IMG/VR virus record: IMGVR_UViG_3300008255_000214
Span: 1 to 42,480 of that record
Reading direction: 5' to 3' (one strand)
Source of the DNA: a virus
Taxonomy: Duplodnaviria; Caudoviricetes
DNA: 42,480 nt
The notes below the pieces were generated by a model that saw only the letters and a list, made by a program, of their open reading frames with translations, searched no databases and was not told the origin of the DNA. Positions 1 through 42,480 of the stretch are shown here, piece by piece. Within the stretch, counting starts at the first letter, position 1. Each line of letters starts with the position of its first letter. The position numbers were made by a program, and so were the translations under genes.

Positions 1-178
1 CTGGTTTTTCTGGAAGAATGTCAGGCTTTTCATCTTTATTGATGATTGACTCTAACGCTCCCAGTATTTTGTCGTTAGTTTTTTTGACTTCCTCTTTGAA
101 GTCATCCATTTCCTTTTTCAAGGAAAATACATTTGTTGGTTTTGGTTTTTCACCAACATCTTTTGTTTTGTTTTCCAT
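1..178 (-). CDS. Hypothetical protein, N-terminal part (runs off the window start; probably continues at 42480..42205)
   Basis: ATG at 178, open to base 1 (MENKTKDVGEKPKPTNVFSLKKEMDDFKEEV...); a hairpin shared with the scaffold gene lies upstream; not in the ORF track. Confidence 0.7.
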   Translation of the reverse strand, partial: MENKTKDVGEKPKPTNVFSLKKEMDDFKEEVKKTNDKILGALESIINKDEKPDILPEKP

Positions 179-224
179 ACTTTTGTTTTTAACGCCCATT
201 AAGATTAGGCGATTTATTAGTTTA

Positions 225-605
225 TTAACTTTCTAATTGTTTTTTGGCTTCTTCTTCTTTTAACAGCTTTCCTTCATTTTCTTTCATATATTCTTCATAG
301 CTTTCTTCGTCTACTGGATATTCAATAGGGAATACAACCTCTCCGCCAGCTGGAATTGCTTCTTTTGTCTGGACTTTAACCATTTTCCTTATCATAACCA
401 TCTTTTTGCTCTTCACATTTAGGCATTTATCCATTTCTTCATCGTCTGCGAATAGAACAAGTAAGTTATAAAGGTCGCTTCTATTTACTTCGGCTGATTT
501 TCCGCTTATAGTAAACTTGATTTTCTTACAATTTAAAACTTCTGGACTATAATTAGCTTCTATCATTATACCATCCCAATTAAATTTTGCATATTTAGCT
601 ATCAT
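225..605 (-). CDS. Hypothetical protein in head module
   Basis: 126-aa ORF, tightly packed downstream of the portal. Confidence 0.7.
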   Translation of the reverse strand: MIAKYAKFNWDGIMIEANYSPEVLNCKKIKFTISGKSAEVNRSDLYNLLVLFADDEEMDKCLNVKSKKMVMIRKMVKVQTKEAIPAGGEVVFPIEYPVDEESYEEYMKENEGKLLKEEEAKKQLES

Positions 606-825
606 ATTTTCTTGCTTCGTTTTCTAATTCTTTAAAGAAATTAATTAAGTGGTCACGACCTCCTTCAGCTTCGGCTCTTTGCCATATAGTTTCAAACTCT
701 GTTTCTCTTTTTATCGGACCATCTAAATCTAAACTTTTTATATAATCTGCTAAAAACTCTTCAACTACTGGCCATCCAATATGGGTTTGTATTTCTTGTA
801 GTAGTTTTCTTTTATTATTGTCCAT
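595..825 (-). CDS. Small hypothetical protein directly after portal
   Basis: 76-aa ORF starting 1 nt after the portal stop. Confidence 0.7.
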   Translation of the reverse strand: MDNNKRKLLQEIQTHIGWPVVEEFLADYIKSLDLDGPIKRETEFETIWQRAEAEGGRDHLINFFKELENEARKYDS

Positions 826-826
826 A

Positions 827-3043
827 TTATAGCGGTAAGCTTCCCATTGCCTTTGTTTCTGCTCCCTTCATAGCACCCATAGCTTGTTTTAAGGGGTTGC
901 TAATAGAACTTGGAGCTACAATCGTATTACTTGCTCCAGGAGTTGCTGGCATTCCAGGCATTCCGCCCTCTTCTAAGCTGTTCTGGTCTACAAATAAGCT
1001 GTTTTCTGGTTTTTCTTGTTCGGCTGCAGCAATTTCTTCTTTCTCTTTTTGTAATATTTCAGGATTGTTAACTGCTTGTAATAGGTCGTCAAATACCCAA
1101 TTCTCTGGATTTTCGTCATTAATATCTAAAATCTCGTTAAGCGGATGGTATAAAGCAATAGCAACTTCTTTTCCGCCCTCTGGAGTATACATCTCTCCAG
1201 TTTTTGGGTCTACGTGCTGATACCAAAGCGATGCCATCTGTTGAACTACTGGGCTAACTACATTATAAAGTTCTAGCTTCCTTTGTTTTTCTAATTCAGG
1301 GTTAGGACTTATAATTGACTTAGCCTTAATTGTAATTTTACCATCCCATTTAATATTTTCAAGCGGGAATTGCTCGCTTCCCATCTTAAAGAAGCGTCTT
1401 TCAGGGCTTTCAACTAAAGAACCATCTCTATCTTCATCTAAACCGAGGTCAATATCTTGGTAATACTCTCCTTCAATTTCTCCATTTGGTAAGTTTCTTA
1501 ATTTACTTGCTTTTTTATTGCTTTCTTCTTCAAATGCTAATAACTCTTTGCTGTTTGCGAACTTCTTTATCTCTGGAACTGAATACACTTGATTAGCCCA
1601 AGATAGCGTCAGGTAAGCGTCTTGCTCTATAGCCTTAGCAATGTTAAGTAAAGGTATATTTAAACGCTTTAGAGCGGAGTCTTTGGCGTGTAGCACCTCT
1701 CCTAAAGTCTTTCCGCCCACTTCTCCTTCAAGCGTTGGTGTTATTCCAGTGTTGTCATCCATTCTTGCTTTTAAGTGGTCAATCATTTCTGGAGCTCTAC
1801 GGTCATATTCTATTTTTACTTGGTCAATAGTTGTTCCAGGTTTCTTTTGAACCATTTTATCAGGGGAAATTGTTATTTGACTTTCTCCATCCATAAGAGG
1901 TCCAGTATAGAAAATCATTGGGTAAATTGCCATCGTTAACTGGTCAATACTCATATTGGAAAATCTATCGTAAAGCATCTTGTTGTTCTTTATCAGTTCA
2001 AATAATCCAATTCCGTATATTGTTCTTGGGTCACGCTCTAACCAATATGTATACCAAAGTGTTAATTTTCCGTCATCGTTTGGAAGTGGGGAGTAATAAA
2101 GAACAGTGTTTTTCTCTCCAGGAACGCTAATTACATAAAGGTCTTTCTTTTTGTTCTCATAAAAACCAACAGTGACCATATCTTCTCTACTCTTTGTTGC
2201 TGAGTTTAGTCCTTCAGTTCCTTGATTTAAAGTTCCACCCTTAATTGCTTTGGAGTTTTTGTATATTCCGAACTCTTCTTCAAAGTCTTCTAACGAATAA
2301 TCTTTTTCGTAATACCAATCGTTTACTGAAAAAGGGTCAGTTAAATTAGCTTTGTCATCAATCCAAGTGCGATATAAATCAAGCTTCTCTCTGTAAATAT
2401 CGTTGAATTCAATAATCTGTATTTTTTTATACTTATTGTTATCTGGGTTTTCGGTGTCAATCTCTTCTAAAATCTGCTTATCTCTTTTTAAAATACGAGG
2501 AACTGTATGACCGACAGCAAATCCATACTTCGCTAAGTCAAATACAAATAACTTTAAAACTTCTATGCTGTTATTAATTTCCCAGTTTCTTTTCCAAATA
2601 GCCTTTGCAATATTGTTTCTTTTTTCATACTTTTCGCAAGTGGCTTTCATTACAGCTTCAGGGTTCTGGTCTATTAAAATAGAAAGAGCCGTCTGTATCT
2701 TAACTAACAATGTCGGCTCTGAAAGTGTAGAACGCCATTTAGCTTTATCTGCTTCGGTGGTTATATCTACTATTTTTGCATTTGCATTTGTATTTCCTGC
2801 ATCTTCATCTGCTATTGTAACTAGAGTTGAAACTGCACTTGTCGCTAACAGGTCTTTAGGCTTATATTCTCTGTCAGCCTTTTTCATCATTTCCTCAAAG
2901 TTAAAGCCGTCAAGTATATCTAGTTTAGTCTTTTTTAATACAGGAATACGCTTGTCTAAGAATAATATAATCTTTTGCTCCTGTTCTGTAGGTTGATATG
3001 ACTTGACTTCTTTATTTTTGTTGAAGTTTATTAATTTTTTCAT
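827..3043 (-). CDS. Portal protein (podovirus/P22-like)
   Basis: 738 aa, immediately downstream of the large terminase; YGIGLFELIK and MDDNTGITPTLEG segments resemble portal wing/stem; low-complexity C-terminal tail. Confidence 0.8.
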   Translation of the reverse strand: MKKLINFNKNKEVKSYQPTEQEQKIILFLDKRIPVLKKTKLDILDGFNFEEMMKKADREYKPKDLLATSAVSTLVTIADEDAGNTNANAKIVDITTEADKAKWRSTLSEPTLLVKIQTALSILIDQNPEAVMKATCEKYEKRNNIAKAIWKRNWEINNSIEVLKLFVFDLAKYGFAVGHTVPRILKRDKQILEEIDTENPDNNKYKKIQIIEFNDIYREKLDLYRTWIDDKANLTDPFSVNDWYYEKDYSLEDFEEEFGIYKNSKAIKGGTLNQGTEGLNSATKSREDMVTVGFYENKKKDLYVISVPGEKNTVLYYSPLPNDDGKLTLWYTYWLERDPRTIYGIGLFELIKNNKMLYDRFSNMSIDQLTMAIYPMIFYTGPLMDGESQITISPDKMVQKKPGTTIDQVKIEYDRRAPEMIDHLKARMDDNTGITPTLEGEVGGKTLGEVLHAKDSALKRLNIPLLNIAKAIEQDAYLTLSWANQVYSVPEIKKFANSKELLAFEEESNKKASKLRNLPNGEIEGEYYQDIDLGLDEDRDGSLVESPERRFFKMGSEQFPLENIKWDGKITIKAKSIISPNPELEKQRKLELYNVVSPVVQQMASLWYQHVDPKTGEMYTPEGGKEVAIALYHPLNEILDINDENPENWVFDDLLQAVNNPEILQKEKEEIAAAEQEKPENSLFVDQNSLEEGGMPGMPATPGASNTIVAPSSISNPLKQAMGAMKGAETKAMGSLPL

Positions 3044-3063
3044 TTTAAGAGTTTGGCGTCCTC

Positions 3064-4737
3064 TTAGTAATAATTTATTTGTTGTATACTATCTGATTGA
3101 CTTTCTAATTTCTTTTTAGCTAATCTTGCCATTACTCTTTCTTCTACTGATTTTGGTTTAGCTGTTAGGTTTTCAAATTGAGCTGGAACATTGTTTCTTA
3201 CAAAGTGGCAAATACCTGTTGAAATAACTTCGTCATCGTGTTTGCCCTCTGCAGCTTCTGGTCTACCTTGGTCGTTTCTTATAAATGTTAATGCTTCATT
3301 TAGGAAAGGCTTTGTCCATATTCCTAAATTGTTATTCACTTCTACTAGTAAATTATCAAGCATTACTTTTCTACCTTGACTTCCTGTTCCAGTGTGATAA
3401 CCAAGTTTCTTTCCTACTGCGTGAACTGTATCGTCAACTTGTTCTCTCCAGTAAAGGTTTGGATAATTGTATTTTTCATTTAACTCGGTTAAAACCCAAA
3501 GCCCTGTGTTGCTTTCTACTGCCAAGTAAGCCTTATTATACCATAGTCCAAGTTCGTTTAGAACTTCCGCATAATCGTCTGGGCGCATCTTGTTAGAATT
3601 AAAGCCAAACGCTGGCATTGCTGTTTTGTTGTTAATCCCATTCGCTGAACTGCTGTCGTTGTTCTTCCCCTCAGCAACATCGGCTCCTATAACATAGTAA
3701 ATGAACTCTTGTGGCTTCTCGTATATTTTTAAATCACCATCCAAGTAATAATTATACAGCTTATCAGGAATTTCATTAATTTTAATTTCTATCGGTTCTG
3801 GTGCTAAAGCTATTTGTTCAATTAATCTTTCTTTGTTGAAGAATGTATTACCACTGGCTACAAACGACTCTTCTGGTGTATTGGGATATTCTTGGTGCAT
3901 CTTGTCCCAATCTTTCTTTAGACCCAACCATTTAAAATAGTAATATGTAATTTCTAAATCGCTGTATCCGTAAAGTTCCTGTGTTTCCTTAAACTTCTTG
4001 CCCTCGTCCATTTCTGCTGTTGGTATAGCTTTTTCTATTTTTAAAATCTCTTCTTTATCCCAAGTCCAGTTATAAAAGTGTGCTGTAAACTCTGTTGGGA
4101 GTGCTGGGCGTTTCCTATTCCAAGCTTCAGTAAACATTTCGTAAAATATTCCATCCATTCCCTCGGCTGTACTTTCTATATCTATTCTGCCTTCAATCGG
4201 AACAGCTGGGAAAGTTCCCGAAATTATCTCATCGGCTCTTGCAGGGTATTTTCGGCATAATTTAGCTAGCTCTGAGACGTGGACTCGGTTGTAAGTTCCA
4301 GAACGACCAGAGTTGGCAACAATAAAGGTGCTAAACTCTCCATCTCCAAATCCAAACTTTAACTTGTTTGAACTCTCTGCATCTACCTGATAAAGACCTG
4401 TTAAATCTTTATCTAAGTTCTGCCAAGCAAATGAAACTTTCTTGTCAAATATCTCTGTTGCATCTTCTTTAGTGTGGGCAATAAACAGGGCGGAAAAATT
4501 AGAATTGAAAAGAACATCATCTAGGGTGTCAATACTTTCGTCTGTTGTAAAGCCAAGCTGTCTTGACTTTAGGATTATATTTCTATTTGTCTTCTTAATT
4601 TGGAAATCTCTTTGTGCTTCGTTTCTTTGGAACTTTATTTTCTGTAAATCTTTGTTGACAATCTTATATAAATTATTTACCCTCCAATCTTTACTCAGCA
4701 GGTTCTTCCCCATCTCTATTGTCTTCATCTCCGACAT
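3064..4737 (-). CDS. terL: Terminase large subunit
   Basis: Walker A ILKSRQLGFTT, Walker B VHVSE, coupling motif IESTAEG, RNase H-like GADVAEG and HDDEV. Confidence 0.95.
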   Translation of the reverse strand: MSEMKTIEMGKNLLSKDWRVNNLYKIVNKDLQKIKFQRNEAQRDFQIKKTNRNIILKSRQLGFTTDESIDTLDDVLFNSNFSALFIAHTKEDATEIFDKKVSFAWQNLDKDLTGLYQVDAESSNKLKFGFGDGEFSTFIVANSGRSGTYNRVHVSELAKLCRKYPARADEIISGTFPAVPIEGRIDIESTAEGMDGIFYEMFTEAWNRKRPALPTEFTAHFYNWTWDKEEILKIEKAIPTAEMDEGKKFKETQELYGYSDLEITYYYFKWLGLKKDWDKMHQEYPNTPEESFVASGNTFFNKERLIEQIALAPEPIEIKINEIPDKLYNYYLDGDLKIYEKPQEFIYYVIGADVAEGKNNDSSSANGINNKTAMPAFGFNSNKMRPDDYAEVLNELGLWYNKAYLAVESNTGLWVLTELNEKYNYPNLYWREQVDDTVHAVGKKLGYHTGTGSQGRKVMLDNLLVEVNNNLGIWTKPFLNEALTFIRNDQGRPEAAEGKHDDEVISTGICHFVRNNVPAQFENLTAKPKSVEERVMARLAKKKLESQSDSIQQINYY

Positions 4738-5227
4738 AGTTGTTTCTTAATTTATTTAGGAGTCCAGATATGGTTAAAGTTCCCTCAACCGCAATATTCT
4801 GTTTCGCTTTTCCAAATACTCTGTCAACTAAACTATCCAATGCTTTATTATCAGGCTTCTCTGTTGTCATAAAGTAGTAGTCGCATTCTTCCCTGTCATC
4901 AAACTCTCCTGCCAAGAAGCTTGCTATTTCTTTTTCGTCTTTTACAATTTCAGGCTTCGCACCTTTAGGAACAACATACTTATCTTCTTTCTCTACGTAA
5001 ATCTTCTTTATTTTAAATAAATACTGGCATCCTCTTGCTAAATTCATTTGGGAGTCCACTATCTTTTCAATGCTGTCTAAAACTCTCTGCTTAAAATAAT
5101 TCTCAGCTTCTACTCTCTCTCTTGTCTTTTTTGTCTTCATTCCCTTGGGCATTCCTGCTCCTGGACGCTTTCCACCCCACTTTGATTGTTTTTTCAAGGT
5201 TTCAAGGTTGTTATTTTCTTTTGTCAT
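4691..5227 (-). CDS. Probable terminase small subunit
   Basis: Overlaps the terL start; N-terminal GGKRPGAGMPKG and C-terminal DRVFGKAKQ motifs typical of small DNA-packaging proteins. Confidence 0.65.
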   Translation of the reverse strand: MTKENNNLETLKKQSKWGGKRPGAGMPKGMKTKKTRERVEAENYFKQRVLDSIEKIVDSQMNLARGCQYLFKIKKIYVEKEDKYVVPKGAKPEIVKDEKEIASFLAGEFDDREECDYYFMTTEKPDNKALDSLVDRVFGKAKQNIAVEGTLTISGLLNKLRNNYVGDEDNRDGEEPAE

Positions 5228-5432
5228 ACTGCTTATTTAATTGCTCTATAACTTCAAGTAAATCTTTAATTACTATTTCTGGTTCTACACTAACAATTTC
5301 TATTTTTTGTTCGTCTTTAAATAATAGCTGTTTCTTTAACTCTTCTAAAAACTTTTCTCTCCACTCTTTTGCACTAGAAAACTTATTATCGTTTAGGTAT
5401 AGCCATTCAAGTATTTTGTAATATTCTCTCAT
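5211..5432 (-). CDS. Hypothetical protein
   Basis: 73-aa ORF overlapping the next gene. Confidence 0.6.
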   Translation of the reverse strand: MREYYKILEWLYLNDNKFSSAKEWREKFLEELKKQLLFKDEQKIEIVSVEPEIVIKDLLEVIEQLNKQYDKRK

Positions 5433-5434
5433 AT

Positions 5435-5602
5435 CTATTTAAATAATTTGTAGATTTCTTTTAATTCTTCTATTATCTCTTTCTTTGTGGCTTTCTTGTT
5501 TTCTAAAATGCTTTCAATTTTAAGCTTTACTCCTCTTGCCCAATGATAAAAAATGTTTTTGTCTTCTAATATCAATTTTAGAATTAACTTCTTTTCTTTC
5601 AT
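5435..5602 (-). CDS. Hypothetical protein (55 aa, not in ORF track)
   Basis: MKEKKLILKLILEDKNIFYHWARGVKLKIESIL...KLFK*; fills the gap and stops 2 nt before the next ATG. Confidence 0.6.
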   Translation of the reverse strand: MKEKKLILKLILEDKNIFYHWARGVKLKIESILENKKATKKEIIEELKEIYKLFK

Positions 5603-5685
5603 ATTTTTTAATCATTATTCCCACCACTGAAAGTTCAGTGATGAGTTTACGCTAATCCACCATCTTGCGATGATGGGAATAAGGA

Positions 5686-6087
5686 CTAAGCTCTTTTTAT
5701 AAAAAATAACGCATCTTTTAAACTTAATATGTTCCCATACATCTTTCCGCTAAGTGATTGTGAAAAAAACATTAAATACCTTGCTCTTTGATTTCTATCT
5801 TTTATATTCTTTAAAACCCATCTATATTGCTCTTGGTAGGCTTCTAGTTCTTGGCTTGTTCTAAATTCTGGGTCTGTAAAATACTTTTCCCACCATTCTT
5901 TCCATCCTGATTGTTGTTGTTTGATGTGAACTTTTTCGTGTTCTAATAAGTCTGGTGAGATTTCCTCTTTACTGTAAATTGTATCGCCTACTGTGAATGT
6001 TGTTCCTTTTTCAAAATCTATTCCAAATAATTCAACTGCTCTATCGTATATTTCTTTTGGTGGCAATTCTCTTGAAGTTTTAAACAT
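5686..6087 (-). CDS. Zincin-like (HExxH) putative metallopeptidase, DUF4157-like
   Basis: LLEHEKVHIKQQ and downstream ELEAY; start moved to ATG 6087 because the longer ORF overlaps the tRNA. Confidence 0.6.
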   Translation of the reverse strand: MFKTSRELPPKEIYDRAVELFGIDFEKGTTFTVGDTIYSKEEISPDLLEHEKVHIKQQQSGWKEWWEKYFTDPEFRTSQELEAYQEQYRWVLKNIKDRNQRARYLMFFSQSLSGKMYGNILSLKDALFFIKRA

Positions 6088-6174
6088 AATTTCATTTTTA
6101 TCCAAAATTGCTTCCGCTGATTGTTTCGGCTGAAGCATTTTTACAAAAAAACTATTCCAGAATTTCATCATAAG

Positions 6175-6246
6175 TTGCAGGGGTTGGATTTGAACCAACG
6201 ACCTCTTGCTTATGAAACAAGCGAGCTTCCACTGCTCTACCCTGCC
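6175..6246 (-). tRNA. tRNA-Met(CAU), initiator-like, CCA not encoded
   Basis: GGCAGGG TA GAGC AGTGGAA GCTC G CTTGT TTCATAA GCAAG AGGTC GTTGG TTCAAAT CCAAC CCCTGCA A forms a complete cloverleaf. Confidence 0.93.
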
Positions 6247-6274
6247 ATAGCCCTTGTTTTAGGGCTTCCCTGTG

Positions 6275-6310
6275 TTATTTTTTTGGTTTTCTTTTTCCAC
6301 CACAAGGCAT
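6275..6310 (-). CDS. Possible 11-aa basic micropeptide MPCGGKRKPKK
   Basis: ATG..TAA preceded by AAAAAT, the same A-rich start context as real genes here. Confidence 0.3.
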   Translation of the reverse strand: MPCGGKRKPKK

Positions 6311-6448
6311 ATTTTTGCAATTATTTATAAAAAGGTTTGCACCCCAGCCGAAGCCAGAGAGCCGTCCGCAACGGAGGAATTTTATTGTTCTTGCCATTCA
6401 GCAAAGTTTACGAGAACTAGGAACAATAAAGTCTTTTAACCTATTTAT

Positions 6449-6477
6449 AGTATACCTCTTTTTTAAAATAAAAGCAA
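6449..6477 (-). promoter_or_regulatory. Leftward sigma70-type promoter (tRNA/packaging arm)
   Basis: Minus strand TTGCTT-N17-TATACT. Confidence 0.75.
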
Positions 6478-6515
6478 GCGTTTTTTGGCTCCTAATTCAT
6501 TGGCTTTTCTAGGGC

Positions 6516-6544
6516 TTGCTTTTTTTTCTAAAATACGCTATAAT
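6516..6544 (+). promoter_or_regulatory. Rightward sigma70-type promoter (replication arm)
   Basis: TTGCTT-N17-TATAAT; near-duplicate at 12656-12684. Confidence 0.8.
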
Positions 6545-6658
6545 ATAAGCGTTGGTTTAAAATATCACCCAAAAATAAAAAGTCAATAGAAGAACTCTGC
6601 TAGGACATAATATTAAATGGGGTGATACCAACATATTATATCTTAACAGAGTTTTTTT

Positions 6659-6916
6659 ATGATTAATCAAACAACAAGGAAAAACATTTACTCTTGTATT
6701 GAAACTCAAATGGGACCAATACCTAAAGGCTTAAAGGGTATTATTTCAAAATTATTAAAAGAATACGCCCAATCTCATAACAGGTGTTTAACTAAAATGA
6801 ATAACGACTTATTAATAATAGTGAACAGACAAAATAGAACTATAGACGCATTAAAAAATAGACCTGTTCGCCCTTTACATACAACCAGTAATATAAAAAG
6901 GGAATTAATATCATAA
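6659..6916 (+). CDS. Hypothetical protein
   Basis: 85-aa ORF, first gene after the rightward promoter. Confidence 0.55.
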   Translation: MINQTTRKNIYSCIETQMGPIPKGLKGIISKLLKEYAQSHNRCLTKMNNDLLIIVNRQNRTIDALKNRPVRPLHTTSNIKRELIS

Positions 6917-6918
6917 AT

Positions 6919-7242
6919 ATGAGCGTTAATAAAATGTTAAAACTAGAAACACTGCATAGAGATAAATATATTTGTCAATATTGTGGGGAAAATTTGATAT
7001 TAGAAAATATTGAAGATATACATCTTGACCATTTTGTTTCTAAAATAAATGGAGGGAAAAATGAAATTGAAAATATGAAAACTTCTTGTAAAAGATGTAA
7101 TTGTTCTAAAAATTATAAAGATATAGAAATTTGGCGTTCTGAACTTATAAAGAAATTTAATAAAAACATAAGTTATTTGAATAGTTATGGTTTTAATTTC
7201 AAAATTGTAAAAGATTATAAATTCTATTTTGAAAGAAAATAA
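6919..7242 (+). CDS. HNH endonuclease
   Basis: RDKYICQYCG...HLDHFVSKINGGKNEIENMKTSCKRCNCSK. Confidence 0.9.
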   Translation: MSVNKMLKLETLHRDKYICQYCGENLILENIEDIHLDHFVSKINGGKNEIENMKTSCKRCNCSKNYKDIEIWRSELIKKFNKNISYLNSYGFNFKIVKDYKFYFERK

Positions 7243-7243
7243 T

Positions 7244-8104
7244 ATGAAAGAAACATTTTATTTCTCACACGACTATAACGCACAGCACGATGAAAAGATA
7301 ATAAAACTTATGTCTAAATTAGGTTGGGAAGGATACGGTCTTTATTGGGGAATTATTGAAAGATTATATAGCTCAGATGGATATTTGGAATATGATTGCG
7401 ATACCTTAGCGTTCGGTATGCGTTCGCATAGCGAAAAGGTAAAAAGCATTATAGAAGACTTTGGTCTATTTAAAAAAACTAACTCTAATTTCTTTTCTAC
7501 TTCTGTTTTAAAAAGAATAAAACAAAGAAAAGGCATAAGCGAAGCTAACCGTCAAAACGCCTTAAAGAGATGGAAAAATAATAACGATGCGAATACTAGT
7601 CGCATAGGTTTCGCATCCGATGCGAAATCGTTTCGCATAAAAGTTGACGCCAAAAACGAAAATAATAAAAATTACGAAAGCCAAAATCAAAACGAAGATG
7701 AGCCAAAAAAAGAGCATACGACCGCTATGCCATCGCAAAGCGACCCCTATGCTATTAAATTAAAGGAAATTAAATTAAAGGAAATTAAATTAATTAATAG
7801 CAAACAAGGTTTGCAGCAAAAAGAAAATCCTAATATAAACTTAGTAATGGAAAAGTTTTATGAATTTAATCCAGGACTAAACTTCGGAAACAAAACTCAA
7901 AGAAAAGCAACAGAAGATTTAATTAAAAAGTTCAGCTTAGAAAAACTTATAGGAATGGTTGACTGGTATAAAACAAAAATGTCTGATAAGTATTGCCCAA
8001 CAGCAACCACGCCATTAGCTTTTAAAGAAAAAATTGGTGATATAAAGGTCTACGCCGATAAACTTAAAAATAATAATATAGTCAATGACTTAGGAAACAT
8101 ATGA
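7244..8104 (+). CDS. Phage replication initiator-like protein (DUF4373/Lin1244-type N-terminus)
   Basis: YFSHDYNA...LGWEGYGLYWGIIE N-terminal domain, RQNALKRW motif, low-complexity linker encoding iterons; start moved to ATG 7244. Confidence 0.75.
   Translation: MKETFYFSHDYNAQHDEKIIKLMSKLGWEGYGLYWGIIERLYSSDGYLEYDCDTLAFGMRSHSEKVKSIIEDFGLFKKTNSNFFSTSVLKRIKQRKGISEANRQNALKRWKNNNDANTSRIGFASDAKSFRIKVDAKNENNKNYESQNQNEDEPKKEHTTAMPSQSDPYAIKLKEIKLKEIKLINSKQGLQQKENPNINLVMEKFYEFNPGLNFGNKTQRKATEDLIKKFSLEKLIGMVDWYKTKMSDKYCPTATTPLAFKEKIGDIKVYADKLKNNNIVNDLGNI
7587..7793. repeat. Putative replication origin: iterons plus AT-rich tandem repeat
   Basis: Five TCGCAT/ATGCGA copies at 7587-7638 including palindrome TTTCGCATC-C-GATGCGAAA (7609-7627); CGACCSCTATGC twice; ATTAAATTAAAGGAA about 2.7 times at 7754-7793. 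Confidence 0.7.
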
Positions 8105-8520
8105 AATACTTTGTAATCTATAAGGGATCTAATGAAAAAGAACTCGTGCCAGAAGTTGTAGCTAATGCTCTGTTTGAAGCAAAATCTCCAAAAATAGCTT
8201 GGAATGGAGAATTAGGAAGAAAACAAATAGACCTTGCCACCGTAGGAAGAATAGTTCCTGAAGAAGAGTATTACTTAAGCCATCCCTTAGAAAGACCCAA
8301 TAAACCTATTGAAAATATATTGCCACCTATAAAATACTACAACAAAAACGAAAGAATTAATGCTGTTCAAAGTTTAATAAAAGGTATGGAGAGGTTTGTT
8401 AGGGAAAATCCAAACGCAAAAAAATCAAAGGCTCTTTTAGAAAAGATGAAAAAAAGAGAAGAAAGGTTCAAATCAGAACCTGAACAAAAAACAACAATTA
8501 AAAATATAATTAAATTCTAA
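8101..8520 (+). CDS. Hypothetical protein, coupled to the initiator gene
   Basis: ATGA overlap with the upstream gene; 139 aa. Confidence 0.7.
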   Translation: MKYFVIYKGSNEKELVPEVVANALFEAKSPKIAWNGELGRKQIDLATVGRIVPEEEYYLSHPLERPNKPIENILPPIKYYNKNERINAVQSLIKGMERFVRENPNAKKSKALLEKMKKREERFKSEPEQKTTIKNIIKF

Positions 8521-8524
8521 AATT

Positions 8525-9514
8525 ATGGAAAAATTAGAACAAAATTCATTTCTGTTAGAATTAGCAGAAAACAATAAAGAAATTATCTACAAAGATAATA
8601 AAACTTTAGCAAAGTTAGATTGGTTAAAGCCTTGGAAAAAAAATCCAAGAGATGCTGGGAAAAAAGATTTAGAAAAACTTGAAGCCCAAATAGAAGAGTT
8701 GGGTGTATACAAACCTTTAATTGTTTATTTGGAAAATGACAATGCTACAATTTTAGGCGGAAATCAAAGATACAAAATACTAAAATCTTTGAGAGAAAAG
8801 TATGCGAAAAAAGGTTCAGATAAATACGAATATGTTTGGGTTAGCGTAGTTAACGCTGATAACGATATTGATAAAGTTAAGTATGCCCTTAGTGATAATT
8901 TTTCAGCTGGAACTTATAGCCGAGAAAAACTTAAAGAATTAATAAATGCTGAACAGGGCAATTTATTTTCTGATTATGAACTTGAATTTGGGGGCAAACA
9001 AGGCATAGATGAATTTATTGCTTCTATTGAAAAAACAGAAACGGAAATAAAAATGGAAGCAGTAACAAAACAACTAAAAGAAATAGGTATTGACGAGGAA
9101 ATTATTGAAGATATTAGAGCTATGTCAAACCTTGAAGAAACAGAGTTTAAGCAAGAAAAGATTTTAGGAACTGGTGCTATCCAATTTAAAGACAGAAAGA
9201 TTTTTGTTCTTAAGTTAGTTTTCGGCGATGAAAATGAAGAACTTTATAACGAACTTTCAAAAGAATTCAAAGTCGGAGCCGAAATCTTTAAAGAAGCTAA
9301 TGGAAACTTATATCAAAGGCTTATAAACTTCTATGGTAGGGGAACTGGGGATGTTTTGGTTAAAACTATGCACTTACTTGCGAACTTGCCAACTAAAAAA
9401 ATTGAAGAACTAAAATTAGAAGTTGAAAATAAAATTAAACAAGAAGAAGAAGATATAAAAATATACCAAGAAAAAAATGAAGACACATTTAGTGGCGGAA
9501 TGTTAATTAAATAA
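8525..9514 (+). CDS. ParB/sulfiredoxin-like N-terminal domain protein
   Basis: LKPWKKNPR...LEAQIEELGVYKPLIV...ILGGNQRYKIL and later LSDN; acidic C-terminal region unrecognised. Confidence 0.8.
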   Translation: MEKLEQNSFLLELAENNKEIIYKDNKTLAKLDWLKPWKKNPRDAGKKDLEKLEAQIEELGVYKPLIVYLENDNATILGGNQRYKILKSLREKYAKKGSDKYEYVWVSVVNADNDIDKVKYALSDNFSAGTYSREKLKELINAEQGNLFSDYELEFGGKQGIDEFIASIEKTETEIKMEAVTKQLKEIGIDEEIIEDIRAMSNLEETEFKQEKILGTGAIQFKDRKIFVLKLVFGDENEELYNELSKEFKVGAEIFKEANGNLYQRLINFYGRGTGDVLVKTMHLLANLPTKKIEELKLEVENKIKQEEEDIKIYQEKNEDTFSGGMLIK

Positions 9515-9518
9515 AACT

Positions 9519-10847
9519 ATGAAATATCAAAAATCATACAACAGTCCAAGATTAAATGGACAATTCCCATTTTGTTCGTTTCCTTTCGCTTTAGATACAT
9601 ACAGCGGTTGCACTCATCTTTGTAAATATTGTTTTAGTTATACCAATTACCTGATAAACTGCTCCACCAAGGGAAATGATAAGGACTTCTTTGCTATGGC
9701 TAAAACCATAAACATAAAAAATCTTGAAAGGGCGTTTGAAGAAGAAAGAACAAAAGACAGCAAGCAAATCAAAATATACCGCAAACTAATTAAACAAAGA
9801 GTTCCAATGCACTGGGGCGGTATTAGCGACCCTTTTAGTGAATACGAATTACTTAGCGATGAAAAAGTTAGCTTAGAATGCCTAAAACTATTCAATAAAC
9901 ACCAATACCCAATAATTATGTCAACCAAAAGCAAATGGTTGCATAAGCATCCTGAATACTTAAAAGAAATGCAAGAAAACAAAAACTTCATTTTTCAAGT
10001 TAGTTTAATCTCTTTTAACGAAAAAATGAAACAAATAGAGCCTGGAACTACTGTTGAAGACAGGTTAGAATTAATAAAAATAATGGCAAAAACAAATAGA
10101 GTTGTTGTTCGCTGTCAGCCTTTTATCCCAAACTTAGATACAGATGAAGAAATTGAACACTTCTTAAAAACATTGTCAGAATTAGGGGTTAGTGCTGTTA
10201 CAATAGAATTCTTAAAGATTTCAGCATTCCAAACTAAAGAAGTAAAACAAGTTATGAACGAATTATCAGAAGCACTAGGATATGATGTTTTAAGGTTTTA
10301 TAGGTTTAAAGGTCAAAAGGCTGGAACTGATTTTGAGTTAAGATTTAGTTATAAGGCTCCAATATTGCTTAAGTTTAGAGATTTATGCCATAAATATAAT
10401 ATGGAGTTTTATTCCGCTGAAAATTCAATGAGAGAATACGGAGATGGTCATTCTTGTTGCGGAGTTCCTAAGGAATATCCTGGATTTGAAAACAGAATGG
10501 AAGCTCAAAACTCTAATGCTATATTTAAAGCTAGAGAAAATGGAAGAGTTTATTACAAAGATGTTTTCGGAAATATGAAAGACAGCGACAAGGCGTTCTT
10601 AGAAGAAGAAATCGGACCTTGGTTAAATTTAGGAAGCACTGAAGGTCACTTGCGTTCTGAAGGAAAAACATTTTTAGATAAAGCATCGCAAATTTGGGAT
10701 AATCCTTCAAGCCCAAATAACCCTGCCCAATTCTTTAAAAATCTTGAAATTGACGGATTGGATGAAGACGGTCATATTATTTATAAGTATGTGAAGTCAG
10801 AAGGCTCTTGCAGTGGTTGTCCTTACGCCAAAGGTTGTATGGGTTAG
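9519..10847 (+). CDS. Radical SAM enzyme, spore-photoproduct-lyase-like clade
   Basis: DTYSGCTHLCKYC (CxxxCxxC), GGISDPFSEYE, STKS, later SCCG, and C-terminal CSGCPYAKGC. Confidence 0.88.
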   Translation: MKYQKSYNSPRLNGQFPFCSFPFALDTYSGCTHLCKYCFSYTNYLINCSTKGNDKDFFAMAKTINIKNLERAFEEERTKDSKQIKIYRKLIKQRVPMHWGGISDPFSEYELLSDEKVSLECLKLFNKHQYPIIMSTKSKWLHKHPEYLKEMQENKNFIFQVSLISFNEKMKQIEPGTTVEDRLELIKIMAKTNRVVVRCQPFIPNLDTDEEIEHFLKTLSELGVSAVTIEFLKISAFQTKEVKQVMNELSEALGYDVLRFYRFKGQKAGTDFELRFSYKAPILLKFRDLCHKYNMEFYSAENSMREYGDGHSCCGVPKEYPGFENRMEAQNSNAIFKARENGRVYYKDVFGNMKDSDKAFLEEEIGPWLNLGSTEGHLRSEGKTFLDKASQIWDNPSSPNNPAQFFKNLEIDGLDEDGHIIYKYVKSEGSCSGCPYAKGCMG

Positions 10848-10917
10848 CAAACTATGCTTTGCTTTGTGGTGGCTAAAACAACTAGGTAGAAAACAACGAT
10901 AAGGACTGAATACAAAT

Positions 10918-11721
10918 ATGAAATTAATACAAAACAACACGCCGATAGAAAAATACAAAATACAGGGTAGGGATATTTTTGTTAAAAGAGAAGATTTATC
11001 ATCTTTACCGCCCTGCCCTGCACTTGCTAAATTAAGGGGTGTTTATAAAAGGCTTGTAAAACTTAAAGAACAAGGAGTAAAGAAAGTCGGAGTTTTTGAT
11101 ACTAGGGTTTCAAAATCAGGACTTGGTTGTTCAGCGATAGCAAATGAATTGGGAGATTTAGAAATAACCAATTTCTATCCTCACTTAATTTCTTATACAG
11201 ATATACCAGAACAGCAAAAGAAAGTTATAGAGCTTGGTCATAAGATTTATGGAATGAAAGGTGGCAGAACAGCTGTTCTTTATTCTCAGGCAAAAAAGAT
11301 TTGCAAAGAAAATGGTTTAGAAATGATGCCACTCGGTTTAGTTGTTGAAGAAAGCGTTAATGGTGTTATTGAAGAATGTAATACAATTCCATTTACTCCA
11401 GATAACATAATTGTTTCTGTAGGTTCAGGAATGATGCTTGCAGGTATTTCTATTGCTATGTCTGGAAAGGTTAAAAGAATAATTGGAATATCTGCAGGTA
11501 TGTCGCCATCAAGACAAAGAAAAAGAATTAGCGATTTGCTCGGTATAGATTTACCCAGCAATGTTGAAATAATAAAATCAGAAAAAGGTTATTATGAGCC
11601 TGAAGAAATAGATTGCCCATTTCCTAGCAGTATATGGTATGACCGCAAAGCGTTTCGCTGGATGGTTGAGAACTTTAATAATTTAGATGGTAGTATTTTA
11701 TTTTGGAATATAGGTAATTAA
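10918..11721 (+). CDS. PLP-dependent enzyme, fold type II (ACC deaminase/D-cysteine desulfhydrase/cysteine synthase superfamily)
   Basis: FVKREDL...ALAKLRG (Schiff-base Lys region), SVGSGMMLAG phosphate loop, YDRKAF, ILFWNIG. Confidence 0.82.
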   Translation: MKLIQNNTPIEKYKIQGRDIFVKREDLSSLPPCPALAKLRGVYKRLVKLKEQGVKKVGVFDTRVSKSGLGCSAIANELGDLEITNFYPHLISYTDIPEQQKKVIELGHKIYGMKGGRTAVLYSQAKKICKENGLEMMPLGLVVEESVNGVIEECNTIPFTPDNIIVSVGSGMMLAGISIAMSGKVKRIIGISAGMSPSRQRKRISDLLGIDLPSNVEIIKSEKGYYEPEEIDCPFPSSIWYDRKAFRWMVENFNNLDGSILFWNIGN

Positions 11722-11731
11722 TATAAAATAT

Positions 11732-12085
11732 ATGGGAAAATGGTCAAAAAAAGCAAAAGAAAAAATGAAAATAAGACAAATGGGGAAAGGAAATCATAAC
11801 TACAAAAATGGCAGATGTTCTCTAGCTGAGGGGTATGTTGGTTTATTATTGCCAGAGCATCCAAACGCTCGTGGAAATTATTATCCAGAACATCGTTATA
11901 TTGTTGAAAAAAAGATTGGCAGATTATTAGAAAAAACTGAAGTAATCCATCATATAAACGAAATAATAGATGACAACAGAATAGAAAATCTTTATTTATT
12001 TAAAAACTCAAAAGAACATAGCAGATATCACGCTTTGGTTTATTGGAGAAAAATACCAAACATAGTTAAATCTAATTTGATATGA
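11732..12085 (+). CDS. HNH homing endonuclease-like protein
   Basis: [40 protein letters not shown]. Confidence 0.88.
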
Positions 12086-12576
12086 ATGAAATAAAATCAA
12101 TAAAAAGAAACGACCCAGCTTGCTCAGGAATAAAATGGATTTTGTATCCTGGACTTTATGCTGTATTAGTTCATAAGTATTTATCAAACAAGCTTCATAA
12201 AATTGGTTTCAAATTTCTAGCTAGGTTTTGTTCTCAGATTATGAGATTTTTAACAGGTGTAGAAATACATCCTGGAGCAAAAATTGGAGATGGATTATTT
12301 ATTGACCACGCTATGTGCGTTGTTGTTGGAGAAACAGCTATAATAGGAAATGATTGTATTTTATATCACAATACAACTCTCGGAGGAACTGGAAACGAAA
12401 AAGGAGATAGGCATCCAAAATTAGGAAACAATGTTATGGTTGGCTCTGGTGCAGTTGTTTTAGGAAATATAAAAATTGGAAACAATGTTAAGATTGGTGC
12501 TAATGCAATAGTTACAAAAGAAATACCTTCAAACAGCACTGTTATTCTTTGTAATAAAGTTTTAGAAAAAAAATAA
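12082..12576 (+). CDS. cysE: Serine O-acetyltransferase-like hexapeptide acyltransferase
   Basis: [43 protein letters not shown]. Confidence 0.88.
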
Positions 12577-12655
12577 AAAAAGTTTTTTTTAATTTTTATT
12601 TTAATGGTCGGTGGACAACTTTTTTTGCCCTGCATTTGCAATGGTTTTAAAGGGC

Positions 12656-12684
12656 TTGCCTTTTTTAAAAAAATACGCTATACT
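12656..12684 (+). promoter_or_regulatory. Second rightward sigma70-type promoter
   Basis: TTGCCT-N17-TATACT; shares AGGGCTTGC and AAATACGCTATA with the 6516 promoter. Confidence 0.8.
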
Positions 12685-12690
12685 TAAGTT

Positions 12691-13022
12691 GTAAGGTTGA
12701 GAAAAGAAAAGTTGCGGTTCATAACCAATACCATTTTCAACCAAGCAATTTAAAAATATCCTGAAGTCTTTGCCCCAGCTTGACTTTGGGAGAAAACATT
12801 CTATTTCAATTTTCACTGGTTAACAGGGATATTGAAAAAACGAATTTGTTAAAGCTCAAATTCACTGGCTTAGGCAGGAATGTTTAAAAGAGATTAATTT
12901 CTCTTAATCCTTAACATTAAGGCAAACCAAAAATCTTAATTTTATAAAAATATAGACGCCGAAACAAAAGCTTAATTCTCGTTCTACCTTAGTTGTTTAG
13001 TTAAGGGAACAATTAAGGTAGG
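12691..13022 (+). ncRNA. Putative multi-stem structured RNA or long leader
   Basis: No plus-strand ORF in the track; nested stems GGTTGAGAA/TTTTCAACC, AAACATTC/GAATGTTT, GAATTTG/CAAATTC, AAGAGA/TCTCTT and 15-bp CTACCTTAGTTGTTT/GAACAATTAAGGTAG. Confidence 0.5.
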
Positions 13023-13049
13023 CTCGTAAATCTAATAAATAACAAAAAT

Positions 13050-13346
13050 ATGGAAAAACTATTTTTAAGCCCTAACGAAACAATAAATGAGTTAGGCACA
13101 AAAGAAGAATTTGAAAAAACAGTTTGCCCTGAATGTCATAGAGTTTTCTCTCCTGTTGATAATAGGGATTGTAAAACTTGTTTAATGCAAGAAGCTGAAA
13201 ATAGATTTGGAAAGTTTGATGAAGATGGCGATGATTTACTAGAAGATAAATTAAGAGCAGAATACCAAGAAGAAATGGCTAGCGATGAAGATGAAGAGAT
13301 AAAAGAAATGCTAGAAGAAAATGGTTTAGATGAAAATGATATTTAA
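13050..13346 (+). CDS. Small acidic protein with CxxC...CxxC zinc ribbon
   Basis: CPEC, CKTC; D/E-rich C-terminal half. Confidence 0.75.
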   Translation: MEKLFLSPNETINELGTKEEFEKTVCPECHRVFSPVDNRDCKTCLMQEAENRFGKFDEDGDDLLEDKLRAEYQEEMASDEDEEIKEMLEENGLDENDI

Positions 13347-13366
13347 TAAACTAAAAATAATTGTGT

Positions 13367-13470
13367 CCAGTGGTAGGCAGAAAGTTGATTAAGCAATGAT
13401 TTAATTGCTGAAAGGGTTAAACCAAATCAACAAAGAATAGTTTCACAATTTCTATTCTGTCTGCCACTGG
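13367..13470 (+). ncRNA. Putative structured intergenic RNA element
   Basis: 16-bp closing stem CCAGTGGTAGGCAGAA/TTCTGTCTGCCACTGG with G-U pairs, enclosing GTTGATT/AATCAAC and AGCAAT/ATTGCT. Confidence 0.5.
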
Positions 13471-13481
13471 GAGTTAAAAAA

Positions 13482-13628
13482 ATGAAAAACTATAAAATAC
13501 AAAATTATCGTATCTATAATATGAAAAGATACAAACCTAGCTTTTGGGATAGAAGCGTTCACCCATTTTGGTTCTATGTAGTATTCCTTTCAACAATTTT
13601 CCTTTTAGCTTTAATTTTAATAGTATGA
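13482..13628 (+). CDS. Small membrane protein (48 aa, not in ORF track)
   Basis: C-terminal hydrophobic stretch FWFYVVFLSTIFLLALILIV; ATGA overlap with the next gene. Confidence 0.6.
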   Translation: MKNYKIQNYRIYNMKRYKPSFWDRSVHPFWFYVVFLSTIFLLALILIV

Positions 13629-13939
13629 TTAATTTACAAATTAAAGTTGAACATTGCTTGGCTAAATACCCTGATACAAGAAATAGCGACATACTTTTAA
13701 CTAGGGCTGTTTGGTGGGAGTATCATAATTCAAGTATATTTGAACATAACGGAAGAAAAGCAGTGCACCTAGACGACTTGATGGACTTACCTCGTGAAGA
13801 CCACATAAAGCGTTTAAGGGCGAAGCTTAATGAAGCTGGTAAATATTTACCAACAGATGAAAAGGTTATTAAGCAAAGAAGATTATTAGAAAAAGTATGG
13901 CATCAAGAAATGTCGCCATCAAATCCCAGCAAGGGATAA
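13625..13939 (+). CDS. Hypothetical phage protein
   Basis: Start moved to ATG 13625 (MINLQIKVEHCLAKYPDTRNSDILL...). Confidence 0.7.
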   Translation: MINLQIKVEHCLAKYPDTRNSDILLTRAVWWEYHNSSIFEHNGRKAVHLDDLMDLPREDHIKRLRAKLNEAGKYLPTDEKVIKQRRLLEKVWHQEMSPSNPSKG

Positions 13940-13949
13940 TATAAATTAT

Positions 13950-14243
13950 ATGGAATTACAAATCAACGCTACAACTAAAATAGCCTATCAAGGCAAAAAC
14001 CAAGATGAGCTTTTAACAGCGAAAGAAGATAATCAATTCAAATCAAACGAATGGTTAACTTTCCTTCAAGCTAAACAAATCGGCTTAAGAGTTAAGAAAG
14101 GTGAAAAGTCAACAGCTTCAGTGTTTAGGGGTTTTGGAACTATTACAGAAAAAGATAAAAATGGAAAAACCGAAGAACGCTCAGCCCCACTTGGATTTGC
14201 TCACTTATTTAATTTAGACCAAACTGAAAAAATTAAAAAATAA
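13950..14243 (+). CDS. Stand-alone ArdC N-terminal-like ssDNA-binding domain
   Basis: NATTKIAYQGKN, WLTFLQAKQIGLRVKKGEKS, LFNLDQTE. Confidence 0.8.
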   Translation: MELQINATTKIAYQGKNQDELLTAKEDNQFKSNEWLTFLQAKQIGLRVKKGEKSTASVFRGFGTITEKDKNGKTEERSAPLGFAHLFNLDQTEKIKK

Positions 14244-14263
14244 ATAATATTAATTTTAAAAAT

Positions 14264-14782
14264 ATGCCTAGAGTTCATACAGTTAAAAAAGCTAGAAAAG
14301 ATTATCCTAACTATGGGATTAAAAAAGGTGAAACTTATTACCACTGGTCATTCAACTATGGTCCAACAGTTAAGTCTAAGATTTATCCAAAGCAATCTCA
14401 ACTTACTCAATCAGATTTTTTACAACAGGTTTATGCTTTACAAGAAAGACTTGAAGAAATAAGCACAGATAGTTCTAATTTAGAAAATGCTAGATGCGAG
14501 AGAGATGACATTGTTTCAGAGTTAAGAAGCTTAGCTGAAGAATGTGAAGAGAGAAGAGACAATATGCCCGAGAGCCTTCAGGATGCCCCAAGCGGTCAAA
14601 CACTTGAAAGCCGAGTAGACAGCTGCAACGAAATGGCAGACGAACTTGAGAGCATTGACTTAGATATTGAATTAGAAGAGTCGGATGACGAAGAAGAACA
14701 AGAAAGCAATCAAGAAGATTTTGATAATAATGCTACAAGTGCTTTAGAAGAATTAACAGGAATTAGTTATAACGGAGAATAA
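14264..14782 (+). CDS. Hypothetical protein, basic N-terminus and very acidic helical C-terminus
   Basis: KKARKDY..GIKKGETYYHW; NMPESLQ; long D/E tail. Confidence 0.75.
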   Translation: MPRVHTVKKARKDYPNYGIKKGETYYHWSFNYGPTVKSKIYPKQSQLTQSDFLQQVYALQERLEEISTDSSNLENARCERDDIVSELRSLAEECEERRDNMPESLQDAPSGQTLESRVDSCNEMADELESIDLDIELEESDDEEEQESNQEDFDNNATSALEELTGISYNGE

Positions 14783-14797
14783 TTTATTATAAAATAT

Positions 14798-15547
14798 ATG
14801 GAAAACAAAAAAAATGAGATTGCTGTTTACAAAGAAGAAATTAGAAACTTAACAGCTGACCCTCAAATATTAAATAACCTTTTGCAAATTACATTCAATG
14901 GGTTAAAACCAGAACAAGCTATGACTGCTATGCTTGAAGGAAGAATGACTGGCTTCACATTGCAAAACTTTTTACAAAAAGATGTTTATGCAATACCGTT
15001 TAAAGCTGGTTATAGTTTAGTCACTTCAATTGATTACGCTAGAAAAATTGGTCAAAAGGGCGGAGTTGTTGGGGTTTCTTCACCTAAGTATGTTGAGGAA
15101 GATGGCAAAATAGTTTCTTGCGAAATTACAGTTAAAAAGAAAAGCGATGAAACCATAGGAGAGTTCTCTGCCTTAGTTTTCTTTGATGAATACTACAAGT
15201 CAAACCAATACAAAAACAGCCTTTGGGATACCAAGCCAAGAACTATGATTGCCAAAGTAGCTGAAATGCACGCTTTAAGAAAAGCTTGCCCTGAAGAACT
15301 CAAGAAAGCCTATATTGAAGAAGAATACCAAAGAGATGTCCAACTTGTTCAAGAAGAAAAAGAAAACAAAGAAGAAAATACCATCGCCTGGAAAGACAAA
15401 ATGACCGCTTGTAAAACTCTTGAAGAATTAGGCAAGGTTTGGTCTGATATGCCTGGAAGCTTAAAGTCTGAAAAAATGGTTGTAGAATACAAGGAAGAAT
15501 TAAAAAATAAACTAACCCCAGAAACTATTGAAGGGGAAATTGAATAA
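14798..15547 (+). CDS. Single-strand annealing recombinase, Redbeta/RecT-like
   Basis: VTSIDYARKIG, FDEY, LWDTKPRTMIAKVAEMHALRKACP; adjacent to exonuclease. Confidence 0.85.
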   Translation: MENKKNEIAVYKEEIRNLTADPQILNNLLQITFNGLKPEQAMTAMLEGRMTGFTLQNFLQKDVYAIPFKAGYSLVTSIDYARKIGQKGGVVGVSSPKYVEEDGKIVSCEITVKKKSDETIGEFSALVFFDEYYKSNQYKNSLWDTKPRTMIAKVAEMHALRKACPEELKKAYIEEEYQRDVQLVQEEKENKEENTIAWKDKMTACKTLEELGKVWSDMPGSLKSEKMVVEYKEELKNKLTPETIEGEIE

Positions 15548-15548
15548 T

Positions 15549-16160
15549 ATGAAGATTAAAAAATTTGATAATGAATTCTCCTGGAAAGAAGCAAGAAAAA
15601 CAAAAATTACAGGAAGCAGGTTGGGAAGTATAGTTGTATTAAGGGGAACAGGAAAAAAGATTGGCTTTTATGAATTGATTGCAGAAAGGCTTGCAATACC
15701 TCGCCCTGAAGGAGAAAATAAAATGGAGCGTGGGCACGAACTTGAGCCTATAGCAATTGAACTTGCTGAAAAAGAATTAGGAAAAACATTTAACAAAGAA
15801 TTAGTTATTTGGGAAAGAGATGAAGAAGCCTGTATTGCAATTTCCCCAGACGCTTTTCTTGATAATTTGAAAGAAGCTATTGAAGTTAAATGCTTGGGTT
15901 CAGCAAAACAAATTAAAGCTATTATTGAAAACCAACCAGAAGATGAATATAAATGGCAGTATCTTCAATATTTTATAGTTAACGATAATCTTGAAAAGTT
16001 GCACGTAGTTATGTATGACCCTAGTTTTGTTGAAAGCCTGCAATACAAAAGGTTTGAAATAACTAGAGAAGAATTAAAAGAAGATATTGAAAAATACCTT
16101 GAATACCAAAGAAAAGAGTTAGAAGAAGTAAATAAAATAGTTAATAAATTAAGTTTTTAA
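15549..16160 (+). CDS. YqaJ/lambda-exonuclease family nuclease
   Basis: W...RKTKITGS, MERGHELEP, ISPDA, IEVKC, YKWQYLQ; start at ATG 15549. Confidence 0.9.
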   Translation: MKIKKFDNEFSWKEARKTKITGSRLGSIVVLRGTGKKIGFYELIAERLAIPRPEGENKMERGHELEPIAIELAEKELGKTFNKELVIWERDEEACIAISPDAFLDNLKEAIEVKCLGSAKQIKAIIENQPEDEYKWQYLQYFIVNDNLEKLHVVMYDPSFVESLQYKRFEITREELKEDIEKYLEYQRKELEEVNKIVNKLSF

Positions 16161-16164
16161 ATCT

Positions 16165-16479
16165 ATGTCTATGCAATTTGAAAAGTTCAATGTGTCAAAA
16201 CCTCGTGAAGAGCAAGGAAAAAATGGAGAAACAAAAACATTTTGGGATAATGTCGGAACAGTCACTGTTTTTACAAAAGAAGATGGCTCAAAAAGCGGTA
16301 TTTTAGAGCTATTAGCCTTTGATAGAAAAACATTAAGATTAAATTTGTTCCAAAGAAAACAAGAAGGAAATTATTCCAAAGCTGCACCAAAAAATGATTA
16401 TTCTCAGCCTGCACCTCAAGACGATTACTCTCAACCAGAAACTGAAGATGAAATTAAAGTAGAAAATATTCCATTCTAA
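16165..16479 (+). CDS. Putative single-stranded DNA-binding protein
   Basis: Follows the recombinase/exonuclease pair; KTFWDNVG core, disordered linker, acidic tail ending ENIPF. Confidence 0.65.
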   Translation: MSMQFEKFNVSKPREEQGKNGETKTFWDNVGTVTVFTKEDGSKSGILELLAFDRKTLRLNLFQRKQEGNYSKAAPKNDYSQPAPQDDYSQPETEDEIKVENIPF

Positions 16480-16480
16480 T

Positions 16481-16987
16481 ATGGAAGACTTTTCAAAAGA
16501 AACTCAAATAAAAAAGTTCAGGAAAAGAAAAACAGATAACCAGAAACTTGAAGAAGAATGCAGATTGCTTTGGAGAAATCTAGTTTACATAAGGGCTAAT
16601 TTTAAATGTGAATATCCAAATTGCGGTTTTCGTTGGTCTAAATTAGATGCACATCACTATTATTCTAAAGGTGCTTATCCTCATTTAAGATTTGATTTGC
16701 AAAATGGTATGGCTCTTTGCTCTAAACACCATACAGCAGGTTTTAGCAGGGAGTCAGCCCATAGCGACCCATTATTTAGAGAAAAAGTTTTAGGGAAAAT
16801 TGAAGGCTTTAAAGCAATTAGAACAGAAGATTGGGATAAAAGGTTAATGGTTAAAGCAGGTGTAACAAGCCACAAACTGGATTTAAAACTTGAGAAATTA
16901 TATCTTATAGAAGAACTAACAAAATACAAAAAAGAATACGATGAAATGCCAGACTACATACAAGATTTAATGAATAAATATATATGA
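16481..16987 (+). CDS. NinG-like / HNH-type nuclease
   Basis: CEYPNCG...DAHHYYSKG...LRFDLQNGMALCSKHH. Confidence 0.75.
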   Translation: MEDFSKETQIKKFRKRKTDNQKLEEECRLLWRNLVYIRANFKCEYPNCGFRWSKLDAHHYYSKGAYPHLRFDLQNGMALCSKHHTAGFSRESAHSDPLFREKVLGKIEGFKAIRTEDWDKRLMVKAGVTSHKLDLKLEKLYLIEELTKYKKEYDEMPDYIQDLMNKYI

Positions 16988-17199
16988 ACAAAATTAGAAA
17001 TGACAAAATAATAGAACTTTATTTAACTGGCGATTTTAAGATAATTGAATTAGCAAGAATGTATAAATTAAGTTCTGAAAGAGTTCGTCAATTAATAGTT
17101 AGAGAAATAGGAAAATCAAAATTTGATGAAGTTAAACAGATGAAAAAAGAAAGAACTGCAGAACGCTGGAAAGAAAATTATTTAGCTGGATTAAAATAA
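16984..17199 (+). CDS. Small helix-turn-helix DNA-binding protein
   Basis: RNDKIIELY...IIELARMYKLSSERVRQLI. Confidence 0.75.
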   Translation: MNKIRNDKIIELYLTGDFKIIELARMYKLSSERVRQLIVREIGKSKFDEVKQMKKERTAERWKENYLAGLK

Positions 17200-17200
17200 T

Positions 17201-17614
17201 ATGATAGTTCCAATACATAAAGCTAAAATAAAAGATTGCCAAGTTGTTTTTGAAGATAGAGAAAAATATGAAAATTGGCTTTTTCAATTAAACGAAAATG
17301 ATGTTGAGGTTATAGTTCGCAAACCAAAGAAAATTAGAAGCCAAAGGCAAAACAGGTATTACTGGGGCGTTGTATTAAAACTTATAGCAGAAGCCACTGG
17401 TGAGGAAATTGAGGACTTACACAACCATTTCTCGTTTAAATATCTAGGAACGACTGGTAAATCTGGTAAATTGATTTCAAGAAAGTCAACAGCACTTTTA
17501 ACTACAGCTGAATTCACAGAATATATTGAAAAAATAATTAGGTGGGGCGGTATGTTTTTAAACATAACTTTCCCTGAACCAGAAAGTATTGATTTAGATT
17601 TTTTGGTTTGGTAA
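17201..17614 (+). CDS. NinB-like protein
   Basis: RSQRQNRYYWG, STALLTTAEFTEYIEKI, ITFPEP. Confidence 0.75.
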   Translation: MIVPIHKAKIKDCQVVFEDREKYENWLFQLNENDVEVIVRKPKKIRSQRQNRYYWGVVLKLIAEATGEEIEDLHNHFSFKYLGTTGKSGKLISRKSTALLTTAEFTEYIEKIIRWGGMFLNITFPEPESIDLDFLVW

Positions 17615-17624
17615 ATATTAAACA

Positions 17625-18097
17625 GTAGTCTTTTAACAGGGGGAATTGATAAGGGATAAGACCAAGTAGTTTGTGCTTAATTTGACAATATTTTCTAACC
17701 GCCAATATTGTCGCCAGACGGTTTAGCATAAGTGAAAGGCAAACTTATCTTTCCCTGTTAGGAGATTACAAGAAGTTGTTTTTTAAGGCAGGGGGCTTAA
17801 ATAAGGTTAGTTAAAGATAAGATAAAGGCTAACTGGAAATGGTTTCAAAAACCACCCCCAACCTTAGCAAATAACAAGAGTTGTTTTTTAACACATACAA
17901 ACTATCCTATGTAATATAAGGGGTTAGAAGTCTGCAGGCAAGAGTTTCCCCTTAAAGTGAGTTAACGCACAAACTCTTACATACATAGGTTTTATTACAT
18001 AGTCCGACATCTGCTGTTGTTGGATAATGCCAGCCCATCGCAAGCTTTAAGTTTTGGGTCTATAAAATATGATAGTTTGTAGTTGTTAGCAAATAAC
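17625..18097 (+). ncRNA. Three tandem structured RNA units; units 2 and 3 share an identical closing stem
   Basis: AGTTGTTTTTTAA at 17774 and 17879; TTAGCAAATAAC at 17864 and 18086; many internal stems with G-U pairs on the plus strand. Confidence 0.6.
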
Positions 18098-18126
18098 CAC
18101 ACACTAAATAATTAAGAGGAAAATAT

Positions 18127-18288
18127 ATGACAAGAGAACAATTTAACGACTATCCATTTTCAATAAAAACAGTTTTTACTATTAATGGGAGTAAAGATGT
18201 TATATCTGTTTTAAGTGTTGACTTTGTAAACAGAACTATCAACAATATTCCGATTGTAGCTATAAATCTTGTTTATCAAGCTTATTAA
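18127..18288 (+). CDS. Hypothetical protein (53 aa, not in ORF track)
   Basis: MTREQFNDYPFSIKTVFTINGSKD...; GAGGA upstream. Confidence 0.55.
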   Translation: MTREQFNDYPFSIKTVFTINGSKDVISVLSVDFVNRTINNIPIVAINLVYQAY

Positions 18289-18337
18289 TAATAAAACAAA
18301 TCCAGCCATCTTTAAGAGCTGGGGTAATGGGAAATGT

Positions 18338-18700
18338 ATGAAAACTTTTGAAGAAACATTAATGTCAACTCTAATAGAGCAATTAATTAGAGGTTATCAA
18401 ATACAAGACCAATATGGAAGTGTAAGGACAGAACTTTCTCCGCTTCAGTCAATAGTAAATAAATATATTGAAGATAATAAGTCTAAAGTAGCATTAGAGT
18501 TATCAAAGACTTTAGATAAAAAAGAATATCTCAGTGAGGCAATTAAAGAAAAAATTGATAATGACTTCAAAAATGAGTATTCAAGAAAAAGATATGAAGA
18601 ACTTTTCTTGTCTGGGATAAAAGATAAAATTGAGCAAGAAATAGTTAAGGATTTAAAGGTTTTATTGGAAGGCAAAAAAATAACAGTTGAGATTAACTAA
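18338..18700 (+). CDS. Hypothetical protein
   Basis: Start moved to ATG 18338, just after a hairpin. Confidence 0.65.
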   Translation: MKTFEETLMSTLIEQLIRGYQIQDQYGSVRTELSPLQSIVNKYIEDNKSKVALELSKTLDKKEYLSEAIKEKIDNDFKNEYSRKRYEELFLSGIKDKIEQEIVKDLKVLLEGKKITVEIN

Positions 18701-18747
18701 TTCCCCCCCCCCAATCAAACAGGGATTAAATAATAAGATATAAAGAT

Positions 18748-19080
18748 ATGAAGTTAACCGAACTAAATCCAAGATTTATAGGTAGTGGTGGAAAAAATGT
18801 ATTTAATACGGATGGCTCACCATCTGAATTAAGGGAGGGGGTTGCTTTAGTCTTTAATTGTCCGTGTGGTAAAGAACACGAAGAACATAATAAAGAATGC
18901 GTTGTTATGTTTAATAACCCATTGGACGGAGGCAAACCATATCCCAATCATATTTATTGGCAAAGAACTGGAGAAACTTTTGAAAATCTAACTTTAACTC
19001 CGTCTATTTTAAGGAGCAAAGAAAGAGGCGGTTGTGGTTGGCACGGATTTATAACAAATGGAGAAATAATAACAGCTTAA
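18748..19080 (+). CDS. Cys/His metal-binding protein, DUF6527-like
   Basis: FNCPCG, W.RTGETFENLTLTPSI, CGWHGFITNG. Confidence 0.6.
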   Translation: MKLTELNPRFIGSGGKNVFNTDGSPSELREGVALVFNCPCGKEHEEHNKECVVMFNNPLDGGKPYPNHIYWQRTGETFENLTLTPSILRSKERGGCGWHGFITNGEIITA

Positions 19081-19152
19081 AATGAAAACTAAGGACTTTT
19101 ATTTTAATAACTAACTCCCCACTATAAGTTAATACTTAGGGGGATAATATGT

Positions 19153-19449
19153 ATGGAAAAAACAATTATAAATATCAAGCTGATAGACCTTGGTAGGAAT
19201 AAAATCAATAAAAAGGTAGAAATAGAATGCTCTAAGGGCTTATATAACGATAGCATAGAAGATACTTTAGCTGAAATTTCTAGCCATTATCTTCTTAGTA
19301 GTTCTATAGAAGTAGAGCCAACAGAAAGAAAAAACTTCTATTCGGTGTTTGCTGGGTTTCAAAAAGTAGGAGAAATAGAAGTTCTTGATGACTATATAAT
19401 TTCAGAAAATGGAAAAGTAACATTATTAAAAATTACTAACCCAGTATAA
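19153..19449 (+). CDS. Hypothetical protein
   Basis: 98-aa ORF. Confidence 0.65.
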   Translation: MEKTIINIKLIDLGRNKINKKVEIECSKGLYNDSIEDTLAEISSHYLLSSSIEVEPTERKNFYSVFAGFQKVGEIEVLDDYIISENGKVTLLKITNPV

Positions 19450-19465
19450 TACTGGAGAAATGTAT

Positions 19466-19615
19466 ATGAAAGGAAAATGCGAACACAACTGGCATATAAT
19501 ATCTATTTGGGGAGTTAAAACATTTTTCGCACGCAGATATTGTAAAAAATGTGAAAGAACGGAGGAATCAATAATTACTTTTAATAAATGGTCAGAAAGC
19601 AATAAATATGAATAA
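19466..19615 (+). CDS. Small zinc-finger-like protein (49 aa, not in ORF track)
   Basis: MKGKCEHNW...RYCKKCERTE (CxHxW...CxxC). Confidence 0.6.
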   Translation: MKGKCEHNWHIISIWGVKTFFARRYCKKCERTEESIITFNKWSESNKYE

Positions 19616-19679
19616 TATGCCACTATCTAACAAGAAGACACAATAGGAGGAGAGATTTAATAAATTAATTAGATAGTGT

Positions 19680-19886
19680 ATGAGTATAAGATGGCGTAAA
19701 ACTGGAGAGCTATTATGTGGTGCTAAAAGCGAACCAATGGATGGAGATTGTTATATAGATGATAGACTTCATTACGAACTTTCAGTAGAACAAAAATGTA
19801 TTTGTCCCGATAAAGACGAAGAAAAAAATGGTTTATGGCATTGGGTTCACGGTTCTAAGGGGGTATTTATTAGAAAGGGAATTTAA
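19680..19886 (+). CDS. Small Cys/His-rich hypothetical protein
   Basis: 68-aa ORF with AGGAGG upstream. Confidence 0.65.
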   Translation: MSIRWRKTGELLCGAKSEPMDGDCYIDDRLHYELSVEQKCICPDKDEEKNGLWHWVHGSKGVFIRKGI

Positions 19887-19895
19887 GCCAAATTT

Positions 19896-20276
19896 ATGAA
19901 TAAAGAATTAGAAGAATTTATTTTATCGGTTATTAAAGAATTTACTCCTATTATGTTTTTAGAGAGAAACTCTATTAATGTTAAATATGACAAAGAAGTT
20001 AACTATTTAGAGTGCGGACTTCATTATCCGTATTTAGATACTTCTATTATTTATAATAATAAAGTGGTCAAATCATTTCTTAAAAATGAATTAAAAGATT
20101 TACGTTATCAAATAGTCCACGAACTTTGCCACATAATTACAGACCCACTTTATACAAAGGCGACATACAGATATCTTGGAAAAAACGAACTAGAGGATGA
20201 GCGAGAACATTTGACAGATTTAATAAGTAAAATCGTATTAAATATTAATCATTATGCCACAACCAACAACAAATAA
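19896..20276 (+). CDS. HExxH zincin-like protein
   Basis: IVHELCHII followed by EDERE. Confidence 0.6.
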   Translation: MNKELEEFILSVIKEFTPIMFLERNSINVKYDKEVNYLECGLHYPYLDTSIIYNNKVVKSFLKNELKDLRYQIVHELCHIITDPLYTKATYRYLGKNELEDEREHLTDLISKIVLNINHYATTNNK

Positions 20277-20547
20277 CTTAGAGGGGTTAGCTTACAAATA
20301 CGCCAATGACAACGGTAGCTTCCACACAGAAAACCCCGTTAGTCTCAAAACTGAGATGATTGAAAGAGAGCTAAAACAACTCATCTCTGACCTCCGCAAA
20401 CACGATGAGGAGGAGTTGATTAAGATGTTGCCAGAACCTAGAGAAGTTTATCATAATAAAGGTTCGGAGGAGTTTGAGAGTGCCTACGCCTATAACTCTG
20501 CTCTTGATGAAGTTAAGCAACTAATTAAAGACTACTATAATAAATAA
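20254..20547 (+). CDS. Hypothetical protein
   Basis: 97-aa ORF overlapping the upstream gene. Confidence 0.6.
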   Translation: MPQPTTNNLEGLAYKYANDNGSFHTENPVSLKTEMIERELKQLISDLRKHDEEELIKMLPEPREVYHNKGSEEFESAYAYNSALDEVKQLIKDYYNK

Positions 20548-20551
20548 AACT

Positions 20552-21529
20552 ATGTTAAAAACAGCCGAGTGCGTAACACCAAAGCATCCTGATAAGGTTT
20601 GCGACCAAATTAGTGATGCAATTTTAGATGCTTGCTTAGAACAAGACAAAGATAGCCGAGTAGCTATTGAAACTATGGGCGGTCACAATTTAATAACAAT
20701 CACTGGAGAACTTACAACAAAGGCTTACGTCAATGTTCCTGAAATAGTTCGCAGCATTGTTGGAGATAGGTATGGCATACAAACGAATATTGTTAAACAA
20801 AGTCCAGAGATTTCAAGCGGAGTTGATACAGGTGGTGCAGGTGACCAAGGTATAATGGTTGGATACGCTTGCAGAGAAAATGAAGAAATGATACCGCAAG
20901 AACTATATTTAGCAAGAAGCTTGGCTAAATATATTTACGAAAAACATCAAGAAGATGGAAAAACCCAGATTACTTTAGATAAAGATATGGTAATAACTGA
21001 TGTTGTTGCAAGTTTTTGCAATGTTGATAATGAAACTTTAACAAAATTAATTTTAGAATGGTTATCTGGAAAAAAGTTTTTACATCAAGAAATGTCAATT
21101 TATGCTAATCCAGCAGGCGATTGGAGCCAAGGCGGGTTTGATGCAGATACAGGTTTAACTGGTCGCAAATTAGCTGTTGATAATTATGGACCTCAAATTC
21201 CAATCGGCGGAGGGGCATTTTCAGGGAAAGATGCAAGCAAGGTTGACAGAAGCGGTGCATATATGGCTCGTAAAATTGCCGTTGATTATCTTAAAAAGTT
21301 TTCCGAAGCTTCCGAAGTTATTGTTAAATTAGCTTACTCAATAGGTATTCCTGAACCTGTTATGGCAACAGCTTCTGTTAGAAAACTTGACAAATGGTTT
21401 GAAATGGAAATTAAAGAATATGACCTTACTCCAAAAGGTATAATTAAATCTTTAAAACTAAAAAACCCCATATATCAGAAAACTGCTGAATGGGGTCATT
21501 TTGGAAATGGGTTTATTTGGGATAACTAA
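20552..21529 (+). CDS. metK: S-adenosylmethionine synthetase
   Basis: HPDKVCDQISDAILD, GAGDQGIMVGYA, DGKTQ, DTGLTGRK, GGGAFSGKDASKVDRSGAYMAR, GHFG. Confidence 0.97.
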   Translation: MLKTAECVTPKHPDKVCDQISDAILDACLEQDKDSRVAIETMGGHNLITITGELTTKAYVNVPEIVRSIVGDRYGIQTNIVKQSPEISSGVDTGGAGDQGIMVGYACRENEEMIPQELYLARSLAKYIYEKHQEDGKTQITLDKDMVITDVVASFCNVDNETLTKLILEWLSGKKFLHQEMSIYANPAGDWSQGGFDADTGLTGRKLAVDNYGPQIPIGGGAFSGKDASKVDRSGAYMARKIAVDYLKKFSEASEVIVKLAYSIGIPEPVMATASVRKLDKWFEMEIKEYDLTPKGIIKSLKLKNPIYQKTAEWGHFGNGFIWDN

Positions 21530-22275
21530 TTGCTCCAAAACACGTGATTTCCTATTACAATATCTTTACTTTTATCTCTTTTATTAAAGCCTGACAATTC
21601 TTTTCCCCTTTCAGTTGTTATTGATGGGTTTAAGTAATTCATATTACCAATGATTAAGTCTTCCAACTCACCTTTATCGTATTTTTCAAGAAGCGATTTG
21701 ATAAATTCAGTCGCTTCTTTTATTGCAGGCGAAGCATCGCTTTTTCCCCTTAAGTAATCTAGTGTTTGTTTGTAATTTGGGTCATTAACGCTGAAAGCAT
21801 TATATTGAGCACCATTTCCGCTTGAAACAACTTCAAATAAATTTCCACCCCTGTAACCTTTTTCCGCCCTACTAACTATATTGTTTAAAATAGCTTGCAT
21901 TCCTAATTCCCCCTCGCCAATTCCTTCGCCAATAATAGTAGCTATTACTTTATTTCTTTGGTCATCGCTTATTTGATTTGTAATAGGTCTTGCAGGCTCT
22001 ACAATGGCTGCAGGCAACTCTTTGTTCAATACTGGTTGCATTGTAGGTTCTTGTGTTTTAAGAACATTAGAAGGCAATATTCTTGTTATAAGTGGAAGTT
22101 TTTTTTCTTTAACTATTTCTTTTTTAGGTTCTTCTTTTTTAATTAGATTAGTCCAAAGATTTTTTAATTTAGGCAAAATTGAATTATCCTTTTCTTCTTT
22201 TTTGGCACTAACAAAAAGTGGCTGGTCTTTATTTGACTGCTTAGGTAAAAATGGATTTGGTAAATTATAATTCAT
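21526..22275 (-). CDS. SleB/Hydrolase_2-like cell-wall hydrolase domain protein
   Basis: TIIGEGIGEGELGMQAILNNIVSR, QYNAF, IGNHVFW; disordered N-terminus; last gene of the virion arm. Confidence 0.75.
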   Translation of the reverse strand: MNYNLPNPFLPKQSNKDQPLFVSAKKEEKDNSILPKLKNLWTNLIKKEEPKKEIVKEKKLPLITRILPSNVLKTQEPTMQPVLNKELPAAIVEPARPITNQISDDQRNKVIATIIGEGIGEGELGMQAILNNIVSRAEKGYRGGNLFEVVSSGNGAQYNAFSVNDPNYKQTLDYLRGKSDASPAIKEATEFIKSLLEKYDKGELEDLIIGNMNYLNPSITTERGKELSGFNKRDKSKDIVIGNHVFWSN

Positions 22276-22337
22276 ACTATTCAAAAATCAAAGGAAAAAG
22301 AACAACGCAAATTCCAATTAAAATTCCGTCAAACATA

Positions 22338-23810
22338 TTATTTTTGATTAATTATAGGTTGAATTAATTTAGGTGAAGATTGTAATAATGGCAAGATGGT
22401 TTTTTCTCCAACTTTTCCAGCTTGGTATAAACCTTGAGCAACTCCAGTTAAACTAGCTGGCATTTGGAAAGCCCTATATGCAGCCATAGCTCCCAATGCT
22501 GGACCTGTTAAACCAGTAGCTATACCGCCACCACCTAAAATTGCATCTGTTAAACTAAGGACATTCTTATTCCCACGCCTTACAGCGTCATCAACAAGAG
22601 CATCAAATGCTTTAATAAATATTCTTTCTTCATTCATTAAATCACCTAACCCAGCATCTGATAATTTAGACCTTAACTGGTCTGCTGCAACTTTATATTC
22701 TTCTTGCTTTGGGGCTAATTTTGTATCAAGTTTAAAAGATGAAGTATTTCTCATTTTGTCTAAAAATCTTCTTATGTTCAACGCTAAGTCCATTGGTATT
22801 TCATTTTTATAAGATTTCAATTCAGATACTAATCCAGAAGCTTCTTTTGCCCTTTGGGAAAAAATACTCCCTTTAAAATACTTATTTATAGTTTCAATTA
22901 AATTAACATAAGCATTCTTATTGTCAATTTTTATTACTCTTGGCACGCCTGCTGGGGCTTCTTTAATAAAGTTTTGAACAGCTTTTTCTAAACCATCTAA
23001 TTTATTCAAAGAATATACAGCCATATTTTCAGCACTTCCGAACACTTTTCTTTCTAATAATTCTTGTGCTAATGTTGGATTAATTTCTTTACCATTTGCG
23101 ACTGTTCTAAAATAAGCTGCAATATCATCTTTGGCGACTTTAAACATTGAATTGTATAATTTTTCTGGTAATAATTTTGTAACAGCACTTCCAACTTTAG
23201 TTAATGTTCCAATTACAGGAACTGCTGCAGCACCAAGAATACCAGCTTGTTTTACTTCTTCTTTATCTTCGCCCATTAAAGCTGTTTTTATCGCTAAATC
23301 TGAACCGCTTGCTATCATCTTTGAAGAAAGCCCTAATAATTTAGCTAAAATACCTCCTGATGCTATTTTTGTTCCAATTTTAGTTGCAAGTTTTACACCT
23401 GCCTTTTCAAGCCCAGTTGGAGTTAAATATTGAACAGTCTGACCAAAAACCTCTCCAGCTTTTTCTGTTTTTGTTTCACCTTTTCTTATTAGTCCTTCTG
23501 GCAAAAGTTTTTCTGCTGAAGTTTTTTCATCAAACTTTGCTCCAAATAATTTTAATGGGGCTTGTAACATTTTTTCTCCAAGATTTGAAACTTCTCCTAA
23601 TGTTCTCCAAATAGAGCGACCTGCCTGTGAACCAAATTCTCCAACTTTATCTATAAAATCAGGCTCTTTTTGAGGAGTCATTGTTTGGCTTGCTTGACCT
23701 GTTATAGTCATTGGCTGTTTATATTTAGTTTCCAATTCCACTTGTATAGGGTCTATCGTATTTTGTGGAGTTCCGTATTTTTTTTGTAATTCTAATTCTA
23801 TTTTGTCCAT
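22338..23810 (-). CDS. Putative internal virion / DNA ejection protein
   Basis: 490 aa, Gly/Ala-rich amphipathic segments, located after tail genes. Confidence 0.5.
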   Translation of the reverse strand: MDKIELELQKKYGTPQNTIDPIQVELETKYKQPMTITGQASQTMTPQKEPDFIDKVGEFGSQAGRSIWRTLGEVSNLGEKMLQAPLKLFGAKFDEKTSAEKLLPEGLIRKGETKTEKAGEVFGQTVQYLTPTGLEKAGVKLATKIGTKIASGGILAKLLGLSSKMIASGSDLAIKTALMGEDKEEVKQAGILGAAAVPVIGTLTKVGSAVTKLLPEKLYNSMFKVAKDDIAAYFRTVANGKEINPTLAQELLERKVFGSAENMAVYSLNKLDGLEKAVQNFIKEAPAGVPRVIKIDNKNAYVNLIETINKYFKGSIFSQRAKEASGLVSELKSYKNEIPMDLALNIRRFLDKMRNTSSFKLDTKLAPKQEEYKVAADQLRSKLSDAGLGDLMNEERIFIKAFDALVDDAVRRGNKNVLSLTDAILGGGGIATGLTGPALGAMAAYRAFQMPASLTGVAQGLYQAGKVGEKTILPLLQSSPKLIQPIINQK

Positions 23811-23817
23811 ATTTTTA

Positions 23818-25563
23818 TTATATTAAACTTCTAAACCCTGTCATTTTTGATATAGGAATTGTATGAGTTTTTATTTTTTCATCTTTACCCCAGTTGGAGT
23901 CTTTAACTATTGCCTTATCTCCTTCAATCCCAATTATAACCCCAGTATGACCATAGGGTTCATATTCTCCTGTCAAAGGCATAACGAAAACCATTCCAGG
24001 TTCTGGCCATTTTATATTTGGGTCCATTTTTTGTAATTTAGACTCATAACTATCTCCAACGCCTAATCCAGTCAAATTATTAACAAATCTTCCGCATTGA
24101 CCTCCCTTTTCTCCGTCTGGAATAGAAGCTATTGAAGTGGCTAATTCCGTGTCGCCACCAACCGAATTAAAACTGTATTTATCTATTAAGGCTTGTATTT
24201 CTTCATCTGGAGCATTTGGATAAAGTTCTTTGTAATAATTAAAGCCTTTTATATCAGTTGTTGTTTCTGACTCTTCTAATAACCTTAAAACATCTGGCGT
24301 CACTATATTTTCAAGATTTAAGCCATAATTATCCGCTTGAGTTTTTAATCTTTTGGCGAAGTTAAGCTGTTCTGACTCATACCCATTTAATAATTTTTGA
24401 GACAAGTCATAGAAATTCTTTAATTCAGCTTGGGTTACACCTGCACCACCTCTTTCAAGTTTCTCTACTGTTCCTTGCATTCTTTGTAAAATTGATTGAC
24501 CGTCACCACTTCTTGCATATTCAGACTCACGAACAACAGAAGTTGGGTCTAGCAATTTCTGGAAAGTAACGAGAACAGCTTGAGATGGGGCATTGTTGCT
24601 TGTTCCGTCTAAACCAGCTTGGACTGCTGCATTATAGCCCTCTTCCATAATACCAATTTGTCTTTGTGCACTTCTAGTATCTTTAACTAAAGATTCAAAT
24701 TGTTTTGATAAATCTATTTCCGCCCTTATTTTTTCAACACCAGTTAAAACAGATTTAGGGCTTATACCCATCGCTGCAGCTTGACCCTTTGTGGTTCCAT
24801 ATGGAACATTTAACGCTGCAGCTTCAGTTGGCGATAATAATTTATTAGAGTCTTCATCTGTAACCCTTAATTTATCATAATCTAAAGATTGAAGTATAGC
24901 ATCTCTTGTTTTGTCGTTAACCTTTGCCAAATAAGTATTTATATTGCTTGGGTCGGCTTCAATTAACTTTTTATAGTTTTCAATTACACTTTCAGGTGCA
25001 ACCATTTTAGCTGCATAATCTTGGCTTATAGCCATTACTTTTTCATAAACACTTTCAAAATTAGCTGTTGCTTGTTGTGCTTTATTTAACTGATATGAAA
25101 CTTCATCAAATTCAGGTTGTAATGCTGTTATATTCCCAGAACGAATTGAAGCCTGTTGTTCTGGGCTGAATGTTCTTAAATCTTCAGGAGTAATTTCTGA
25201 TTGTTTCCCTATAGCAGTCATTTGTAAGGCTCTTTTTTTCTTTTCTAAATCCGCAGTATTTACTCCTTGAAACTTTAATAAAGCATCTCTTGTCAAAAGA
25301 TTAAAAATATCAGCTTCTTCTGTTGGTTCAGGAACTCCTGCAGGAACAAGTGAAGGAGTTGTTGGCAGATTTGTTTGAGTTTCTAAGCCAGTATTAGCAC
25401 CTGCAGTATTTGTTTTTGGAGTGTATCCATATTTATCTTGAGCATACTGAACATTTGCCAAATCAGTTGGGTTTCCTCTTGAATAAGCCATATCTAAATC
25501 TCCAACATTTTTATTGTCTTCAGTTAGATAAGTGCCATCTATTTGTCTTGTGAGTTTTGCCAT
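23818..25563 (-). CDS. Putative ejection protein with C-terminal CHAP amidase domain
   Basis: GGQCGRFVN...YGHTGVII...VKDSNW; helical body with LDPTSVVRESEY. Confidence 0.7.
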   Translation of the reverse strand: MAKLTRQIDGTYLTEDNKNVGDLDMAYSRGNPTDLANVQYAQDKYGYTPKTNTAGANTGLETQTNLPTTPSLVPAGVPEPTEEADIFNLLTRDALLKFQGVNTADLEKKKRALQMTAIGKQSEITPEDLRTFSPEQQASIRSGNITALQPEFDEVSYQLNKAQQATANFESVYEKVMAISQDYAAKMVAPESVIENYKKLIEADPSNINTYLAKVNDKTRDAILQSLDYDKLRVTDEDSNKLLSPTEAAALNVPYGTTKGQAAAMGISPKSVLTGVEKIRAEIDLSKQFESLVKDTRSAQRQIGIMEEGYNAAVQAGLDGTSNNAPSQAVLVTFQKLLDPTSVVRESEYARSGDGQSILQRMQGTVEKLERGGAGVTQAELKNFYDLSQKLLNGYESEQLNFAKRLKTQADNYGLNLENIVTPDVLRLLEESETTTDIKGFNYYKELYPNAPDEEIQALIDKYSFNSVGGDTELATSIASIPDGEKGGQCGRFVNNLTGLGVGDSYESKLQKMDPNIKWPEPGMVFVMPLTGEYEPYGHTGVIIGIEGDKAIVKDSNWGKDEKIKTHTIPISKMTGFRSLI

Positions 25564-25573
25564 ATATTTTTTA

Positions 25574-26719
25574 TTATAATTGACTAGTATTTAATATTCT
25601 TTGTTGGCGATAAGCTTCTTCAAGTTCGCTAGTTCTGCCTTTTATATTTGTTGTTCTTTCTTTTTGTAAACTTCCAACTAATCCACCTTGAGGAGTATAG
25701 AGATTTCTTAAGCCTGCTTCAGTAAAACCTTGTTTGCTAACATTGTAATTTTCTAAACTTGGCATAGAAACACCACTTAAAACATCGCTTCCTAATGTTC
25801 TTTCTGTCTGTTTGTAGGCATCTTCTGCTAATCTTGAAACTTTTAAAGCGTTTTCATCTATTAAGTCCTGTTGACCTTGTATATTTGTTTTTTCTCTAAC
25901 AGCTCTTTCGCTGCCATAAGTTAAACCTGCTTGAGCTTCTGACTCAGCTGCAGCTGCAAGATTTCTTTTAAATGGCTCTTCAGCACTTCTTACTCCTTTG
26001 CTAAAATCTTCTTTTAACCTTGAAATAGAGGTTTCTAAATCCTTTTTATAATTATTAATTTGTTCCTGATAATAGGGGTCTAATTCTGAAGTAGCTTGAT
26101 TTGTAAATTCTTGTATTTTTTCAGGTGTAATTTCAATATTTGGATTAATAACCTTACCAGCTTCAATCGTTTTGCCTAGTGATTGCATCATTTGCAAATA
26201 AGCCATTTGTAGAGTTGGAGACATTTTAGAAAATTGTGATTTTATATTTTCATCTTGAAATTGCTCTGTTAAAAATGGGTCGCTATTTATTATATTATCA
26301 TATGCTGAAAAATCTTGAGCTGGAGTTTCTTCTGTAATTTCTGGTTGAATAGGTTGAGTAATATTAGAAACATTGCCAGCAAAAGGACTTCTTGCTTGAC
26401 CTAAAATAATATTTGAAGCATCTTTTACTGTTCTCCCAGCAAATTTATCAAGTTCTGCTTGAGTGGCATTTCTGTTGTAAGCTTCTTTATACAAAGCATT
26501 AATATAATTAACATTAGCAACGGCATTTGGATTAGCAGTTGCTATATTTGTGTTTTGCAAATTAGATTTATTTGGGGTTTGATTATTTAATGTTTCGTTT
26601 GTTTTTTGTTCATTATAAGTTTGAGCCCAGCCCTGATTTAAAAGCATAGCTTTAATTGGGCTAGTTTCTTCTATATTCATTGTTTGACCGTCTGGTTTTT
26701 TCATCGTTATTAATGCCAT
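25574..26719 (-). CDS. Putative internal virion protein
   Basis: Q/N-rich coiled-coil; position in the ejection-protein block. Confidence 0.5.
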   Translation of the reverse strand: MALITMKKPDGQTMNIEETSPIKAMLLNQGWAQTYNEQKTNETLNNQTPNKSNLQNTNIATANPNAVANVNYINALYKEAYNRNATQAELDKFAGRTVKDASNIILGQARSPFAGNVSNITQPIQPEITEETPAQDFSAYDNIINSDPFLTEQFQDENIKSQFSKMSPTLQMAYLQMMQSLGKTIEAGKVINPNIEITPEKIQEFTNQATSELDPYYQEQINNYKKDLETSISRLKEDFSKGVRSAEEPFKRNLAAAAESEAQAGLTYGSERAVREKTNIQGQQDLIDENALKVSRLAEDAYKQTERTLGSDVLSGVSMPSLENYNVSKQGFTEAGLRNLYTPQGGLVGSLQKERTTNIKGRTSELEEAYRQQRILNTSQL

Positions 26720-26720
26720 A

Positions 26721-28517
26721 TTATTTATTTTTTAATTTTATTTTATCCTTATATTGTTGTTTCTTTTCAGCATCTTTTTCTTCTTCAACTTTAATTCTAT
26801 TTTCTTCAGCATATTTATCGTGCCTTATAGCTGTTATAATATATGAAAATTTGCCATCTTTTTCTCCAGCAAAAATAACTTTTCCATTAATCATTTCTTC
26901 TTTCACCCATAAATTATTTTGCTGACCAATACTTGTTAATTGGTAGCTATAATCATCTTTTATTTCTCCGTTTAAAGGACTAAACCAATCTGGCATATTT
27001 ATTTCACATTCTCCTTCTAATATTTGCCCATTTCCTCTATAAATATTTAACATATCTGGACTTTCTACAAAGGAATGGTTAAGCCAGTGAGTTTCTGGTT
27101 TTAATGGATGGTCAATAGTGAAAGAACCAGCAGACTTACTTAAAGTTCCACCAACATATAAACCAGTATTTATTTCTAAATTATTACTGGTATTCATTGT
27201 TATGTATTTTGTTGTATATCCTGATTTTGTTACTTGATAAGCATCAGAATAAACATTTGACCACATATAAGATGCTGTTCCGCAATTATAACTTCTTCCG
27301 CTACTTGGTTGAAAATGAGTATGAGTAGCTATTGCACTATTTTCATAATTTAAATAAGAAGTAGAAAAATTATAATTATTTGAATATATATTTGCCCAGT
27401 ATTGCGAAGATAGTCCACAGTTTCCTTGTCCGCTCGTCAAAGGTGCTATACCTGCCCCAGATGAAACATCAAAATAAGTAGTTCCGCTATCTGTTTTAAT
27501 TTTTATATTTCTATTGCTAACTGACTCAAGACCAAAATAACCATTTGTCGCACCTATTTTACCGTATGAAGTGCTACCATAATATACCAAAATATCCTGT
27601 CCGTGCATTGTTAAACCGCTAGAAGTCATTTTAATTCCAGTGTTAGCACTTGAACTTGTTTGAACTGTTCCGCTAGTAATAGTCCCACCAATAATTGTTA
27701 ACGCTGGTGAAGAACCTCCTTTTAATTGAAATCCAGTAGCTGAACCATCCCAACCATAACTTTGGATATAGCCTGTTGTTCCAGCACTTCCCATTGTTAA
27801 AGTATTTACTATTGTGCTACTTGAAATATATTGAGCGTCTAAAGAAGAGCCTGAACTTGTGGTTAAAGAGCCAGTTATTGTTGCTGAAGTGCAAGTAAGA
27901 TTTCCGCTTGTATCAATATAAAAGTTTTTAGCGTGTATTGAGGCATCTGAACCATTTGAATAAAGTGTCATATCACCAGCATTTGTTGTATATCCATTAT
28001 GGTCTTCAGTCCCAGTATAAATAGATGTTGAGTTAACAGACCAACCGCCAATAGTAGCTGAAGTAAATTTAGCTACGCCATTCGCTAATATACTTGCAGG
28101 TGCAGTCGCATAACCAGTAGCAACATTAGTTCCCCACCAAGCGTTGCCATTTGTATCTATGTGAAAAGAAGAAACTGTTGTTGCGTCAGGTATATTTAAA
28201 GAACCAACATTAACTGTTCCAGAAAAAGTTCCTGTGGCACCTGTAATATCTCCCCTAAAATAACCACTTTCAAATTCAACTGAACCATCGGCATTAATAG
28301 TCCATCCAGAAACACCAGCTTCATAATTAAAACTTCTTATAAATCCATCACTAACTAATAAATCTCCAATTAATTCCCCTGATGATAAATTAGTGCTTTG
28401 AACTTCAGAACTAGGCATTAAAGATAGACTGCTTGGATAAATAACGGCATTGTCATCATTTTTGACAACATCATCTTTATTTAATAAATTGTTTACACCT
28501 AATTCCTCAAATGTCAT
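26721..28517 (-). CDS. Tail fibre/spike-like protein
   Basis: G/S/T-rich beta repeats; C-terminal GSFTIDHPLKP..LNHSFVESP domain seen at fibre ends. Confidence 0.65.
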   Translation of the reverse strand: MTFEELGVNNLLNKDDVVKNDDNAVIYPSSLSLMPSSEVQSTNLSSGELIGDLLVSDGFIRSFNYEAGVSGWTINADGSVEFESGYFRGDITGATGTFSGTVNVGSLNIPDATTVSSFHIDTNGNAWWGTNVATGYATAPASILANGVAKFTSATIGGWSVNSTSIYTGTEDHNGYTTNAGDMTLYSNGSDASIHAKNFYIDTSGNLTCTSATITGSLTTSSGSSLDAQYISSSTIVNTLTMGSAGTTGYIQSYGWDGSATGFQLKGGSSPALTIIGGTITSGTVQTSSSANTGIKMTSSGLTMHGQDILVYYGSTSYGKIGATNGYFGLESVSNRNIKIKTDSGTTYFDVSSGAGIAPLTSGQGNCGLSSQYWANIYSNNYNFSTSYLNYENSAIATHTHFQPSSGRSYNCGTASYMWSNVYSDAYQVTKSGYTTKYITMNTSNNLEINTGLYVGGTLSKSAGSFTIDHPLKPETHWLNHSFVESPDMLNIYRGNGQILEGECEINMPDWFSPLNGEIKDDYSYQLTSIGQQNNLWVKEEMINGKVIFAGEKDGKFSYIITAIRHDKYAEENRIKVEEEKDAEKKQQYKDKIKLKNK

Positions 28518-29913
28518 AATTACTTGAACTTAATATTTCAAAACCTCTAAAAATTAATTTATTTCCAATTATATTTCCGTCTAACTTAAACTTTATCCTA
28601 ACAAAATCTTTAGCTTGAACAATTAATGTTTGTGTTATATCATCTTTTAATTCTCCGATTGGGTGCCAAGTTTCTGTGCTTTCATCGTCTATTTTATAAC
28701 TAACTTGAGCACCTTGGGCATTTTCAAATAAAGCAACGATTTCATCAATGTCTTTCTTATCTGATTTTGCGTTAGTAAAATAGTAAAATTGAGTTTCAGC
28801 GTTATAGAATATTGGCTCTCCATCATCACTTGTTCCTGAGTCAAATGTATAAACTTTTCCTAAACTGCTTCCGACAACATTAACAAGAGTTGTTCCGTTA
28901 TCATATTTAGAAGCACTTCTAATTTCAAATGGATAACTTGATAAAGTCCAAAGCTGTTTTGATATTGTATATCTACAAACTATATTTGATAAAGAAACTC
29001 CATCTAATGTTATATCTCCTATTGACCAATAAATGTGGTCACCATCTTCCCAAGCACAAACATTCTCCCAGTTAGTTCTTGGTATTGCTTCAACTATATC
29101 AATAATTTTTTTACTGATATCTAATGGGGTTTCAGAATAATGATAAAAAGCCTTTGGAGAATGAAAGAATATTCCATCTTTTGTTTCAATTATACTTTCG
29201 TGGCTGTATGTTCCAACATTAATAAATGGGTCAGGGTCAGTAGAATTAACGCTGTAAACTCTATAAATATGATTTTTCTTAAATACTAAAAGGGCATTAT
29301 TGCTTCTTTTTAATCCTGTAATTTTATCTCCATCTTGAGGACTTATCTGTATAAAACTTGTTCCACCGCTTATAGTTCCATCTGTATTTACAACATCAGT
29401 ATAATAAAGTTTGTCATCAGAACTATCAGCTATCCATATCCTTGAACGATAATTTTCAATAAAATCTCCTGCAGGCAAATCTGCTACATTAACAGAACCA
29501 AAAGAACCGCCAGAATAAGAAGCACAAGCCTGATTTGCATTTCCGTTAACCATAAAAGTATAATCAACCAGAGATGTAAATCTTGCTTTGCTTGAAGCTG
29601 TTAATCCAGTTCTTCTTGCTGTCCAAGAAGTTCCGTTAAAATCATATACCGCTGTTCCAACTTTAGCTAATAATCTGTAAGTTGTTCCTGCATTGTTAAT
29701 ATGGTTGTGTAAGCCCAAAATTGGAGTTGTAGCAACGATTTCGCTTCCGACGATGGTTGTTCCATTTCTTGTCTGAAGAGCTCCTATTCGGTCAAAATCA
29801 AGGTTTACAGCTAAACTAAGACTGGCTGGCAAAGAAACTATCTCGTCTATTGCTGCAGGGCGTATAATTCCTTCAGTATAGTATGGTAATGGTATTTTTT
29901 GTAATTTTGCCAT
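28507..29913 (-). CDS. Tail nozzle/stabilisation protein (beta-propeller, P22 gp10 / T7 gp12-like)
   Basis: Beta-rich, DGDKITGL, LLVFKKNHIY; follows the adaptor; start moved to ATG 29913. Confidence 0.6.
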   Translation of the reverse strand: MAKLQKIPLPYYTEGIIRPAAIDEIVSLPASLSLAVNLDFDRIGALQTRNGTTIVGSEIVATTPILGLHNHINNAGTTYRLLAKVGTAVYDFNGTSWTARRTGLTASSKARFTSLVDYTFMVNGNANQACASYSGGSFGSVNVADLPAGDFIENYRSRIWIADSSDDKLYYTDVVNTDGTISGGTSFIQISPQDGDKITGLKRSNNALLVFKKNHIYRVYSVNSTDPDPFINVGTYSHESIIETKDGIFFHSPKAFYHYSETPLDISKKIIDIVEAIPRTNWENVCAWEDGDHIYWSIGDITLDGVSLSNIVCRYTISKQLWTLSSYPFEIRSASKYDNGTTLVNVVGSSLGKVYTFDSGTSDDGEPIFYNAETQFYYFTNAKSDKKDIDEIVALFENAQGAQVSYKIDDESTETWHPIGELKDDITQTLIVQAKDFVRIKFKLDGNIIGNKLIFRGFEILSSSNYDI

Positions 29914-29917
29914 ATTG

Positions 29918-31318
29918 TTATGGTAAGTCAATATTAATTCTTATCTTTTGTCCAAAATATTCTTTTTCAATTTGAGCATTTTTCATATCTAACCACTTTA
30001 TATAATCTATATCATTTTTCCAATCTAAATCTTTATCTTTTTTCTGTTTTATCTTAAATCTTAAAAATGAAATAAATATGTTGTAAAATGGCTCGTCTAA
30101 TTCGTCTGAGTCTGAATTAATATCAGTTATTTTCTTATAATAGTCAAGGAATACGCTTTCGCCTGCATAATCATCTGCGAATGGTTGGGCAAAGTAAATA
30201 TAACCATCTTTTACTGTATAATTAACTGGTAATCCAAAGTTAGCATTTTGCCAAACATCAACTCCATCTGAATGCCCTGCAGCCCTAATTCCTGTCACTC
30301 CGCTTATTGTGTTAGTTGTTTCTGTATTAGCTGTATAAGCAACACTATCAATTTCTTCATCAATTTCTTCGCCTGCTATATCTATGCTTCCACTTTCATC
30401 AAAATCACCACTATCGCTTAAAATTATTGAAGTATCTGCTGTTAAAACCGCCCCATTAAGAGTTGTATGATAAGTGCTCATATAAGCATTATCAAACGCT
30501 TCTTCATCAAAATATAAACAAGGTCTTTTTTCTCTTCCGACCCTTATACCAATTATATTTTTGTTTGTTGCTGGGTCTCTAAGGTCAGTTGGAACAGCAA
30601 CTTTATATTGACCTGGAATAATTGAATAAAGATTATGGTTAAAAACACTTCTGAAAGACCACCTTATAATACTTTTATCTTCGTCAATTTCTCTACGACC
30701 TTCATTTAAAGCATCAAACAGAAATCTTTTTGTTATCATCTTTCCGTCAATTTCTAATCCTAAATCGGAAAGGGCTGTTTGAATTAATTGCCCTGCCGAA
30801 TTTGCTGTATAACCAGTTGCTAATACTGGGTCGGAATATGTTGAATAAGTTGAGTTAGTTGAATTTTTAAACCTTATCTTATAATAAGTTGTAGCAGTTC
30901 CAGTTGTATCATTGTGAAATGTTTCGTCTTCATCAACTCTTATATCAACAGTCGTTAACAAAGAATAAGTTACCCCATCAGTTGAGCTGTATATCTCTAT
31001 TTGGTTAAATGGAATGAATTGTATTTTTTCACCCCTGTTGTGCGGATGACTTGAAACTGAAGCTAAAACTAAAGCAGTCGCTGTTGGCGTTCCGTTTATT
31101 TGTAATAATTCTGCTTTATTGTTTCCCCTGTTATTTACAACTATGTATTGTCCATCTGCAAGTTTTAAACCATTTTCAATAGCAAAACCAGAAACACCTG
31201 CTGCATAGTCTGTTGTTAAAAATGTTTTATTTGTATCAAGTTCTGGAAAACTTATATAGACCTCGTTCCCTATAGTTTCGCCTGTTTTAACCAAAACTTT
31301 TGGAATTATATTTATCAT
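29918..31318 (-). CDS. Head-tail adaptor-like virion protein with extra beta domains
   Basis: ALNEGRREID..WSF and DSDELDEPF motifs typical of podovirus adaptors; position. Confidence 0.5.
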   Translation of the reverse strand: MINIIPKVLVKTGETIGNEVYISFPELDTNKTFLTTDYAAGVSGFAIENGLKLADGQYIVVNNRGNNKAELLQINGTPTATALVLASVSSHPHNRGEKIQFIPFNQIEIYSSTDGVTYSLLTTVDIRVDEDETFHNDTTGTATTYYKIRFKNSTNSTYSTYSDPVLATGYTANSAGQLIQTALSDLGLEIDGKMITKRFLFDALNEGRREIDEDKSIIRWSFRSVFNHNLYSIIPGQYKVAVPTDLRDPATNKNIIGIRVGREKRPCLYFDEEAFDNAYMSTYHTTLNGAVLTADTSIILSDSGDFDESGSIDIAGEEIDEEIDSVAYTANTETTNTISGVTGIRAAGHSDGVDVWQNANFGLPVNYTVKDGYIYFAQPFADDYAGESVFLDYYKKITDINSDSDELDEPFYNIFISFLRFKIKQKKDKDLDWKNDIDYIKWLDMKNAQIEKEYFGQKIRINIDLP

Positions 31319-31324
31319 ATTTTT

Positions 31325-31465
31325 TTAATTACCTTTTATTTTAAAAAATTTCCTATCTTTATACTCTTGAGCCTTTCCAGGATTATAATTTTTAACTGGT
31401 GTCAACCAACCAACAACACGACTATAAATAATACACTCTTGACGCTCTAATTTAATTGGTGACAT
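31325..31465 (-). CDS. Stand-alone glycyl-radical domain peptide, NrdD C-terminus-like (46 aa, not in ORF track)
   Basis: MSPIKLERQECIIYSRVVGWLTPVKNYNPGKAQEYKDRKFFKIKGN resembles YSRVVGYxxPxxxWNxGKxxExxDR. Confidence 0.8.
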   Translation of the reverse strand: MSPIKLERQECIIYSRVVGWLTPVKNYNPGKAQEYKDRKFFKIKGN

Positions 31466-31485
31466 ATTTAAAATACTTAATTATA

Positions 31486-31513
31486 AAGTTGGCGGTTTAG
31501 AGTTCCGCCAAAC
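31486..31513 (-). terminator. Hairpin, possible terminator or processing site
   Basis: TTGGCGG-N9-CCGCCAA followed by CTTTATAATT on the minus strand. Confidence 0.45.
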
Positions 31514-31717
31514 TTAGTTTCGCCCTAAGGCACATAGGTTTCTAGCGACAGACCAATCCTCTAGTTCGCAGATTGGAACTTTCTTTTCCTCTTTATACAT
31601 TGAGGGAGTAAGTTCTTCAATCTTAACTTCTCTAGGTGATTTGTCTTTTTGAAGACTTTGAAATAGCATATAAGGCATTTCAAGTTTCCAAAGTTTGTTT
31701 TTCCAAAGAACAATCAT
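31514..31717 (-). CDS. Hypothetical protein
   Basis: 67 aa with a perfect AAGGAGGT Shine-Dalgarno. Confidence 0.65.
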   Translation of the reverse strand: MIVLWKNKLWKLEMPYMLFQSLQKDKSPREVKIEELTPSMYKEEKKVPICELEDWSVARNLCALGRN

Positions 31718-31744
31718 TTTAACCTCCTTTTTTAATTAACCATT

Positions 31745-32698
31745 TTACAAACTCTTTTTGTTAAACAAATTCCACTGAGCCCTGTTAAGTGGTTTAGTTT
31801 TTCCTATTGTATTTCCATTGTTTCTCATATAAAATGTAGCAAGCAATTCAGCGACTCCTCCAACCAATATATTGCCATCTAAGAATAGTCCAAATTGACC
31901 GCTTCCTGCTTCATTATCTCCAGTTAACTGAACTAATGTATTATTTTCAATTATAGGTTTAGTCATAGTTTTTTTAATTATAGTTATTTTTAAAGCCCAA
32001 TAATAAGCATCGTTCCAAGACCTGATTGTTTTTAATTCTGGTTCGTATGTATCGGTTATTTGTCTTGTTTTATAATTTGCAATCATTAAAGCGTGCGTAT
32101 ATCTTCCTGTTGGATTAAAATATTCTCCATTTTCGTCTTTATACCAAGCGTTTACATAAACTTGTAAAGAGCCGTATTTAGAAGCTTCTTCCCAATTTTC
32201 CCTTCCGACCCATTCTCCTAAGATTTCGTATTCATTATTAATTTTATCTGCTTCTGGTTGGGCTTCTGGAACTCTTGCATAAGCATAATATTTCTCTGCT
32301 GTATTTTCTGGATTTCTATCTTTCATATCCCAATTTTCAAATTCAAATGGGACTAGACTTTTGATTTGTGCTGTATCTAAAACATTGCTTCCACTATTTC
32401 CTGTTCCAATTTTAGTTCCTGATAAAACAACTAAATCTCTATCTGCAAAATCGTAATCTAAATTATAACGAGCCTTTAAATAAGTTCTAACGCCTTTATT
32501 AAAACTATGACTAACGCATCCCCAAGTATCAAAATAAACGCTTGATTGTCCTTTAAAGGCAGGCAAAAATGGAATTGCATTTCCTTCTGTAAAAACTTCT
32601 ATCTTTTCAACAGTAGTCATTCCGCCAAACTCCATTGAAATTGGAGATATATATGGCAGTATTACTCCATTATATTCTATTTTTAATTCATCATTCAT
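31745..32698 (-). CDS. Papain-like cysteine peptidase, candidate endolysin
   Basis: Q......WGCVSHS, YTHALMI, TDTY catalytic pattern; downstream of holin-like genes. Confidence 0.6.
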   Translation of the reverse strand: MNDELKIEYNGVILPYISPISMEFGGMTTVEKIEVFTEGNAIPFLPAFKGQSSVYFDTWGCVSHSFNKGVRTYLKARYNLDYDFADRDLVVLSGTKIGTGNSGSNVLDTAQIKSLVPFEFENWDMKDRNPENTAEKYYAYARVPEAQPEADKINNEYEILGEWVGRENWEEASKYGSLQVYVNAWYKDENGEYFNPTGRYTHALMIANYKTRQITDTYEPELKTIRSWNDAYYWALKITIIKKTMTKPIIENNTLVQLTGDNEAGSGQFGLFLDGNILVGGVAELLATFYMRNNGNTIGKTKPLNRAQWNLFNKKSL

Positions 32699-32704
32699 AA
32701 ATAT

Positions 32705-32812
32705 TTAAAATAAACACCATTCATAAGTCAACAACCAATAAACCTGAGTTCCAATTATAAACAATCCATATAAAGCAATCACATCCCAAATTATCTGAAA
32801 TATTATTTTCAT
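32705..32812 (-). CDS. Small membrane peptide (35 aa, not in ORF track)
   Basis: MKIIFQIIWDVIALYGLFIIGTQVYWLLTYEWCLF fills the gap in the lysis block. Confidence 0.5.
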   Translation of the reverse strand: MKIIFQIIWDVIALYGLFIIGTQVYWLLTYEWCLF

Positions 32813-32813
32813 A

Positions 32814-33104
32814 TTACTTCATATATTTTAACTCTGATATTTTTTCCATTAGTTTAATAACTGTATCCTCATTCCTTAATTGTGCTTGTTTAATCTCTAA
32901 TATTTCTTTTTGTATAGACTCAATATGAGCATAATGGTTTTGCTTTATGAGTGCCACATCCTGTTTAATATCATAATAAGGAGCAACAACTCCAACCAAA
33001 AACATAACTATGCCAATAGCATACTTGACTTCTGATGTCAGGATTTTTTTTACAATACTTTCAGTTTGAACCTGATTTGCGATTGTATTTTGGTCTTCAG
33101 TCAT
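32814..33104 (-). CDS. Membrane protein with coiled coil (lysis-associated)
   Basis: One TM segment followed by heptad repeats. Confidence 0.55.
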   Translation of the reverse strand: MTEDQNTIANQVQTESIVKKILTSEVKYAIGIVMFLVGVVAPYYDIKQDVALIKQNHYAHIESIQKEILEIKQAQLRNEDTVIKLMEKISELKYMK

Positions 33105-33108
33105 AAGA

Positions 33109-33333
33109 TTAATTTACATAAACTGTTGAAACAACGAATTTACGGATGATATTTACTAAAACTGAATTAAAAGCAACAATAATAGGAGTCCATTGACCAA
33201 AATCAATATTTGGTATAGAACCCTCTAAATAAGTTGCTAAAGCACCTAATAATGCAATTCCTGCACCAATTGCTACTTTTTTTAAATCTTGTTTAATTAT
33301 GGTCCAATTAGGACTAAAAACTTGCTTGTTCAT
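33109..33333 (-). CDS. Holin-like protein
   Basis: 74 aa, two hydrophobic helices, basic flanks. Confidence 0.6.
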   Translation of the reverse strand: MNKQVFSPNWTIIKQDLKKVAIGAGIALLGALATYLEGSIPNIDFGQWTPIIVAFNSVLVNIIRKFVVSTVYVN

Positions 33334-33356
33334 AGATTTATTATTAATTTAGTTAA

Positions 33357-36300
33357 TTATAAAGCCCTCGGATTAAGAATAACGAAATTCGTTCCGTCAT
33401 AAACCAATTGACACCACATTAAAGCTAAAATATCAGCGTCAGATAAGGCGGTGGTTATTCCCTTTACAATCGCTTTTGCTCCCATACCATTTATATTAAG
33501 GGTGCAAGCTCCTGTATTTACTGTATTAGCCTTAAATAGAACTGATAGTCCAACCTTATAGCCGTCAAAATCAGATACTGTGATAGAGTAAGCGTCAGTT
33601 GTTCCAGAGTCAAAGCCGATAATGTTTGAACTGTTTCTGATATATTGTTTGGTTTCAGCAAATTCTTGTCTTAACTTTTGGGTTTCAAGTCCTAAGTCTT
33701 TTACATTTTCTGCTACGCCTTGATTTTTAATACCATAAGTAAAAGTTGCTTGATGTGATGGGTCTTGGGTGGAGTCTACACTTTCAGCGTTAGAAGAAAG
33801 GTATAAGATATTTTTTGTGATAGGGTCGCAAGAAGCTCCTTGTCCAATTTGGAAGTCAACCTTGCCGTAAGTCGCACCACTTGATAAGGCGACATATTCG
33901 TCATCAGCGTCTAAAACCGTATCAGAAGCAATGCCTGAAGTGGTAAGGATTTTAACACTTGGGGTTGTTTCTTGGGAGTTATCTATCTTAAAAGGAATAA
34001 AGCCTAAAGTATCTCCAGCTCCTGTTGCTCCACTGTTAAGTTCAATCGCAGGCATTACTACTCCGTATTCGTTAGTGTATTTAGCTTTACGATAAACATA
34101 AGAGAGAACGGTGTCAGTTGCAGTCCACTTATCAGAGAATTGATTTGTAGCAAGAGGATAGATAAGCCCACGAGGGATAGCGGAGGTGTCGAGGTCGGCT
34201 TCAATAGTAATAGTTCCGACATAAGTAGTGCCTCCGCCAGATTGAGTAAATCTTAAATAAAATATATTTTGTCCATTCAAATTAGTAGGCGTTCCAGATA
34301 GTAATTTGTCAACACCAGCAGTTGAAGCATCAATGTCTGTATAAACAATATTATCTTTTGAAACTGCCATTGTCATAACTTCTGAACCTCCAGCCCCACT
34401 TGTTTGTCCTTGAACTTTTAGATTTTTTATAGGCAATGCGGTATTTACTTTTATGGTAAACGAAGTGCCAGACATTGAATAATTATGTATAGTATCAAGT
34501 ATAATACTTCTTGTTGAAGAAAAAACATTTGAAGCTCTAACATCGTTTTGCTCAGATATTGTGCTATAAAAATTAAACTTTCCTTTATCTAAGTCAATTA
34601 TTGAATTATTTAGAAAGCCATCTTTATCTGCTATTAAATTGGTTTCAATTCCATTACAAATTAGAGTCGCACCCTCTGATTTTTTAACATATTTTTCAAT
34701 ATAAGAAGCAGTTTCTAAATCGTTTGAGGTGTTAGCTTTACAAGTTCCATCTGCAATACTTGAATAAACGTGATAGTGATAATTACCAGATAACCAAAGT
34801 CCACCAGTATCAAAATAATTAAAAGCTCCCTCAACTAAAGAAGCGTTAGTTATTGAAGCCAGCATTATTATATTGTTTGAACTATCGTGAACACATAAAC
34901 TCCAATTTCCAGTTCCTTTCGCTACGCACCAAACACCAATTTTGGCTATATGTTTTTTAGTCGGAGTAAAAGTCTTAATATGTGTTGCTCCCTCATTTAT
35001 AGCGTTAGTTAGAGCATAAGTATTAGCATAAGCACCTGTTGGGTCTAAAGACTGGTCAATATTATCTGTTGAAGTAATCGCTTGAACAGCTCCTTGTATT
35101 TGAACAGGAGAAGTGACGGAGGTGGTGTCGGGGTGAACTTCTTGAAAAGATATTGAATTTATATCAATGTTAGCAATTGATGCATTTCCTGCTGTATCTA
35201 ATGCTAACTGAATAACAGCAAAAGCGGAATTAGCGTCAGTCGTTATTAACAAATCAAATATCTTAAAATTATAAGTAGATACATCTGCGAACTTCATTTT
35301 AGCAACAGCACCGGCAGTCCCGTTAGAACTAAATGTTTTAATTATTAAATCTTCGTATGTTCCGTCTTTAAGATTTATTCCTGCTATATCTATTAGTAAT
35401 CTATAAGTAGTATTTGGCTTTACTGGAAAAGCATTTTTATTTAGGGAAGATAAATTTGTCCCTAAACCACCTATATAAACATGCGCCCTACCAGTAGCGT
35501 CAGTAGAAATTTTTACAGTTAATCTCCCAGTTTTAGTTACAGCACTATCAAATTCAGCACTCCAATTATTAGCAATACCGTCAACATAAACGCCAAATTT
35601 TTCATTTTCTATCCAACCGTCAGTAGTTATTGCCGTATCTCCCACCGCTCCGTCTATATTCCTTAATACTCCTCCTTTAGAAGCTACTGATGTTACAGTG
35701 GAAGTGGGGGGGGTTTCTATCTTTCCTGCCGGATTAGTCATTGCGGTTAAAGCAGTGAGTTCTGCGTTACGCGGTTGCTTTTCATCATCTAAGTCCTCAA
35801 TAGCATCTTGAACATTAGTTGCCGCGATATCTCCATAAGGAGTAAAAGTTATATCACTACCGTCTTGGTCCCCTGTATTAGTGCCTGAGGTATTTCCGAT
35901 TATAACCTTTTCCGCGTTAGTAACATAATTATCATCGGCACCCATACTTGTTTGTTTACCATTTAACTGGCTCTGAATACCTGATGTTACGCCTTTAACA
36001 TAACTTAATTCAGTTAATGATGGGTAGTTAGCAACTGGTAAACTTTGTAACTTCTTATTAGCATCCATAGATACCAATTCAGAAGCTGTAAGAGTATTCC
36101 AAATAGGTTGACCATTTACTATTATTTGAGAAGATGTTTGATCTAATTTTAATCCAGTTGTTGAAGATAGATAATCAGTTCCATCACTAGCAGCACTAAT
36201 AGCAGTTCCATTACCCTTTAGAAGTCCTGTAATTGTAGTTGTAAGCGTTATAGCAGGCGTTGTGGTTGCATTGGCTACAGTGCCAGCAAGTCCGTTTGCA

Positions 36301-36485
36301 GATACAACTGAGACTGTTGTCACAGTTCCTAACCCTATTTCTGATGGAGTTGCATTCTCAAATGTATCTAATCCAGTTTTTCTTAAGAATTGACCTGTTC
36401 CAGATGCTGGCAATATTGACAAATTAGTAAGAGTCAATATTTCTGCACTTGTAGATTGTTCGCCCTCTGCGGCAATATAACTCAT
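33357..36485 (-). CDS. Tail fibre / receptor-binding protein
   Basis: 1042 aa mosaic; ELSYVKGVTSGIQSQLNGK, ATNVQDAIEDL, FKANTVNTGACTLNINGMGAKAI, LVYDGTNF fibre motifs. Confidence 0.8.
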   Translation of the reverse strand: MSYIAAEGEQSTSAEILTLTNLSILPASGTGQFLRKTGLDTFENATPSEIGLGTVTTVSVVSANGLAGTVANATTTPAITLTTTITGLLKGNGTAISAASDGTDYLSSTTGLKLDQTSSQIIVNGQPIWNTLTASELVSMDANKKLQSLPVANYPSLTELSYVKGVTSGIQSQLNGKQTSMGADDNYVTNAEKVIIGNTSGTNTGDQDGSDITFTPYGDIAATNVQDAIEDLDDEKQPRNAELTALTAMTNPAGKIETPPTSTVTSVASKGGVLRNIDGAVGDTAITTDGWIENEKFGVYVDGIANNWSAEFDSAVTKTGRLTVKISTDATGRAHVYIGGLGTNLSSLNKNAFPVKPNTTYRLLIDIAGINLKDGTYEDLIIKTFSSNGTAGAVAKMKFADVSTYNFKIFDLLITTDANSAFAVIQLALDTAGNASIANIDINSISFQEVHPDTTSVTSPVQIQGAVQAITSTDNIDQSLDPTGAYANTYALTNAINEGATHIKTFTPTKKHIAKIGVWCVAKGTGNWSLCVHDSSNNIIMLASITNASLVEGAFNYFDTGGLWLSGNYHYHVYSSIADGTCKANTSNDLETASYIEKYVKKSEGATLICNGIETNLIADKDGFLNNSIIDLDKGKFNFYSTISEQNDVRASNVFSSTRSIILDTIHNYSMSGTSFTIKVNTALPIKNLKVQGQTSGAGGSEVMTMAVSKDNIVYTDIDASTAGVDKLLSGTPTNLNGQNIFYLRFTQSGGGTTYVGTITIEADLDTSAIPRGLIYPLATNQFSDKWTATDTVLSYVYRKAKYTNEYGVVMPAIELNSGATGAGDTLGFIPFKIDNSQETTPSVKILTTSGIASDTVLDADDEYVALSSGATYGKVDFQIGQGASCDPITKNILYLSSNAESVDSTQDPSHQATFTYGIKNQGVAENVKDLGLETQKLRQEFAETKQYIRNSSNIIGFDSGTTDAYSITVSDFDGYKVGLSVLFKANTVNTGACTLNINGMGAKAIVKGITTALSDADILALMWCQLVYDGTNFVILNPRAL

Positions 36486-36489
36486 ATAT

Positions 36490-37152
36490 TTATAAATTAA
36501 TTATTTTATCTGGATATCTATTTCTTAATCTTTTTTCATAAATACCCAAATCTTTTTGGCGTCTACTTAATATTTTATTTTCTATAACTGCTTTTTCGGT
36601 AAAGTTATTCAGAACTTCCTTTACTGATTCAATATCTTCTCTTAATCTAGATAGTTCGTTTTGGGCTTCCGCTAATTTGTTTAGAGTTTCTAATAACCTA
36701 TTATCTGCTAAAATCTTCTCCCGATTATAATTTTCAACAATATCTTTGATTTCTTTCTGTAACTTTAATTTTTTATCTTCTAATTCTGAAATACTATTTA
36801 TTAGGCTTTCTTCTTTGAGTTCCTTTATGGGAATAAAACGCTCAAGAGTATCAAGATGATTTTTATTAAATTCTATTTTCTTTTTTAAATCTTTAAGTTC
36901 TTTTTTGAAAATATCAACATTTTCAGAATGTATTCTTTCAATGTTCTTCTTAATACCTAAGAACTCTGAAATTCTTTTGTTCTTTTCAGTTATAGAAAAT
37001 GACAAATCATTATTTTTCCTAATCATTTTTTCTTCTTCAATTTTCAGCTTAGCAATAGAATCATTATAATTTTCTATAATAATTTTTTTATCTTCTAAGC
37101 TGTTATTTTTTAGAAGTTTATTCTTATTTACCCTGCGTTTTCCAGTTAACAT
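36490..37152 (-). CDS. Coiled-coil protein
   Basis: K/E-rich heptads over about 200 aa. Confidence 0.65.
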   Translation of the reverse strand: MLTGKRRVNKNKLLKNNSLEDKKIIIENYNDSIAKLKIEEEKMIRKNNDLSFSITEKNKRISEFLGIKKNIERIHSENVDIFKKELKDLKKKIEFNKNHLDTLERFIPIKELKEESLINSISELEDKKLKLQKEIKDIVENYNREKILADNRLLETLNKLAEAQNELSRLREDIESVKEVLNNFTEKAVIENKILSRRQKDLGIYEKRLRNRYPDKIINL

Positions 37153-37156
37153 AATA

Positions 37157-37477
37157 TTAAATTACAACTCTATAGCGAACAAATCCGCTAATCTGAACAG
37201 CTGCATCAGTATTAATTACAAATGCTTCTCCAGGAAGTAAAGTTATAACGCCTTTATAATTCATCATAGCATTTTCTAGTGTGAATGCTTGATTGTTTAA
37301 ATAATAAGCACCACCGTAATTATCTGTTCCCTGTTTTAGCTGAATTGTAACAGCTGAATTAGGCAAAAAATTAATGTGGTCAATAGCGATATATCCGTTT
37401 GCTGGAGCTTCAATGACTGTGTGGTCACCGCTTGTTGCAAAATCTATATCGGCTTTCTGTAGATTTGTGTCATACAT
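37157..37477 (-). CDS. Small beta-rich virion protein
   Basis: 106 aa in the structural block. Confidence 0.55.
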   Translation of the reverse strand: MYDTNLQKADIDFATSGDHTVIEAPANGYIAIDHINFLPNSAVTIQLKQGTDNYGGAYYLNNQAFTLENAMMNYKGVITLLPGEAFVINTDAAVQISGFVRYRVVI

Positions 37478-37562
37478 AAATTTGTTTTTTAAATTAATAA
37501 GTTATTCCTGAGGAGAAGTTATTCTCCCCAGAGTATCTTATCAATATTAAGTTGTTAATTTC

Positions 37563-38864
37563 TTAGGCTAAGGCTGCAGTGCCGTATAAATTGGTCACCC
37601 ACCATTCTGTCCCTAAAAAGATTATATCACAAGCATCTCCGACAGCGTTTAGCGTGATGGTTGTGCCATTCGCTAAGTTGTCAGGAGTAATAACTGCATC
37701 TCCAGCATAAACAGTGCAGACAATAGTTTTCTTTTGTCCGACTGTGCCATCAGCTAATGTGTGAGTTGAACCAGCATCATTAGCGATAGTCGTCACTCCG
37801 TGAGTCACTGAAATTGCAGTATTAGCATTAACAATAGCTTGAGGGGTAGTGATAATTGTTCCAGCGGTAAAGGTTAAATTACCTGCGGTCAATGTAGCAT
37901 TTCCAGAAGTCATTGTTAAATGCCCACTTGTCAAAACTAAATCTCCAGCAGTAATTCCTAAAGCGTCAGCACCTGCGGCAGAACCAGCGATAGTAGTTGC
38001 ACCATTTTCACCGACAGTGAAAACAGCAGTTGCTCCATCGGTCTGAACACATTTTAAGAATGCCCCACCATTTAGAGCAGACTCATCTAATTGCAAGCGA
38101 ATTAAATCACCAGTAGTTAGAGTGTCTGAACTAAATACAAATACACCCTCGTCTTCAGTAGTTCCATTACCGAAAGTGGTAGCAGTATCATTCTGAAGTA
38201 ATAATAAAGGAGCAGTGTTTGAAGTGCTTGTAGCAGTGAACAAACCATCAGTTAAAGTCATATTGTTTCCAAATACGACTGCTTCTGAACCATTAGTGGT
38301 TACAAAATTCAACATTGAAGTTGCACCACTTGCTCCAATTTTCAAAGCTGTAGCATCATTATCTTCAAGTGTCCAAGTAATATCACCGCCTGTTGAAGTG
38401 ATAGTATTAGCACCACTTAAAGTTAATCCTGCACAAGTTATTACGCCAGCTTTTGTAATTGTCCAAGTATCAGAAGTTCCAGCAACATCATTTCCTGAAC
38501 CTGCATTTGTAATTTGCAAACAAACGCCAGAACCACCTGCAGCATTTGTAAGCGTTAATACGTCTGTAGCTGTTGCCCTATTACCTGCGATAGTAAAAGT
38601 AGTATCAGGGGTAATAGTAAATGTGGCATCAGCTGCAAAAATAGTTTCCCAAGTTGGAGTTGAAGTTCCACCGCCACTGCCTAAAACAGTAGTGGCAGTT
38701 TTATTCCAAAACACCAACTGATTGGAACTATTTACATACAATCCCCAACCAGTATCGTCGTTTAGTAATGGATTGGAGGTTTTTGACACATCAAATCTTA
38801 GAATACCTTGTTTAAGGTTTATATTCTTCGGACTTGAATATGTTCTTCCTGCGATAGTTGCCAT
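37563..38864 (-). CDS. Fibre/decoration-like virion protein
   Basis: T/G/A-rich repeats, C-terminal TLADGTVGQKKTI...WWV domain; directly after the capsid gene. Confidence 0.6.
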   Translation of the reverse strand: MATIAGRTYSSPKNINLKQGILRFDVSKTSNPLLNDDTGWGLYVNSSNQLVFWNKTATTVLGSGGGTSTPTWETIFAADATFTITPDTTFTIAGNRATATDVLTLTNAAGGSGVCLQITNAGSGNDVAGTSDTWTITKAGVITCAGLTLSGANTITSTGGDITWTLEDNDATALKIGASGATSMLNFVTTNGSEAVVFGNNMTLTDGLFTATSTSNTAPLLLLQNDTATTFGNGTTEDEGVFVFSSDTLTTGDLIRLQLDESALNGGAFLKCVQTDGATAVFTVGENGATTIAGSAAGADALGITAGDLVLTSGHLTMTSGNATLTAGNLTFTAGTIITTPQAIVNANTAISVTHGVTTIANDAGSTHTLADGTVGQKKTIVCTVYAGDAVITPDNLANGTTITLNAVGDACDIIFLGTEWWVTNLYGTAALA

Positions 38865-38946
38865 AATTTTATTAGGGGAAGTTGAATAGAATATTGATTT
38901 TAAATCTCACCCACTATAGCTTCCCCTTTAAAATAGTAAATTAAAC

Positions 38947-39954
38947 TTAGGTAGTAGCGGAGTCGCCAGCAGATGCAACCCAAGAACGAGATACATCGTT
39001 GTGACCTAAAGCACATAAAGCGTGCCCAAACCAAGACAGAGCTCTTGTGTAAGGGTTAATGTGAACTGGGTCAACATTGTTGGCTTCACTTTCAATAAAT
39101 TGAAAGCCCTCACTATCAGTCATACCTCTCTTGCTATCAAACATAAACCAATATGCATCGGAAGTAAGATAGTCAAGTTCAATAATAGTGAATGGAGGAA
39201 CGCCTGCACCATCGTTGTCGTTTGACTCTGGGATTTTGCCATCCTTAATAGCTTTTAGAATTTCTTTAGCTTTGAAAGAAACGCTTGAACCTTTCTTACA
39301 TACTAAAGTATCTAAATTAGCTGGGTATGGATTTCCACGAGGGTCAACGAATAATGAAGCAGTTCGGATTGCAGCCTTATAACCAGCATAGTCAAAAGGC
39401 AAAGAATAAGTTGTGCCATCATAGACAACATTATTCATATTAGCACCACCATCTTCTCTTGTATGAGCAGTGGTAAATGCTTCCAAACTATCTCCACCTG
39501 TGATTGTAATAGTCTTGTTTCCGCTTAACAAATCTTGATGAGTGTAAGTAGAGTCAAAACCATTAATCAATCGTTCAGCAGCCAACTTCTCTTTCTTACG
39601 ATTGAGAGAGTTTTCAATCTGCTTAGTGATATTGGTCACATCTCTTTTCTTAATCGCAAATTTCCAATTAAGATAAGTAAATGGAGCCTCAATATCAATT
39701 TGTTCCTGAGTATACTCTTTTTTGTAAGTTTCAACAGGAACATCTTTCTTGATGTTTGCGTTTTCAGTTGTGAAAGACGCTTCAGAAAGTCCTGAAATGC
39801 CAGCATCCTTTTCATAGTAATCAGTTGTAGTTCTAAAGTTAAAATACTTTTTTAACTGAAGTTCAGGAGTAGACTCTTTTAGAAAATACTTCTGCACTGA
39901 TTTATCTATGGCGTTTGCTGCAGCCAAGACATTCATAGGAACTGCTTGAGCCAT
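38947..39954 (-). CDS. Major capsid protein
   Basis: 335 aa following scaffold and decoration genes; DPRGNP, LVC, YLTSDAYWF motifs of Mu gpT-like HK97-fold capsids. Confidence 0.8.
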   Translation of the reverse strand: MAQAVPMNVLAAANAIDKSVQKYFLKESTPELQLKKYFNFRTTTDYYEKDAGISGLSEASFTTENANIKKDVPVETYKKEYTQEQIDIEAPFTYLNWKFAIKKRDVTNITKQIENSLNRKKEKLAAERLINGFDSTYTHQDLLSGNKTITITGGDSLEAFTTAHTREDGGANMNNVVYDGTTYSLPFDYAGYKAAIRTASLFVDPRGNPYPANLDTLVCKKGSSVSFKAKEILKAIKDGKIPESNDNDGAGVPPFTIIELDYLTSDAYWFMFDSKRGMTDSEGFQFIESEANNVDPVHINPYTRALSWFGHALCALGHNDVSRSWVASAGDSATT

Positions 39955-39977
39955 ATAAGTAATAAGTTAGTTAATAA

Positions 39978-40406
39978 TTAAGAAATTTGACGAACGAACT
40001 GACCAATAATTTTCTTGTCGCCTGCTGCACCGACAACACCAGTTTGCATAAAGCAAGGATTGGTTACGTCATCAGTTCCAGTGTTGTTGACTGTGTTTAA
40101 ATCAGTCAAAGTCATCAACATATAGTTGTGAGCAACATTAGAGTTATTAGTAGTTTGTGCGAAATATTCTGCATCGTAGTCAAGTGGCTCAATATAAGCA
40201 ACAGTCGCTACGCCATCAGTGGCTTTGGTAACAATACCTCCACCATTGAGTAAGTTGGGAGTTACGGAAGAAGTTGCAGCGATAAGAGTCCCAGCGGTAG
40301 TTGAACGCATAAGCAAATCGCCCACTGCGTAAGCTACTGCACCGATAACTCTTTCTTTGGCTTCTGTTTTGCAACCACCAACTCTTTGAAATCCAGTAAA
40401 TGCCAT
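39978..40406 (-). CDS. Capsid decoration/cement-like protein
   Basis: 142 aa small beta protein between scaffold and capsid. Confidence 0.55.
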   Translation of the reverse strand: MAFTGFQRVGGCKTEAKERVIGAVAYAVGDLLMRSTTAGTLIAATSSVTPNLLNGGGIVTKATDGVATVAYIEPLDYDAEYFAQTTNNSNVAHNYMLMTLTDLNTVNNTGTDDVTNPCFMQTGVVGAAGDKKIIGQFVRQIS

Positions 40407-40424
40407 ATAAGTTGTTAATTAAAT

Positions 40425-41273
40425 TTATTTAGTAAATTCTTCAATCTCATCATCGTCAAAACCTGAAAACTTAATGCCAGGATGACTGCCTGAAACAGTC
40501 TTTTTCTCTGGTTTAGCTTCTTCGGTTTTTCCTTTTGATGTTGAAGCACTTGTTGAAACACTCTTGATTTTTTGCTGTTGAGCTTCTATCTTGCCTTTAC
40601 TTGTTGATTTCTCTCCAAGTTCCTCTTTTACATCTCTATCTACCTTTTCAAAGATAGTTTTAAGTTGTTTTTGAGTTTTACCAGCAAGTTTGTAATCTGA
40701 TTTTAGAATAGAGTTAAATCTTCCCCAGTAAATATCTTCTTTGTCATTCTCGGCTGAATACTCAGGATGTTCTTCTATAAAACCTTGTAAGGTTTCATTT
40801 GCCATTGCTTGATAGCTTTGGTCTTTACGAACAAATCCTTTTCTTTCGCCTATAATGTCAAATGCTTTGTCTAAGGTTTTAATCTGTTCGTCATCGTAGC
40901 CAAGCTCTTTTAGGGCTTTTTCGCTATCTTGACTATCAGGCTTATCACCTTCAAATATTTCTTTACTGGAACTTTCTCTAGCTTTTCTTCTAAGTCTAGT
41001 TACTTCAAGTCTCAACGCTTTTTCTCTTGGTGTTTCTCCAACTACTTCTTTTATCTCTGCTGTTGAAGGCTCAGCATGTTTATCATCAGATGGTTCTTCT
41101 TCATCTTCTTCATCCTCATCGTCTTTTTCTTCTTCATCTTCTTTTATTTCTTCCTTTGGTTCTTCTAAAGTTCGTTCTTCTCCAGTTTTTACTTCGCCTT
41201 TTTCTTCGGCTTCTTCAAACGCCTTTAAATCTTCATCTGTGATATCTTTTTTTACTTCTTCGTTAATTGACAT
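40425..41273 (-). CDS. Capsid scaffolding protein
   Basis: Highly acidic disordered N-terminus, helical core, position before the capsid genes. Confidence 0.7.
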   Translation of the reverse strand: MSINEEVKKDITDEDLKAFEEAEEKGEVKTGEERTLEEPKEEIKEDEEEKDDEDEEDEEEPSDDKHAEPSTAEIKEVVGETPREKALRLEVTRLRRKARESSSKEIFEGDKPDSQDSEKALKELGYDDEQIKTLDKAFDIIGERKGFVRKDQSYQAMANETLQGFIEEHPEYSAENDKEDIYWGRFNSILKSDYKLAGKTQKQLKTIFEKVDRDVKEELGEKSTSKGKIEAQQQKIKSVSTSASTSKGKTEEAKPEKKTVSGSHPGIKFSGFDDDEIEEFTK

Positions 41274-41329
41274 ACAATTATTGTTTAACGCCCTTAAAGG
41301 TGGGCGAGTATATTAATAAGTTAATATAT

Positions 41330-41362
41330 AAAAAGGGAACACTGTTTAGGCGTTCCCCTTTT
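41330..41362 (-). terminator. Intrinsic terminator-like hairpin inside a structured leader
   Basis: GGAACGC-CTAAACA-GTGTTCC-CTTTTT on the minus strand. Confidence 0.55.
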
Positions 41363-41449
41363 CAACACTTGAAACGGACGCCTATCTATTTCAAGTGCCT
41401 AGCTATAGCACTCAAAATATTTGTTTGGCGTCCTAGTTTTAATGTTCTG

Positions 41450-41896
41450 CTAGGCTTTAATAAGCCACTCTAAATTTGCTAAATGTTTCGGTTCAATCTC
41501 TAAACCTGCGAATTCATTTATATTTATATCTGGAACATCAACTTTTACATCTTGCTTTAACAATTCTTCAATCTTTTCGTTAAATGCTTTAATTGCTTTT
41601 TCATCTTTAAACTTCATTTGCCCTGTTGCTTTGCCTTTCTCATCTTTAATAGGGCTTGCATATTCGCTTAGCAATTCATCTCTTTTCTTTCCGTATTCTT
41701 CTACTTCTGGGTTAATCTTCTTTACGAATAGAGAAAGTTTAAAGCTTAATACGATAGGTAATTTTGTTCCCATTAAAACTCCTAAAGACTCTACACCTTG
41801 AATTAATTCTTTTAATTTCATATTTTTATTAATATAGATTTGTAAATTTTTATCCTTTTTTAACTCTTTTTTAATTGCATTAAATTGACTCTTCAT
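41450..41896 (-). CDS. Hypothetical phage protein (DUF1617-like; true start may be 41821)
   Basis: KLPIVLSFKL...KRDELLSEYA...FNEKIEELL pattern. Confidence 0.55.
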   Translation of the reverse strand: MKSQFNAIKKELKKDKNLQIYINKNMKLKELIQGVESLGVLMGTKLPIVLSFKLSLFVKKINPEVEEYGKKRDELLSEYASPIKDEKGKATGQMKFKDEKAIKAFNEKIEELLKQDVKVDVPDININEFAGLEIEPKHLANLEWLIKA

Positions 41897-41900
41897 AAAG

Positions 41901-42200
41901 TTATTTCTTTAAAGCATTTTTAATTTTACTAATTACCCCTTTTGATTTTGGTATTTCAATCTTATCGCCCTCTTTTACAATGCCCTCCAAGCCATTTATT
42001 TTAATTTCTTTATTTGAAACTTCGTGGGTAATAGTATCTTTAGCTTCAATGTTAATCGCAGGTTCATTAGTTTTTTCAAATAAGATTAATCCTGCTAACC
42101 TAGAAAGGTAAATTGAAGCTTCTTTTAGCATCGCTTCGCCTTTAAACTCTTTTACAATGTTTGAACCCTCATTGATGATTGTAATTCTTATTTCTTTCAT
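41901..42200 (-). CDS. Hypothetical protein
   Basis: 99-aa ORF. Confidence 0.65.
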   Translation of the reverse strand: MKEIRITIINEGSNIVKEFKGEAMLKEASIYLSRLAGLILFEKTNEPAINIEAKDTITHEVSNKEIKINGLEGIVKEGDKIEIPKSKGVISKIKNALKK

Positions 42201-42204
42201 ATAT

Positions 42205-42480
42205 TTATTTTAATCTAATTCTACGCTCGTATTTTAAGTTAGATGCAACGAGCTCACACCACTTTTTAATACTTCCTAGAATATCGTTTGGGTCAACTTT
42301 CTTGCTTCTCAAATCTTGTTTGTAATAAGATTGGTAAGCAGGAGTTGTGTTTGACATTTTCATAGGAACATTGATTGTAAAAATGTTCTTATTAATGTCA
42401 TACCAAGCTTCAAATCCATCCGTTGGGTCAAAATAGTGTTCAAAGATTTCTCTTTGTTTTTCTGTCAGCTTTGCAATTTC
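42205..42480 (-). CDS. Hypothetical protein, C-terminal part (enters from the window end)
   Basis: Open frame EIAKLTEKQREIFEHYFDPTDGF...RRIRLK*. Confidence 0.7.
   Translation of the reverse strand, partial: EIAKLTEKQREIFEHYFDPTDGFEAWYDINKNIFTINVPMKMSNTTPAYQSYYKQDLRSKKVDPNDILGSIKKWCELVASNLKYERRIRLK

What the first reader, a model, noticed from the sequence alone, without database searches (positions are those of the whole stretch)
8525..12576. Candidate new phage base-modification system: ParB-like + SPL-like radical SAM + PLP fold-II enzyme + serine acetyltransferase, with phage MetK
Seen: a tight operon right after the replication initiator encodes a ParB/Srx-domain protein, a CxxxCxxC radical SAM enzyme with SPL-clade motifs (SDPF..E, STK), a PLP enzyme and a CysE-like acetyltransferase; MetK is on the same arm. 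Known: phage ParB-like domains often accompany DNA-modifying enzymes, thymidine hypermodification in ViI/M6/PaMx11-type phages uses PLP enzymes, a radical SAM isomerase and an acetyltransferase, and spore photoproduct lyase does radical chemistry on thymine in DNA. Those pathways begin with a dUMP hydroxymethylase, a 5-hmU DNA kinase and an amino-acid:DNA transferase. I recognise none of these here, nor a phage DNA polymerase. Inference: a post-replicative route in which the radical SAM enzyme activates a base directly and a serine-derived unit is attached or trimmed by the PLP enzyme.
Basis: partly seen in the sequence, partly recalled or inferred. Interest (0 to 1): 0.88.

Follow-up and report, generated by a model that had tools for sequence, protein, structure and literature searches.

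The report
Radical route to amino-modified phage DNA
This phage carries, in one operon, a ParB-like protein, an iron-sulfur radical enzyme shaped like spore photoproduct lyase, a full-length relative of a known DNA-adduct decarboxylase and a serine acetyltransferase, but no detectable enzyme that starts known thymine-decoration pathways, so it likely attaches an amino acid (most likely cysteine) directly to thymine in finished DNA and would then trim it to a positively charged amine, a predicted oxygen-free route that no experiment has yet tested.

Summary
Observation confirmed, apart from an omitted HNH gene: ParB, SPL-fold radical SAM (rSAM), PLP enzyme, HNH, CysE; MetK lies 8 kb away. The PLP enzyme is a full-length relative of phage M6 gp52, a DNA-adduct decarboxylase (32%); the rSAM is not gp53 (17%). 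The 98%-complete genome shows no hmU synthase, kinase, amino-acid:DNA transferase, TET or polymerase. The rSAM family splits in two. One subfamily sits with 5hmU-using enzymes (59 of 70) in the slot TET holds elsewhere. This window's subfamily never does (0 of 120) but often has the decarboxylase (50 of 120). Best reading: the ParB-assisted rSAM oxidises thymine's methyl and couples an amino acid directly, probably cysteine (one relative carries CysK+CysE); decarboxylation gives 5-(2-aminoethylthio)methyl-uracil. DNA base modification about 0.85; the full cysteine route about 0.4. Main rival: a SAM-derived aminocarboxypropyl group (0.25). Against: CysE is rare in relatives, and the genome still avoids restriction palindromes. 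This scan noted ParB-rSAM-PLP cassettes on other DNA before. Ten paper searches found no description; one key 2013 paper could not be read.

The parts
8525..9514 (+). ParB-like protein (N-terminal ParB/Srx fold, NPR and GGNQR motifs); inferred activator of the rSAM, by analogy with ParB-dependent thymine dioxygenases
   Evidence: adjacent to the rSAM family in 44 of 45 genome loci; role by analogy with PMC13229309
9519..10847 (+). SPL-fold radical SAM enzyme, 442 aa, subfamily with Q15/H98/Q160/K233/N302; inferred thymine-methyl activating, amino-acid coupling enzyme
   Evidence: fold; not gp53; subfamily
9609..9632 (+). C31-x3-C35-x2-C38 iron-sulfur/SAM motif
   Evidence: sequence; invariant in alignment A1
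10455..10460 (+). C313-C314, invariant together with C19; candidate ligands of a second iron-sulfur cluster (inferred)
   Evidence: C313 and C314 in 191 of 191, C19 in 188 of 191 high- and mid-scoring family members
10918..11721 (+). PLP fold-II enzyme of the M6 gp52 family (K38 aligns with gp52 K36); predicted decarboxylase of an amino-acid-DNA adduct
   Evidence: 32% identity over 281 columns, E 9e-43; motifs; gp52 function from PMC8989533; fold
11732..12085 (+). HNH_3 homing-type endonuclease inserted in the operon; not a conserved part
   Evidence: PF13392 E 3.9e-10; absent at this place in L005, L006, L007
12082..12576 (+). Serine O-acetyltransferase (CysE), short C-terminus; accessory, inferred cysteine supply
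   Evidence: CysK+CysE after rSAM+PLP in L088
20552..21529 (+). MetK (SAM synthetase); accessory, inferred SAM supply
   Evidence: 4 of 49 related records; 15 of 70 sister-subfamily loci

Best explanation
The operon is likely a post-replicative thymine-modification system: the ParB-like protein would activate the radical SAM enzyme, which likely pulls a hydrogen from the C5-methyl of thymine in finished phage DNA and is predicted to join that carbon directly to an amino-acid side chain, most likely the thiol of cysteine, after which the gp52-family PLP enzyme would remove the carboxyl to leave a positively charged 5-(2-aminoethylthio)methyl-uracil. This is the sulfur analogue of ViI's 5-NeOmdU. 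CysE and MetK would top up the two consumed substrates, cysteine and SAM. Shown: gene content, homologies, folds, neighbourhoods and absence of the known entry enzymes. Inferred, in falling order of confidence: DNA base as target (about 0.85); direct amino-acid adduct made by the rSAM and then decarboxylated (about 0.65); thymine methyl as the site (about 0.6); cysteine as the amino acid (about 0.4 overall).
For: (1) The PLP enzyme is a full-length gp52 relative. gp52 decarboxylates amino-acid-thymine adducts in DNA and needs a free alpha-amine (PMC8989533 passages). The D-T-x-x-S-K-x-G loop and FWNIG end are gp52-like, not cysteine-synthase-like. (2) The rSAM's best fold match is SPL, an enzyme that acts on thymine in DNA (Foldseek E 4.6e-7; VIA Z 19.2, rmsd 2.9 over 258 residues, next family Z 16.7). 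(3) The family sits in the phage DNA-modification slot: TerL within 4 kb downstream in 71 of 80 viral loci. It is fused to the TET-associated glycosyltransferase in 8 of 26 long hits scanned, and once also to a P-loop kinase 3. (4) The sister subfamily stands where TET stands. L105 has Tet_JBP + kinase + transferase + gp52 + gp53. L097, L102, L103 and L120 have the same tail (kinase found in three of them by Pfam) with ParB + rSAM and no detected TET or thymidylate-synthase-type gene (fragments). Across 50 records TET was found in 0 and a TS-type gene in 1 (TET control 2 of 9). ParB activates phage thymine dioxygenases (PMC13229309 abstract). (5) Five positions split the family. H98/K233 type: 0 of 120 have kinase, transferase or TAGT nearby, 50 of 120 have the PLP gene. 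Q98/C233 type: 59 of 70 have them, and its 4 PLP cases all come with the full M6 tail. So the window's type likely makes a product that needs no hydroxyl-using enzyme and carries a free amino acid. (6) C19, C313 and C314 are near-invariant, and a fourth cysteine (C233) is found only in the sister type; this fits an auxiliary cluster with an open site for a thiolate (inference from recalled thioether-forming rSAM chemistry). (7) L088, a separate lineage, has rSAM-PLP-CysK-CysE in a row; CysE matches only 27 of 50,697 public phage records. (8) 30 of 45 genome hits are titled Clostridia- or Bacteroidales-type (anaerobic lifestyle recalled).
Against: No experiment; the substrate and product are inferred from neighbours. 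CysE is present in only 2 of 28 rSAM+PLP records, that is two lineages, and cysteine could serve only iron-sulfur cluster or methionine synthesis. gp52-family PLP genes also pair with methyltransferase-like genes with no rSAM (8 of 50 in the window's own PLP clade), and are nested inside one in phage ZS04, which favours a SAM-derived amino acid. The subfamily split is phylogenetically linked: the Q98/C233 type is one clade (support 0.995), so the counts are not independent events. I could not read model coordinates, so that C19/C233/C313/C314 lie close together is untested. The genome avoids 9 of 12 four-base palindromes (under 0.3 of expected), against 0-1 in 7 M6-like loci, so any modification is unlikely to be a dense anti-restriction shield; host and GC content confound this. 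The window's own lineage has the cassette after the replication initiator, not before the terminase. Sequence profiles alone do not reach SPL.
Confidence: 0.4

Rival explanations
1. The amino acid comes from SAM itself: the rSAM cleaves the other C-S bond (recalled precedents Dph2 and ArsL) and adds a 3-amino-3-carboxypropyl group to a base, which the PLP enzyme decarboxylates to an aminopropyl group. MetK supplies SAM, and CysE only feeds sulfur metabolism.
For: In the window's 50-member PLP clade the partner is an rSAM in 26, a methyltransferase-like gene alone in 8, and never a transferase or gp53. In a second PLP clade rSAM partners nest among MTase partners. Phage ZS04 gp7 is ParB + amino-MTase with a gp52-like domain inserted; a methyl group cannot be decarboxylated, so there the adduct is most simply the SAM-derived amino acid. 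The route needs no extra substrate, which fits the rarity of CysE.
Against: The enzyme has the canonical CxxxCxYC motif and SPL fold, for which 5'-deoxyadenosyl radical chemistry is the norm (recalled). The sister subfamily shares most invariant residues yet sits with 5hmU-using enzymes, which points to thymine-methyl activation. It does not explain CysK+CysE directly behind the PLP gene in L088. MetK is commoner with the sister type (15 of 70) than with the window's type (2 of 120).
Confidence: 0.25
2. The rSAM only hydroxylates thymine to 5hmU, as inferred for the sister subfamily, and the PLP enzyme does beta-replacement, joining the alanyl unit of O-acetylserine (from CysE) to that hydroxyl to give O-seryl-thymine. 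This is closest to the first reader's idea. A variant has serine captured directly by the rSAM, giving ViI's 5-NeOmdU.
For: CysE is in the same operon. The PLP fold's nearest solved relatives are D-cysteine desulfhydrase and ACC deaminase, which are eliminating enzymes (their chemistry recalled). It keeps one chemistry for the whole rSAM family.
Against: Active-site motifs match the gp52 decarboxylase, not CysK. 26 of 28 rSAM+PLP records lack CysE. Where CysE recurs independently it comes with its own CysK. The window's rSAM type never sits with any known 5hmU-using enzyme (0 of 120).
Confidence: 0.18
3. Not a DNA-base decoration: the rSAM repairs photoproducts in packaged DNA as SPL does, or modifies a protein or small molecule, and the PLP, CysE and MetK genes are metabolic extras.
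For: Top fold match is SPL. Strong restriction-site avoidance suggests the DNA is not broadly protected. 70 of 120 window-type rSAMs have no PLP gene nearby.
Against: Only 13-16% identity to SPL and no SPL family hit. The family is fused to TAGT and a DNA kinase and sits with transferases, Mom-like genes and terminase. The PLP enzyme's named full-length relatives in public phages are mostly the gp52 genes of M6/YuA-like phages.
Confidence: 0.12

Closest known systems
Pseudomonas phage M6 5-NedU pathway (gp51 transferase, gp52 PLP decarboxylase, gp53 rSAM isomerase, gp54 kinase; PMC8989533)
   Same: Full-length gp52 relative (32%) next to an SPL-like radical SAM enzyme; inferred final decarboxylation to a primary amine on thymine
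   Different: No hmU synthase, kinase, transferase or polymerase; the rSAM is a separate family (17%, separate clade), so it cannot simply be the isomerase of an adduct made by another enzyme
Salmonella phage ViI 5-NeOmdU pathway (O-seryl-thymine decarboxylated by gp226; PMC8989533, PMC5889632)
   Same: A heteroatom-linked amino acid with a free alpha-amine, then PLP decarboxylation; the predicted product is the sulfur analogue
   Different: ViI starts from 5-hmdU with a kinase and transferase; gp226 itself was not compared here (no ViI record appeared among the rows listed)
ParB-dependent phage thymine dioxygenases (5mYOX + ParB; PMC13229309)
   Same: ParB partner without canonical partitioning context, terminase-proximal position, and the same downstream partners (GT, kinase, amino-acid transferase) for the sister rSAM subfamily
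   Different: No 2-oxoglutarate/Fe(II) dioxygenase; an oxygen-sensitive radical SAM enzyme instead; the window's subfamily lacks all 5hmU-using partners
Spore photoproduct lyase (PDB 4FHC-4FHG, 4RH0, 4K9R)
   Same: Best structural match (Z 19.2, rmsd 2.9, 258 residues); thymine-in-DNA radical chemistry inferred
   Different: 13-16% identity, a C-terminal extension of about 130 residues, extra invariant cysteines C19/C313/C314, and neighbours for modification rather than repair

Membership tests
Radical SAM superfamily | CxxxCxxC motif on a partial TIM barrel, Pfam score over cut-off | tested here: met
   C31/C35/C38; PF04055 39.5 bits against 29.5; model pLDDT 87.6 matches rSAM folds
Spore photoproduct lyase (SplB) | SPL fold | tested here: met
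   Six SPL entries rank first in Foldseek and VIA
Spore photoproduct lyase (SplB) | Sequence-level membership of the SPL family | tested here: not met
   No SPL model among NCBIfam hits at E 0.01; best is PA0069 family 63.3 bits against 360; profile search of PDB sequences does not reach SPL; 13-16% identity
Spore photoproduct lyase (SplB) | Repairs spore photoproduct | not testable with these tools
   needs an enzyme assay
M6 gp53 glycinyl-thymine isomerase family | Orthology to gp53 | tested here: not met
   17% identity over 236 columns; gp53 relatives form their own clade, support 1.00; different residues at E174, R182, R198, E230
M6 gp52 PLP decarboxylase family | Full-length homology, PLP lysine, substrate loop and C-terminal motif | tested here: met
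   32%, E 9e-43, K38 aligns with K36; D-T-x-x-S-K-x-G and FWNIG shared, unlike CysK
M6 gp52 PLP decarboxylase family | Decarboxylates an amino-acid-nucleobase adduct in DNA | not testable with these tools
   needs an assay; the window's enzyme lies in a different subclade from gp52
M6/ViI/PaMx11 thymidine hypermodification pathways | 5-hmdU source (dUMP hydroxymethylase or TET/JBP) | tested here: not met
   No Pfam or PHROG hit in 51 ORFs; TS profile best E 1.1 in six frames; genome 98% complete
M6/ViI/PaMx11 thymidine hypermodification pathways | 5-hmU DNA kinase and amino-acid:DNA transferase | tested here: not met
   Profiles give best E 3.2, 1.1 and 1.5; ADDT in 0 of 49 related records (control 4 of 5)
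ParB-dependent T-dioxygenase systems | ParB-fold partner gene beside the modifying enzyme | tested here: met
   44 of 45 genome loci
ParB-dependent T-dioxygenase systems | Fe(II)/2-oxoglutarate dioxygenase | tested here: not met
   No Tet_JBP hit in the window's ORFs; 0 of 50 related records (control). The paper notes that many 5mYOX escape this Pfam model
ParB-dependent T-dioxygenase systems | ParB needed for activity on double-stranded DNA | not testable with these tools
   needs a dropout experiment
Serine O-acetyltransferase (CysE/EpsC) | Family score over curated cut-off | tested here: met
   NF041874 190.9 against 150; TIGR01172 199.7 against 210.65, just under; about 57-63% to named serine acetyltransferases

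The most novel reading that the evidence does not exclude
A widespread family of ParB-partnered radical SAM enzymes in phages of anaerobes is a third, oxygen-free way into DNA hypermodification. One branch replaces TET/JBP and makes 5hmU; the branch in this window replaces hydroxymethylase, kinase and transferase in one step by forging a carbon-sulfur bond between thymine's methyl and cysteine. A decarboxylase then turns this into a cysteamine-thymine, a sulfur-containing DNA base not found in the papers searched.
Probability: 0.4. Interest if true: 0.9.

Novelty: new variant of a known kind. Interest (0 to 1): 0.74.

Why it matters
In the papers read here, complex thymine modifications start from 5hmU, made before replication by a hydroxymethylase or after it by an oxygen-dependent dioxygenase. 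Gut and other anaerobe phages that use host polymerases can do neither easily. This family (606 protein clusters at E 1e-30 or better) would fill that gap with radical C-H activation on intact DNA. Only SPL (repair) and gp53 (isomerisation) are cited as DNA-acting radical SAM enzymes in PMC8989533. The two-subfamily split gives a direct test: five residues predict whether the product is 5hmU or an amino-acid adduct. The enzyme could also be a tool for putting amines or thioethers on unmodified DNA.

Tried and rejected
rSAM against 50,697 annotated phage records: no match, so no cultured model phage was found by that search. Single-sequence locus search with the PLP protein found nothing; alignments worked. 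Orthology to M6 gp53 rejected. Hidden transferase, kinase or hmU module: none. Complex prediction for ParB with the rSAM: no answer, score 0.01 against a mark of 0.32, not used either way. Promoter and terminator scan: at chance level, 33 against 30.6 expected. The maximum-likelihood tree did not finish; FastTree was used, and deep nodes are weakly supported. L092's hexapeptide gene, first labelled CysE, is NeuD-like and was dropped from the CysE count. ParB as a SerK-type serine kinase feeding the PLP enzyme was considered and set aside: ParB tracks the rSAM whether or not a PLP gene is present (103 of 120 against 50 of 120). Host not determined: cluster names gave one Paceibacterota MAG fragment for a relative's PLP gene, and Woesearchaeota, Nanoarchaeota, Leptospira and Patescibacteria names among CysE relatives, which is not enough. 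Literature searches found no paper on this rSAM family. PMC13229309 has no 'radical SAM' in its main text or 12 supplementary files. Iyer et al. 2013 (PMC3763556) is not held and may already predict such neighbourhoods; supplements of the bioRxiv preprint and of PMC8989533 were not seen.


Full report
WHAT IS THERE. The window is a whole virus record of 42,480 bases, 98% complete by the tool's estimate. It has terminase and portal on the left, a replication and recombination arm on the + strand, and probable structural genes on the right. MetK lies at 20552-21529. Pfam and PHROG scans of 51 ORFs, and a six-frame search with 14 profiles built from related loci, found no hmU synthase, DNA kinase, amino-acid:DNA transferase, methyltransferase domain, Mom or DNA polymerase; the best E-value of the six-frame search was 0.29.

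THE PLP ENZYME. It matches 67 of 50,697 public phage records, 66 of them over at least 80% of its length, mostly M6/YuA-like phages. The M6 match is gp52: 32% identity over 281 columns, E 9e-43, with K38 on gp52 K36. Passages of PMC8989533 show that gp52 decarboxylates C-alpha-glycinyl-thymine in DNA, that ViI gp226 decarboxylates O-seryl-thymine, and that a free alpha-amine is required. The loop D-T-x-x-S-K-x-G and the end motif FWNIG are shared with gp52, not with a phage cysteine synthase in the same alignment. The model (pLDDT 96.4) is closest to D-cysteine desulfhydrase and ACC deaminase among solved structures; the paper reports the same entry (1j0a) for gp226. In a tree of 161 distinct family members the window's enzyme falls in a 50-member clade (support 0.99). 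Within 6 kb, 26 of these have an rSAM of this family, 8 have only a methyltransferase-like gene, 16 have neither (mostly short contigs; five have a nucleotide-kinase-like neighbour), and none has a transferase or gp53.

THE RADICAL SAM ENZYME. It is not gp53: 17% identity and a separate clade. It has no match in the annotated phage collection but 606 protein clusters at E 1e-30 or better. The model (pLDDT 87.6) matches spore photoproduct lyase best (Foldseek E 4.6e-7; VIA Z 19.2, rmsd 2.9, 258 residues, 14% identity), while a sequence profile does not reach SPL. Besides the cluster motif, C313 and C314 are present in 191 of 191 and C19 in 188 of 191 high- and mid-scoring members. Of 26 long hits scanned, 8 are fused to the TET-associated glycosyltransferase, one of them also to a P-loop kinase 3, and one is fused to an FkbM methyltransferase.

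NEIGHBOURHOODS. ParB lies beside the rSAM in 44 of 45 prokaryote-genome loci and a gp52-like gene in 9 of 45. By record title 24 of the 45 are Clostridia-type and 6 Bacteroidales-type (my grouping, anaerobic lifestyle recalled). A terminase gene follows within 4 kb in 71 of 80 viral loci; the misses include the window's closest relatives. Aligning all distinct rSAM ORFs (195 scoring 150 bits or more; weaker ones and gp53 relatives were dropped) shows two subfamilies defined by positions 15, 98, 160, 233 and 302. The window's type (Q-H-Q-K-N, 120 sequences) has a kinase, transferase or TAGT within 6.5 kb in 0 cases and a PLP gene in 50. The sister type (E-Q-K-C-A, 70 sequences) has such enzymes in 59 cases, and its 4 PLP cases all carry the M6 tail. 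Five sequences fit neither type. Four of the five positions lie on or just after barrel strands in the model, so they plausibly line the active site (inference). The sister type is a single clade (support 0.995), so these counts are not independent events.

THE TET SLOT. L105 encodes Tet_JBP, kinase, transferase, gp52 and gp53 in a row. L097, L102, L103 and L120 encode the same tail with ParB and a sister-type rSAM, and no TET or thymidylate-synthase-type gene was found in their (partial) records. In 50 related records, 22 of them at least 90% complete, TET was found in 0 and a TS-type gene in 1; the TET search rang in 2 of 9 other records. PMC13229309 (abstract, passages, section 12) shows that some phage thymine dioxygenases need a ParB activator, and that their common neighbours are glycosyltransferases, ParB, terminases, transferases and kinases. 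I infer that the sister type makes 5hmU without oxygen and that the family activates thymine's methyl. The lead to this paper came from earlier scan notes.

THE ACCESSORY GENES. CysE is in 2 of 28 rSAM+PLP records and 0 of 22 others (after dropping a NeuD-like hit). One is a close relative whose rSAM is 95% identical (L005); the other, L088, is a separate lineage with rSAM, PLP, CysK and CysE in a row. CysE is rare in phages, 27 of 50,697 records, several of which look like host fragments. Five further short CysE proteins of 162-164 aa at 65-95% identity exist, and three share their longest-contig length with close rSAM or PLP relatives, which is only indirect evidence of linkage. MetK is in 4 of 49 related records.

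HOW IT MOST LIKELY WORKS. The window's rSAM type lacks every known 5hmU-using partner yet often travels with an enzyme that needs a free alpha-amino acid on DNA. The simplest reading is that it makes the amino-acid adduct itself. I commit to this: a 5'-deoxyadenosyl radical takes a hydrogen from thymine's methyl; a second cluster held by C19/C313/C314 binds cysteine thiolate and takes the spare electron, forming a thioether; the gp52-like enzyme removes CO2, giving 5-(2-aminoethylthio)methyl-uracil; ParB activates the enzyme on double-stranded DNA; CysE and MetK refill cysteine and SAM. All of these steps are inferred. The cluster chemistry is recalled from thioether-forming radical SAM enzymes and was not tested. 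Odds: DNA base modification about 0.85, direct adduct plus decarboxylation about 0.65, the full cysteine route about 0.4.

RESULTS AGAINST. gp52-like genes pair with amino-methyltransferase-like genes in many loci without an rSAM. In Erythrobacter phage ZS04 a gp52-like domain is inserted inside a ParB-methyltransferase. There the adduct is most simply the aminocarboxypropyl group of SAM, and the rSAM might deliver the same group (0.25). CysE rests on two lineages. The genome avoids 9 of 12 four-base palindromes at under 0.3 of expectation (TCGA, GTAC, CATG and GATC at 0.02), nine close relatives 3 to 9 of 12, and seven M6-like loci only 0 to 1. A dense anti-restriction coat is therefore unlikely; a sparse or motif-bound mark, or a charge effect on packaging (recalled for putrescinyl-thymine; title seen in a reference list), fits better. 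GC content and host confound this comparison.

COMPARISON AND NOVELTY. It works like the M6/ViI pathways at the last step and like ParB-dependent dioxygenases at the first, but it fails membership of both (see membership tests). Ten searches of the held library found no description of this rSAM family. What I saw of each paper: PMC8989533 abstract, passages and section 21; PMC13229309 abstract, passages, section 12 and a term search of 12 supplements; passages only of PMC5889632, PMC13458397, PMC12704722, PMC10853773 and bioRxiv 2023.12.21.572611; nothing of Iyer et al. 2013 (not held), which may already predict such neighbourhoods. Earlier notes of this scan describe ParB-rSAM-PLP, rSAM-TAGT and MTase-PLP cassettes on other DNA; they are leads, not support. 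Verdict: a real feature, a new variant of phage DNA hypermodification with an undescribed entry step; interest 0.74.

Noticed in passing
L373:2326-4764 (Erythrobacter phage ZS04, PV416405.1, ZS04_7): Cultured phage with an 812-aa ParB + amino-methyltransferase-like protein that has a gp52-like PLP domain inserted in it, just before the terminase; a ready test case for aminopropyl transfer to DNA.
   Followed up: partly
L005:11351-11887; also L217, L227, L258: A cysteine-rich ORF of about 170 aa sits between the rSAM and PLP genes (or near PLP and MTase in L258) and is absent from the window; weak DUF3109 and CxxCxxCC leads only.
   Followed up: partly
L116-L163 (about 25 loci): A Pol A phage group has a swappable cassette between helicase and clamp: two further rSAM clades + PLP + two unknown genes, or PLP + methyltransferase-like genes, or PLP + one window-type rSAM.
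   Followed up: partly
window 1-42480: Extreme avoidance of four-base palindromes (TCGA, GTAC, CATG, GATC at 2% of expectation; GCGC, GGCC, CCGG under 10%), plus an ArdC-like anti-restriction ORF at 13950-14243.
   Followed up: partly
window 12082-12576: CysE ends about 15-40 residues earlier than four longer homologues in the alignment; the lost tail may remove cysteine feedback inhibition or CysK binding (recalled, untested).
   Followed up: no
window 6174-6246 (-): tRNA-Met (CAT) in the gap between the divergent arms.
   Followed up: no
L088 (IMG/VR contig, 40.5 kb, 29% complete): rSAM variant (Q-K-A-K-N) + PLP + CysK + CysE + a short thymidylate-synthase-like ORF, with a clamp-loader-like ATPase and an MTase upstream; possibly an archaeal virus.
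   Followed up: partly
L025-L027, L081: Window-type rSAM with two ParB genes next to a Mom-like gene (label from recall of the sequence pattern, not from a family hit); L081 also has PLP and MetK.
   Followed up: no
P0164, P0198, P0224, P0231, P0232, P0250, P0258, P0291; L103:4689-7282: Several family members carry inteins or homing endonucleases, as conserved phage nucleotide and DNA enzymes often do (recalled).
   Followed up: no
window 21526-31318 (-): Virion-region ORFs with weak cell-wall hydrolase, CHAP and DUF4214 matches, and a weak SU10-like portal match at 827-3043; host not determined.
   Followed up: no
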